64,000 nucleotides of DNA, from assembly GCF_018977255.1 (NCBI RefSeq), contig NW_024704774.1, positions 1,054,001-1,118,000 on the forward strand, in the 5' to 3' direction. Of the stretch, positions 1 through 64,000 are shown piece after piece; positions within the stretch are counted from its first letter, which is position 1; every line of letters starts with the position of its first letter. The notes below the pieces were generated by a model that saw only the letters and a list, made by a program, of their open reading frames with translations, ran no database searches and had not been told where the DNA came from. This DNA is from Callorhinchus milii (taxonomy: Eukaryota). The translations under genes were made by a program, and so were the position numbers.

Positions 1-129
1 GTCCAGCTATCACCATCTTTCTCGTTAGAACTTTATCTTGCAGGATTAACAAGAGCTGAGTGGGAGGATTCCCTGCCCCCAGTGACTGGTGAAAGCCGTT
101 GTATGAAAGCAATTCGTTGTTGTATTGAA

Positions 130-247
130 ACGCGGCTGAGATGCCAATGAGGTGACGTGAGACTGTGGCTCCGCCAATGCCGACAATCACTGCGGGTTAT
201 CAGCAAACTGATGGCACAGACACAACCACACAGACTGAAGAGCAGCA
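130..247 (+). promoter_or_regulatory. TCR V promoter (CCAAT - CRE-like TGACGTGA - CCAAT), copy 1
   Basis: CCAAT 144-148, TGACGTGA 153-160 (95 nt before the ATG), CCAAT 174-178; block conserved upstream of all three intact V genes. Confidence 0.7.
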
Positions 248-1153
248 ATGAGGCTGTTTGCTGTCTGTCTTTTGCTGGGAACCTTTATGTCAGGTGAGGT
301 CAAGTTGAGCTAATTCCGCGTTGTTGCTGAATGATAGCTCCATTCTCACAACAATGGGTGGAAGGAAACCTTATGTAAGTTTCCTTACTCGAAACATAAG
401 CCTCTGTTTATCTAACATTAATGGGAACTCCGTTGTTTTATAAGCCGGGGCTAAACACCCGTCCAAGTATTAATAGTTTCTGAATCCAAACGTTTTTCGT
501 GGAAAGGTGTGACTTCCATTACAGATTCAATAGTACATTAACAAAATTAAATAGTAATTTGGAAACCGATTCTACGACTATGTGCGAGAAACTGCTGTGC
601 CAACTTTGCCCTCAAAAATACACAGCAGTTCACTTTATGGTCTATTCTGTGTGAAACATACAAACATCTCAACCACGTGCTAATGTACTATATGAAACAT
701 GTTGATGATTTTTATTTGATTCTTGACAAACGTAATGTTTATAGCGCGTTTCTTGTCCGGAAGAAATTCCAAGGCGATGGAAAAATAAGTCAGCCAACGA
801 GTGAATGCAAAATTTTCGTGCTGTTCCTCCTTTATTACAGATCTCTGTGACGGGGCCTCTGTCAGTCAGAAAGCTGTCCCGATGGTTAGGAAAGAAGGAG
901 AAACTGTGACTTTTGAATGTACTTATTCCACTTCATATAGCTCTTACAATCTCTGCTGGTTCCGACGTTACCCAGGCAACCAGCCGGAGTTTATCGTTCG
1001 AAGATATTCTCGGGATGACAATCAGTACAAAGGAACAGGATTTGGAAACCGTTTCTCTGCTCAGCTGCAGAAATCCAAGTCATTCACCAGTTTATCCATC
1101 TCTGAGCTGGTGGTGTCTGACAGCGCTGTGTATTACTGTGCCTTTATTCACAC
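248..1153 (+). CDS. TCR alpha/delta V gene segment 1 (leader exon 248-293, V exon 841-1153), intact
   Basis: Leader MRLFAVCLLLGTFMS + G|GTGAG; acceptor TTACAG at 835-840; DLCDGASVSQK...FEC...LCWFR...DSAVYYCAF; phase-1 intron compatible; followed by 23-RSS. Confidence 0.93.
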
Positions 1154-1192
1154 CACAGTGATAGACTGCACTGCAAGTCTCGTACAAAAACT
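1154..1192 (+). other. 23-RSS of V1
   Basis: CACAGTG + 23 nt + ACAAAAACT. Confidence 0.95.
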
Positions 1193-2604
1193 CCGTATGT
1201 ATGTTGGGATGAACCGTCTATTGAAGTGTGTGCGAATCCTTGATGCCCTGCGGGGAGCAAACATGTCTGCAGCCAGAGACAGAGGAAACCGCAACCATCT
1301 CACATCAGCTTGTCAGCAAAACGTTCAAATCATTATCTGTCACAATAAATCCAGACAGCAATCATGTCCGACTTAGGCATTCCAGATCCAATTGCGGTTG
1401 AATAATTTTAGTTTGCAATATTATAAAACAAACCCTTGTCATAGAAATACATCCACGTGTTCGTCGCATCTTCAAAACTATTTTTTTTAAAAATGGTCAC
1501 TCAAACCACGATTGGTTTTGAGATATTGCTGCGTTTAATTGGCTCTCGCGTTTCGCCCACAACATAGAGAGCCAATTCACTTTATAGCTGATTCTGTGAT
1601 TTGCGATGAGTCGTGTCGAATACCTGATGTGGCGCTGTATCAATTGCAAGGATTATTATTGTTGATATTATTATTATTATTATTTGGTGTATGGGAAGCA
1701 GAGCTTCAATATCTGTGCCGTCACAGTTATTGACGGAGGGGTGTTTTGCTGTATTCGAAGCGTTAGATGATAATAGCCACTGGAAAATGCAACACAATAT
1801 TATAACAAGCATTGCTTTACTTCAAGTTCTGCATAAACCTTGAAGCAACGCCAAACTGTGGCACATTGACCAATAGTGTGCGAAATCTAATATTATTTAC
1901 AAAATCATCAAAGATGATCAATTTTTTTGCCAAATAAATTAATGAATTTTTAAATTGAATCCGTAATTTACATTAAGAGGCAAAGTCATTTATAGTTTAA
2001 ATCGAGAGAATTTGGACGGGGAAAAAATGTTACCCTACGGATGAGATGGAAACTTTTTCCGTAGGCTATAATTCTTTCAAAAATAACAATAATAATAATT
2101 TGATCACTTGATCCATGACTACATTTGAAGGAACTGAGCGAAATTTCACTGCGTTTCACCCAAAAAATATACAGTTCATATGGAGGTGGTGGCAGCAAAT
2201 GAGGAAAACCATCAACGTGCTAAAGTGTCCCCAAACCAAGTTGAAATTTCCATGTAACTCTCCAAGCATCGAAATCCCATAGATATATTATTGAAACGTC
2301 ATTTGCAGTCTCTCTCTGGAGGCACGATTCAGCTCATTTATTTCCACAGAGTATTAGGCACAGTTTGGCAAGAGTCAAAATTTGGTGACCCCAGAGGCAG
2401 CAATGGCGTTGTTGCTTGAGTCTATCCAGCTAAATACACATAGCTTGACATTTATAGTGCTGTCTGGTAAGCATTACAGCTGTTTCTCCAGCGGTCAGCA
2501 CAGGGCTTCGGCTCGAGCGGTAATCAGGAGCTGAGTGAATGGATTCACTGCCCACAATGACGAGTGAAAGCCGCGGTATAAAAGTAATTGGTTGTTGTGT
2601 TGAG

Positions 2605-2722
2605 ACGCGACTGAGATGTCAATGAGGTGACGTGAGACTGTGGCTCCGCCAATGCCGACAATCAATGCGGGTTATCAGCAAACTGACGGCACAGACACAA
2701 CCACACAGACTGAGGAGCAGCA
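2605..2722 (+). promoter_or_regulatory. TCR V promoter, copy 2
   Basis: TGACGTGA 2628-2635, 95 nt before the ATG; near-identical to copies 1 and 3. Confidence 0.7.
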
Positions 2723-3641
2723 ATGAGGCTGTTTGCTATCTGTCTGGTGCTGGGAACCTTTATGTCAGGTGAGGTGGTGTTGAGCTATCTCAGTGTTCCT
2801 GATGATTTTCAGCTCCATTTCAACAACAATTTGTGGAAGTAGACCTGTAGTTAAGCCGTTTGTTCACTTGCCTCTCAAGTGAGAGGATCTGGGTTAGATT
2901 CCCGGACGGGACAGGACGAAAACATAGGCAAGTTTCCTAATACCACTTACACGCCTCTGTGTTTAACCGCAATAAGAATAACACTGTTTGCTCATCAGCA
3001 GTTTTAACATAAGCGGTAATAGTATCAACTAAATAATAATCTACCAAACCTTATTAGCGGATTGGCGGATCTCTTTTCCGGGGACAAGAATACATTCAAA
3101 ATTAAAAATAATAAATTGACAACTCATTCCTCGAATAAAAGTGTGACACTACTGTGCACAATTGTGATAATCTGTTATGTAAATTACACTGATTATTATT
3201 GTTCCGTTATTGACAAATACGATATGTTTAGCGCCTTTCTCATCAGCATAACGTCCCGAGCCGCCGAAAGAAATAATTGAGAAAAATAGCGATTAACATA
3301 CTGTCGTTTTCTTCCATGTTTATTACAGAACTCTGCGATGGGGACACTGTCAGTCAGAAAGTTGCCCCGATAGTTAGGAAAGAAACAGAAACTGCGACTT
3401 TTGAGTGTACATTTCACACGACTGAAAGCAACTACCTTCTCTTATGGTACCGACATTACCGAGAAAGGCACCCAGAGTTTATAGTTGTGAGATATTCTTG
3501 GGTAGACGATCAAGACAAAGGAACAGGATTTGGAAATCGTTTCTCTGCTCAACTATACAAATCCAGTTCCTTTACCAGTTTATCCATCTCTGAGCTGGAG
3601 GTGTCTGACAGCGCTGTGTATTACTGTGCCTTTCGTCTCAC
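2723..3641 (+). CDS. TCR alpha/delta V gene segment 2 (leader 2723-2768, V exon 3329-3641), intact
   Basis: Leader MRLFAICLVLGTFMS + G|GT; acceptor AG 3327-3328; ELCDGDTVSQK...FEC...WYR...DSAVYYCAFRLT; open frame. Confidence 0.93.
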
Positions 3642-3680
3642 CACAGTGATAGACTGCACTGCAAGTCTCGTACAAAAACT
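3642..3680 (+). other. 23-RSS of V2
   Basis: CACAGTG + 23 nt + ACAAAAACT; identical to the V1 RSS including the spacer. Confidence 0.95.
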
Positions 3681-4464
3681 GCCTTCACTTTGTACATCTG
3701 TCTGTTGAAGTGTGTGCGGAAAATTGGTCAGGCTTTGAGGCCCTGCGGGGAGCAGACATGTCTGTAGCCAGTGTCAGAGGAAACCACATTCACCTCACAT
3801 CAATTTGTTAGCTAAAGGTCCGCATACTATCTGTCACGATTAACGCAGACAACAATTAGTGAACGAGTTCGGCATTACAGGTCCAGTTTCTATTGAATTG
3901 CTTCAGCTTGCAAGTATAATAAAAATATTTTTTTTATTACATTACTTCCGTTTTAGTGAAACCTTTACATGTATTTAGAAAAGTTGATCACTCAATCCAC
4001 GAGCGTTTGTGGGACACTGCTCTGCTCAGTTGGCTGTCACCTCTCGTTCCCGAAATACAGAGTCAAATCACTTTACAGTTTATTCTGTTAATTGCGCTGG
4101 GGTCGTCTCTAAGGCGTGATGAGGCGCAATATCAAATGCAAGAATTATTATTAATCAATATGTGGGAGGCGGGGCTTCAGTATCTCTGGTGTCAGTGACT
4201 GACAAGGCGGGGCGTTACTGTACCCTGTGCTTCAGGTGTTAAAAGCCACTGGAAAAACAACACATTCATGTTTCATTCATTGCATACATTCAAATTTGGC
4301 AACCAACATTAAGACAGAGCTGAACTCTGTCAGCTGACCAATAGAATCTAGTATTTTTCAAGGTGTGATTTTGAAATGTACATATGGAAATCCCAGAGAC
4401 AAAATTTTGAAATGGATCGCACACACATACTGGAGGACATTAGGCGCAGGTCGGACAGAGACAA

Positions 4465-4732
4465 GGTCAGGGCGAAACCTTGGGCAAGTTTCCTTATTCC
4501 ACACGCCTAATAATAATCCCTCCAAAACCAAAAGCGATAATAAATTGGTCATTTGCAATCTACGAATGTCTGTGGGACATTGCTGTGCGCAATTGGCTGC
4601 CGCGTTCGACCACAAATATACAGTCAATTCACTTTACGGTATATTCTGTGAAGCGCTTCGGGACGTCCTCGCGACGTGTTAAGCGCTATATCAAATGCAA
4701 GGATTATTATTATTATTATCATTATTATTATT
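4465..4732 (+). mobile_element. DeuSINE-like SINE, 5'-degenerate
   Basis: Body GGGACATTGCTGTGCGCAATTGGCTGCCGCGTT, L2-like tail and (TTA)n end shared with full-length copies. Confidence 0.85.
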
Positions 4733-4956
4733 AAGGTTTAGGGCCCTCACAGAATGTGTTTGTGTATCTGCTGGAGCTTAAATAGCTAATATCAAACAGC
4801 TTGCCATTCACATTGCTATCTAGTTTTTTTCAGCAGTCAGCGTCCTTCCCGCCAGAGCTTTGGATCGTAGAATTATCAGTTGCTGAGTGGGAGGATTCCC
4901 AATCCCCAGTGACTGGTGAAAGCCGCTGTATAAAAGCAATTGGTTGTTGTTTTGAA

Positions 4957-5074
4957 ACGCGGCTGAGATGCCAATGAGGTGACGTGAGACTGTGGCTCCG
5001 CCAATGCCGACAATCACTGCGGGTTATCAGCAAACTGATGGCACAGACACAACCACACAGACTGAGGAGCAGCA
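4957..5074 (+). promoter_or_regulatory. TCR V promoter, copy 3
   Basis: CCAAT 4971-4975, TGACGTGA 4980-4987 (95 nt before the ATG). Confidence 0.7.
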
Positions 5075-5963
5075 ATGAGGCTGTTTGCTGTCTGTCTTGT
5101 GTTGGGAACCTTTATTTCAGGTGAGATCGTGTTGAGCTGATTCAGTGTTGCTGCAGATTGTCAGCTCTATACCAACAACAGTTAATGAAGTCCTGTATCT
5201 TGTGGATAGAGCATTGGCCTCACAAGTGAGAGGTTCGATTTGCAGACAGGAAAAACTTTGGGCACGTATCCTTACTTCACAAGATCGCGTCTTTTTGCCC
5301 AGTATTCAGCAAGAACCCGTTCGCCATTTAACCACTGTTGAACACGTCGGTAGTCATCCGATTAACCATAATATTTTCATTCAATGGACGACTGTTTGTG
5401 AGACACCGCAGTGTGGAATTGACCGCCGCGTTTGGACCTCGAGTATACACAGCAATTAACTTGAGACAATTAATTGTCATCGACATGACCATGGTTGATA
5501 TAAAATATTTGGATGATTATTATTTAATTGCTGTCAAAACGTATAGCGACTTTCGCGTTGGCAGGATAATGTCCCAATTTGGTGTAAAATAATTATATCC
5601 AAAAGAGAATAAGAGATTATCGCGTTCTTCTTTGTTTATTACAGATCTCTACGATGGGGACTCTGTCAGTCAGAAGGATGGCCCGATACTGAAGAAAGAA
5701 GGAGAAACTGTGACATTTGAATGTAGCTATTCCACGACTGAGAGCTATTACTACCTCTTCTGGTACCGACATTACCCAGGAAAACAGACAGAGTTTATAC
5801 TAAATAGGGATACATATATTAATCAGGAAAGAAAAGGAGAAGGAATTGGAAATCGATTCTATTCTCGGCTTCCCACTTCCCAATCTGTCACCAGATTATT
5901 CATCTCTAACCTGCTGATGTCTGACAGCGCTGTGTATCTCTGTGCTTTCGCACCCTATAGCCC
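5075..5963 (+). CDS. TCR alpha/delta V gene segment 3 (leader 5075-5120, V exon 5645-5963), intact
   Basis: Leader MRLFAVCLVLGTFIS + G|GTGAG; acceptor AG 5643-5644; DLYDGDSVSQK...FEC...FWYR...DSAVYLCAF. Confidence 0.92.
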
Positions 5964-6002
5964 CACAGTGATGGGAACCAGCCACAGCCTCGTACAAAAA
6001 CT
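5964..6002 (+). other. 23-RSS of V3
   Basis: CACAGTG + 23 nt + ACAAAAACT. Confidence 0.95.
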
Positions 6003-6209
6003 ACCCTGGCTGTGTGAGCTTGGTCTATCCATCTGACCTCTTTCTGTATATTCAGAGTCAGGCTTTGTGTGCAACGTGTTTGAGGGAAAACCACATTCAC
6101 CACAAGTGAATCTGTCTGCTGAAGATCATCGTAATTATTTTTCTCAACAACTTCAGAATGTAAAATAAACATTCAGTTCGCTGCAACAGTCCACGTAATA
6201 TAAGTGAAT

Positions 6210-6892
6210 CATTGACGGTGGCAGGACAGGTGGATAAAGCTCTCTAAAAAATCATACGGGAGATATTAGGCTTTATACATACGGGAATAGAAGACAAAAT
6301 CAGAAAGTTATGACGAACGTTTATAAAACACTATTTAAGCCTCAGCTGGAGACTGGGCTCAGACTGGGCCCCACACTTAAGACGGATGTCAATGCATTGG
6401 AGATGGTGCAAAGTAGATTTACCAGGACGGTACCAGGAATGAGGGACTTCAGTTGTCAGGAGAGGCTTGGGAAGCTAACATTACTCTCCTTGGAGCAGAG
6501 CGGGTAAGAGGAGACGTGAAAGATTATTTCAAAATGATAAAAGACTTCATTAGGTTTAGCAAGCAGAAACTATTTCCGAAAGCGGGTTGGTTGGTAATCC
6601 GAGTGCAACCGATTTAAAATTGTTGCTAAAGAAATAGAGGTTAGGCGAGTGGAAATGTTTTTTCCCAAAGCGATTTGTTTGGATTTGGGATGCATTGCCT
6701 GACAGGGTGTTGGCAGCTGATTGGATAACAACTTTCAAGAGAGAGGTAGATAATTATTTGGAGATGACCAGTTTTCAGACTAATGGCGAAAGTGCGGGGG
6801 AGGTGTTTGAATTGAGAACCTGTTTTCAAAGAGCCGGAACAGAAACGATGGGCCGATTGGCCTAATTTTGTTCCGCATAATTCTATGATTTC
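6210..6892 (+). mobile_element. CR1-type LINE 3' fragment
   Basis: Translates to CR1 ORF2 C-terminal motifs (YKTLFKPQLE...ALEMVQSRFTRTVPGMRDFSCQERLGKLTLLSLEQ), followed by CR1-like 3' end. Confidence 0.85.
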
Positions 6893-7193
6893 ATCGTTTC
6901 CATTTATTTGCTGCATTATGCAAATGCAGCGAAACAAAACATTTTGTAACAGTGCCTGTTTGACTCTAAGGAAGAAAGGAGAATAGATACAAACTGCAAT
7001 TTCCACATTTACCGACAAAATCTACAGGAAACGCGCGTTGCAGTGTATTCGGTGAAGGCGTTAGTGATGTAGAAGACGTTTTAAGGCGCCATATCCAATG
7101 CAAGGATTATTATATTTCTATGACAGTTACCCTGTCAAGTCTTTTGAGACATTTCAGACATAATAATAATTCTTGCGTTTCATATGGAAACAT

Positions 7194-7232
7194 ACCAATG
7201 CTTCAATGCGACTACATCTCTGAACGTCAACC
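7194..7232 (+). pseudogene. Decayed orphan 23-RSS with no V exon
   Basis: ACCAATG + 23 nt + ACGTCAACC; spacer core GACTACA and about 170 nt of 3' flank align with the RSS and flank of the V pseudogene at 16635-16850. Confidence 0.5.
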
Positions 7233-10076
7233 CCAAAGGGAAGATAAAGGGATTCAGATCAGCACACATGTTGATCCTGGCAGTTGACCTATTTGACAAA
7301 TTGTGAAATTGCTGCTGTGTCTCTCAAAGGAAACACTGATTAGTTTCCAACCAGTATAAAAGATTCAGTGGTATCACAGTGAAACAAATATTTGTAAATC
7401 GTGGAAGAAATAATATTAAACTGCACATTTGATGAAGCGCGTTTTTACGTGATCGAAAATCCTCAAAGCGCTTCATATTATACACTGCAAAATGTATGCA
7501 TGTTCCTAACCAGCTGTCCATGAGACTAAATAAATCTTTTAACTTGATGTCTGTTTCTGCAAACATGTGCACCGTATATTGTAAAACATTCTCACAATCG
7601 TTTGCACAGTCACTTACTTCACCGTCGTTTGGGGTCATCCTGTTTTCTATTACACAGTGCAGCCCATGGGCATGATTAATTGTTTCTAAAGCAAGCTGAG
7701 ATATCCAATGATCCCACCTACACGTGGAAATTGCAGAGACAGTTTGTTGGAATAGAAGGCCCACACTCTCCCTGAATGCCAAATTCCAGAAAATATTAGG
7801 CGCAGTTTCTCGAGAGCCGAGACTTGATCAAATCCAGATTGTGCTGCTTGAGTATCGGCTGGAGACTAAGCAGCTAAAACGTCACAGCTTGGCCTTGATA
7901 TTGCTATCTGGCAAGCTTTCTCACAGCTTCTCCAGCAAAGGCCGAGCTGTTCTTTTTTTGGCTGCAGGGTTAACAGGAGATGAGTGGGAGATTTCCCTAC
8001 CCCTAGTGACTGGTCAGCCATTCCATTTCTTGCAGTTGGACCAGGCTGGGCTGTGCTGCCATGAGCAATGAGTGCCTGGAATACTGTGGACCCCTCTGGC
8101 TCATGAACCGGACTAGAAACCATCAAAGACGTTTGCTCGATCCAAATATTCCTATGCAAAATGTGTCACATTCGGGCCATTTTAGCTTCAAGCTGAACCC
8201 CCTTGCAAACTTACCAACATTGCCGCTTACACTTCAAAGCAAAGACTATGTTATATTGGTATAGCAATTTTTACTTCGGGAAAATGTCCCAATGCTTTGG
8301 ATAGTCGAGCTTTGTAACCGAGATTTGGAGGATGTGTGGGTGGGGGGTATTGAAGCAAGTGTTTAGAGATGGTTGGGGTGGGAGTTTGGTGTGGGGGATG
8401 GGAAGTGGGATTGGACGCTGCGGTGTTGAGTTCTTGGGGGCGGAACTGAGTGAAAGAAGATATTAGGTGTTGGGAAAGGGTTGTTCAAGAGGAATGTCTT
8501 GAGATGGAGGTTCTTTATCCGAGAGGAATATTAATGTTATACGACTTGTACTGCCTGCACTGTGTACACGGGTAAATCTTAACCAATTTGCATGATTCAT
8601 AAATCAACTCATCCCGAGACTACACATACACTGTCATTTTCCTGAAACACCGTTAGATGCCGCCTTATAGCAGTACAATAAAACTGGCTGTTGCAAAGCA
8701 GCTTTCGCATCCAGAGAACCCCTCACTTGGGCTTAGCATTGTAGTAATGTGTTGTCCTGTAGTTTAGAGTTCAGAGTACTGGTGCCGCAAGCGAATTGAC
8801 CTGGGTTTGGCCCATGGAGCGAATAAAACTTAGACAATTTCCTACACCGTACGCCTTTCTTTTGTAAGCAGTGAGTCGGAAGCCGATGGACCATCCATTC
8901 TCGGATGGCTTTCTGCAACAACAACAACAACAACAACAAGATTCGATTTATTGAGCGTCTTTCACGTCGGGAGGACGTCCCAAGGCACTGTAGTAAACGA
9001 TGGACACCAAATGTAAATAGACAAGCAAGTACATCAATTTGTAAGTAAATAAAGAAATAAATGAATACATACAAACATGAGTAAGATAGTAATTCGGTCA
9101 AATTATTCACCTCCGTTTGTGGGAAACTGTTGTTTCCAATTTTGCTCACAATATATAGACAACCCACTTTACAACGTATTTTGTGAAGCGCTTTGAGACG
9201 TGATAAGTGTCCATGTGAAATGTAAAGATTAATATGATTAGCTGCATAACCCTGGCTCCAGCATCTTCATATTGTCACCTCACCCTCACACATAGACCCA
9301 AATTGCATAGACTTTCAGGATGGACACAACCAACCCCCCCACCCCCCCAGACACACACATACATACACAGATATGCCTGATAATAATCCCTCAAGAAATA
9401 AAACTCAATAATAAATTGGTTTCTTGAATCCACGGCTGTTTTTGCGGACACCGCTTGGCGCAATTCGCTGCCGCTTTTCGCCCACAACCAAACAGTTACT
9501 ACACTCCACGGTATATCCTGTGAAGCGCTTTGAGATATTCAGAACATGTGGAAAACTTTATACTAAATACAAGCAATATTATTTTTATTAACAGTCAAAA
9601 ATAAATAAGATAATCCTTGCATCTGATATAAGACCTTATGATGTCGTATCGACGTCTCAAGGGAGGAAAGAAACTGGTAATATTTTAGATAATCACAAAA
9701 TTCTGTTATGCACGAATGATCAGTTCAACCTAACACTTCCTCAATCATTTCGATCCTCAACACAAATGCCGATTGTAGAGAAGATTGTTTCATTTCAAAA
9801 CAGACAACAACATAATAATGAGTCTTACACTTGATATCGCACCTCGTTACCTAATGGAGACGTCTCAAAGCGCTGCGCACGATATACTGTCAAGTGCAGT
9901 GACAGTGCGTTTCTTTTGGCGATAGTTGGCAGATAGTCTCAAATTCACAATCCACAAACAATCGTGGATATGGTGAGCAAATTATTATTATTATTTTGAA
10001 GGGCTTCTTGTCTCTGGAAAGCGATCAGCCAATCGATAAAAACGCGAAGGCCTATCTACTGCCAGGTAAACAGAGG

Positions 10077-10437
10077 TGTGAGTGTGTGTGTCTTTGTCAG
10101 TCTGTGGGTGTGCATCTGTGTGTGTGTGTGTGTGTCTGTCTGTGTATGTGTGTCTGTCTCTGCGCCTGTGTGTGTATCTGCGCGTGATGGGAATATTGAT
10201 GGGAGTGGCGATGGGGGTGCAAATAAACTTGCCTCAGGTTTCAAACACAGACAGACTCAGACAGACAGAGACACAGACATAGAGAGAGCCACAAAAACAG
10301 TGAGTTAGATAGACAGACAGACATACACACAGAAACAGAGATCGATAGACAGAAAAACTTACACACAGAAACATAGATAGATAGAAGGCAGACTTACACA
10401 CAGAAACAGAGTCAGACAGACTTACACACAGAAACAG

Positions 10438-10488
<51 letters not shown>

Positions 10489-10490
10489 GA
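10077..10490. repeat. Compound microsatellite: degenerate (GT)n then (GACA)n/(CA)n
   Basis: Directly visible simple repeats. Confidence 0.9.
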
Positions 10491-11178
10491 GATGGATAAA
10501 AAGACAGGCTTAGACACAAACAAATAATGCTGCTTGGATGTAATACAGCGCATGTTCTGGCCATTGAGGCGCGTTAAAACGCATAAAAGGATATCATGTA
10601 AAGTGTGCACCATGCTGGCTCCCTCCTATTCCTGCTCTGTGTCCCCCTGCAGCACCCAATCCCTGTATCACACTCTCTAAACTCAAAGACTCCAACTACT
10701 GCCCTAACATATGCACTCCACCCTAAATTTTCCCTCCTCGCTGCCTTGCACGGCGTCCTCACCCAGACTAGTCGCTTCTTTATTTTTCATTCCCGACTCT
10801 CAGTAAAGCCACTCTCTTCAACACACAATCTTCTCCCAGTCGCAGAGTCCGTTTATACTTCCTGAAATTGGGATTTCGTTAACTGTCCAGTTGATTTCAA
10901 TTGTTTCACCCTCAAATCACACACATCTACAACCTGCTCTGGGGCAAAGTTTGTTTGGTCCGTTTAGTTTCAGTTAGTTTTAGTCCCTTAACTCAGGGAG
11001 AGTCAACCCCCAACCAAATCAAACCCCGCCCACCCCTCAAAGCCGCCGACACCAGCCATGATGTGACGCTGTTCATCACAAATGAACCTCATCTCAAACG
11101 CTCTTACAGCACAGCCCTGTGTTACTCACAGTAACTCTGAGATGTCCGAGGCTGACGCTATCGCTCAGCGGTGAGAGG

Positions 11179-11887
11179 ATGTCTCTCCTCTGTGTCTCCA
11201 TATCCTTCCTCTTCTTACAATGTAAGTGTTTGTTTCCATTAAAAAGCACCACACAGCTCCAGAGAATGTCATCACGACAATGTGCGATATAATAATAATA
11301 CTTGCTTTGACATAGCCCCTTTTCACTTCGATGAGACATCTCAAAGCGCTTCACAGAGTATAATGTAAAAAGAATTGTCCGCGCTTTTTGTCGGCGAAAC
11401 ACGGCAGGCAATTGAGATCAATTGTTTTACTCTAATTATGTTACATATTTTAATTGTTTATATAAATCGATATTGTAATGATATTGTATGTCATGGTTAT
11501 CAATTGATATCAATCATAAACTAAGCCAAGCCTCGGGATGTGATTTTAATCGAAGTGGTCAACATGATTGAAACTGATTTAATATTTTTAAATATTTTCA
11601 GATGTTTTCAGTCTCACAGTGAAGCAGACGCCATCGTCTCTGAGGAAACAAGAATGCGAATCTTTGACCATCAACTGCGCTTTTCTATCAGAATGGTATG
11701 AGAATATCCGGAGCCTGAATTTCTTTTGGCAACTCTCGAATGGGAGACATTGGAAGAGCATTAGCCATGGAGGACGATTTGTTGCAAAGACGGACACGGG
11801 ATCAAAGACGTCTGCTTTGCAGATTAATGATTTGCAAGTTGAAGACAGCAGTGACTACAAATGCAGAGCTCGGTATGAGCGGAATAC
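11179..11887 (+). CDS. NARTCR: NAR-TCR V (IgNAR-like variable segment; leader 11179-11221, V exon 11602-11887)
   Basis: Leader MSLLCVSISFLFLQ + T|GTAAGT; acceptor AG 11600-11601; spliced YVFSLTVKQTPSSLRKQECESLTINC...SISHGGRFVAKTDTGSKTSALQINDLQVEDSSDYKC matches the VNAR framework (QTP, ESLTINC, SISxGGR, GSKS, LxINDLxVEDS) with the VNAR-type short FR2/CDR2. Confidence 0.92.
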
Positions 11888-11925
11888 CACAATGCTGTAT
11901 AGGGACTTCCGACAATACAAAAAGG
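11888..11925 (+). other. RSS of NAR V (22-nt spacer, 23 class)
   Basis: CACAATG + 22 nt + ACAAAAAGG. Confidence 0.85.
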
Positions 11926-12241
11926 CCCTTCACCCACCTCACAGAAATAATATAGAAAACGTGAACTTGCCAATTAATTCAACGCTCATTCCCCATTCGT
12001 TTCTGAAAAGCTATGATGTTGAATAACACTTCGTTGGAGAAGCAATCATCATTTATGAATAGTTAAGAAAAGAGAGTGTATACGAATGGACATCGGCTGC
12101 TTTTCACATTAACAAATTTAATCATCAGAGACAGATGGATTGTCAAGTCCCACTTGGAAAATATTCAAAAGAATATTACTTGTTATGTCATTGATGGATC
12201 ATTTCAAAGGCAGAAATTATTTCAATTGTTTCGCAAAACAG

Positions 12242-12314
12242 ACATTTTGCACTGACATAAAATAATGTGCTGGTTTTCTGGGAAGCCACATTGGAAAACC
12301 TTAGCGCAAATACA
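12242..12314 (+). other. NAR-TCR D segment (core 12270-12286) flanked by 12-RSS on both sides
   Basis: ACATTTTGC-12-TAATGTG [CTGGTTTTCTGGGAAGC] CACATTG-12-GCAAATACA; core open in all three frames; sits midway between NAR V and J. Confidence 0.7.
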
Positions 12315-12628
12315 GTATCGCTATTTTCATCAAAAAGCATTGGACGTGAACACTGATTACTGCGTCCACTTTTCATTTTGTTCAATGTGTCGAATGCTTG
12401 CTTCCGAAATTAATTATATAAGCATAAATTTCTGGAGTTATTTAAAGGAAGAGTTTGTCTGTGCGTTGCACGTTTATTTTATTTCTGTGGAAATATTATT
12501 GAAGCTAAACGTGACTTGGCAGATGGAAAGTACGGAGATGCGACAGCGGTGGAGAGATACGCACTAACGATCAATTTGTCAGAATTTAGCGGTTTTGGTG
12601 CCCGTGTGAAAGCATGAGCTATAAGAAC

Positions 12629-12731
12629 AGTTTTTGTACCTTGTGGAATGAGATCTGAGTGTCCGTGGTACATTGGAAAACAGAAACGAAAGATGGATCA
12701 GAAACCAAAGTAACTGTAACAAAACGTGAGT
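12629..12731 (+). CDS. NAR-TCR J segment (coding 12668-12725) with 5' 23-RSS and splice donor
   Basis: AGTTTTTGT-23-GTCCGTG, then VHWKTETKDGSETKVTVTK + C|GTGAGT (phase 1). Confidence 0.8.
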
Positions 12732-13744
12732 GGGAATAAATTCTATTGACATAAAACAAAACTTTATTAACCTGCATTTGTAAAACGCATTATTCGAAAT
12801 AGTTGCTCCCAATTATCTGCAACTTTGCTATTTGCAACTGTTCTATTGAAGCAATCCACTTGACCAACCGTGACAATCTCTATGTTTTTGATGTGGAAAA
12901 GTTTATTCTGTTTCCACTACGAAGCGTATTTTCTCAATTGACCTACTTTTATTTCCTTGTTTCGTAAAGTCACTGATTTTCTCTGGAGAGTAATTGCAAA
13001 GGACTATGCGCAGAGGACCTATTTCGTGTAAATTCGGGTAATCAATAGCCTTTGTCAGATAGAAATATTGTCCCTAATCTCCTCTGTTCTCCCGAGGGGA
13101 AAGAGAAGGCGATCTAATCGGAACTGAATTGGCTCCAATGTGACATGAGTTGGAAGAACAGATCAATAAGTGAGGTTAGCTTCCTTCACCACTCTGCTCC
13201 CATTACACCTGCTGGGAAAAGTGCAATAAATGGTAGGAGTTTTCAAGCTGGACAGGACATGCAGCGGATTAGTTGATCAGACAAATTATTTTCATAAAAG
13301 CGTGTCATGGCGCTTTCTTGTTTGAACAACGTGTGAATATTTGATGCAGGCGCAATGTCATGTTGGCACAGAATTCACAATTTGGTTAATTTTAATACTG
13401 ATGGCTTCTGACCCAGTTGAGCAAAGTATAAACATTGCATCGTTAATTATTTAAGCACAGATTGGGGCCATTCAGACATTTTGAAGAGCTAACAGTCAGT
13501 CCCTTTCACCACAACATTTTTACTCATACATTTAGAAATGTATCCTGTGTTGCCAACATATTCGGAGATAGAAAGTAGATAGCGCACCAGTGGTGATTTG
13601 TTTCTGTTAACTCTCTCGCTAGTTCAAATTACTGATGTACACTATAAATGTTATCCTGGAGCTTATAATTATAACTTGCGCATACATAGTGCATTTTTCC
13701 ATCTGGAGAGCATCCGAAACAAATGCATTGAGCCGGTTCGTGAA

Positions 13745-13885
13745 CGAAAGAAATTCCACTGAAAGAACGACAGAAAGATAATAAGATGGAAAGAAATAAA
13801 GAAAGAAAAGAAAAAAGAAAGAACGAAATAAAGAAAGAGAGAGATAATGAGATCGAGAGAGAGAAAGAGAGAAAGATAGAAAGGG
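13745..13885. repeat. (GAAA/GA)n purine-rich low-complexity tract
   Basis: Directly visible. Confidence 0.8.
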
Positions 13886-14344
13886 AGTGACATACACAAA
13901 ACCCTTCGCTGATGGCACAAGTGGAACTGAAATGAGCAGTTCACAGACTGAGAGCAACTGATATTGGCAACAAACCAGAGGTTAAACCTCCTCCAGCAAC
14001 GATGTTAAAGAAACGACATTTACAGCAGGAAACTTTCCATTTGCCTCAACTGTAAACCCTCCGAGTTAATGTTACAAAACTGACACCTGGTTCTCTGCTT
14101 AACATTCCCATGATCACAGACACCCAAAGCCTCAATGTGGATTTCACCACAGCAAACAAGTATAAGATTACACAAACAAAGCTTAATTAAAATGGTGCTT
14201 TTATCGCATATCATAAACGTTGTCATAGAAGTAACGATACGGCTTGTGTCTGCACTCAAGTGTCTCATTTTCAAGAGCTCGCTATTTTAGTGCATTAATC
14301 TGCTCTTTCTAACATTGTTAGTAAAAGCATCCTTACATTTAGTA

Positions 14345-14850
14345 TAGACAAATTCCATGCCTTGGGCAGGGAGAAAAGGGAATTTACCAGAATGATTTCT
14401 GGGAAGAGAGAATACATTTTATGAAAACAAAAGTGCCTGAAAATGTTCTCCTCAGAGAACTGAAGTTTTACTGGTGAACACATGCCAGTTTTGAAACTTG
14501 TGAGAGTTTTCTTATGCAGTAGAGAATGAGAAATGGTTTCGTTTGTCAAGTGGGTCAGCAACCACGAATCGCAAGTTGAAGATAATTGGTCAAAGGTTCA
14601 GAGTGGAGAGAAGGAGAAATTATTTCAAATGAATGTTGCTACTAACTGCAAAGCACTGCCTGAAAGAGTGGTGGGAAGCAGATTCGATAATATATTTCGG
14701 AAGGGAAAGGGAATAGATGCATCAATAGGAATGATAGAGTGTTATGCGACACGAGTGGGTGAGTCGGGTTTAATTGAACAGCTCGTTTAAAAAGAGCCAA
14801 TACAGGCAAGAAGGGCCGAATGTCCTCCTTCTGCATAACTCCATAATTCT
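14345..14850 (+). mobile_element. CR1-type LINE 3' fragment ending just upstream of the supporting V acceptor
   Basis: Decayed CR1 motifs (FTRMI..., KALPERVVG...) and CR1-like 3' end. Confidence 0.8.
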
Positions 14851-14877
14851 AAGTAACCTGTAATTTGCATCCCGCAG

Positions 14878-15179
14878 GATCCAGTTATACAATTTCCCAG
14901 TCACCGCCTGAACAAACCGCTTTTGCTGGTGAGAGGATAAATTTACATTGCCAATATTCAGGATTCTGTGGACAAAATTTCAGCGTCTTCTGGTACCGTC
15001 AGTCCCCTGGCGAGACACTGAAATACCTGCTCTACAGAAACCCCTCAGGAGAGGCAGGAAATTCCAATGGATATCATATTTCTGCTTCTCTTGACGCTGC
15101 CAAGAATATCAGCCTTTTAACCATCGCCGGACTGCGGCTGACAGACTCCGCTATGTATCACTGTGCACTCAGTCTGCAC
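14878..15179 (+). CDS. Supporting TCR-delta V (leaderless V exon of NAR-TCR)
   Basis: Acceptor CCCGCAG|GA phase-compatible with the NAR J donor; SSYTISQSPPEQ...LHCQYSGFCGQNFSVFWYRQ...DSAMYHCALS; extra CDR1 Cys; no leader exon found between 12731 and 14878. Confidence 0.88.
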
Positions 15180-15218
15180 CACAGTGATACACATCATAGG
15201 AAGCCTCGTACAATAACG
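15180..15218 (+). other. 23-RSS of supporting V
   Basis: CACAGTG + 23 nt + ACAATAACG. Confidence 0.9.
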
Positions 15219-16350
15219 CTCATCACAACCAAAGCTGAGAAACAACACAGTAATGTTAGTGACAGTCAATGAACAAAACTCTCTCCCAACTGCCATCATA
15301 CCTTTCACCTTATTGAGTTCATATCAAGTCAAATAAAATATGTGATACACTTCTAACTGAATGTTTGAGATACTTTTCACCGACAGGTAGTAGGTTGTGA
15401 TACATGTTCGTGGGAAATTAGACATGATGAAAATAACAGTTATAACAACTCAATAACAAATAGAATTATTGTTGCGTTTGAATTTCCGTTTCAGCACGTC
15501 ATTGAGACTTCTCAAAGCGCTTCATAGAATATCCTGCAAACTGAATTGACTGTTCACTTTGTAGTAAAAATATATCAGTCAATGTTTTTGTTGGTAAGAT
15601 TGAGCTCCTAGAATGATGCGACATACATTTTCACACAGTTTTTTAAAGTGATATTTTGATGTCAGTGGAGATTTGAACCTCAGTGTTAAGTGAGAGGACT
15701 TGGGTTCGAATCCCAGGCAGTGCGAAAAGTTGGACAAGTTTCTTTACTCAAAACTCGCGTCTCTCTTTTGCTTGCAGTAAGCAGGAAAGCGGTTGTTGGT
15801 CGACTGTCGGATTATTTTCCGAGGTAATAACCCCTGCGAAAATAATTGGCAAACATAAGTTTTGCTACTCAATCTACGATTATTTGTAGCACACTGCTGT
15901 GCATTATAGTTGAAAATATACAACACTCCATCAAATGCAATGATTACAATCACTGATTTGAAATGCCATTGAATGGACAACTGGAATTTAGAAATATATG
16001 GTGTTTGAGGCAGAATTGTGTGTTACTTGACCTACGTTAGAACACAAGGTTGATTTTTTGACAATCCAGCATAGAAAATAAATCTTGGAGATGAAGTAAC
16101 AATAGTCCTTATATATATTTCGGTTTGTAGTGTAACTTAAAGCTCTTCACATAGTTTGACGGTAAAGTTGAGTTGCTATGTGCTTTGAAGGATAACACGG
16201 CAGCACATTTGTGCTGTTAAATACTTTGTGTGTTAAATTCACTGTTATTGGGCCTGATGTGTAAATATATCCCTCTCACCCCGAAAACAATTTGGGCATT
16301 TACCTCTGGCCTCTGCGTGACATTGAATAATATATTCTCTTTGGCTATAG

Positions 16351-16673
16351 GGACAGCGAGTGAACCATCACAGATGGAAGTGTCTGCTACCGTCGGACAG
16401 ACTGCAAACCTGAGATGCAGATACTCTGCTTATTTCACGAATTTTTTTAATGTTCTCGTAGAGTCGGTATCCAGGGGAGCTTCCTCTGTACACGACGAGA
16501 CATGATTATGATGGGACACTTTCCGTGCTGAATTTACAACACATGCCAAATCTGTACATGAGAAGGAAGAGATCCACTGTAGCTGTGTTCCCATTGGCTC
16601 TATCTGACACCAAACATTACTGTGCCATCACACACACTGTGTTATTGTCAGACTACACCAATGTAAATAAACC
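16351..16673 (+). pseudogene. TCR V pseudogene (frameshifted) with RSS 16635-16673
   Basis: EPSQMEVSATVGQTANLRCRYSAY... then frameshift; ...LALSDTKHYCAIT; CACTGTG-23-AAATAAACC. Confidence 0.8.
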
Positions 16674-17685
16674 TCCAAAGAGGAGAGAAAGGGTTAAATC
16701 TCAGCCCAGATGTTAGTCCTGACAGTTGACCTATTTAACAAATTGTGACTTTGCTGCTGTGTCTCTCAGAGGAAACACGTGACTAATTGCCAACCACAAG
16801 CAAACAGCGATAGAGTGGTTCATGTACTGAAAGAGCGAAACAAATATTATTAATCCTTACACTTAATGCAACGCCCTATCACGTCTTCGAGATGTCCCAA
16901 AGCGCTTCACGGAACATATTATAAAGTTACTTGCCTTGCAAATGACTAATAAATACAATCACTAAACTTCAGGTTATATCGCGTGTAATGCTTTGAGACA
17001 TCCCTCTTTAATAATGTGTTTGCTCCTTTGGCAACAGATTTCGGCCCATTTTTCTCAGTGAAGGTGAACTGTGCACACTTCAGTGATATATCGTGTTCTG
17101 GTAATTTTTTTTGTATGAAACATAAGTTAATCGTGTATTGAATTTCATTGCTAACTCTTTATAAATATCATACATCACATTTTTTTTCAATATGAAACTT
17201 TTACAGCTTCTGAATTGATTTCGCAGATTGAAGTTAATTGGCAAAAGAACCTGAGGGGAGACTGACAGCCATTTATTTAATCAATAGACGTGTTACAGTT
17301 TCGAATGTACATCCTGATATTGTGGTGGCAACAGATTCGATAGTAGCTGTCAAAAGGGAATTGGACTGGAACTTACAACTCAAAATAAAATTGCATGGCG
17401 AGGGGGAAAGTTTGGGGAGTGGGACTGATTGTTTAGATCTTTAGTAGAGTAGAAACAGTCACAATGCAGCGAATATCCTCCTTCTGTTCAGCTATGATCC
17501 ACGATCTTATTTTTCTATGGTTTGAGTCATAAAAGAATAATTGGTTGCAAAGTGTTGCTGATCACGAGGACCTCCTGCACTTTACCAATTGGGCGACAGC
17601 ACACGTAGTCACTGCTGGGGCAGGAACCAATCGTCTCAAATATCCTACAAGTAATCAATGGGCATCTGCAGATAGAGTTCAGACG

Positions 17686-18522
17686 ATGTGGGGAATTGTG
17701 ATCTGGGTGATTCTGGCTGTTTTTCTACCAGGTGATCAATTAAGGCAAATAGACGAACTTTAAGACAGTGTTCAAAATTGATTGCATGACTTTCATTGGT
17801 GGAATCTTGTAGATCAGCATATAGACCGCTCACCTCGCAAGCGAGAGATCAGAGTTCCACTCAGGGCGAAACCTTGGGCTTCTTGAATTACTCCACTCGG
17901 AAATTATACGAACCGTTTGTCAGCCAATTGGTGTATCGTTTAATCAATAATTTTTCCAAGAAATAAAATAATAAATTAGTCAGTTAATCTATACTGTTTG
18001 TGGGACACTGCTGTGCGCAATTGGTTGCCAGCTATTTTTTCACAAAATATACATTCAATTCACTTCACAGTATATTCTGTGATGTGTTGTGAAACGTCTA
18101 GAAGACGACAAAATGTGATCTATGAAACGCAGGTTTTTTTTTCTAGCTGTTCATTTTTAATTTATTTTATGCATTTGTTTCAGGTCTGACCCGGGGAGTT
18201 TCTGTACTCAGTCGAACCTTCAGTGACTGAGATAGAAGGAGGCAAGTGACTTTGGAAGTATTATGCTACATCACTGAGCAGCTATTGTTTACACTGGTAC
18301 CGACACTCCCAGGAATCAACCCGAATATATCCTGCAAAGCTGTAGCAATAACTTCAAACATAAAGGGACTTTTGCTAAAACTCGTTTCTCGGATGAGCTG
18401 CAGACCTCGAGAAAATCCAGCAGATTAACCATCTCCCAGTTAGAGCTGTCTGACGCCGCTGCGTATTACTGTGCATTCAGAGCCACAGTGATGGAAACCA
18501 GTCATAGCTTCGTATAGTAACT
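17686..18522 (+). pseudogene. TCR V pseudogene (leader 17686-17731, V exon 18184-18483, RSS 18484-18522)
   Basis: Leader MWGIVIWVILAVFLP G|GT; frameshifted exon with LHWYRH...RFSDELQTSRKSSRLTISQLELSDAAAYYCAFR; CACAGTG-23-ATAGTAACT (degenerate nonamer). Confidence 0.88.
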
Positions 18523-19425
18523 CTCCGAGCTTCGTGAGGTGGCGCTGAGGCGAGCAGTCTGTTTCCAGGAAGTCTGTCTCACAGGAATCAGGTTCACAAC
18601 AAGTCAATCTGTCTGCTGAAGTTTCACATAATTGTCTGTCGCGACATGTACAGCACTTGCTGTGCAGATTGAAGATAATTGGCAACAGGACCAGATGGTA
18701 CATAAGGAGACAATCTTTAAACCAGAGATGTTTTACGATTTTGAATCCTCTCTCTGAAAAGTTGGTGGAACCAGATTCCATAACAGCTTTCCAAAGGGAA
18801 ATGGACGGGTACTCACTCAGGAAAAAAAAACTAAATACAGGGCTATTGGGAAAGAGTGGAGCAGTGGGATCGATTGCTTAGCTCTTTCACATCATCTTCC
18901 CGGTCAGATCTTAAACGACAAGTCTAAAATAGTAACAGAATTGAATATATTTAATAATTACATAATTCTTGCATTTCATACAGCTCCTGATCACGAATTC
19001 GAGGTGTCTCAAAGTGCTTCACAGAATACACAGTCAAGCGAATCGACTGTATATTTTCCGGGCGAATTTCGACAGCCAATTACGCACAGCATTGTCCCAC
19101 AAAAAAGCACAGTGACCAATTATTATTTTTATTTTTATTTGAAGGAATTGTTACGCAGTAAAATCTTTAATGGCATAGATGAGAAACGATGGGCCGAATG
19201 GCCTCCTTCTCTTTGCTATAATCCACGAACTTGTGGTTCTCTTTTTCCAGTCAAATACAAATAATTCATCGGAAATTGGAATGTGTTTCTCAACACATGC
19301 ACTTTTCGCACTTTACCTTTTGAACGACATAAATGAAAGCACACGTTATCACTGCCTGGGCTGGAGCCAATCACCTCAAATACCTCACAGGTAATCAATG
19401 GGCATCTGCAGACAGAACTGAGACG

Positions 19426-20160
19426 ATGGGAGGAATTATGATCGTGTTGGCCCTCGCTGATTTAATGATAGTTAGTCAAATAAGGCCAATCGCCAAAGTT
19501 TCAGACAATGTTCAACATTGATTGCATAGGTTTTATCAGTGGAGTCATGTAGCTCAGTGTTCAGAGCGCACAACCCGCAAGCGAGAGACCCAAGTTGACT
19601 ACCTGTAGGCCAAAATATTGGGCAAGTTTCCTCACTCCACCCACAGCATAATGAACCTGATTGTTATTCTATCGACTAAAAAGGCGGATCGCATTCCGGG
19701 TGCAATAATGCCTTCAAAAACAATTCGTGATAAACTGATCACTTAATCCATGACTTGTTTGTGAGCCACTGGTTTGCGTAATTGGCTGCAGCGTTTCGAA
19801 TGCAAAATGTATTCAACTCACTTTACAGTGTATTCTGTGAAGCTCTATGGGATGTCTGGAAGACTTCGTAAGGCGCTGTATAAAATGTCAGTATTAATTA
19901 TTGATTAAATGTGTTATTTTTAAACTTGTTTTCAGGTCTGACCCGTGGAGATTCCATTACCCATACGGTGCCTTCAGTGACCAAGACAGAAGGGGGACAA
20001 GTGGCTTTGTACAGTAACTAATTTACATCGCTGAGTGGCTATTGATTCTACTGGTACCGACTGAGCAAAGCTGTAGAGGTTACTCCAACCCTGAAGCCGA
20101 TTTCGCTCAATCTCGTTTGATTCACATGAACGAATTGAAAATTTTCGATTTCACATCAAT
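19426..20160 (+). pseudogene. Truncated TCR V pseudogene (leader 19426-19471 with dead donor, exon from 19936)
   Basis: Leader MGGIMIVLALADLMI followed by G|TT; exon GLTRGDSITHTVPSVTKTEGGQVALYSN*...Y*FYWYR with internal deletion; no YYC or RSS; promoter and leader paralogous to 17600-17731. Confidence 0.85.
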
Positions 20161-21674
20161 TAAATTAATCTGCACGAACAGCATCTGACAGTTTCCTCTC
20201 TTGCAGTTCAACAGCTGATCTTTCAGTTTCAAAGACAAAAAGATCTGCTCCACCTGTGGACAACAGAGATATTGCAGACTGGAGAATGGCTTCCTTATCT
20301 GATCGTAATGTTCTCAAAACCCGACATGATAGCAGGGCTGGGGTACTCAAATGTTAACTCTTTATTACTCAAAGCAACACAAAGTTCTGGACAGAAAAGG
20401 CACAATAGTGGAAAATGTTGCTTTATTTACCACAAATGTGCATATATGTATTTCATTCAACAATGATTTCCGGATTCATAATTAATCAGAATATTCCCAC
20501 TGATAAGAAATATATTACAAATATTCCTATTGAGTAAACATCTATGGATAAACAATGGAATTTCTATTATCAGCTTTGAAAAAGATTTCTTACTGATTGA
20601 CGCAAGAGTAGTACTGAAAGGGAATAAAGTGAATGTGTGTCAGTCTGTCTCAGGAGATCAGTAGTACTCTCGTTTTTTATTCAGAAATTTCTGGGATGAT
20701 GCTTCACATTGGGAATAGTTAAGTGCCATTGGACATTTAACTTCCATCTGAACAGTCAGCCAGATCTGATTTGAACGTTGCATGTAAAGGTCCGCACCTC
20801 CAACGATGTAACACAGCCCCATCACTGCATTAGAAATCTAGATAAGGAAATATGATTCCATGTCCCAATATGGGCTTGAAACAACAAACTGCTGACCCAG
20901 AGGTGAGATTGATTCCACTGAGTAAGGCTGCGACATGTCCGTTGGAAATTTCTGTTATCCATCACGTCCAGGATTTTTCTTGGATTCATGATTTCCTTTT
21001 AACACATCCCATCAGTTAATAATACACAAAGTCTGAACCTATTTACGTGTGACCGACATACAGGGTTTATTTACCCAGTTTTCTCAAACAAAACGTTTGA
21101 ATGAGGTATCGTTGAAATAACGTCAATCTGCATAATAAGTTGTACAGATCCTTTCAACAATGTATTCAGATAAGTAATGTATTGTGCTACAATGGTGAGA
21201 ATGGTAATATATACTTCAGTTGGATTTGCGAATGACTGTGTCAGTGTATCTACTGGAAGCATGAAACTATTGAATGTTTTGGTTGTTGGTAATTTGTAAG
21301 ACTATTGATCGGCATCAATTTCAGTAAGTCTATGAATCTGTACACAAACAGGAACCCGATAATCCATTTTCATGACTGATTAACTCTACATGAGTATCAA
21401 ATTTATACATGTGTATGTGAAAACGTTTCTGAGTTTTTCTCATGTTGAGGGCTATTTATACCTTCAAGAAATGTTCTTGTAAAAATTAATAATGTGGTCA
21501 CTCAATCAACAAATGTTTGTGGGACGATGCTCTCTGAAATTTGGTGCCGCATTTACCCAAAACAATATGCAATCAATTCATTTTAAAGTATATTCTGTGA
21601 AGCACTATGAGATGTCCCCTAAAACGTGATAATGCACTGAATCAAACGCAATAATTATTATTAGAATAGCTAGA

Positions 21675-22660
21675 ACAGGCCTGTTATACATAGACAACGC
21701 CTATGATACAGAGACCAGGCCTGTTCTAGAAAACCAGGCCCTGTAATACGGAGAGATTACCTGTTATAAGAGACCTGGCCTTCTGTACACAAACAGGCCC
21801 GATAAACACAAAGCAAAGCTTGATTTACAGATAACCTGCTCTGCAGAGACCAGACACGATATACAGAGACTAGGCCTGTTATACAGAGACCAAGTCTGTT
21901 ATACAGAGTCCAGAGCTGCTGTGCAGAGACAAGGCCTGTTATACATAGACCAGGCCTGTGATGCAGAGACTAGGCATGTTATAGAGATGACCAGGCCTGT
22001 TATAGATTAACCATGCCTGGTATGCAGAAAGCAGGCTGGTTAATACATTGACTCGACATATCCTGTAGAGTCTAGGCAAGTTATATATGGAAGAGGCCTG
22101 TTTACAGGGATGGGACAATTGATACAGAGACCAGATTCGTTATGCTGAGGTCAGGCCAGTTGTGTAGATAATCGGCCTGTTAAAGAGTGACCAGGCCTGT
22201 TATGCAGAGAACAAGCCTGTTATAGAGAAGCCAGGCCTATTATACTGAAACATGCCTTTTATACAGAGACGAGGCCTGCTAAACGGTGACCAGGCCTGTT
22301 ATCAGAAACGAGGTCTGTTATACAGATACCAGCCTTCTAAAAGTGACCAGGCCTTTAAAAAACTGACCAGGTTTGTTATGCAGCGAACAGAATTTTTTTT
22401 TACAGCAACCAGGCTTATTATACAGAGACCAGGCCTACTATCAGAGACGAGGCCTTTTACACATGCACCAGGCAAGTTATACAGGGAACAGAAACAAGCA
22501 CAATACCTGCAGATGCTGGAACCTGAAACAGAAACAGAAAGAGCTCCTATAAGAGATCAGGCCTGTTATACAGATACCGGATATGTTATAATGAGCACAG
22601 ACCTGATATACAGAGAGAACTCTCTCTGATTTTGTACACGGAGACCAGACCTGTTTCAGG
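21675..22660. repeat. Degenerate ~20-bp minisatellite (AGAGACCAGGCCTGTTATAC)n
   Basis: Dozens of imperfect CAGGCCTGTTATA units; 22378-22580 is duplicated at 23363-23565. Confidence 0.85.
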
Positions 22661-23040
22661 CATAACCAAAACCAATTGTACAATAGCAATCTCTTTTTGG
22701 TAAATATTCATGTGAATAAACTGTCAGATATGGTTAACTGCTGACAATCATTCAGTCAGAACAGCAGTTGGAGTTCAACGGTGGAGCTGACGAAGGCAGT
22801 TGTGTGTCATTAGTATTGTGGAGGTGCACCTCATGTCTGTGAAATATATTGCTCAGTGGGAAATTTTAGATAGTGAAGAGGAAAGGGCCTCGGATGAATT
22901 TCTGAAGAGCACCACTCGTGTATGTTTGGAAACAGCAGAAGGAGCCATTTCAAATGCCTAAAAAGTAATGCTAGAATAAGTAAGAGTTAAACTAGGATAG
23001 GACAGAATCTTGAAGGTGGAGCAGAGAGCTGCTGCTTCTA

Positions 23041-23360
23041 ATAATAATAATAATCCCTGCATTTGATACAGCGCTTTTCACATCGGGAGGCCGTCCCAAA
23101 GCGCTTCACAGAACACACTGTAAAGTGAATTGACTGTATATTTGTGGGCGAACGCGGCAGCCAATTGCGCACAGCAATGTCACACAGACAGTCGTCGATT
23201 GAAAATGATCAATTTATTATTGTTTTGGGTTTTCGAGGGATTATTATTAGGCTCTGTGTGGAGTAAGGAAACTTGCCCAAGGTTTCGCCCTCTGCCTGGA
23301 ATTGAACTCAGGTCTCTCGCTTGCAAAGCGAGTGCTCTAACCACTGAGCTACAGGACTCC
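23041..23360 (-). mobile_element. Full-length tRNA-derived DeuSINE-like SINE
   Basis: Reverse complement of head GGAGTCCTGTAGCTCAGTGGTTAGAGCAC through (TTA)n tail. Confidence 0.92.
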
Positions 23361-25167
23361 ACTATGCAGAGAACAGACCTTTTTTACAGCAACCAGGATT
23401 ATTATACAGAGACCATGCCTACTATCAGAGACTAGACCTTTTACACATGCACCAGGCAAGTTATACAGAGACGAGAACCAAACACAATACCTGCAGATGC
23501 TGGAGCCTGAAACAAAATAGGGATACAGATAGAGCTGCTGTTAGAGGTCAGGCCTTTTATACAGAAGCCTGGAATTGAATCCTTCTTTGGTCAACCGAGA
23601 TATTGCAGGCTGCAGAATAGCTTCCGTATCTGATTGTTATGTTCTCAAAAGCCGTCAAGGCAGCAGTGCTGGGGATTGTATTTCTTTCTGCATTGAATAG
23701 CCTTTTTCATCATTTAAAATGGTCACAATATCAGCACAGAGTGTCTCAGAGTGCTGGACGGGATATAATGTAAAGTGTTCTTTTTCCAATCATGTTTTGT
23801 GCAGCAATGTACCACACACAGCAGTAGAGAGAGTAACAAATATGGTGGGGTATTGGAAAAAGGAAGGTTAAACTCCTTTAACTTTGGAACCGTACCTTAG
23901 AATAATGATAAACGTTTCATCCAGAAATTCACTTTGCACTGTATTCCTTGAAGCGCTTTCAGACGTCTGGAAGACGTGAAAAGCGCCATATCAAATGCCA
24001 GGATTACTATTATTATTAAATCGACCAATATATGCTTAGAGGGCATCTCAGATAAGCATATGTTCTGAACTCAGAAATTCTGACAAAGCAGCTCTTCCCA
24101 ATCACTGCAGCTGGGTGACCGTCGAGGGAATAACAGTTTCCAGTCCGACATATACACCATTATAAGCCATTCGGATATTATGGCATTGACCATTTCCAAC
24201 ATTGTGTTTGCACTTCAACCCAAAATATTCTAAATCAGAGGCGTAAAAGAGCGTCACTTACAGAGCCAGGATGAAAGTGTCAATTAATAATGATATTCGC
24301 TTGAAATTTGAATGGAACGTAATGCTGATGTGGACAAATGAAGGCAAACTGTATTTGTCGATGAGTGTAAATCATTTTACAAAGGTCACTTGCAGAGTGG
24401 GGAGGCAAATGGTCTCTGGGATGTGATACCAGAGAGTGGGGGCTGATAGTCTGAAGGCCCAATGGCGTGATGGGCAGTGCAGGGCCGGGGACATTGAAAA
24501 GGCGAAGGGAAGAATCGGATCAGTTCATAGGGTGTAAGGAGTTTGGGCAGTTGGGTCTGGGCTAAAACCGCAGAGGCATTTCAATGCATGGAGGGGGCTA
24601 TGATCATCCACTAAATGGTGGTAATGATCGCCTGGTATACGATGGAGGCTTTGATCACCCGGTGGCTATGATCAACCCATTTGAGTTATTGACAACCGTG
24701 CTTGGATGAAAGACTTTCTACAATAATGGTTGCAATCGGTTTCATCCCATTCTCCAACTATTTCCACCGCAGTCTTTTTATGTTCCTGTTCCAGATATTT
24801 ACGGATTGCTCTCGGATCAGGAAAGAGGAATTTGTCTCAGCCATGGTTTCATTTTGGGCAAGTAACGTCATAACTCATATCCCTGTGTAATGTTATATGT
24901 TTTTGTTTTGGATTTCAGTGTTTTGACTTGAATTGTTTTATGATAGTGGATTGGTTCCGTCAAAGTTTGTATACCTTTCTGACAAAAGTAAAAATATCTT
25001 ATTTTGTTAAAACTATTAAATCTACAAACTTAAGCGCTCTTCCTCAAAATTTCGCATTTAATAATCTGCATTGGTTCACCTAGACGAAGCGAAAATTATT
25101 TTAGATTTCACATCGGTTAAATTAATTTGCACGTAAATTATCTGCCAGTTTCCTCCCTTGCAGTTTA

Positions 25168-25486
25168 GCAGTGCAGCTCAGTGGTTAGAGCACTCGCTTT
25201 GCGAGCGAGAGACCCGAGTTCAATTCCAGGCAGAGGGCGAAACCTTGGGCAAGTTTCCTTACTCCACACTGAGCCTAATAATAATCCCTCCAAAACCAAA
25301 AACAATAATAAATTGGTCATTTTCAATCCACGACTGTTTGTGGAACATTGCTATGCGTAATTGGCTGCCGCGTTCGCCCACAAATATACAGTCAATTCAC
25401 TTTGCAGTGTGTTCTGTGAAGCGCTTTGGGACGTCCTCCCGACGTGAAAAGCGCTATATCAAATGCAAGGATTATTATTATTATTA
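25168..25486 (+). mobile_element. Full-length tRNA-derived DeuSINE-like SINE
   Basis: Box A CAGCTCAGTGG, box B GAGTTCAATTC, Deu-like core, L2-like tail, (TTA)n. Confidence 0.92.
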
Positions 25487-26935
25487 CCAGCTGATCTGTC
25501 ATATTGAAGTGCGGAAATATCTGCTCCCCTGTGGCCACCCGAGGTACTGCAGAGTGGAGAATGGCTTTCTTATCTGATTGTAATGTTGTCAAAAGCCGAC
25601 AAGAAATCAGGGCTGGGGATCTCTTAAGTTAATGCTTTATTACTCGAACCAACACAAAGTTCTGGAGAGGTAAAGTACAATAATAGAAACATGTTGCTTT
25701 ATTTACCAAAATTTTCTAAATCGTTACAGTATATTCTACATTATTTTACTATATATTCTGTGAAGCACATTGTGAAGTCCCTAGGATTTGATAATGCACT
25801 GTATCAAATCCAAGGAATATTAAGATAATACTGGACAAAGCCTATTTTACAGAGATGTTGATTGCTATTCTGAGACCATTGGCCTTCACTTGGAGTACGA
25901 ATTCAACTTATTGTCTGTACGGGCATATGAAGGCAAGACATATTTTGGCGAATAGTGTAAATCCATTGACAACCATCAGGGTGATGTGTACAATGATATG
26001 GGCGTGAGCATCACTGCTTACTATAAGTTTTTCGTGCAGTTCCTGTTAAATATTAATGCATCCCAGAATAAGGAGTGAAAATTACAAATAAAAAAGTCAA
26101 TTTAATTGTAACAAGTATCGTGGGCCATGTGAGAACAATGTTAAACCAAATTAAGTAAATACTATAACCATTTGAATTCGTGTTAATTCGCCACTGACCG
26201 GTAGAATAGGCCTAATATGTGTAATCAAATATTTGTTCAGATGAGTTCGCTCTGGTGGGTAGACATATGTGGATGTGAACCCGACACACATGTGAGCACA
26301 TTGTCGCCTGGGTTTCAAATCTCACAGAGCTTTGATCTACAGTTTTTGAGAGGCCTGTAATTATAGCACAGAAACGCTCGAAAGTTTTCTGTTTGGCGCT
26401 ATATATTTTGTTCTTTGCTGCTATATTATGTGCTTTATTTGACATAATTCTAGTTGTAATAATAGTGCGTTGAGATAACTCGATCTAATGTGTTAATTTG
26501 GCCGCTATTTACTTCAACCACAAACCCAGGTCCTGCTGCAAAGCAACAGAAATTCTGTGGTGTAGCCCGTGTCGACTAAAATACTTTTTAATCTCTTTAT
26601 ATGATCTGCCTCTGCAGCATCCGCTCCAGTAGTCCTCGTCCCCCAACCTCCTACCCCTTCACGCCCACCTCCCAAAAAATGACATCCCCCAACCTGCCAT
26701 CCCCCGTCTCTTTCTCTCTCTCACACAGAAGCACTATTATTCTTATTATTATTATTATTATACGTTACTAAGGACGGAATTTATTTCTAGCTCCACATCC
26801 AGAACCTTCAACAAAGCAAAAGAAACTGCAGGGCGAAGCCTGTGCCAAGTCAAAATAAATTTATGTTAACTCTCCTGATAATCTGTCGCTTTAGCTTTCG
26901 CAGTCAGTCCCACTCTTATTTCTCTGTATGTCTCT

Positions 26936-26970
<35 letters not shown>

Positions 26971-27699
26971 TTGTCTCAAGCAGAAAACAAGCAGCAGCTC
27001 AGATGTAATCTGACAGCAGTTCCAATGGTAACTCTTTCAAACACAAAAAGTCAGCACAGAACTGTAGTAATTTATAGCTCAGAGTGAAGTCATTTGGAAT
27101 ATGTGTGATCAAATGATGGTTACACTTAATTACATGAGGTGGTTCTGGCTGGCAGACGTATCGACTGTGAACACAACTCAGATGTCAGGGAAATTGGGCC
27201 TCTGAGGTTTAAATTTCACAGTGATTTGATCTCCAGTGTTTGCGATGCCTGCAGTTATAGCACAGAAACGTCGGGAAATTTATTTTCTGCTCATAATGTT
27301 CGTATTATTAATAGTGGATATGGATAAATACCACCCATCCCCCACCCCGGTCTCTTTCTCTCTCACACAGACATGCAAACACAGTCGATTTCAAGCAGGA
27401 AACACTCAGCCGGATGAGATGTTATCGGATATCAGTTGCCATAGTCACTCTTTACTTCTCAGAGAGGGATCACTGTGTGTTGAGCGTTTGCAAAACAGAA
27501 GGGAGACATTTGTTGGACGTGTCTTTGAATTTAAAACGTGTTTAGTCCATTTCACCAGCCTTTCCCTGTACCACTGGATGTTAGTTCTGATTCACAAAGG
27601 AGAGACAACATTAAAGTGAATTTATTTCAGAGAGTCTGAAATGAACTATATAAAATATTAAACTGCATTCCCCCTGAAACAGACAACCAAACGTAGCAC

Positions 27700-28250
27700 A
27701 GACATTGAAGCTCAGAGCCTCAGGAGGCCACGGTTACCCAGGGCAGAGCATAGACATTAGGGCACAGAGCCTCAGGAGGCCATGGGTACCCAGGGCAGGG
27801 CAGAGTCGTTGGAGCTCAGAACCTCAGGAGGCCACGGGTACCCAGGGCAGGACACAGGTATTGGAGCTCAGAGCCTCAAGAGGCCACGAGTACCAAGGGC
27901 AGGGCACAGACATTGAAGCTCAGAGCCTCAGGAGGCTAGGAGTACCCAGGGAAGAGCATAGACATTAGGGCTCAGAGCCTCAGGAGGCCATGGGTACCCA
28001 CGGCAGGACACAGGTCTTGGAGCTCAGAGCCTCAGGAGGCCACGGGTACCCAGGGCAGAGCACAGATATTCAAGCTCAGAGCCTCAGAGGGCCACGGGTA
28101 CACAGGGCAGAGCGCACACATTGGATCTCAGACCCTCAGGTGGCCACGGGCACACAAGGCAGGGCAGAGACATTGGGGCTCAGAGCCTCAGGAGGCCACG
28201 GGTACAGAGGGCAGAGCACAGACATTGGAGCTCAGAGACTGTGGAGTTGA
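27700..28250 (+). repeat. 52-bp GC-rich minisatellite, about 10 copies
   Basis: Unit GAGCTCAGAGCCTCAGGAGGCCACGGGTACCCAGGGCAGGACACAGGTATTG; period 52 measured between 27811 and 27863. Confidence 0.92.
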
Positions 28251-28264
28251 TGGACAATCAATAA

Positions 28265-28560
28265 CAAAAACTTAGATTTATGTAGCGCCGTCCAAGCCGG
28301 ACGGCGTCTCAGAGCGCTTCACAATAAAGATTACCGAGGCGGAGCCAGGGGGAGGGGGAAGGAGGTGAAGAAAGCTGCGGCCCTGAATTTAGGAAGACAG
28401 GTGGGAAGCTGAGGGTCACGGAGAGGCTGTGGTCGTGGGTGACAAGAGGCAGAAGGATGAGGATGTCAGTCGGACATGATTTATTATAGTTGAAAAGTAG
28501 TCCATGACCTCCTCGCACTTGGCATTTGTTGTGAAGATTTACTGGCAACTGAGATCGAGC
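28265..28560 (-). mobile_element. L2-type LINE 3' fragment
   Basis: L2-like tail (GTGAAGCGCTCTGAGACGCC...GGCGCTACATAAATC) and pyrimidine-rich ORF2 remnant on the minus strand. Confidence 0.65.
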
Positions 28561-28579
28561 AGCCGGGTTTGGTCAGCCC

Positions 28580-29285
28580 CACACCGCTGCCCTCTACCCC
28601 ACATCACTGCCCTCTACCGCACATCACTGCCCTCTACCCCACATCACTGCTCTCTACCCCACATCACTCTCCTCTAACCCATATCACTGCACTCTAAACC
28701 ACATCAGTACCACCTAACCCATATCACTTCTGACCCACAACACTACCCACGACCCCACATCACTGTACGCTAACCCACATCACTTTACTCTATCCCATTT
28801 CACTGCCCTCAACACCACAACACGCACTACCCTCTGCACCATATCATTTCCCTTTACCCCAAATCACTGATCTCTACACCATATCCCTGCCCTCTAACCA
28901 GCATTACTGCCCTCTAACCAACACCACTGCCCTCCAGCACACATCGCTTTCCTCTATCCCCCTTCACTGCCCTATAACCCACGTCACTGCCCTCTAACCC
29001 ACAAGTCTGCCGTCTAACCCACATCACTGCCCTCTTCCTCAAATATCTGTCCTCTACCCTACAGCACTTCCCTCTACCCCACAACACAGCACTTTAACTC
29101 AACTCACTGCCCTCTACTCCATATCGCACACTGCTCTCTACCCCAAGTCACTACAATCTACCAACATCACTCACTGCCCTCTATCCCACACCAATCAGTG
29201 CCCTCACCCCCACACCAATCACTGCCCTCTACAACACATCATTGCCCTTGAGCCCACATCACTGCATTACTGCCCTCTACCACAC
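28580..29285 (+). repeat. ~20-bp minisatellite (CACTGCCCTCTACCCCACAT)n
   Basis: Directly visible, more than 30 imperfect copies. Confidence 0.92.
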
Positions 29286-31268
29286 ATCATAATCTTCAAC
29301 CCCACACCTCTTCCAGCTTCTACCCCACATCCATATCCTCTAAACACATTACTGCCGTACTGTCGACCACCTCTCGTTCCTTCTCGCTTCTTATCTCTCG
29401 TGGATGATCCCACGGCCTCCCTCTGCCCCAGCAGCAGCCACACTGATTGCCCCATTCCCCACTATCACCCCAAGCCCAACGACCACAGACCCCGGGGGCA
29501 AATCTCTCTTCCCTGATCCACATTCCCACACTCCCTTTCAATCTTCCCACTCCACTCAGTATCTCACACATTCCTCTGCCAACTTTCCCCGCCCACTGTA
29601 TTTCTTTATATAACTTTCTATTCATCGATGCGTGAATGTTTCCTTGTTTGTTTGTTCGTTTATTTGTGTGATAGATTCAATGATCCAGACTGAATTTCCT
29701 GAGAATGACACCGAATTTAAAATCACGAACCTGCTGATTTTTATGCAATCGATGGTGGTCAGGGACAGACAGATGTCAGTGGTTAGTGTGTTGTGCATTT
29801 GAAAATAATGACAAACAACTGGGCGGTTTCATGTTCATTTGATATTTATTGAAGTCTATTTGATTTTCACTCACCATTTACAATCTGTTTGTTAAATAGG
29901 TGAACAGTGAACAGCAGAAATCTCTCTCCTCAGATATGGTGGGTGCTGTCAAAACATCAATTCTCTTTTGTTGGCTCTTCTTGAATATTTAATATTGATC
30001 CCAAAACTAACACTCGCTGCAGTATATAGAATGATCATAGAACTTTCTGGTTCGGATACACACTTCCTCTGAAACTGGATCCGTTTTTATCCAATTGACC
30101 AATTTCTCTTTCGTAGATAGAATAACTCGATTGATAAAATTCAACAAATAATCTGAACAAATATGCGCAGGAATCTAATAATTTTATCACAATAAATCTT
30201 TTAAAATGACGGGAAATAAAAAAAAACTTAAGCTCTATTGCCGTCTAGAATCGAAAGCGTCAAAGTAAATTCAAAATAAAATAGTAAAGGATAAAATACA
30301 ACAATTTTCTGTGTAATATGATAACACTAATAGAGGCATCAGATTACTGCAATGTATAAAACACACGTTATGTTCACCCTGAAATGCAAACAAATCATTC
30401 TGAAAATCACAGAAGAATGTTTTACACAGAACACACATGGAAACTTGATATCACAGAAAGATATGACACGGTTTCATATTAATTGCGTTGGTATGTTGTT
30501 GGAACGTGTATATTCATCTTGTCCATTGGTTTTCTATCTAAAGATAATCAGTAATAATTGGTGATGAAATTTCGGTTGAATGGCTCTGTAAAATAGACAA
30601 TAAAATATATTATTTGAAGGAAATAAGTTTATTCTCATCAATAACATAATACTGATCCATTTATAACACCCTAAAGTACAGCACATTGGCAATGACAATC
30701 TCTGGGGCTGTTACTTGGGTTTCGTTCAGCGGCTGCTGTTTGTGAGACTGTTTCCAACTATTTTAGTTAATGTTTCTGCCATTTGATACCACATTTACAA
30801 AGGAAGAAGGACTTTTTACGCTCAAATAGCAGAATGTGAAATTAAATTTTGATTCAGGAAAATAAAATAAAAGTTTTGCGCATAACATATAGGACCAATA
30901 ATCTCTGAGTCAAATAAAGAAAATAGTTCCAACAGTTCAGAATAGTAAATATAAATTAACGTTTTAGTCGCATCCAACCATGGATCACATCACTGTGAAG
31001 TTTCTGACAAGAAGTTTTTAATTTTAATTCCATCATCAATTGGCGTGAAGACATGTGTGACGGCTGCACATGATCACTGCCATTCTGTCTAATATCAGCC
31101 TCAAGTCAGGATTGTGAATGATTAAAATCACTGACCGGTGTTGGTCAAGTTGTATAACCATTACATTCACCTGTAACTGTGACTACTATTACACATGTCA
31201 CCAGGACGATCATATCAATCATTGGCGGCTTTCTGTGATGTAAGTAATGCTGTAAATCATGAACTCAC

Positions 31269-31448
31269 CTGTTTGATGGGGATGTTGCGATCAGACGGTG
31301 CAGAGCTCAGGAGATTCCCTTTGATTCCCAATGGGAAGTTGTCTGTACTTCTCGGTGTCATTCTCACAGTCAATATCATCATAATCATAACCACACTGAC
31401 TGGTGTCAACAGGAAACAGCGGGTCACTGTCTGTGTGGTGTCCACCCT
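31269..31448 (-). CDS. SRCR gene last coding exon (stop 31293-31291)
   Basis: [52 protein letters not shown]; acceptor CTGCAG; donor GTGAGT 22 nt after the stop. Confidence 0.8.
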
Positions 31449-34400
31449 CTGCAGAGAGAGACATCATTTATTAGTGATTACATTCAGAAAGGTGTCACTG
31501 TGTGTCTGTAAGTGTGCGTCTGCGTCTGCATTTGTGTGTCTGTATATATGTGAGTCTGTGTGTCTATGTGTGTTGTCTGTGTGTTTGCCTGTGTGTGCCT
31601 ATCTGTCTGTGAGTGTCTGTGTGTTGTGTGTCACGGTGTGTGTCTGTTTGTGTGCGCCTGTGTCTGTCTATGATCGTGTATGTGCTGCGTTTGTGTCTGT
31701 GTGTACACAGGTATGTTGTGTATGTCTGTGAGTCTCTGCGTGTGTACCTATGTGTTTGTGCGTGAGGCAAAAATACCGATTGCGGAGATAACCATCTTGG
31801 ATTTCTGATTGTGTGTCTTACCTCCATCACTACAATCAGAATTTTAAAAAAACTGGAAGGGTTGGGCATTCAAGATGGAATTCCTCCTCACTTGTTAAAT
31901 TTTAAATAGATTATAAATTTTTTAAACGCGCGTTTCAATAATTGCTGATAGTGCTGTAAACGATTGTTCCCTTCATTGCATTTAGGTTGTTATTAACAAG
32001 ACGTCGAAACAAGGAAATCTGCGTTAATCGGTAAGTCACAGCACAATTTTATATGTGCAGTTATTGACACAGCACAGAGCACCATTATGTATGTGCAGTT
32101 ATTGACACTGCACAGAGCACCATTCTGTATGTGCAGTTAATGGCGTTACAGAGCGCCTCGGAGATGAATTCATCAAACCCTGAAATATCCATTTCAGATT
32201 GCACATCGACCACTAATTATTCTGATTTTAGATATCACAACAAGGCCAAATATCTCCAGCCGCCCTATTACCAATCCCTTGCTGCAAACACGTACCAACT
32301 CGCCTACACATACAGTCACTACACATTGAAGCCTGTCCGAGACGTCCTAACTTGAAAGGCACTGCACAATTGTAATTCTTGTTGTCCTTATGCCATTACA
32401 TTTCTGTATGGAATGGAAGATTGATTATAATTGCGATAGTGATAATGATTTTCCCTCCCAGATGTGTTGCTGATTAAATATCTCCCGCATTAAGCTAAGA
32501 CATCACAGTTCGGCTCTTACCCTGACAGAGCGAGGCTTCCTGGACAGTGTGACTGGTCAGTGCGGGGACATCAGGGTGTGTGTCAGTGACCAGGAGGAGG
32601 CCCCGGTCCGCCATCTGGAAGGTTCCGCCCTCAGCGTCGTCGTAATCTTCCTGAAGATGATCTGTTAACAGGGAGTCAGTCTTACGCACTCAAACATTCA
32701 GATAGGAAAAGGAGGCAGATATCATAATATTATACAGCACAGAAGGAGGCCATTCAGTCCATCTATTGAAAGAGCGACCAAAATTACTCCAACTCTTCCG
32801 CGCTCTCCCCACAGCCCTGCAAATTTGTCTTCCCCAAATATCTCTCCATATCCACCCAAATTTGGACACAGTGGTGCTCAATGTATCTTATGCCTGAACG
32901 ACTGAAAAAGTCCTGAATTTCTTTTTAGATACTTTATCTGAAGATTAAAGCTTGTGTTACTGTGAAAACCGGATAAATTGGGAGCTCTTTCGCCTCTGGG
33001 TCGGAAGGTTCTGATTGTAATCCACTCGGGGACTAAGATCACACTCTGGATAACACTCCACGGCAGTGCAGTGCATTGAGCTCCGTTTGGATGTTTAGCT
33101 GGAATTTAAATATTGCAAATCTCAAAAGGGAAATAGTTCTTATACTGGAGGGTTGCCCCACATTCCTCCTGATTACTGTGCATATTTTGCGCACAAATTG
33201 CCTTTCCAGTTCATCAAGAGATATACAATCACTAAAAATCACTGGAAACATATGTGAAGTGCTTTGAAACGTCTCGTCGAATTGATCAGAGGCTGTATCA
33301 CATACAATAATTGTTTCACTCACTCACCATTCGGAAGAAACACCTCAGCGTTTCCTTGTTCTGCATCAGATCCATTCACACTCTCCCCAGTGTAGTACTC
33401 CAGTTTACTGATAGAATCGTTGGATCCTGAAACTGTGCAAATAATGTCATTACTGTCCCATTACAGAGGTTCTTAGAGCCTAATTCTACTCCAATATCAA
33501 AACGAAGAAAGGTATCAACAATGAGAGATTTTTTCCGAAATCGTGGATCATTTTCCAAGGATGAAAATATGGTCAACCGCTCAAAAACATGATGTTGATC
33601 AAGAGAAAATCTTTAACATACCAGGAGCAAGTTGGTTAAATAATATTAATATAATTTTTGAATACTGCCTCTGTTTAGGCTACGAATGACACATTTGAAA
33701 ACATGGTATTATTTTAGATATTCGCTGCGACTACAGACACACTATAACCATCGCTTATATTAATTTCTGTAGGATTCGTTTTGGTGAATTGATCAAGCCC
33801 AATATCTAAAAGTTATTTTACTGTATACTAAATTAACTAATGTAACTTAGCTTAATCGGTGAATGCAGAAATCATCGTTGATAATATTTGAAAATTGAAA
33901 GACCGAACAAATTGAAGTATTGAGTAGGTTTCACCTCTTTTAAGTGGGTAAATTGATACAACGCAACTGGATGTGGATTTTTCAGTTCTCTGAATAAAAG
34001 CTTGAAATCCTAACCACAGCGCATTCAATCATTTGCATTTGCCACCAATCGGGATACTAATGTTGATGCTTTTTGTTCAATGATGCGGATGCAATAAATA
34101 TGATTGTAAAGTATGTACCAGTGGAGTCAGCCTCGAAGTTTCTTCTTCTGATCGGCCGATCCTCAATTTCTTCATAAATTGCTTGATACAAACGAGCAGA
34201 TGGATATTTTTCCTCTGTTGGAAGTTGACATGTACAGAAGTTAAAATATTAACCTGAAATTGCACAGTGGAGTTTGAAATTGATATGTAAATATTTGGAA
34301 CATGTTACGTTAGTATTATTATTTGAAAATGTCAATATATCATCGTCACTATTGCCTCATTATTCATCAGTGTACTTGTTTTTGTCAGTGTTTGTTTCAA

Positions 34401-37400
34401 TCGGTAAATATGACTGTGCATTTGTATTTAGGTACCTGCAAATATCTACTTAGCTCTGTGTGTTGGTGTGTTAATACAACTGTGTATTTGTGATGCTTTG
34501 TGGGTATCTACGTTTTTGTTTGAGTTTAACTTATTTAATAATAATCCCTCCAAAACCAAAAACAATAATAAATTGGTCATTTTCAATCCACTACTGTTTG
34601 TGGGACATTGCTGTGCGCAATTGGCTGCCACGTTCGCCCACAAATATACAGTCAATTCACTTTATTTTTTTGTAGTCCTTTATCGAAAAATATGTTATTG
34701 CGCTCCGTTTACGTTGAGGCCTAATTGTGTCTGGTGGTTTCTTTATGCATCTGTGGTTGTGTTTGAGCTACGCATTTGAACGCATATGACTTTAATTTTA
34801 GTTTGTGCAACTTTACAGATACATGTGAACACAGGCAATGAAATCGAGACGGTAAAAACAGGTAAGAGTATTAAATTAACAAAAACAGACACGTGCGTCA
34901 ACAGGATTTTATCTGAATTGATAGAGAAGCTCCAGCCATTGCTGTGAGATCAGATTCCAGTCTCACCTGTTCCTGAAGAATTACTGTCCATCTGTACAAT
35001 CAGTGCAAACAGTACCACCGCTAACAGGATTCCAAGGACGATGCAGACCACGAAAGGTATGTTGATCAACTGGACTTTGCAAGTCAAGGACATAACATTT
35101 GTTATTTTATTGTTGTACAACATGTGGTAGTCACACTTTCGAAACTATAAAGAAAAATGCTTCACACTAAACTGAACGTTATCTGAAGCAAATTATTGCA
35201 CAGTGATATGATATGTTCCACAGTGTATTCAGAATAATGCCCAAACTATCTGAAAAATTGTCCTGATGCAGCTCTTTTCCTGAAGTTAAACGCCTGTTAA
35301 TTTCTAAAATGTAGTTATACAGTCTGTTCATTTCTCAAGTGTTGACTACTGAAAGGTTAGTTGACAAATATACTGGTTTGGATATATTAATGTTTTTACG
35401 AATGAATGGCAATACCTAGTGGTAATATGTAGGAAAGCTAAGCAATGCATTAGCAAAAAGTCAAGTCATTATGTTATTTACCGAAGGATGCGGTTGGGAC
35501 TGGCGGTCTTGGAGGTTTACCTGCAAAACATCGCAAACAACATAAATCCAGTAACCATTCAATTTCTGGCATCAAATGAAGTCAGAATTAATCTGCTTTT
35601 GTTGAGAAAAATTTAAAAAACCTCAAATTTGTCGATGAACATTGAGAGATCGGATCCCTACCGGAGCAAACCACACCGGCGTCTTCTTTGTGAACGCAGT
35701 CGCTGCGACCCGCGGATGCGGAGACGCAATCCCACAGAAAGGATTCGCTTCCTCTGCAGTGAAGCTCGTCCAGCCATATCTGACCAGCGCCTTGTCCGAA
35801 CCCCGCCTGTCCCACAGCCCGCACGGCCGGGCCGCAGTCCAGCTGTCCGCACACCACACTGGCCTCTCGGATATCCCAGGAGTCGTCACACACCGTCCCC
35901 CACGTCTTATTGCTCAGTATCTCAACTCTCCCCGAGCAAATGCTGCTTCCTCCAACCAACCGCATCTTCTGTCCTGATCACACAATATTCATATCATATC
36001 TGTTAATTATTCACACAATAAACTATGCACTGTTGCATCATAGTATCAAAAACTGTTAACTTGTGAAGCATTATTCATAGGATAAATATAATCGTCCTAT
36101 AAATAATCTTTCAAATAATATTAACGATGAAAATTTGCTCACTCAATCTGCTCATGGACATTATTGCGCGCAATTGACTGCCCAATTTTGCCCACACATA
36201 TACAGTCGTTTTACTTTCCTGTATATTCTGTGAAATGGATAGTCATGTCCTGAAGACCTGAACCGCGCATTATCAAATTGAACCATTATTATTATTAGTC
36301 GTATTATGCAGTCCATGCGCGTTGCAGAAGATACTATGAAGCCCCTTTAGACATCCTACTGTAATGAATGATTTGATATCAAATGCAAGTGCCTTTCATT
36401 CAATTATTTTTCATTCAATACCTGATAAATGATGCTGCTCGTCAGGTGACCTCCCAGGGCACTGTTTTGCACGAGCCGTTTTTCTCGTAAATTTCTCTGC
36501 ATTAAACACAGATTTACAAATGAAGTGGTTCCCATTGAAGCACAATAAACATTCGCTCCGAAATTTTAACTGAGGAACATTTCTTTACCTTCACAAACTA
36601 CGCGCACATCGTCCGAATGTTCACAGTCGTGTTCACCCCAAGGTGTCGAAGAACACTGCCATAGGAAGGATTCCTGTGAATTACACTCTACGTCATCCAT
36701 CCAAATAGGTCCAGATGCTTTATCAATTTGGCCATCAATATCAACCTTCAGAGCGTGGCCACAACCTAACTGTTTGCAGATCACCTCAGCGTCTTCGAGT
36801 CCCATGGAGTCGGAGCAAACTGTGCCCCAGGTCCCATTGTAAAACACTTCCACTCTCCCCTCACAGGAATGTTGTCCATTCACCAGCCGCAGTGACTTGT
36901 GAGCTGCGAAGGAATAGTGCTGTTGTTTGACACACGTTTTCGATTTATTTGATCTTAAGTGCTCCCCACCGAGTCAGATTCCGTAACCTGCTCCAAGCAA
37001 TAACGTTAAATAAATGCAAGTCTGTCTCGTTCTTGATGTTTTAATTTCATGTGGAGGAGCTCACGTGAAGTACATTGGATAAATCTATTATTAATGCTCG
37101 AAAACACCGAGGTGTAATTTATAACAATATAGTTGACGTTTCATATAAGAGTAACATATGTTACCCCTTGTGTTTGATTATGAAAAATTACATTGACACA
37201 TCTGAAATACTCCTCAGTCATTACACATTTCAGAGGTTTTACTAACTATTTGACGGAATATCCAGCCAGATTCAGAGGTCAGTGTCCCAGAACCAGCTTA
37301 AATTGAATGATCCTGTTTGATCTGGAGATGAGTTGGACAGTGCACCAGGAGAAACAGTATCACATCAACAGGTACTGATAGCCTTGTCAGCTTTTCCTCC

Positions 37401-40400
37401 TGCACTGAATTGTTTTCCTTTACATTGATTACCCCATTTGAGTGTTGACCCCCAAACCTTCCATATCAACCTTGCTGGTGCTGATAACAGAGCCAGGCTG
37501 ACACTCAATCAGCAGATAGTAATGGTGTTACACAAGGTGTTAAACTCACTTACCTGTACAAACAATGCTCACATCTTCTTTATGACCACAGTCATGCTGC
37601 CCCCATGGAGACGAGGCACATTCCCATAGAGCCGATTCATTTCCTGAACATCTCATCTCATCCAACCAAACTGGTCCTGAGGTTCGCCCACAAAGAGCAT
37701 CAGCTGCTTCATCAAATACTGGTCCACATCCGAGCTGTTTGCACACAACATCCGCCTCAAGTGATCCCCAGGAGTCATCACACACCGTACCCCATGTTCC
37801 GTTGTAGTAAATCTCCACTCTCCCAGCGCAAGAACTCCCACCGTCCATCAGTCTGATCTGAACATCTTCTGCTAAACGTAAGCAAAGTTTAATTGAAGGT
37901 AGAACTGATGAGATGGGAGCACGGAGTTTGGTCTGTGGTAAGTAAACGGGCAGCAGAATTCTGATTGAGCTTAATTTTTGAACAGTGTATCTCGGGATTA
38001 AGTCAAGCAGAGCGTTTGTCTCATCCAGTCCGGTGGTGAGAAAGGCAAGTAGGAGGATTTCGACTACATTTGGGGTAATATGTTGTAGGAGGCGTGCAAC
38101 ATAGCTGAAGTGAAGGAAGTGGAACTGGTCAGGGATGAATGTGAGTGAGGAAGCTTATTCTGGGATCGAAGTGGATGCATAGATTGCAAACCTCTTCGGT
38201 GTGTCTGAGGGAGACCCCGGCGAGGCTGAGGAGTTCAGATCCACTGGAGTGAAGACATTACCGGGAGCCGAAGAAAATGGCTTCTGTCATATCAACAAAA
38301 AGCTGCAAGAAGCTTGCACACATGAGGTCTTCCACAAAAGCTTATAGGACATGGACGAGCCTCGATTCGCTGCTCGAGAAGGCAAAGGAGGAAAAGGAGA
38401 CAAGGCCATTGATGGAGCCCTGGGGTAGCTCGAAGTTGAGCGGGTTTGGTTGGAAGAAGAAACAATTTAATACTAGAAATTTTATTCTCGTGCTGCTGTT
38501 AACACTTTTGGCAAACGTTCACTCACTTGAACTTTGCACTCCAGCATCAACTGTGCTCCCGTTTGATTGATTTATCCGAAGCTGTTTGTTATCTGTTCCA
38601 TAATAGAAAAACAAAAGTCAGTTTTCTGGTTGGGAAAAACGTTTGCGTTTTAAAATTATCAGCATCCGTTAAACAGAATTGTGTGTCGATATATTGAGTG
38701 TGGGTGAACCTTCATTATACATTGACTGTCATTCTCCTGTCAGAGCTCATTCGCAGAACCAAAGGTGGAATAATTCAATGATAGCGGACGTTTTTGCATC
38801 GAAGAAGGAACACCAACAAGAAGCCCTATTATCAGATATTTTATAATGCGGTGTTAAATTGACAATGATTCATTCCATATGTTAGTAAAATGCACTCACC
38901 CGAACAAAGCACTCCCACATCACTGCTGCTCCCGGAGGATGAAGCCACTGTGGAATGTGCGCAGTTCCAGATGTGCGTCTCGGTTCCCGCACACTGAACA
39001 TTATTGATCCACACAGGTCCAGTGCCTTCCCCGTACTGGGAAGAGTTGTAGACTGAAATAGCAGAGCCACAGTTCAGCTGTCGGCAGATGACATCGGCAT
39101 CTGATATATTCCAGGAATCGTCCAGCAATCTGCCCCAAGTGCCGTTATGATAAATCTCCACTCGCCCATCACAGCGGCTCACACCGCTCTCTAACCGTAA
39201 GTGCCACTGTGTACCTGCAACGGTTTCAATCAAAAATTTCTCCATGAAAACGTGTGAGAGCTGAAGTGTAGATAATCGCAGCTACTCGTTGCTAAACCGT
39301 GGCAACACACCTGACACCACCACACAGAAAACTGCAGTAACATGCAAATAACGAGAAACTTTCACAGACCTACACATAAACAACAGACAACAACAGACAC
39401 AATGACATCAGCCTCCAACCCAATAACTCAACAAACATCAACCTAATGTGGTAGGAGTAAAGAAACTTCAGCAACAGGTGAATATTTGAAACAATTGTGC
39501 CCAAAAAGCATTACCGTCACACATTAAACCAAAGGTTTTTCCTCATCAGAATCAGTTAATCAGGTTACAGTGTGGGAATGAGGGGTAACTGCTGTATCTC
39601 AGGAGTCGATGCTGCTCCGTTCTCGATTGCAATAATATAATTAATGTACTTTTACCGAATTAATGCCTTAATAGGCCGCTTTATCACGTGCAATGTTTAT
39701 TGTAATTTCACTCACCCGAACATGCAACAGTAACGTCATGAACATGTGTGCAGCTGTACTCCTCCCAGAATGACCAAGGACAGTCCCACAGCAAGGACTC
39801 GTTACCAACACAATTAAAGTTAGTTTTCCAGATACGACCTGTTTCTTTCCCAATCTGTGCTCCAGGACCAGTTGATAAAGCATATCCACAATCCAGTTGC
39901 TTGCAGAGAACACCGGCGTCCTTTAAATCCCAGTAATAATCGCAGATGGTTCCTGATTTATAATCGCGCTGCAGCTTAACTGTGCCAGAACAGTTGTTGT
40001 TTCCGCCGATTAACTTCAGGGAATGATATTCTGTAGTGGAATGATTAACGTAATATGAATTATAATTTTTAAAATAATATTAATGATACAAACAAATAGC
40101 TTAGCGATGTGTGATTATCAGGCAGCAAAGACTTGAAAGCTGAAGCAATGATCAAATACATAGAGTCAGAAATCTACATGTAGTTTCGTGTCCAGTGTCT
40201 AATGCACTCTACAAAATATGAATTTACCTCCAAGTGTTTTACCCATTCTCTAAACAATACAATATTTGACTATTCAGCACCCTGCAAGTTAGTAGCTGAC
40301 TACAAAGCCTTTCATAGTACCTGCTATCAAAGGAAGGTCTGGGAGGGTGCGAAGCGAAATGATGACCGAAAGCAGAGACGATAAACACAGTTTATAGTTA

Positions 40401-43400
40401 GTCTGTGATTTACAGCAATTTGATACTTTGACCCCAAATGTTCAGAAGGAATACCTCTGTGATAAGCACTATTACACTCGGTGTCCCTCCTACGGCTGTG
40501 AGTGACGCACAATACAGAAGATGTTTTTCTCTGCAATGTCAAAAGCTCTCTATGAAAGATTAATACTGTCAGTGACTGATAGTAAAATGCGATCAATTAT
40601 TTTTCAGCACGAGTTGTTTGGTTCCCAAATACAGCTAACAGTCAAACATATCCAGCAAAGTATGTTTTTAAATACTGTATCCGTGTTGAGACAACATGTT
40701 TTGACACTGTGTTGAAGGCTGTACCTGAGCAGAATATGCCACCGTCTCGATCATGTCCGCAGTCAGGCCAACCAACAACAGGTCCCGATCCTTCTCCAAA
40801 GCGAGCATCACTTGATACTGATAAAGCAAATCCGCATCCCAAATATTTACAGATATATCCGGCCATCTCCATGTTCAGGTCATTTCCACAAACTGACCCC
40901 CAAGTGTCCTGGGTGTACAGCTCTACTCTCCCCGAACAGCGGCTGCTTCCATTCACCAGTCGGGGACTTTTAGTTCCTGCCAATAAAACAAAAACAAATC
41001 ATCAGGGATACATTCTAAGTTATATGCAATTAAAATGCAACGACAACATGGATTAATATGGCGCCCCAAAGGCAGCTTTGGGTCCCAGAGGACTTATCAA
41101 TACCATATCATCATAATCTACGGGAACCATTGGGTTTTTCTAGGATATCAGCAGTTGTGCATGAAGTGTTGGATACCGGAGACGTGGATTTGGTGCTCAG
41201 AAGGCATCAGATCACGACAAGTATTACATCCAATTATATGTCTGATGAAAATAGTTCATGATACATCTGTTTGTGGGGTTGTGGCCAGAAGAACACTTTC
41301 TGCCGAAGTAAATAATTTGGAGCTTGTGAAGCGTTCAGCTGGGAAAGACTTTTTGGAAGCAACTGGAGACGTCAAGTCTGTGTATGAGGAAACGCATTAA
41401 GCTTTCGGCTTCTTTGGAAATATCTGGAGAAGACGATATTTACGAGAAAGGAAAAGAGAAAAGAGGCGGAAGTCTGTATGTTATGTTGAAAAAGCTGGAT
41501 TTGTGGATCCAAAGACAAAGTGATGAACAGATTCTCGGGGGAACCAAAAAGGATGGCTTCGATATTGTCAAATTAAATTAAGGAAATTAATGCTCGTCAA
41601 GACTGATGGTATCGGCTGTCGGTTATCGCAGCAGAGGTCGAGTGATAGAGACTTCACTTCAAGGATGATTTATGATAAATGGCCTTTCTCTTTGAAATGA
41701 CGTCTGAAAGCTCTTCTTGGGATCTATTAGCAATTCAAAATTCTGTATTTGGTTGGGGAGTGAACAGCATTTTTGTCCAAGATTCAGAACCTGTCACTAA
41801 GAAGGTTCTTTGTGTAAGGTGTGGTGTCCTGTAGCTCAGTGGTTAGAGCACTCGCTTTGCAAGCGAGAGACCTGAGTTCAATTCCAGGCAGAGGGCGAAA
41901 CCTCGGGCAAGTTTCCTTACTCCACACAGAGCCTAATAATAATCCCTCCAAAACCCAAAACAATAATAAATTGGTCATTTTCAATCCATGACTGTTTGTG
42001 GGACATCGCTGTGCGCCATTGGCTGCCGCGTTCGCCCACAAATATACAGTTAATTCACTTTACAGTGTGTTCTGTGAAGCGCTTTGGGACGTCCTCCCGA
42101 CGTGAAAAGCGCTATATCAAATGCAAGGATTATTATTATTATTATTATTAAGGAGGTGATGGGGCAATCAGCAGCGCAGCAAGTGAGCTAGAGGGGCAGG
42201 ACGGAAAGCCGTTTGAGTTGAAATAATAAACACTCCTGCACGCAGGCTTCATACCGCAGTTAGAAGATTATATTTTTACCACTTGCAAACTTAATTCCAG
42301 ATTATAACCATCGTCATTTTTGACATTGAGCCATTTATGACAGGTGGACGCCTCGAAGCTCTTCACAGGATCTACTGTCACATTTGATTACTACGTATTA
42401 TCTGAGACATTTTGGTCGGGAAAGGGAAAATGTGTTAAAAAAAAAACAACTTGCAATCATGTAACATGTCTTGGACCGTTTAATAGTGGTTGACCCCGAG
42501 CCGGGGGTGGGGTGCCGGGCGAGGTGCTGGCCAGGCGATTGAGGGATTCTCTAGGATTAATTACTAATTATTATCTTAAGGACGCATATATTTAAAATAA
42601 ATATATTTTACTTCCGTGCTGAAAAATTATTTCATTGAAGGATTGAAGCCACAGTTGTGCAGAAACACGGAGGTTAAAGAAAATCAACATTGAACGACGG
42701 AGGAGGGCTGGAGGGTGGGCGGTAGCGGGGTTGAGGGTGGGGGGTGGTGAGGAGCGGAAGGAGGCGGTGTGACCCCCCAAAAAACTAGGGATTTAAAACT
42801 GACAAACTGACATCATGTGGAATGCAATCTCTATCAGAGTTTCTCAAACTGTGGTTTACCGAAAATATGAGGATTGAAAAAATTGATGGGAGACTGAATT
42901 ATTTACCTGAGCAGATGACGCCGGAATCATAGGTGTGTGACCAGTAATAGTGACCCCAGGACCCTGACTGACAATCCCTCAGAGTAGACTCACTTCCTCT
43001 GCACCGAACATACGCGGTCACAACGGGACCTGAGCCTTCGCCAAAGTGAGCGTCTCCTGATGCTGACAGCGCGGCCCCACAGCCCAACTCCTTACACACC
43101 ACAGCCGCGTCCAACATATCCCAACCACTGTCACCAGAGCCAAAGCCATCCACTGTGCCCCATTGTCCATCGTGGTAGACCTCCACTCTCCCGGCACACG
43201 GGCTGCCGCCATTCACCAGCCTCAAATGATCTGCAAAAACATCACCAACAATATGCCTTTGTAATTGATTTCCAGTCGCGCAGGATAGTCATAATTATAA
43301 TAATAATATTTGTACATAATCGGAAGCGCTCTGAGTCGCCGTCCGGGGTTGAGGGCGCTATATCAATCCGAGTTGTTTTTGTTGCAGCTGTTGCATTTGC

Positions 43401-46400
43401 CTACACAGTCATTGCTCCTTACAGTAAATTCTGTGTAGCGCTGGAAGAGTTGTGCAGGTTGTGTCAGGGCAGTGTATGTAATCGATGGTGGGACTTGAAC
43501 GATGGTTTTCAGTAAATGATAGAGTTAAAGTTGCTGCACATTCCACGTGTCCTCATAGTTCAGGTGACATTGATAGGCTCAGCGGGATGTGGAACAATAA
43601 TAATTGACACAAGACGAAAGTTAAATGTGGACTGGAATCGAGGTGTGGATATTTGGAGGGGAGAACAGGGTGGAGAGGCGTGTAAATCAAGAGACGATTT
43701 GAAGCACAGACCGAGGTTACTAAAGTTGTATTACTTAGGTTTGTTTAAATAGGGGATTACATAAGGTGGAGAAAGAGGGATCGGGGAGCAAATGCTTTAG
43801 CTTCCATTTACAGGAAAACATCAGTCAATACGTATTAAAGTTGCAACGGTTAGATGGAAGACACGAATCGCCTTGAGTGTTCCTGCAAAGATGAGGTTAA
43901 AATTCAAACAAACAGAGGAAATGTTCCTCTCAATTCAGTACTGTAAAGGAGAGAAAAAATAACAAGGACAAACTCAACGTGAGATGTATTGAAACTGCGG
44001 GATAGATCTTCACAGCAAAAACAATAACTTCTTATCTTCTTGTACATGTGCCTGTCACCCGGGGAAGGGAAGGGTCTCTGGGTTCTTAACAGGGCAGAGC
44101 TTGTCCAGAAACACTGCAGCACTCTTCCTCAATCCCTCCTCCTTGACTCCAAGTTTATATAACATAGGAAGAGCTTCCACTTCGACCTCCCTGTTTCTCT
44201 GGGTCGGGGTCCTGCTGACCCAGGCGCTCTGAGATGCTAACCTGCAAGAGGGACGGTATGCCAATGCAAGATGTTGTCAATGAGGCCGAAGGATAGGTGG
44301 GACTGCTAGAGGATGAGGGGTACAAGTAAGATGGTTAGGGTATGACGTGAATGGCATGTGAGTGTCAGGATTATAAACAATATCCGTTTTGCTAATGGAA
44401 GCCAATGGAGCCTGACATCCATAAAAGCTGCAGCAAGTTGCATCTGCAGTATATTTCGCACCATTTATGTCGGGAGGATGGCCCTAGTCTTGGGTTTGGT
44501 GGTGCTACAAAGTTTTGATTTAATTGTATTTTATGAATTTTGTGCTGAAGACAAATAGCTTATCCAAAAAAAAACACTCACCTAATTTCTTAGCTTGACT
44601 GTCGACTTGAGGACCTGAAATGAGAAAGTTTTCGCCAGTTACATACTTTAGAAGTTTAGTTTGAATGATGAACCCTTTTGAACTATTCAATCTCATTCCC
44701 CATCAGATTAGTTTTGACAGACAGAGAGTAACCCACTTGTAAAGCTCAGTCCGTTCTACTTCCACTGCACAACGTTGCGCTCACGGTCAAATTGAACGCT
44801 CAACTAAGTTGATAAATGATCAGTGAAATCAGATCAAAGCCTTCTCTCTCAGAGGGCGATACCGCCTGACCGAGCCTCACACAATATACAGTGTGACTAA
44901 ATAGTCGCCATACAATTACAAGTCTTATAAGTCTGAGGGAAATGGTGATAATATATATTATATATGTATATATATTGAATCTAATTATATGAGTACTGCT
45001 ACTCATAATAATCCTTTCGTTGGATATTGCGCATAATCCCAACATTCAGACGTCTCAAAGCGGTTCACGGAATATAATGTACAGTTTAGTGACTCTGTCA
45101 TTTGGGGATGAAAGACGGAAGGAAATGCACTGAACAGTGCCCCGCAACAGCTCTGCACAAAAACTGAGCGACCAAATTATTATATTTGTCAGGAGATTTG
45201 GCGTCTCCGACAATACGCGGCTCTCTCTCCGTCACCATCGCCCCAACTCCAGCGCTGTGCTGTATCGTTATCCGGGTCTGTGAGCTCAGGTTCTCCGAGG
45301 TCTGTGGGTGTGCGGTTGTGTGGGTGTGTGTTGGGGGGGGGGGGAGGATGTCTAACCCGCAACCTCCTGACTCGGAGGCGAGAGAGAGAGCAAAGGTCGG
45401 AAACGCAACCGAAGCCGAAAATTAAGCACTCTGTAGCTGGAAACTATTTAACTATAAATGTGTCAGTCATTTTCCATCCACTTAAATAATTTATTCATCG
45501 CATTGTGAAAAGGTGTGAAGGATTGCAACTGGCGAGGAGAGCTGCTTAATGTGAGACTAAACATCAGATATTCCCATCTCCCGTTGAACTGACTTTGCCA
45601 TCTTAACGATAAAGCCTGTTTTTAACATCCACCATCAAGTGTCACCTCACTGAGACGCCTCAGAGCGCTTCACAGAATATAATGTGGTTGAAACTCTGCA
45701 GCAGTTGTGCAGAGCCGTATCCGACAAACCGTCGTGAATTAATCATTATATTAATGATATGGTGTCCAATGCAATGCGGCGATCCTCATTCCCCCACATA
45801 TACCACCACCTCCAACACAACCAACACCACCACCACCACTCATGGCTGAGCTTGTGAGTCAGTCAGGACTGTGAGATCAGGGACCCCGACGTGCGTGTGT
45901 GCGGTTGTGCGGTTGTGTGAATATGTGTCTTTTGGGGGTGGAGGGAGGGTCAAACCTACAAACTACTGACTCGGAAGCGAGAGAGCGAGCAAGAGATGGA
46001 CAGCCGGACACGCAATCTATACTGAAAAAAAAGACATCTACAGCTCGATTCTTTTTAATTACTAAGGTGTCACTCATTTTAGATCAGTTTTATTAATTTA
46101 TTAGTCACATTGATATCAGTGTATCTCAGTGGTTAGAGCACTCGCTTTGCAAGTGAGAGACCTGAGTTCAATTCCAGGCAGAGGGCGAAACCTTGGGCAA
46201 GTTTCCTTATTCCACACAGAGCCTAATAATAATCCCTCCAAAACCAAAAACAATAATAACGCGTTCGCCCACAAATATACAGTCAATTCACTTTACAGTG
46301 TGTTCTGTGAAGCGCTTTGGGACGTCCTCCCGACGTGAAAAGCGCTATATCAAATGCAAGGATTATTATTATTATTTATATCACGTATTACGTCATCGAG

Positions 46401-48044
46401 ACGTCCCAAAGCGAACGGCAGAATACAGTGACAAGTGCAACGACTGTGTCTTTTGTGGGTGAAACGCAGCATCAATTGTGCGCAGCAATATCCCAAAAAC
46501 AGTCGTGTATTAAGTGACCAAATTATTATTGATGTAAGATGACTTGGTGTCTAGTACAATGCACTTCCCCAAATCCAGCCCCCACCACCCCCACCACCAC
46601 CCCCATCGTTGGTCTGGAGTGTTAGCCTGGAATATGAGGGGTGTGGGGGGTGGCAGATGGGGTGTGGTGGGGAGAGAGGGGGTGGGGAGGTGGAGGTGGG
46701 GCTCCAAGATAATAGGGGCGAGAGCGAGATAGAGAGCAAGAGAGAGACTCAGAAGGAGACGCAACCCACAAAGAAAGATAAATATTCTAAAACTGGAAGC
46801 TTTCCAATTATTGATGTGTTGGTCATTTTAGATCAGTTTTATTCATTTACTGTTTACAAGTATTATTCTGGAAATGCGTTGAGTTGCAGAATACCTTCTC
46901 GTTAACACGTTAGTAAACTAAAGATTCCCAAATGCTACACATTAGATGTTGAGTATTATTGCAGAGGTATTGAGACACATGACTGCATGCAACTCTGTTA
47001 ATGATACACAGCAACAACATCACATTTGTAAAGTTTCTTTCACATCGGGAGGACCTCAAAGATTGGGCCCCGAGCTGGAGGTTGGGATCAGGGTGATGGA
47101 GGGCAGGGAGGGGAGAGGGAGCTGCCTGGAGGAATGCGCGGTTGAAGAGGAGGGAGTTGAGACGTGTTTTGATGGAGGCAAAGGAGGGAGAGAGATGAAG
47201 TGACTGTGGGATCTCCAGGCGCTGTGGGCCAAGGAGCTCAAAGCCGATGGTGGGGTAGGCCGGGCGGGGGGTGTTGAGAAGGCCAGAGCCTCCTGAGGGT
47301 AGGGAGCGGACCAGATAATAACTGTCCTTGGGCATTTCTGTACTTTCATCAGTATCATTAAGCTGAATTGTTCATTACTAATGCACCGAATCTATAACTG
47401 AGAGCAATACCGCTTACAATCTCAATCATATAAAAAATACTTTTAAAATACACAATGTTCATGAATATCTGAAGCCTTGAGAAGCCATTGCCGAGCCTAT
47501 AGTTATTGGTGTTCACATGCATTAAAAGTCGCACTGACAAAGATGTGAAAGATTGTAACTTGCCAACACCTGCGTAACATTAGATGAAACAGCAGATGTT
47601 CATACTTTCCTTTACACTGACTTCACAATCTCAATGATAAATTATGTTCTTAACATCCACCTTCAGATTCCTCAAGTCAGAAAATCATGTATTTAAGAAT
47701 ATGACCTCAATTCAAACTAAATGTTTCTAAATAATGACGGTTTTTTTGAAGAACATTTATATCTAAATTAATGAGGATGTCCCCTCGTTTGCCATGGAAA
47801 AGTGATTGACGCACTCTGTTCAAAGATCTTGAAATGAATAAAAAACATACTTTGATTTGCTGCCGTCGGATGGTTTAGGGCCTTCTTACACTATATGATG
47901 ATTAATCTGCAAATTACCTTTACATTTGACGTGAATGTATTTGGATACCATCACAGCACACATATTGTTTAAGCACTTGACTATCTGCAATAAATTCACT
48001 GACAAATTCATCTGAAACAATCCTCACATTTTAATTCAATACAA

Positions 48045-48082
<38 letters not shown>

Positions 48083-50013
48083 AAACAATGTAATGCTAAT
48101 TTATTTTACAGGTAGGACAGTAATATTTTATTGATAATATGTGTAAAACATGAATAGATCGCCAATATAATCCATGCGTTTGTTCTGTTATTTCCTATAT
48201 TTTCATTAATCTACAGAATGAACAATAATTTGACAATGTTACAGCGGATTTCACAGTGAGATAACGTCTCAAACCGCCTGACACAGCGGTAATGGAGCGG
48301 GAGCTGAGGAAGGAGGAGAGAAAGACCACCAGAGTCAGGTGGAAAAGGAACATTTAAGGCGGGTTAAAAAGAGCCAATGTGGAGGGGGAGAGGCTGCGGG
48401 AGGGGATGGCAGACAGCGGGACCTGAACAGCTGAACACTGGTGAGCAGGTGGTGGGGAATTGAGCTGCCGAGGGAGCAGTCAGGCCGTGGGGCTGTGGCT
48501 GATGTTCAGTGGAATGAGGCCACGCAGGGACTTAAACTCCAGGAAGAAAAATACATTCAATCTTGTTCTGGCTCCAAATCCACCAGCAGATCCAATTGAG
48601 CATCTTTTATCCTGGAGAAGTTTGCTCTATACAGCTATTCCCAACACAAGCTCCAGACGACCCGGAACCCTGTGGGGCCTGTCCTCTCCAAATAGCCATG
48701 AGAGGCAATGCTGACAGACTGCCATGGCTGGTGCTGGAGAGGACAAGAGCTGCAGGATCTGGCTGGGCTGCAGCTTGTGTAGGGAAGAGCTGTGCAGTCA
48801 GGCTTAGAGAGCATTGGTCAAATAATAATAATAATGATAATAATAATATGATTACTCAATCCAAGTCTGTGTTGGACACGGATTTGCACAATTAGATGCT
48901 GCAGTTTCTCTTTAAAGTCAATTTACTTGACGCTGCATCATGTGAAACTCTCTGAGTTGTCTTGAAGACATGATCAGTCACGACAACAACTGCAAGAATT
49001 ATTGTTATTTAACTCACCCGAACAGACAACTGTATTATTATTATTATCATTATTATAACCAATACTGGACGTGAAGAAATATTGTTTAGTACATTTGCAA
49101 CAAGGGGGCAGGTAGAGTGTTGAATATGCTTCTCCTGCATGTGTTCACTTATTATTTATATTTATTTTCCTTTTTACTCCTCGTCATGTTTGTGTTCAAT
49201 ATAAACATCAAAGCCGCTGAGGGTCAGAGCCGTGAAGCCATTCCCCGACACTGTCCTGTAAACCTGCGGTATTGTATCTCAGCTGCAGTTACAGTGAGGA
49301 CAGAGACTATGGCTCTGGCTATGGTTCTGTGGATGATGGTCCCTATGTTACTGATTTAATGTATGTTTTTCTCAGGGACCTGCCCTCGGCTGTCGCTAAG
49401 TTAATGCTCTCAGTCTGTGATGATCCAATCCTCCAGATCGATTACCGTCAATAGCAGCGGCGCAGGACGGGAAGCTTCAGCCGGTGTTTACAACACGGGG
49501 ACTGGGAGCTGTACATAAACCCCATGTGTATTGGTTTCTTATAGAATAGAAAGATTGTAAAATCTTTAGATTAACAAGTAGAAGAAAAATAAAATAAATG
49601 ATTTGAAAATGCCTAAATTTGTAAATATCTTTGAAACAATCAGCATTTTCTTATCTCCGCTTCTAAATCATGCAGAAAAAAATCTGCTTTATGTACCGCT
49701 ATCAAGAGCAATGAGCAAATAAATACTTAAGTATCATGCACTGGAATGGAACATTTACTGACATGTTTAACTCAATGGTTCTTCATTTCTTTATGTAAAT
49801 CAATTTACTTTTACAAGTTGCTTATTTGCCGCTGTTTTCAAAAACTTTAACTTTATTGTGATACAATCAGTATTATTTTGATAAAATTTTAAATTGAAGA
49901 TATATCATATCCACGTATTTCTCAGTCTCTTTGTCTCACTAAACAAGTGTCTTCACATTGCTCAGAGCAGCGCTGGTGCTGAACAGGAGAAACTGCCCCA
50001 GAAACAGCTTCAT
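31291..50013 (-). CDS. CD163/WC1/SCART-family group B SRCR type I membrane receptor; 7 SRCR domains, about 974 aa (16-exon model)
   Basis: Exons 50013-49957, 47890-47851, 44614-44582, 43230-42907, 40976-40725, 40030-39716, 39214-38900, 37868-37554, 36903-36589, 35973-35662, 35520-35482, 35074-34967, 34214-34119, 33432-33328, 32661-32521, 31448-31291 sum to 2925 nt, stay open and have GT-AG boundaries; the first two exons are tentative. Confidence 0.85.
32521..32661 (-). CDS. SRCR gene cytoplasmic exon 3
   Basis: [21 protein letters not shown]...; AG/GTAAG, 141 nt, phase 1-1. Confidence 0.85.
33328..33432 (-). CDS. SRCR gene cytoplasmic exon 2
   Basis: [35 protein letters not shown]; AG/GTGAGT, 105 nt, phase 1-1. 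Confidence 0.82.
34119..34214 (-). CDS. SRCR gene cytoplasmic exon 1
   Basis: [32 protein letters not shown]; 96 nt, phase 1-1. Confidence 0.85.
34967..35074 (-). CDS. SRCR gene transmembrane exon
   Basis: [36 protein letters not shown]; CD163/WC1-like CIxLGxLL pattern; donor GTGAGA; AAG acceptor less certain. Confidence 0.85.
35482..35520 (-). CDS. SRCR gene Pro-rich stalk mini-exon
   Basis: TTTTGCAG|[13 protein letters not shown]|GTAAAT; 39 nt, phase 1-1. Confidence 0.8.
35662..35973 (-). CDS. SRCR domain 7 exon
   Basis: [15 protein letters not shown]...[10 protein letters not shown]; 8 Cys; 312 nt. Confidence 0.95.
36589..36903 (-). CDS. SRCR domain 6 exon
   Basis: [26 protein letters not shown]...DDVRVVCE; 8 Cys; 315 nt. 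Confidence 0.95.
37554..37868 (-). CDS. SRCR domain 5 exon
   Basis: [30 protein letters not shown]...[10 protein letters not shown]; 8 canonical Cys plus one extra; 315 nt. Confidence 0.95.
38900..39214 (-). CDS. SRCR domain 4 exon (lacks C2 and C7)
   Basis: [30 protein letters not shown]...DVGVLCS; 6 Cys; 315 nt. Confidence 0.93.
39716..40030 (-). CDS. SRCR domain 3 exon (missed by the ORF track)
   Basis: Hand translation: [48 protein letters not shown]...[24 protein letters not shown]; open, 8 Cys, 315 nt, AG/GTGAGT. Confidence 0.92.
40725..40976 (-). CDS. SRCR domain 2 exon (internally shortened, 84 codons)
   Basis: [17 protein letters not shown]...[20 protein letters not shown]; C5 and C6 absent; 252 nt, in frame. 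Confidence 0.88.
41330..41720 (+). mobile_element. Decayed LINE endonuclease-region fragment
   Basis: Remnant resembling YRKDR..RGG.V....K in broken frames; family uncertain. Confidence 0.4.
41823..42150 (+). mobile_element. Full-length young tRNA-derived DeuSINE-like SINE
   Basis: tRNA-Ala-like head (stem CTCGC, loop TTTGCAA), boxes A and B, Deu-like core, L2-like tail, long (TTA)n. Confidence 0.93.
42907..43230 (-). CDS. SRCR domain 1 exon, WC1 a1-like (lacks C2 and C7)
   Basis: [45 protein letters not shown]...[15 protein letters not shown]; 324 nt, phase 1-1. Confidence 0.95.
44582..44614 (-). CDS. SRCR gene N-terminal mini-exon
   Basis: CTTTCTCATTTCAG|[10 protein letters not shown]|GTGAGT; 33 nt, phase 1-1. 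Confidence 0.7.
   Translation of the reverse strand, partial: VLKSTVKLRN
45180..46860 (+). repeat. Three diverged tandem copies of a several-hundred-bp unit (GT-rich, G-run, GACTCGGAxGCGAGAGAG)
   Basis: Shared blocks at about 45290-45420, 45880-46095 and 46640-46850. Confidence 0.55.
46117..46376 (+). mobile_element. SINE with internal deletion of about 70 bp in the central domain
   Basis: AACAATAATAAC joined directly to GCGTTCGCCCAC, relative to the copy at 41823. Confidence 0.9.
47851..47890 (-). CDS. Tentative exon 2 of SRCR gene
   Basis: TAG|[13 protein letters not shown]|GTATGT; 40 nt; only the phase 0-to-1 reading is open, which bridges the phase-0 leader to the phase-1 mini-exon. 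Confidence 0.4.
48047..48076. repeat. (AT)15 microsatellite
   Basis: Directly visible. Confidence 0.95.
49957..50013 (-). CDS. Tentative signal-peptide exon of SRCR gene
   Basis: [19 protein letters not shown]|GTGAAG; hydrophobic core and small-residue cleavage region; weak donor. Confidence 0.5.
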
Positions 50014-51664
50014 TGCAACAAGACCGAGTCCCTCAGTGTCAGGTGTTCACTGTCAATTGTAGTTATTGGACAACAACAGTCAATCCTTTTCTTTTGAGTC
50101 AATAAAGAAAGTAAAATACTGAACTCAAAATAGGAATAGATTCAGCCATTCAGTCTCTGCGCTCGGGAACTCCTTCCCCCAGTCCCCACGACTCGCTGCC
50201 TCTTTCCCCCTCAACTCTCTGCCTCTTTCCCCTCTGATTAAAAGCAACAGAACCCTATGCGGAAAGGCAATATTTGTGTTGAAACCTTCCTTCACATGCG
50301 AGTAATATGCATGTAACTTTCAATCAAAAAAGCTTAATTTTTTCATAATCCATTCAACTATTTAACTTTAAATCAAGAGCTGCTGTGGCCTCCACCAACA
50401 GCAGGGAATTCAACTCAATACATGTTAGTTATTGCTGATAAACTGCTCATATCTGAAGTGTAAAGTAAAACAAACCAACAACCAAGCCAGAATAATATTT
50501 AATGCATTATCTAAAACCATCAAAAATGTTATAAAATTCACACGACACATAATCTGCTTAGAATTACAACACTGACCATTGCTGACCATTCACATTGCTC
50601 CAGGACTCACAGGCAATTGCTTCCAATGCGTTGAATTCAATATTTAAAACAGTTTTCACTATATGAGAAATGGTTTATGTATTTGCACAGCAATCCATTT
50701 TTCAGACAAAATTTTTTTTATTCCTGAGTGATTGGGAAAATGATCATCCAAATATTTCCCATATTTTGATCAAAAATACAACTTTCTTTTGCCCTTTTCC
50801 CTTTTTTTCACTTTAAAATTTACTAACACCATGAAACGCCATATACCAAATTGCAATTCAGTAAATATAATTTGATTCTATTACATGATCAGTGTGTAAA
50901 GTGGTCAGGACTAACAGAGATTAATCACCATCCTTAATTTTTAAGAATAGCACGCAGTATGATTATGTTGAAGATATATCAGAAACCATTAACTTACATG
51001 TCAGAATATGGAGAAGAATGTAGATGACCAGTGACCGCAGCATCACAACTGGACAGTGTGACATTGAATTGAGGGACATAAAGCGAGTGCTGTCAACCAC
51101 TGCCGTCTTGACCCTCCAGCACCGGACAACAGCTCACCACAGACCAATGTCTCTGTCCATATAACCAATAGATTGTTGATAGGTATAAAATGAAGCATTC
51201 GCCTGACAAGATTCACCAATGAGCGGTGATATTACCGTATATGGATATAATTGCTCGTCTTTTCTCTTTGATCGTGCTTCCTGAGAGACCAATGGCGGAA
51301 ATGTGGCTCATGAGTTGAGATGGGCCATCAAACATTTGTGCATTGTATGTGTCCATCAGGATTACAGATACTGGAGTATGTGAGGGTGTGGGGTGTGGAT
51401 CAATGTGTGTTCAGGGACCTCCAAATCTCTCTTGTGTTTGATGGGAGATGGACGCACAATTTGATCCACACACTTTGCAATCTATACATTTCCATCATGT
51501 TACATTGCATTGCATGTAATAACACGCACCAATGTTATAGCGCCTGATCATTTAATTGAGACGTCTCAAAGCGCTTCACAGAATACACGACCAAGTGAAT
51601 TGACTGAATATTTTGGGGGCAAAAAGTAGCAGTCAATGGCGGTAAAATGAGGAATATGGAAAGC

Positions 51665-51975
51665 TGTTTTATCTTGTACTGAACAGTGGAACCAGAAGAC
51701 ACGGCGTGCGATGAAGGAGGGTAAATGCTGAAGAAATCTTCTGCAACATTACTTCAGTGCACGAGGAGTAAACTTGTGGAACAGTTTGCATAGCGAGACC
51801 GTGAGGAAAAAAGTGCTTTATTTCAGGATCAGTTGAGATAGGTTTCTGCAAGAAAACAATATCTCGGGACACAGTATATGGTTTGGTACAAGGCATTTGA
51901 AGCGTCTCTCCGGATGGTGGAAGGCGAACTTGAAGGACCATGGTCTTTTTCAGCCGAAGAAATTCTGATGTTCTT
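51665..51975 (+). mobile_element. CR1-type LINE 3' fragment
   Basis: Decayed TR.H...FF...RGVNLWNSL motif and CR1-like 3' end. Confidence 0.7.
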
Positions 51976-53499
51976 AAATCGTAATGCAGGTGTGTGTTGG
52001 TTTAACAGAAACTTGCTCAAAGCCTTGTACAAAATGTGATCAGAAATACAGTTTAAAATAAAATTAATTATGTTAGCACAATCATTCATTCTCTTACTTG
52101 ATCATGTTTTAAATAAAGTTTGAATGGTTATATATAATCTCTCCTTCCTCTTTCGGGTATTGAAAGGAAAGTGATCAATGTTGACCTTGTGAATGATCAC
52201 ACTGTAGGCCATCACTATAGTAGGAGGGGGTGAGATGACTCTGGCTCCTGTTTAAAAATCGAGACAAGCTTAGGCATCAGCACATGAATAAAACTTTTAA
52301 TTTAAATAAAAGCTTTGGAGCATAAGTTGACGTACACAGATATATTTTATACATAAATAAGGACAATGAGAAACATCTCCTAATGGTGGGCGCGGCGCCT
52401 GAGCAGCGACACAGTGAGAGTCTGTGAGTTTATTGTGGAATCTTCTCAGTCTCTGTGTCTGATCACCAGCGGCAGAGACCTCTCCCCAGTGAAGGGACAG
52501 GTCAAGGTTTCAGTCATCCTGACTGCATTCACAGTGTAAATGTCTGACACACACAGTGACTCTGCCACCTTCTCCCTGTGCCTTGTATAATCCAGTCAAG
52601 ATTATGAATGCAGATCCCACAGAATATAGTCTCACTATTTTACTGTCTGGGTGATAGTCTGTTACACGACGTGAACAGATATAAAATGCAGCCGACAAGA
52701 TATTCTGTGTAAAAAGTACTGTAAACGTATCCCAGCAAATCAAAATGCCTCCGAGACTATCACCGGTTTCCTATTGAATGTGAAACTCTTGCTCCAAATG
52801 GGGAGATGGGAGCGAGTCGACTACATCAGGCTCCACAGTTCAGTAGCTGCCACTCAGAGCGGTTACAGCACAAACTTACAGAGGATTGAAACACTGCAGC
52901 GGATATTTACACTACACTAAAACTAGCAACACACCATGTACAACGACACCAAACTCCCGCACACATACACAAATGCATACACACACATTCACAAGCACAC
53001 ACACACACATTATATAAACATATGCCGCAACATGAAAAGACAGTTACACATCAGGTATAAAAATAAAGACATAGACAAACAAACAGTGGCACTCGGAACG
53101 CAACCATATCTCGGCCATGAATACAGATGCCTCACAGAATATAATCACATCCTGCACATCAACCGAGCAACTACAGGCGAACTGCACCGATGTGAAGCCT
53201 TCACATGGAACCAAAACTTACATTCTCATCAACAACAAACAATTATTTTTTGAAGAATGTTTCTAAGCAAACTCCTCCAGCATCTCCTGCAGCAACATAA
53301 GTGGTTTCACAGTATAAAACATAAGATTGTGGAATCATTTGCTGTGTGTTTACGTTTGCTGTTACCAGAGAGAGAGAGAGAGAAACAGAGAGAGCGCCAA
53401 GTGACACAACACTCATATTATGTCTCAGAGCTGAGTCGCTCCTGAGCACAGAAGCTTCACAGGAAACCAGGGCTGCTGCTGGCACTCAGGCCTCCTGAG

Positions 53500-53640
53500 A
53501 CACAGGGCTGGAGAGACTGGGTGCCAGAGATGTTCAGGGTTACAGAGGCTCAGGGCAAGAGAGGCTCAGAGCTGGAGAGGCTCAGGGCTGGAGAGGCTCA
53601 GGGCTGGAGAGGCTCAGGGCTGGAGAAGCTCAGAGCACGA
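53500..53640. repeat. 16-bp tandem repeat (CAGGGCTGGAGAGGCT)n
   Basis: About 7 copies, 3-4 near-perfect. Confidence 0.85.
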
Positions 53641-53989
53641 TACACTCGGGGCTGGAGAGGCTTGTCTTTTTCTCTGTCTCTTTCAGTCGCCGTTGTTTGG
53701 AGCTCCTCGTGTCTCTCCTTTTTTATTTCTGGTTTACTAACCATTTGTTCATCAGATTTTGACCGATTTCCTCCTGTCCTCTAAGTGTAGTGACTGGGAC
53801 GCGCTCTCAGTGTCTCGCCGCTTAGCTCCGTTGAACGAAGCCGCTGGTTATCATTGGTTGAAACACAAATCTCCCAATATAGAAGCTGCTCAATTTTACC
53901 GTTATAATCTCTGGACTCAAACGATGACTGTAACTCTGTCTTTGTAACCTCCAACACCGCTTGTCTCAACCGTTATTGAGTCTGCCCTG

Positions 53990-54429
53990 AATGTCCATCA
54001 GCTCCACAGTCTCTGAGCTCCAATGTCTGTGCACTGCCCTGGGTACCCGTGTCCTCCTGGGGCTCTGAGCTCCAATATCTGTGCTGCTGTGCGGTTGTCT
54101 AGTTCAGGGTGAATATAGTTGATTTTTTTAAAATATTATTTCATTTCCCATTCTCTGAAATCAACTCTCTTTAATCTTATCTCGCCTTTGTGAATCAGAA
54201 CTGAATCCCAGTGGTACAGGGAAAGGCAGTTGAATTAGACTAAACACCTTTTACTTCCAAAGACAGGTCCAACAAATGTCTTTCTTTTGTGCTTTAATTT
54301 CTAAGACACTGTGATGCATCTTTGAGGACTAAAGATTTACATTTGCAACTGATGCCCAATAACATATGAGCAACCGGCATTTTTCCTTCATTAAATCCAC
54401 GGTGTTTGATTATGTGTATGTGTGTGTGT

Positions 54430-54465
<36 letters not shown>

Positions 54466-57265
54466 TGGTGGCTGTGCGGGGTGTTGAGTGGGGGAAAGTT
54501 GGTAGGTTGATGTTGACGAGGAGGACTGGTAGCGGAATCTGCAGAGGCAGATCATACAGAGAGATAAGAAATATTTTAATCGACACGAGCTGCACCACAG
54601 ACTTCCTGGTGCTTTGCAGCGGGACCTGGATGTGAAGTCGAAGTAAATAACCGCCTATTTAATACATTAGATCAAGTTGTGTAAATCCACTGTCGTTAAT
54701 ACTAGAATTGTGAATAATGACGACAGTACATGTAACAGCAAACAATAAACTATGCGACACCAAACAGATGATTCCTGAGCGTTTTTGTGCTGTAATTACA
54801 AATCTCTCAAAGGCTGTAGGAACAAGTCACTGTGTGATTTAAACCTCAGAGGCCAATGTGCTGACATCTGAGTTGTCTTCATACCCGACATCTCTGCCAA
54901 ACCGAATTACCTCATGGCAATAAGTGTAACCATCATTTGATCACATACATTATGAATGACTATCTTCTGAGCTATAGATTGCTAAGGCTCTGTGATGCCA
55001 CTTTGGTTTTAAAGCGTTACACTTGAAACTGCTGTCAGATAACATCTAAGCTGCTGCTTCTTTCCTGCCATAAAACGTGCGTTCGTATGTGTGTGTGTGT
55101 GTACAGCGAAAGGCAAAGCGGCAGATTATATTAGCATTGAAATGTAGTTTCTGCTGCTTTGCTAACGGATCTGGATGTGGAAATTGAAGTAATTCCCGGC
55201 CTAACTAATACATTTACTGGTGGCTGATTCGTGCTTGAAATCAGCTCTGTTTCTATGTGTGAAAGAGAGAGAAAAGGAGACGGGGAATAGCGGATTGGAG
55301 CAGTGGAGGTTGGAGGGGAGGTTGCGGGACGAAGACTGCTGGCAGCGGAAGCTGCTGAGGCAGATCATACAGAGAGATAAAGAACATTTTAGTCGACACG
55401 AACTACACCACAGACTTTCAGGTGCTTTGCAGCAGGACATGGCTGTGCGTTTCAAGTAAATAAAGGCCAAAATAACACACTGGTCGAGTTATCTAAATCT
55501 ACTGTTCGTTCAGTTCGAATTATGCTAATCAATGTATCATTATATACGGTAACCTGAGCATTGTAAATGGATTGATGATATTCGCCAAAACACCTTTCGC
55601 ATTCATCTGTCTATGTCGGTAATAATTTGAATTCTTTAATCAAGTGATGATCAATTCTCTCTGAGTAATAATAATAATAATCCTTGCATTTGATATAGCG
55701 CTTTTCACGTCTGTCAGACGTCCCAAAGCGCTTCACAGAATACATTGTAAAGTGAATTAACTGTATATTTTGTGGGCGAATGCTGCAGCCAATGGCGCAC
55801 AGCAATGCCCCACAAACAGTCGTAGATTGAAAATGTCCAATTTATTATTGTTTTTGATTTTGGAGGGATTAGTATTAGGCTCTGTGTGGAGTAAGGAGAC
55901 TTGCCCAAGGTTTCGCCCTCTGCCTGGAATTGAACTCAGTTCTCTCGCTTGCAAAGCGAATGCTCTTACCACTGAGCTCCAGGACTCCACAATAAGCATG
56001 GTCTCTGTATTACAGGCCGGGTCCAGTTGTAATATTAACATTGCTTGGATTTGATATAATGCATTATCACATCTTCGGGACATCACACGTTGCTCCACAG
56101 AATATGCTGTACAAGCTGTAGAATATACTGTAGCTATTTGGATAACTTTAACTCAAGCAACATGTTTGTACTGTGGGCTTTACCTATCTATAACTTTGGT
56201 TTGTTTTGATTAACAAAGGCTTAACGTGAGAGGTCCCAGTCCAGGTGTCTTGTCGGCTTTTGAGAACATTACAGTCAGATAAGGAAGCCACTCTCCAGCC
56301 TGTAATACCTCGGGTGATCACGGTGGGGAGCAGATTTTAATGCACTGGAAGTTGAACGATCAACTGTTAACCTTCAAGGGAGGAAACATGCACATCATGT
56401 TTTATGCAAATTATTTAACTGATGTCAAATCTGAAATAATTTTCATTTCCAGTTAAATTAATACAGATTATTAAATTATAAAATTTGAGAAACGCCGCTG
56501 AGGTTGTAGATTTAAGAATAAATCAACAAAACAAAACAGTTTTACATTGGTCACAAAGGTGCAGGAATGTTGTGGTAAGCAATCTGCTGATTTCAAACAA
56601 TTCAAGCTAAAATACTAAATTCCTCAACAAAGACAGATTATCGTAGATATTCCACAAACAGGAGTTATGACGATGCATGCCCAACATTAAAACATGGCTG
56701 AGACTAATTCATATTTCCTGATCAGTGATCAGTTCTTAAGCATCTGGAAGAGAAATATAAAAGGTTGTTTGGGAAATGGCTGCCGAATGGAATGAAACCG
56801 ATTGCAACCACTATTTAAGAAATCTTTAATACAAGCACGACTTTCCATGTTTTAAACAGGTTGATCATAGCCACCGGATGATCAAAGCCACCATCATATC
56901 CCCAGGTGATCATTGTCACCAGGTACCGAATGATCATAGCCTCGTTGTTACCTTTGAAGCCCTCTGCGCTTTTTGCCACAACCGACCTGTGCAGATTCCT
57001 TACACCCTACGAAATGATATGATTCCTTACGCTGCCTGTTTAATGTCTCCTGCCCTGCCCTGTCCAACCCGCCATAAGTCTTTCAGCCTATCTGCCACCA
57101 CTCTCTTTAGCGTTAGCCGCTCCACTCCGCAATTGACCTCTGTAAAGTGACATACACTAATCTACAAATAGAGTTTGCCTTCATTTGTCCATATAGGTAA
57201 TATTTTCTATACATACGTCAAGCGAAGATCATTTCATTATATATTGACACTTTAAGCCTCATTCA
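53990..57265 (-). repeat. Right arm of inverted segmental duplication (partner 24265-28260)
   Basis: Same collinear reverse-complement matches as the left arm. Confidence 0.8.
55666..55988 (-). mobile_element. Full-length DeuSINE-like SINE
   Basis: Reverse complement of consensus from head to (TTA)n tail. Confidence 0.92.
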
Positions 57266-57379
57266 GTTGATAGTCTCCCCTTTATTGTGAAAATGTATAT
57301 GAAACCGTTTAAAAGATGGGAGTGAATCCACAAATGCACACTTCTCTCAAAGTCTAACATCACCACGACACCCCCGTGT

Positions 57380-57950
57380 CACTGTCTCCTGCAGGTTTTG
57401 AGTAACAATGTCAATCGAAGCCGGTGAACACTTTTATCAATGTAACATTCACAACAGTCAGGAATTTTCCTCATTGTGTACTCTATATTTGACCAGGAAC
57501 AGGAGTTCAATATACATGGATAACAGAGGAAGCCACTTAGAAATGCAATGCAAGGCTCAGTCCGACACATGCCTATCGCTGAGCATTCTAGAGTCGGATT
57601 GGAGGCATATCGGTTTGCCAAAGCCGCTCATATGCTAAATTGGATGAAGCATAGAAGTTGCACTTGGCCCTCGATAACATGAAGTAGCTGACACATCATA
57701 CACTGTCCAGTGCATATCCTACCACAACACTGAAGGCAGATATCCATCCAATCGCTGATGTGGAAACTCTGGGGCGACAGATGCTTCAAGGTTTTACCTG
57801 GAGTTCGAGTTTGTGTACACAAATTGGTACATCTTATGCCTGGAATCCACCTTGATTGGTTTGAAGAGAGCTGGTGCTTATCTCCGCCCTTCCAACTCAA
57901 CAGTTGGTGGTGTGAAGGGACATACTGTGACAAGCTGTGTTGTTAGAGAC
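57380..57950 (-). mobile_element. Decayed LTR-retroelement/ERV integrase fragment
   Basis: Broken minus frames CTNLCTQTRTPGK...WMDI...GK...VYDV...SGFGKPICLQSDS resemble integrase CxxC, first Asp and FGxPxxxxSD motifs. Confidence 0.45.
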
Positions 57951-58269
57951 AGAGATTGTCGGTGTGGTATGAGGGATAGACTGTGATAGGCTGTGCAGGG
58001 TGAAGTGTCGTGAAAATCCCTCTTTGTTCCATGGTGTAACTGATCGTTGTGTCGTATATCTCTTCCCCTCCTAACCGTCCTTCCCGAGTCAACCATAAAT
58101 CATGAGACTGCAACAACCACCAATGATCCAATAATCGTTTATTATAATGAAGGGAAACAAATGGTATTTTTGTTATAAGAAAGTACAAAAGCAGTATAAA
58201 ACTTCACTTTTTATCACACAATGTCCAGCAATAAACTTAAAACTGATAACCATCTACTTAATAGCACCT

Positions 58270-58830
58270 TTCACATCAGAAGGACGTCCCAAAGAGCTGC
58301 AGTCACAGGTTTGCATCTGAGTTGGAGGTTGGATTCATGGAAACGTGGGACCATAGGCGTGGGGAGATAACCAAAGGCGTAAATAAAAAGTACCCTCTTG
58401 AGAAGGATCTTGAAGGAGACGAGGGGAATCTGGGATAGAATTCTAGAAAGCTGAATGCTGCTTTTAGGAAGGCAGGATGATGAATATGAAGCAGGCCATT
58501 GCTACCAAGCGGAAGCAGCGGGCTGATACGTAGTGTTTTAAAAGCTCAACAATGTATGATGGGACTGTTGAGGATTTAAAAATGAAGACGAGCATCTTAA
58601 GATCTGTGCTCTGGGGGATGGGGAGCCAGTGGACCAGGGGGAGGAATGGGGCAATACAGTCATGAAGCCTGTTGTGGGAGAGGATACGAACGTTAGATTT
58701 CTGATTATTATGGAGCCTGTCGAAGGAAAAATTGGGAATTCCAACAAGCAGATTTTTGGCGTTGTCAAGCTTGAACATGACGAAAGTTTGGATAAATCGT
58801 GTGCCAGCCTGGCTCAGTGGTAGAACTCTT
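58270..58830 (-). mobile_element. L2-type LINE ORF2 C-terminal/3' fragment
   Basis: FIQTFVMFKLD...LLVGIP...RIL...HDCIAPFL..VHWLPIPQ..DLKMLVFIFKS...PSYIVELL..Y. Confidence 0.85.
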
Positions 58831-59209
58831 CTTTTCAAATCGCACATCGGGACTTGGTTTCATAAAATATTAGATGACTCTGCAAACCAGTGCTGAATCG
58901 GCACTCCTTTCTCAGAGGTGCTTTCCTTTCGGTGAGACAATAAACCGAGATCATGTGTATCTGCTCAGGCATATGTTAAAGTTCATATGGCGCAACTTGA
59001 AAAGTGAAGGGAATGTCTCCCAACCAGCAGTCCCCCAAACAAAGTAGTCACTCATTTCTGAACTGATTATGCAAAACTACTCTGCGCTCATTGGATGCCG
59101 CATTTTGCCCATGGACACCTGAATTCAGTTTCCGTTATATCATCTGAGGCGCTTTTAGATATCTCGACTATATAATACATCACTGTGACAAAAGCACGGA
59201 CTATTATCA

Positions 59210-59720
59210 GAATTATAATGGTCTCAGAAGCCTGGGGGAGAGGTAATAGTGGAGGCAGGCGATGTTACACAGATGGAGTTTAAAGGACAGTTGAGATTGG
59301 AAATTGTCACCGAGGTTCCACCCTGACTCCATGAGGTGAAGTTTGTCTGAAATGAGGAGGTTGTTAGAAGCCAAGCAGGAGATTCTTTCTCTTGTGTGGG
59401 AACTCAATAAAGTTAGGTCTTATCCAGGACTGAACGTCTGATAGCAGTGGTCTTGGTAGCGAGGAGGAGGCAGAGAGATAGAGTTTGTTGTTATCCCCAC
59501 GCACTTTAAATCAGCAAGCACGTTAGCCTCATGCCTGCGGATGAACAACTAAGAGCATACAGTCATAAAAGAAGAGAGGACCGAGGCTATAGCCAGGAGT
59601 AATATAACACGTGAAAATGCGGGAGGAGAATCTGTTGGCGGAAATGAAGTGGCCTCTTTTGGATACGTAAGAGCGAAACTAGGAAAAGACAAATTGGAGC
59701 AGAGAGATGGGGAAATGGTA
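59210..59720 (-). mobile_element. L2-type LINE RT fragment
   Basis: ASNNLLISDK...WNLGDNFQSQLSFKLHL resembles L2 RT-distal motifs. Confidence 0.6.
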
Positions 59721-59989
59721 CAAGATGTGGTGTGACTTTACAACCGAATAAAGTCCCACCACCACCAGAAATGTAGAATTCAGTGAGTATCAACGCTACA
59801 CTTTAGTCGAGCGATCCGAGCACAACAAATGATTCATACAGTGTGTGGAAAGCAAAATGGAAGTGTGGCTCGCTAGCCTCAGTGCACAGTGAACAGCTCG
59901 TCTTGCCCTTGGATGTTTGGTCACTTTTTGTTTCTTCACCTTTATATATAGATTGTAGAGGTGATACTGCCTCCAGTAGGTAATATGCG

Positions 59990-60200
59990 ACCGATTGTCA
60001 CATACGCTGACATTGTGATAATATTCCAACCCCAGCTTCCCCACCACTGTCACATACACAGAATCTGTGATAAAGCCCCAACAGTTACACACACAGACTC
60101 TGTGATAATTCCCCGACTGTTACATACAGAGCTTGTGATAATAAACCCACTATTACCTATACATATTGTGCTAATACACCCACTGTCATAGACACAGACT
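59990..60200. repeat. ~36-bp degenerate minisatellite (TGTGATAA...CCC...CACACAGAC)
   Basis: 5-6 imperfect copies. Confidence 0.7.
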
Positions 60201-60789
60201 CTCATTATTAACAGTTAAAAAAGGATCAGCCTTTAACCTCATCCGTCTCTTTGGGAAACATTTTCCCAGTCAAAGAATGTTCACTTCTGCAAGCTCCATT
60301 ACGAAGAAAGACTTTTGTCCCCATAAATGAAGGGAGATTCTCTGCGGCGAGGAGAGAGCCAAATCCAAAGAGGAAGAATTTCCATTTCTCAGTTTTTCTT
60401 GCACCTGTCACTGCTCCACGTCGGACGTTCAGAAGAGCTAGTAATTAAAGTGTGCCTCCACAATGAGGTTCAACCCAAAATCTGACTTAGAAGGAAGAGT
60501 GACGCTAATTGAGCCAGACTGGCCCCTTATTGCTGAATCCGGTGTTTCAGGAGAATGAGGAACATGGGAGTGATTATTCCTTCCCTGTTCCAGGAGATGA
60601 TGGTAAAACATTCGGGTCACCCCAAGGACTCGCCCCCACGTCCACATACTCACCGTTATGTATCACATTAAGTGAATAATGTGATTTCTCTATGATCAGT
60701 GGAACATCACGGAATTTAAGCGCTTGAGGGCTATTTTTGTGTTTCCTACTCAGCCATTTTGTTACTTGATTCACTGCGGAAATAAAACA

Positions 60790-61097
60790 AATAATAATAA
60801 TAATAATCCTTGCATTTGATATAGAGCTTTTCACGTCGGGAGGACCTCCCAATTGTGAATTGTCAAGTGAATTTACTGTATATTTGTGGGCCAATGCGAC
60901 AGCCAATTGCGCACAGCAATGTCCCACGAAGCGTCGTAGATTGAAAATGTCCAATTTGTTATTGGTTTTAGCTTTGGAGGGGTTATTGTTAGGCGTGTGG
61001 AGCTAGGAAACTTGCCCAAAGTTTCGCCTTGCCTGGAATTGAACTAAGGTCTCTCACTTGCAAAGCGAGTGCTCTAACCACTGAGCTGCAGGACTCC
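60790..61097 (-). mobile_element. Full-length DeuSINE-like SINE
   Basis: Reverse complement of consensus. Confidence 0.9.
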
Positions 61098-61319
61098 AAT
61101 AAACAACAAGGCCAAGCTCTGCGCTGGGTGGGAATCCTGGTAAAATAACAGACTCTTCGAAACTCCTTTTCCCATTATTTTTTTTAGCCTTGTACTGAAT
61201 ATCAACGGGCTGTCCCACATCAGGACAAGTAACGTAGAACCACATTCGAGCGTTTACGATAGGGTCTGAAGTTCAGAATGTGAAATATCATGCACCACGT
61301 TTGACACCTACTAACCGTT

Positions 61320-61630
61320 CTCATTAAATCATCACCCTGACCCTCCTTGCTAACTGATTGTCATCTTATCCCTTCCCATTAATCATCATCATCATCATCA
61401 GAACCCTCCACTCCAGGTCATCACCACGCTAGTCCTCGTCACTAAATTAGCATCAGTTTAACCCTCCTCACTATGTCATCATCATACTAACACTCCTCAC
61501 TAAATTTTCATCACCCTAACCGCCTCAGTAAATCATCATCTCCCAAGCCCTCCCAAGTGAATCATCATCATGTTACCCCTGCTCACTAAATCATTATCAG
61601 GGCCCTCTTTGCTAAATCATTATACATCGT
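61320..61630. repeat. ~29-bp degenerate minisatellite (CACTAAATCATCATCACCCTAACCCTCCT)n
   Basis: About 10 imperfect copies. Confidence 0.75.
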
Positions 61631-62929
61631 TACCTTTCTTTGACAGACCCACTTGAACGGAGAGAATTGTCTGTTGTTTTTTGCGCCAGAGCCACAGTCC
61701 CGGATTTGTGAGGAGCAAGAGAATTGAGATCAGCCCCATTTGGTAGAGATGATATGAGGCGTCAGAATCTGCAACAAGAAGAGTTGGAAATCAAGATGTT
61801 CATGATTTTCTAACCGCAATGTCCCGTGACCCCAATTCCCAGGGAAATCTCTACTTCTGCAATTATTTGTAGAGACTGCACAGCACAGAATAAATCTGCA
61901 CGATCCACAAAGGCTGTACCTGTGTTGCTACTTCACAGTGCAAGATGCTGTAATTAGTTTGCTGAATAATTTCTCAATCTATATTTGGGATGTTTATATA
62001 ATCGAAATATACGTTCAAACTGATGTGAGGGGAGCTGGTTGTGAAGAGCTTCGCAAAAGTTCGTTCTCAACGAAGAGACCAAAAGTGCTTATAAAAAACA
62101 AACGCTTTGCATTTCTTGTCAGCCATTGTCTCATGGAAACTGTCTGGAGCTGCAAAGAGCTATTTTTCACAAAGGAACCATCTTGAAACATACAATAAGT
62201 GATAGTCACGTCCCTAACTGTACCCACTGAGATCAATTCGAAAAGAGAATCGGGAGAAAGAATGGAGGAAGAAGAAAAAGTAATCGGAACTTGGAGTTGC
62301 TAACCATATTCCAGCTTTTAAAGAAGAAAGGTCAATATTACGATTTAAACTGGACATATTATAATACCTGTACAATTTCGCGTTATTATACTGGACCTAT
62401 AATACTACCTGCATACATTTGGGTGACTGGACATAGGATAATACCTGCATACTTCGGAGTGGTCTAACTATGAAATATTCAACAATATTTGAGTACATTT
62501 TTTAATATCCATTGAAATGGACACTACATTGAGCATTGCTCCTCTATCTCTTCCGCAGCATTTGGTTAGATCAACTTAAATCGTAATGTACTCTACGTGG
62601 ATGCATTAGCATCATAAAAGTGTACCCCTTAATTACTTATAGCTTTTAATTATCTGAATTAATAAATATCTATATTTTTGTGCAACATTTGTGTCAGTCC
62701 TTACTTCACCACAGGGTCACGAATATGCAATACCCTTTACAACAGGGTTCTTCACCTCCTAATCTTCACACAATGCTTATACTCTTAAGTTCCCCTCTCA
62801 CTCATATGAAGGTTTGGCTTCCCCTTGAATGTCTCAAATTATACTTGCGATGCTTATATTTTTGAGACACATGATCAATCTCGTTCAAGCAGTCTGATTC
62901 AAACACTGTTCCAGAGAGAGAGACCCACA

Positions 62930-63860
62930 TTCTCACTATATAATGCGTGAAATTCCTCCTAACTTATTTTGTGGATCCTATTGTTTCTAACTTATATTGG
63001 TGTCCCCTGGTTGCAGAGTCTCCATTTGGAGGAAAAGCTCCACTTACTTTAAACTTATCGAACTCTTTTTATAAGTTTGAACATTTAAACATAATTTCAT
63101 TAAATCCACACTTGGACATATTTTCTGCAACGAAACATGGCGTAACCTCTCCAGTCTAACCTACCTGCCCTGGTATCAGCCTCACAAACCCTCGCTGTGT
63201 TCTTCCCCTCGCAGTTCTACCGGTCTTATAGTGTGGAAAGTGAATTTGGACACAATACTCCAAAGGTGATCTATTCAAGATTTGCATTTATTCAACATCA
63301 CCTCCTCAGTTTTACAATCTATCCCTCTGATAATAAAGACCAAATTCCCATTGGCATTCTTGTAGCCTTGTTCGGCTTAGTAGCTACTCTTGGAGCTGTG
63401 TGGAAATGAATCTCCAGATCTCTTTACTCCTCCGCTCCTCTATGGTGGCCAACACCTTGAACACTTCTTTATTTTTCCTGTTGAAGTGAACTGCTTTGCA
63501 AGTTCATAGGTGAATCTTAATTTGACATTTTTCAACACATACTGCTGGACTCTTTACACCTTACTATATTTTTCTGAAATCCCCTTCATTGTCAACCATG
63601 TCCACAGTATGGTGTCGTCAATAAATCTTGACACCACGCTTCCTAAATTTGTATATTATATTTGCATGTTTGTAGCGATTTTTACACAGGGGAACACCAC
63701 TCACTACCTCGTTCCAGAATGAGGAGTTTCCTTTCTTTCACTCTTTCCTATCAGTTCTCTCATCATTTTTTAATCCATTCTGTAACGTCTATTATAACTC
63801 CATATGTACTGATTGTCTATTAGACCCTAACAGGGCACCTTATAAAGGTCTTCTGGATTT
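62930..63860 (-). mobile_element. CR1-type LINE RT and 3' fragment
   Basis: Minus strand WNEVVSGVP... and a decayed FxDDT region, followed by CR1 C-terminal remnants. Confidence 0.75.
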
Positions 63861-64000
63861 CCAGACACACCACATTCACTGCTTTAATTACTCTTTGCCT
63901 TTCATTGATCACAATGGGCAGACAAATAAAATGGGTATATCAACAAAATGTAATACAATTAAAATACTTTTTTTTGTATTGAGCCACCCATTATGTTTAT

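Follow-up and report, generated by a model that had tools for sequence, protein, structure and literature searches.

Within the CD163 family, the SCART/WC1 branch was previously known from mammals, chicken and platypus. The cytoplasmic motif Y-(Q/E)-(D/C/E)-(I/L) is the rule in WC1/CD163c-alpha, and its tyrosine is required for WC1 signalling (Herzig 2010, PMC2906472). WC1 is phosphorylated by Src-family kinases (PMC8356672). Cattle WC1 and CD163A are located on chromosome 5 and not in a TCR locus (PMC2906472), and the WC1/CD163-like SRCR genes of chicken map to chromosome 16 (GGA16) together with olfactory-receptor genes (PMC4988538). The tetrapod TRA/TRD loci are flanked by METTL3, SALL2, DAD1 and ABHD4, and the description of these flanks mentions neither SRCR, CD163 nor DMBT1, nor the word 'scavenger' (PMC12529555). 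Beyond the papers cited here, our literature search returned no relevant paper on WC1/SCART in sharks, teleosts or amphibians, or on SRCR genes in TCR loci.

We analysed a window of 64,000 nucleotides from Callorhinchus milii (contig NW_024704774.1, positions 1,054,001 to 1,118,000), which contains an SRCR gene on the minus strand. The spliced model joins 13 coding exons into a single stop-free frame of 932 codons. Every intron is a phase 1, GT-AG intron, with canonical sequences at each of the 24 splice sites. The predicted product consists of a signal peptide, seven group-B SRCR domains (d1 to d7), a transmembrane helix and a 171-residue tail. Leader homology and a hydrophobic 20-mer predict that it is a type I membrane protein. 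The seven Pfam matches and the open frame confirm the uninterrupted multi-exon receptor with seven SRCR domains that was read in the preliminary description, as well as its stop codon at 31291-31293. Its start codon at 50013, however, was wrong, and its tail was incomplete.

The start codon and signal peptide (MLRSLVIYILLHILT) are encoded by exon 1 (50998-51043), identified by tblastn with the leader of the Heterodontus protein P0220, by reading the sequence and by phase fit. This exon begins at the ATG at 51043 and ends in a phase 1 donor (ACAT/GTAAGT), and its leader is homologous to the elasmobranch leader MLRSFLT..LLNCR. The ATG at 50013 is followed only by phase 0 and phase 2 donors, which do not fit the phase 1 exon of d1, and is unlike the shark leaders.

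Each SRCR domain is encoded by one exon with phase 1 at both ends, and all seven match Pfam SRCR (PF00530, E-values 7e-15 to 1e-33). They have eight cysteines (nine in d5), or six by paired loss in d1, d2 and d4. In both d1 and d4, as in their homologues, the two cysteines of one disulfide are lost together. Exon 2 (42907-43230, Pfam E 3e-27, splice sites) encodes d1, which lacks both C2 and C7, a pattern common to shark d1 and sheep WC1 d1. The d2 encoded by exon 3 (40725-40976) is short, lacking 21 residues in the C5-C6 loop, and matches only positions 1-62 of the Pfam profile. The deletion is found at the identical site in four elasmobranch homologues from Heterodontus, Heptranchias and Pristiophorus, so the short-d2 subtype is older than the chimaera/shark split. 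An AlphaFold2 model of this domain, based on an alignment of five sequences, had a mean pLDDT of 55.8, too low to read a fold. The remaining domains are encoded by exon 4 (d3, 39716-40030, E 1e-23), exon 5 (d4, 38900-39214, E 2e-28), exon 6 (d5, 37554-37871, E 2e-33), exon 7 (d6, 36589-36903, E 1e-33) and exon 8 (d7, 35662-35973, E 2e-31, acceptor read). Elsewhere in the window, an 'SRCR-like' ORF at 26517-26720 is a chance match without tblastn support.

Exon 9 (34967-35074) encodes the transmembrane helix, which has a mean hydropathy of 3.45 over 20 residues and aligns with the transmembrane segments of the shark proteins. The tail that follows is acidic, with nine tyrosines and four motif blocks (YEEI, LEYYTG, DYDDAE and YDYDDI). 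The first is found in exon 10 (34119-34214), where Y-E-E-I fits the Y-(Q/E)-(D/C/E)-(I/L) rule. In the tail alignment, the exon 10 sequence AIYEEIED aligns with AVYEELDY of sheep WC1, ALYQEIDD of camel and GIYEDLAI of SCART1. A model in which exon 10 was spliced straight to the last exon was dropped, since tblastn with shark proteins revealed exons 11 and 12, both flanked by splice sites. These two (33426-33328 and 32661-32521) were the exons missed in the preliminary description. Exon 11 (33328-33426), found with Heterodontus P0178 and fitting in phase, carries a KLEYYTGES block common to camel and degu WC1-like and Xenopus proteins. Exon 12 (32521-32661), found with P0220 and ending in a phase 1 donor (CAGG/GTAAGA), carries an EDYDDAE block common to WC1 and SCART1. 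Exon 13 (31291-31448), an open frame behind the acceptor TGCAG/AG, carries a GYDYDDID block common to WC1, SCART1 and echidna proteins. Across the alignment, the blocks recur in sheep and camel WC1, devil SCART1 (without LEYYTG), and echidna, caecilian, Xenopus, tarpon and shark proteins, while the CD163A and M160 tails lack blocks 2-4. A search with the tail of Mustelus P0230 returned elasmobranch proteins only and no Callorhinchus copy.

Seven small RNA runs with coded tissue labels contained no transcript of the window copy over exons 4-8 (SRCR3-7). RNA contigs matched the SRCR1 exon and, weakly, the SRCR2 exon, but were mostly mismatched and paralogue-like. One paralogue RNA contig ends at 38900, at the exon 5 boundary. 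In the WGS data, word depth rises over the SRCR exons, mostly to 2-6 times that of the intron baseline, and several variant contigs occur, indicating a multigene family. Compared with its shark homologues, the window model has no linker between d6 and d7, no basic stop-transfer residues next to the membrane and no stalk; the missing linker may mean that a small exon is absent from the gene model. The lack of RNA over exons 4-8, the multicopy family and these missing parts are what a silent or dying duplicate would leave, that is, a copy with an open frame that is not used. We consider this unlikely, as 932 codons in 13 exons have neither stop nor frameshift, the splice sites are intact, the structural cysteines are either retained or lost in pairs, and all four tail motifs are retained. 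In addition, the RNA runs are small.

To place the gene within the SRCR proteins, a tree of single domains was inferred with IQ-TREE (ultrafast bootstrap/SH-aLRT support), with Tasmanian devil P0098 as the single SCART1 reference. Sequences were obtained by a single-domain search of protein representatives, which ranks by summed score and therefore lists many-domain proteins first. In this tree, d7 clustered with the final domains of CD163A, M160, WC1, SCART1 and the Xenopus, tarpon and shark proteins (97/84), making it orthologous to the membrane-proximal domain of CD163-family proteins. Likewise, d6 grouped with the penultimate domains of CD163-family proteins, including CD163A, M160, WC1 and SCART1 (99/98), and d3 fell into the b/c-type clade (97/97). 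The d4 clade was narrower, containing SCART1 d5 and the d4 of Xenopus, tarpon and sharks, but no domain of WC1, CD163A, M160 or DMBT1 (91/91). The 'n'-type domain, which in SCART lies between the c-type and d-type domains, is thus present as d4 and shares its six-cysteine pattern, based on the one SCART1 reference. The placements of d1 (65/77) and d5 (57/92) were weak. None of the seven domains fell within the DMBT1 clades. This domain-wise phylogeny, a comparison put forward in the preliminary description, therefore recovered groupings with SCART1, WC1 and CD163 and none with DMBT1.

The domain tree, the tail motifs and the absence of CUB and ZP exons place the gene in the SCART/WC1 branch rather than with DMBT1/SSC5D. 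Judged by its sequence, the window gene is very probably a CD163-family member of the SCART/WC1 (CD163c-alpha) branch, in agreement with the WC1/SCART-like identity first assigned to it. No CUB or ZP exon was found in the window by tblastn with the ends of turtle and loach DMBT1 (best E 0.1, on the wrong strand). The missing CUB and ZP, together with the presence of a transmembrane exon and tail, argue against DMBT1, the 'n'-type domain and the lack of cassette duplication against WC1 proper, and seven rather than nine domains and a WC1/SCART-type tail against CD163A. The same evidence makes it rather improbable that the gene works, in the manner of CD163A or DMBT1, as a scavenger receptor of myeloid or epithelial cells without a T-cell role, as no CD163A-type tail is present either. 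The appeal of that reading lies in single-domain scores: the solved-structure search gave CD163 as the best match for the window SRCR domains (human CD163 was the top match of d5), and single domains also score well on DMBT1 structures. The shark homologues are moreover named 'DMBT1-like' or 'M130-like' in their sources, but these names are automatic and inconsistent, and we regard the label 'DMBT1-like' as misleading for the shark genes.

The left part of the window contains V segments on the plus strand. V-like ORFs and an RSS scan identified three conventional V segments (864-6002), with exons starting at 864, 3352 and 5668 and ending at 1154, 3642 and 5964, followed by signals of the form CACAGTG-23-ACAAAAACT. 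These are 55-77% identical to Callorhinchus milii V-set proteins. A NAR-type V (11613-11900, RSS at 11888) had shark IgNAR V domains as its top solved-structure matches (E 5e-15). Next come a leaderless supporting V (14878-15179), which is preceded by a splice acceptor and followed by a 23-RSS at 15180-15218, and two V relics (16221-16502 and 18308-18481), found in the ORF list and by tblastn with V1/V2, which gave 46-48% in the C-terminal half. The V segments and NAR-type cassette thus lie 13-30 kb beyond the 3' end of the SRCR gene at 31291. We call the conventional V segments TCR alpha/delta because of their NAR-TCR context and RSS type; searches of the PDB and the Atlas assigned them no type. 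Their PDB matches were swamped by scFv constructs, and the top Atlas match was a gamma-V cluster with an unspecific score.

These ORFs, signals and IgNAR matches uphold the earlier claim that the SRCR gene stands beside a V cluster with a NAR-type cassette. The distance of 16 kb given for the cassette holds (16.1 kb to the supporting V), but that of 11 kb to the last relic is in fact 12.8 kb. Two further suggestions, that the linkage may date back to the gnathostome ancestor and that CD163-like genes occur among avian TCR alpha/delta V segments, found no support in the tetrapod, cattle and chicken literature; the chicken genes are those on chromosome 16 (PMC4988538). Nor do the loci of homologues support the first. 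No V-like ORF or RSS was present at five such loci in tarpon, gar and sevengill shark, whose flanks, at some 10 kb, fall short of the 12.8 kb that separate gene and last relic here. The sevengill-shark loci are three from Heptranchias, read across the gene and its 10-kb flanks, and the tarpon homologue adjoins an RPAP3-like gene. A chondrichthyan-wide linkage is still compatible with these data, as the elasmobranch flanks were seen only to about 10 kb.

The linkage is probably lineage-specific. The position beside TCR V segments would then be a trait of a multigene family whose copies have spread across the V arrays of this genome, and not an ancestral linkage of TCR and co-receptor. The converse, that the gene has been linked to TCR-delta since early gnathostomes and serves as a co-receptor of gamma-delta or NAR-TCR cells, would accord with its WC1/SCART-type tail and domain order, with the physical proximity of the NAR-type cassette and with the finding that, in cod, a CD163-like gene is the marker of a T-cell subset (PMC9276791). 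However, it is very improbable given the tetrapod TRA/TRD flanks, the chromosomal positions in cattle and chicken, and the homologue loci. The gene also lies downstream of the RSS side of the V segments, so that deletional joining would remove it in cis. Should the D, J and C segments be located beyond the right end of the window, the SRCR copy would be lost from a chromosome on which one of the upstream V segments or the NAR cassette is joined. We found no evidence for the antiquity of the neighbourhood or for expression of the window copy.

It is highly doubtful that, in chimaeras, functional units made up of SCART/WC1-like genes, TCR-delta V and NAR-TCR cassettes were amplified jointly. If this were true, the position of a copy inside the recombining array would decide whether a T-cell clone retains it, as V(D)J deletion would take out every copy from the V in use up to the J-C region, resulting in a rearrangement-gated choice of the innate co-receptor repertoire. 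The adjacency of SRCR gene and V cluster is very unlikely to be an assembly error: both parts are multicopy and are separated by SINEs and two tandem-repeat arrays (27.7-29.3 kb), but the window contains no N run and short-read contigs from four DNA runs tile 35.5-41 kb, to the right of the junction region at 18.5-31 kb.

Overall, the explanation towards which we lean is an intact receptor of the SCART/WC1 branch, a candidate hybrid co-receptor in a probably lineage-specific position. A role as lymphocyte co-receptor is tentatively proposed by analogy with cattle WC1. By that analogy, the SRCR domains would bind microbial or self ligands, and clustering of the receptor with the antigen receptor would allow Src-family kinases to phosphorylate the YEEI-type tyrosine, which would add to lymphocyte activation. 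Combining ligand binding with tyrosine signalling, such a protein would be a hybrid of pattern-recognition receptor and co-receptor.

Our results extend the SCART/WC1 branch to the deepest split among cartilaginous fishes, recognisable from the collinearity of the domains and from the four blocks of the tyrosine tail. The presence of this tail in a chimaera suggests that a signalling tail of the gamma-delta co-receptor type was present in the jawed-vertebrate ancestor. It is unusual for SRCR genes to be interspersed with TCR V and NAR-TCR segments, as they are in the elephant-shark genome, but at present this is a positional curiosity only.

Among known systems, DMBT1, CD163A and CD163b share SRCR domains with the window gene but differ in architecture. 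Group-B SRCR domains are arranged in tandem in DMBT1 too, and single domains score about 120 bits, but DMBT1 is secreted, proteins of its architecture (P0192 and P0236) carry CUB and ZP domains behind the SRCR array, and DMBT1 domains formed their own clades in the domain tree. CD163A (M130) and CD163b (M160) are group-B SRCR arrays whose last two domains are orthologous to those of the window gene. However, they have 9 or 12 domains without an 'n'-type, and their tails carry Y(R/Q)EM or FHEM without YYT or YDD blocks.

The WC1 tail blocks AVYEEL/ALYQEI, LQYYTG, (N/G)YDD(A/V) and (E/C)(Y/-)DDVEL all have counterparts in the window tail, WC1 d1 has six cysteines like the window d1, and the last two WC1 domains are orthologous to window d6-d7. 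Instead of a single seven-domain run, WC1 has 11 (or 6) domains, in which a b-c-d-e-d cassette is duplicated behind a1 and the 'n'-type is missing. Identity to the window protein is 32-36%.

SCART1 is likewise a type I membrane protein of group-B SRCR domains, about 40% identical to the window protein, and its d3-d8 are collinear with window d2-d7. Its d2 is weakly joined by window d1 (65/77), while its d1 is without counterpart. SCART1 has eight domains, starting with 'm' and 'l', rather than seven. Window d2 is also 21 residues shorter. The SCART1 tail matches the window tail in its Y-x-(D/E)-(I/L), EEYDDIE and C-terminal GYDDAEL-type blocks, but devil SCART1 lacks LEYYTG.

Collinear seven-domain proteins are also found in sharks, tarpon and Xenopus. 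The elasmobranch 'DMBT1-like' proteins (Heterodontus P0220 and P0178, Heptranchias P0198 and Pristiophorus P0171) align with the window protein from end to end at 47-56% identity, and share its seven-domain layout, its MLRS... leader and tail blocks, DYDDVE among them. Unlike the window protein, they have a linker of 25-35 residues before the last domain, a stalk and basic juxtamembrane residues, and their last tail block is degenerate (NNEDVHCD).

On its minus strand, at 31.3-51.0 kb, the window contains seven ORFs with SRCR signatures. All seven match the Pfam SRCR profile (PF00530, E-values 7e-15 to 1e-33), the second covering profile positions 1-62 only. Each domain is encoded by a single exon with AG and GT at its acceptor and donor sites and phase-1 boundaries, and there is no N run in the window. 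An initial model, consisting of the SRCR exons, the TM exon, the exon encoding YEEI and the last exon of the preliminary description, was three exons short. Using shark homologues as tblastn queries, we found a leader exon (51043-50998, minus strand, donor ACAT/GTAAGT in phase 1) and two minus-strand tail exons, 33426-33328 with the KLEYYTGES block and 32661-32521 with the EDYDDAE block. The leader exon encodes MLRSLVIYILLHILT, which is similar to the shark leader MLRSFLT..LLNCR. The final model, spanning 31291-51043, has 13 coding exons and 932 codons without a stop, and its introns are all phase 1 and GT-AG. The intact SRCR membrane receptor gene that had been proposed is thus real, with a corrected start. 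The ATG formerly chosen at 50013 offers only phase-0 and phase-2 donors, which are incompatible with the phase-1 SRCR1 exon. It opens a signal-peptide-like ORF (50013-49957, minus strand), whose donors do not match the following exon in phase; this ORF may be due to chance, or may be an alternative first exon requiring a further exon in between.

The model aligned end to end with shark proteins, at 47% identity with P0220 from Heterodontus (residues 1-897) and 56% with P0171 from Pristiophorus (800 aligned positions). In contrast to these proteins, it lacks a linker of 25-35 residues before the last domain, a stalk and basic juxtamembrane residues, and therefore a small exon may still be missing. 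No additional SRCR exon was found in the window outside the gene.

The homologues carry automatically assigned source names that contradict one another ('DMBT1-like', 'M130-like', 'antigen WC1.1-like', 'SSC5D'), so we judged the family by two tests, the cytoplasmic tail and the domains. All WC1 and CD163c-alpha (SCART) tails share the motif Y-(Q/E)-(D/C/E)-(I/L), the tyrosine of which is required for WC1 signalling, and the tails of CD163A and M160 are unrelated to them (Herzig et al., PMC2906472). The predicted tail has 171 residues, with nine tyrosines, 38 acidic and 11 basic residues, and includes AIYEEIED. A MAFFT alignment of 21 tails revealed four blocks (YEEI, LEYYTG, DYDDAE and YDYDDI) common to the window protein, sheep and camel WC1, degu WC1-like and Tasmanian devil SCART1, and also present in echidna, caecilian, Xenopus, tarpon and shark proteins. 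Conversely, marmot CD163A (YQEM) and rhino M160 (FHEM) match at the first block only and lack the other three. Several elasmobranch proteins automatically named 'DMBT1-like' (P0072, P0150, P0178, P0220, P0230 and others) carry a TM helix and a WC1/SCART-type tail; their names are misleading.

For the second test, we inferred a tree of 87 SRCR domains (IQ-TREE, LG+G4; 1000 ultrafast bootstraps and SH-aLRT, in that order). The seventh domain (d7) falls in a clade composed only of last domains, from CD163A, M160, WC1, SCART1, Xenopus, tarpon and shark proteins (97/84), and d6 clusters with penultimate domains (99/98). The d4 clade contains exclusively SCART1 d5 and the d4 of Xenopus, tarpon and sharks (91/91). 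Domain d3 lies inside the b/c-type clade (97/97); d5 (57/92) and d1 (65/77) are weakly placed. DMBT1 domains (turtle and loach) and lamprey domains form separate clades of their own, and no CUB or ZP exon was found in the window. The window protein is collinear with SCART1 domains 2-8. It is not WC1 proper, since the duplicated cassette is absent here. The tail blocks and the domain-wise tree thus bear out the proposed WC1/CD163-like affinity, and we assign the predicted protein to the SCART/WC1 branch.

Some domains depart from the standard cysteine pattern. Neither cysteine of the C2-C7 disulfide is present in d1 and d4, and the pair is likewise missing from shark d1 and d4, SCART1 d5 and sheep WC1 d1. 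Domain d2 (40725-40976, minus strand) is 21 residues short, with C5 and C6 among the missing positions. The same deletion occurs at the identical position in Heterodontus P0220 and P0178, Heptranchias P0198 and Pristiophorus P0171, and other shark and ray paralogues retain a full-length domain. Since sharks and the chimaera have the deletion in common, it marks an orthogroup predating the chimaera/elasmobranch split; the short domain has been conserved from before that split and does not represent decay. An AlphaFold2 model of the short d2 (pLDDT 55.8) was too poor for reading its fold.

Three V segments on the plus strand carry signals of the form CACAGTG-23-ACAAAAACT. Among solved structures, the NAR-type V (11613-11900, plus strand) matches the V domains of shark IgNAR best (E 5e-15). 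A leaderless V (14878-15179, plus strand) is preceded by a splice acceptor and followed by a 23-RSS. Twelve V-set proteins of Callorhinchus milii match the conventional V at 55-77% identity, and it had no other matches. Two V relics on the plus strand reach to 18481, leaving 12.8 kb to the 3' end of the SRCR gene at 31291, and V-like sequence is absent from 18.5-64 kb of the window. The interval between the V cluster and the SRCR gene includes a GC-rich, strongly C-skewed stretch with two tandem-repeat arrays, at 27695-28237 (52-bp unit, 10.4 copies) and 28577-29265 (20-bp unit, 34 copies). One SINE-like repeat has copies at 4361-4633, 23124-23432, 34449-34661, 41726-42187, 46119-46292, 55761-56051 and 60577-61002; it carries an ORF, has a summed RNA word depth of hundreds of thousands, and yields many variant contigs and internal joints. 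The V segments are oriented toward the SRCR gene. Should D, J and C segments be located to the right, the SRCR gene would be lost in cis whenever these Vs undergo deletional joining, which speaks against its being a dedicated partner of the adjacent NAR cassette.

The preliminary description placed the origin of this linkage in the gnathostome ancestor. Tetrapod TRA/TRD loci are reported to be flanked by METTL3, SALL2, DAD1 and ABHD4, and the paper describing them mentions neither SRCR, CD163, DMBT1 nor 'scavenger' (PMC12529555). In cattle, chromosome 5 holds the WC1 genes and CD163A (PMC2906472). The preliminary description also placed CD163-like genes among avian TCR alpha/delta Vs; chicken does not support this, as nine WC1/CD163-like genes map there to chromosome 16 together with olfactory-receptor genes (PMC4988538). 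The tarpon homologue adjoins an RPAP3-like gene and the gar homologue another SRCR gene. We also searched three sevengill-shark loci, about 200 kb in total, including that of the short-d2 orthologue P0198 (over 20 kb of upstream and about 10.6 kb of downstream sequence). Neither V-like ORFs, tblastn matches to the window Vs nor RSSs were found in the tarpon, gar and three sevengill loci, whose flanks do not extend as far as the 12.8-kb spacing of the window. The shark loci therefore give no positive evidence for linkage, yet are compatible with it. Neither this literature nor these short-flanked loci support linkage since the gnathostome ancestor. The opening exon of the P0198 gene model (Heptranchias perlo locus L004, 10001-10483), which encodes repeated MI(G/S)EMM and lies about 21 kb upstream of where the SRCR exons start, is probably an annotation artefact.

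Word depth over the SRCR exons in one DNA run was mostly 2-6x the intron baseline of about 55, covered exon bins ranging from ~60 (one SRCR6 bin) to ~320, and the run yielded several variant contigs. The gene therefore belongs to a multigene family with close paralogues. In six RNA runs, whose tissue labels are coded, 7-25% of sampled SRCR1-exon 31-mers were found. RNA contigs over this exon (42907-43230) are fragments of 85-137 bases, one with a single mismatch and the rest with 2-10; the SRCR2 exon (40725-40976) has weak cover at ~92% identity. Apart from a SINE, SRCR3-SRCR7 and the introns were empty of RNA contigs. A few contigs of 90-93% identity derive from paralogues, and one of them stops precisely at 38900, a predicted exon border. 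The RNA signal probably comes from paralogues sharing only domains 1-2, and is no proof that the window copy is used.

The architecture, motifs and orthology of the gene are established at the sequence level. It is a real, intact gene that adds a new member to a known family and is unusually located in the genome; the proposed gamma-delta co-receptor role is, like the ancestral linkage, unsupported. If the protein behaves like WC1, its SRCR domains would bind ligands, and once it is brought to an antigen receptor, Src-family kinases would phosphorylate the YEEI-type tyrosine (PMC2906472; PMC8356672). A distant precedent among fish is cod, where a CD163-like gene marks a T-cell subset (PMC9276791).
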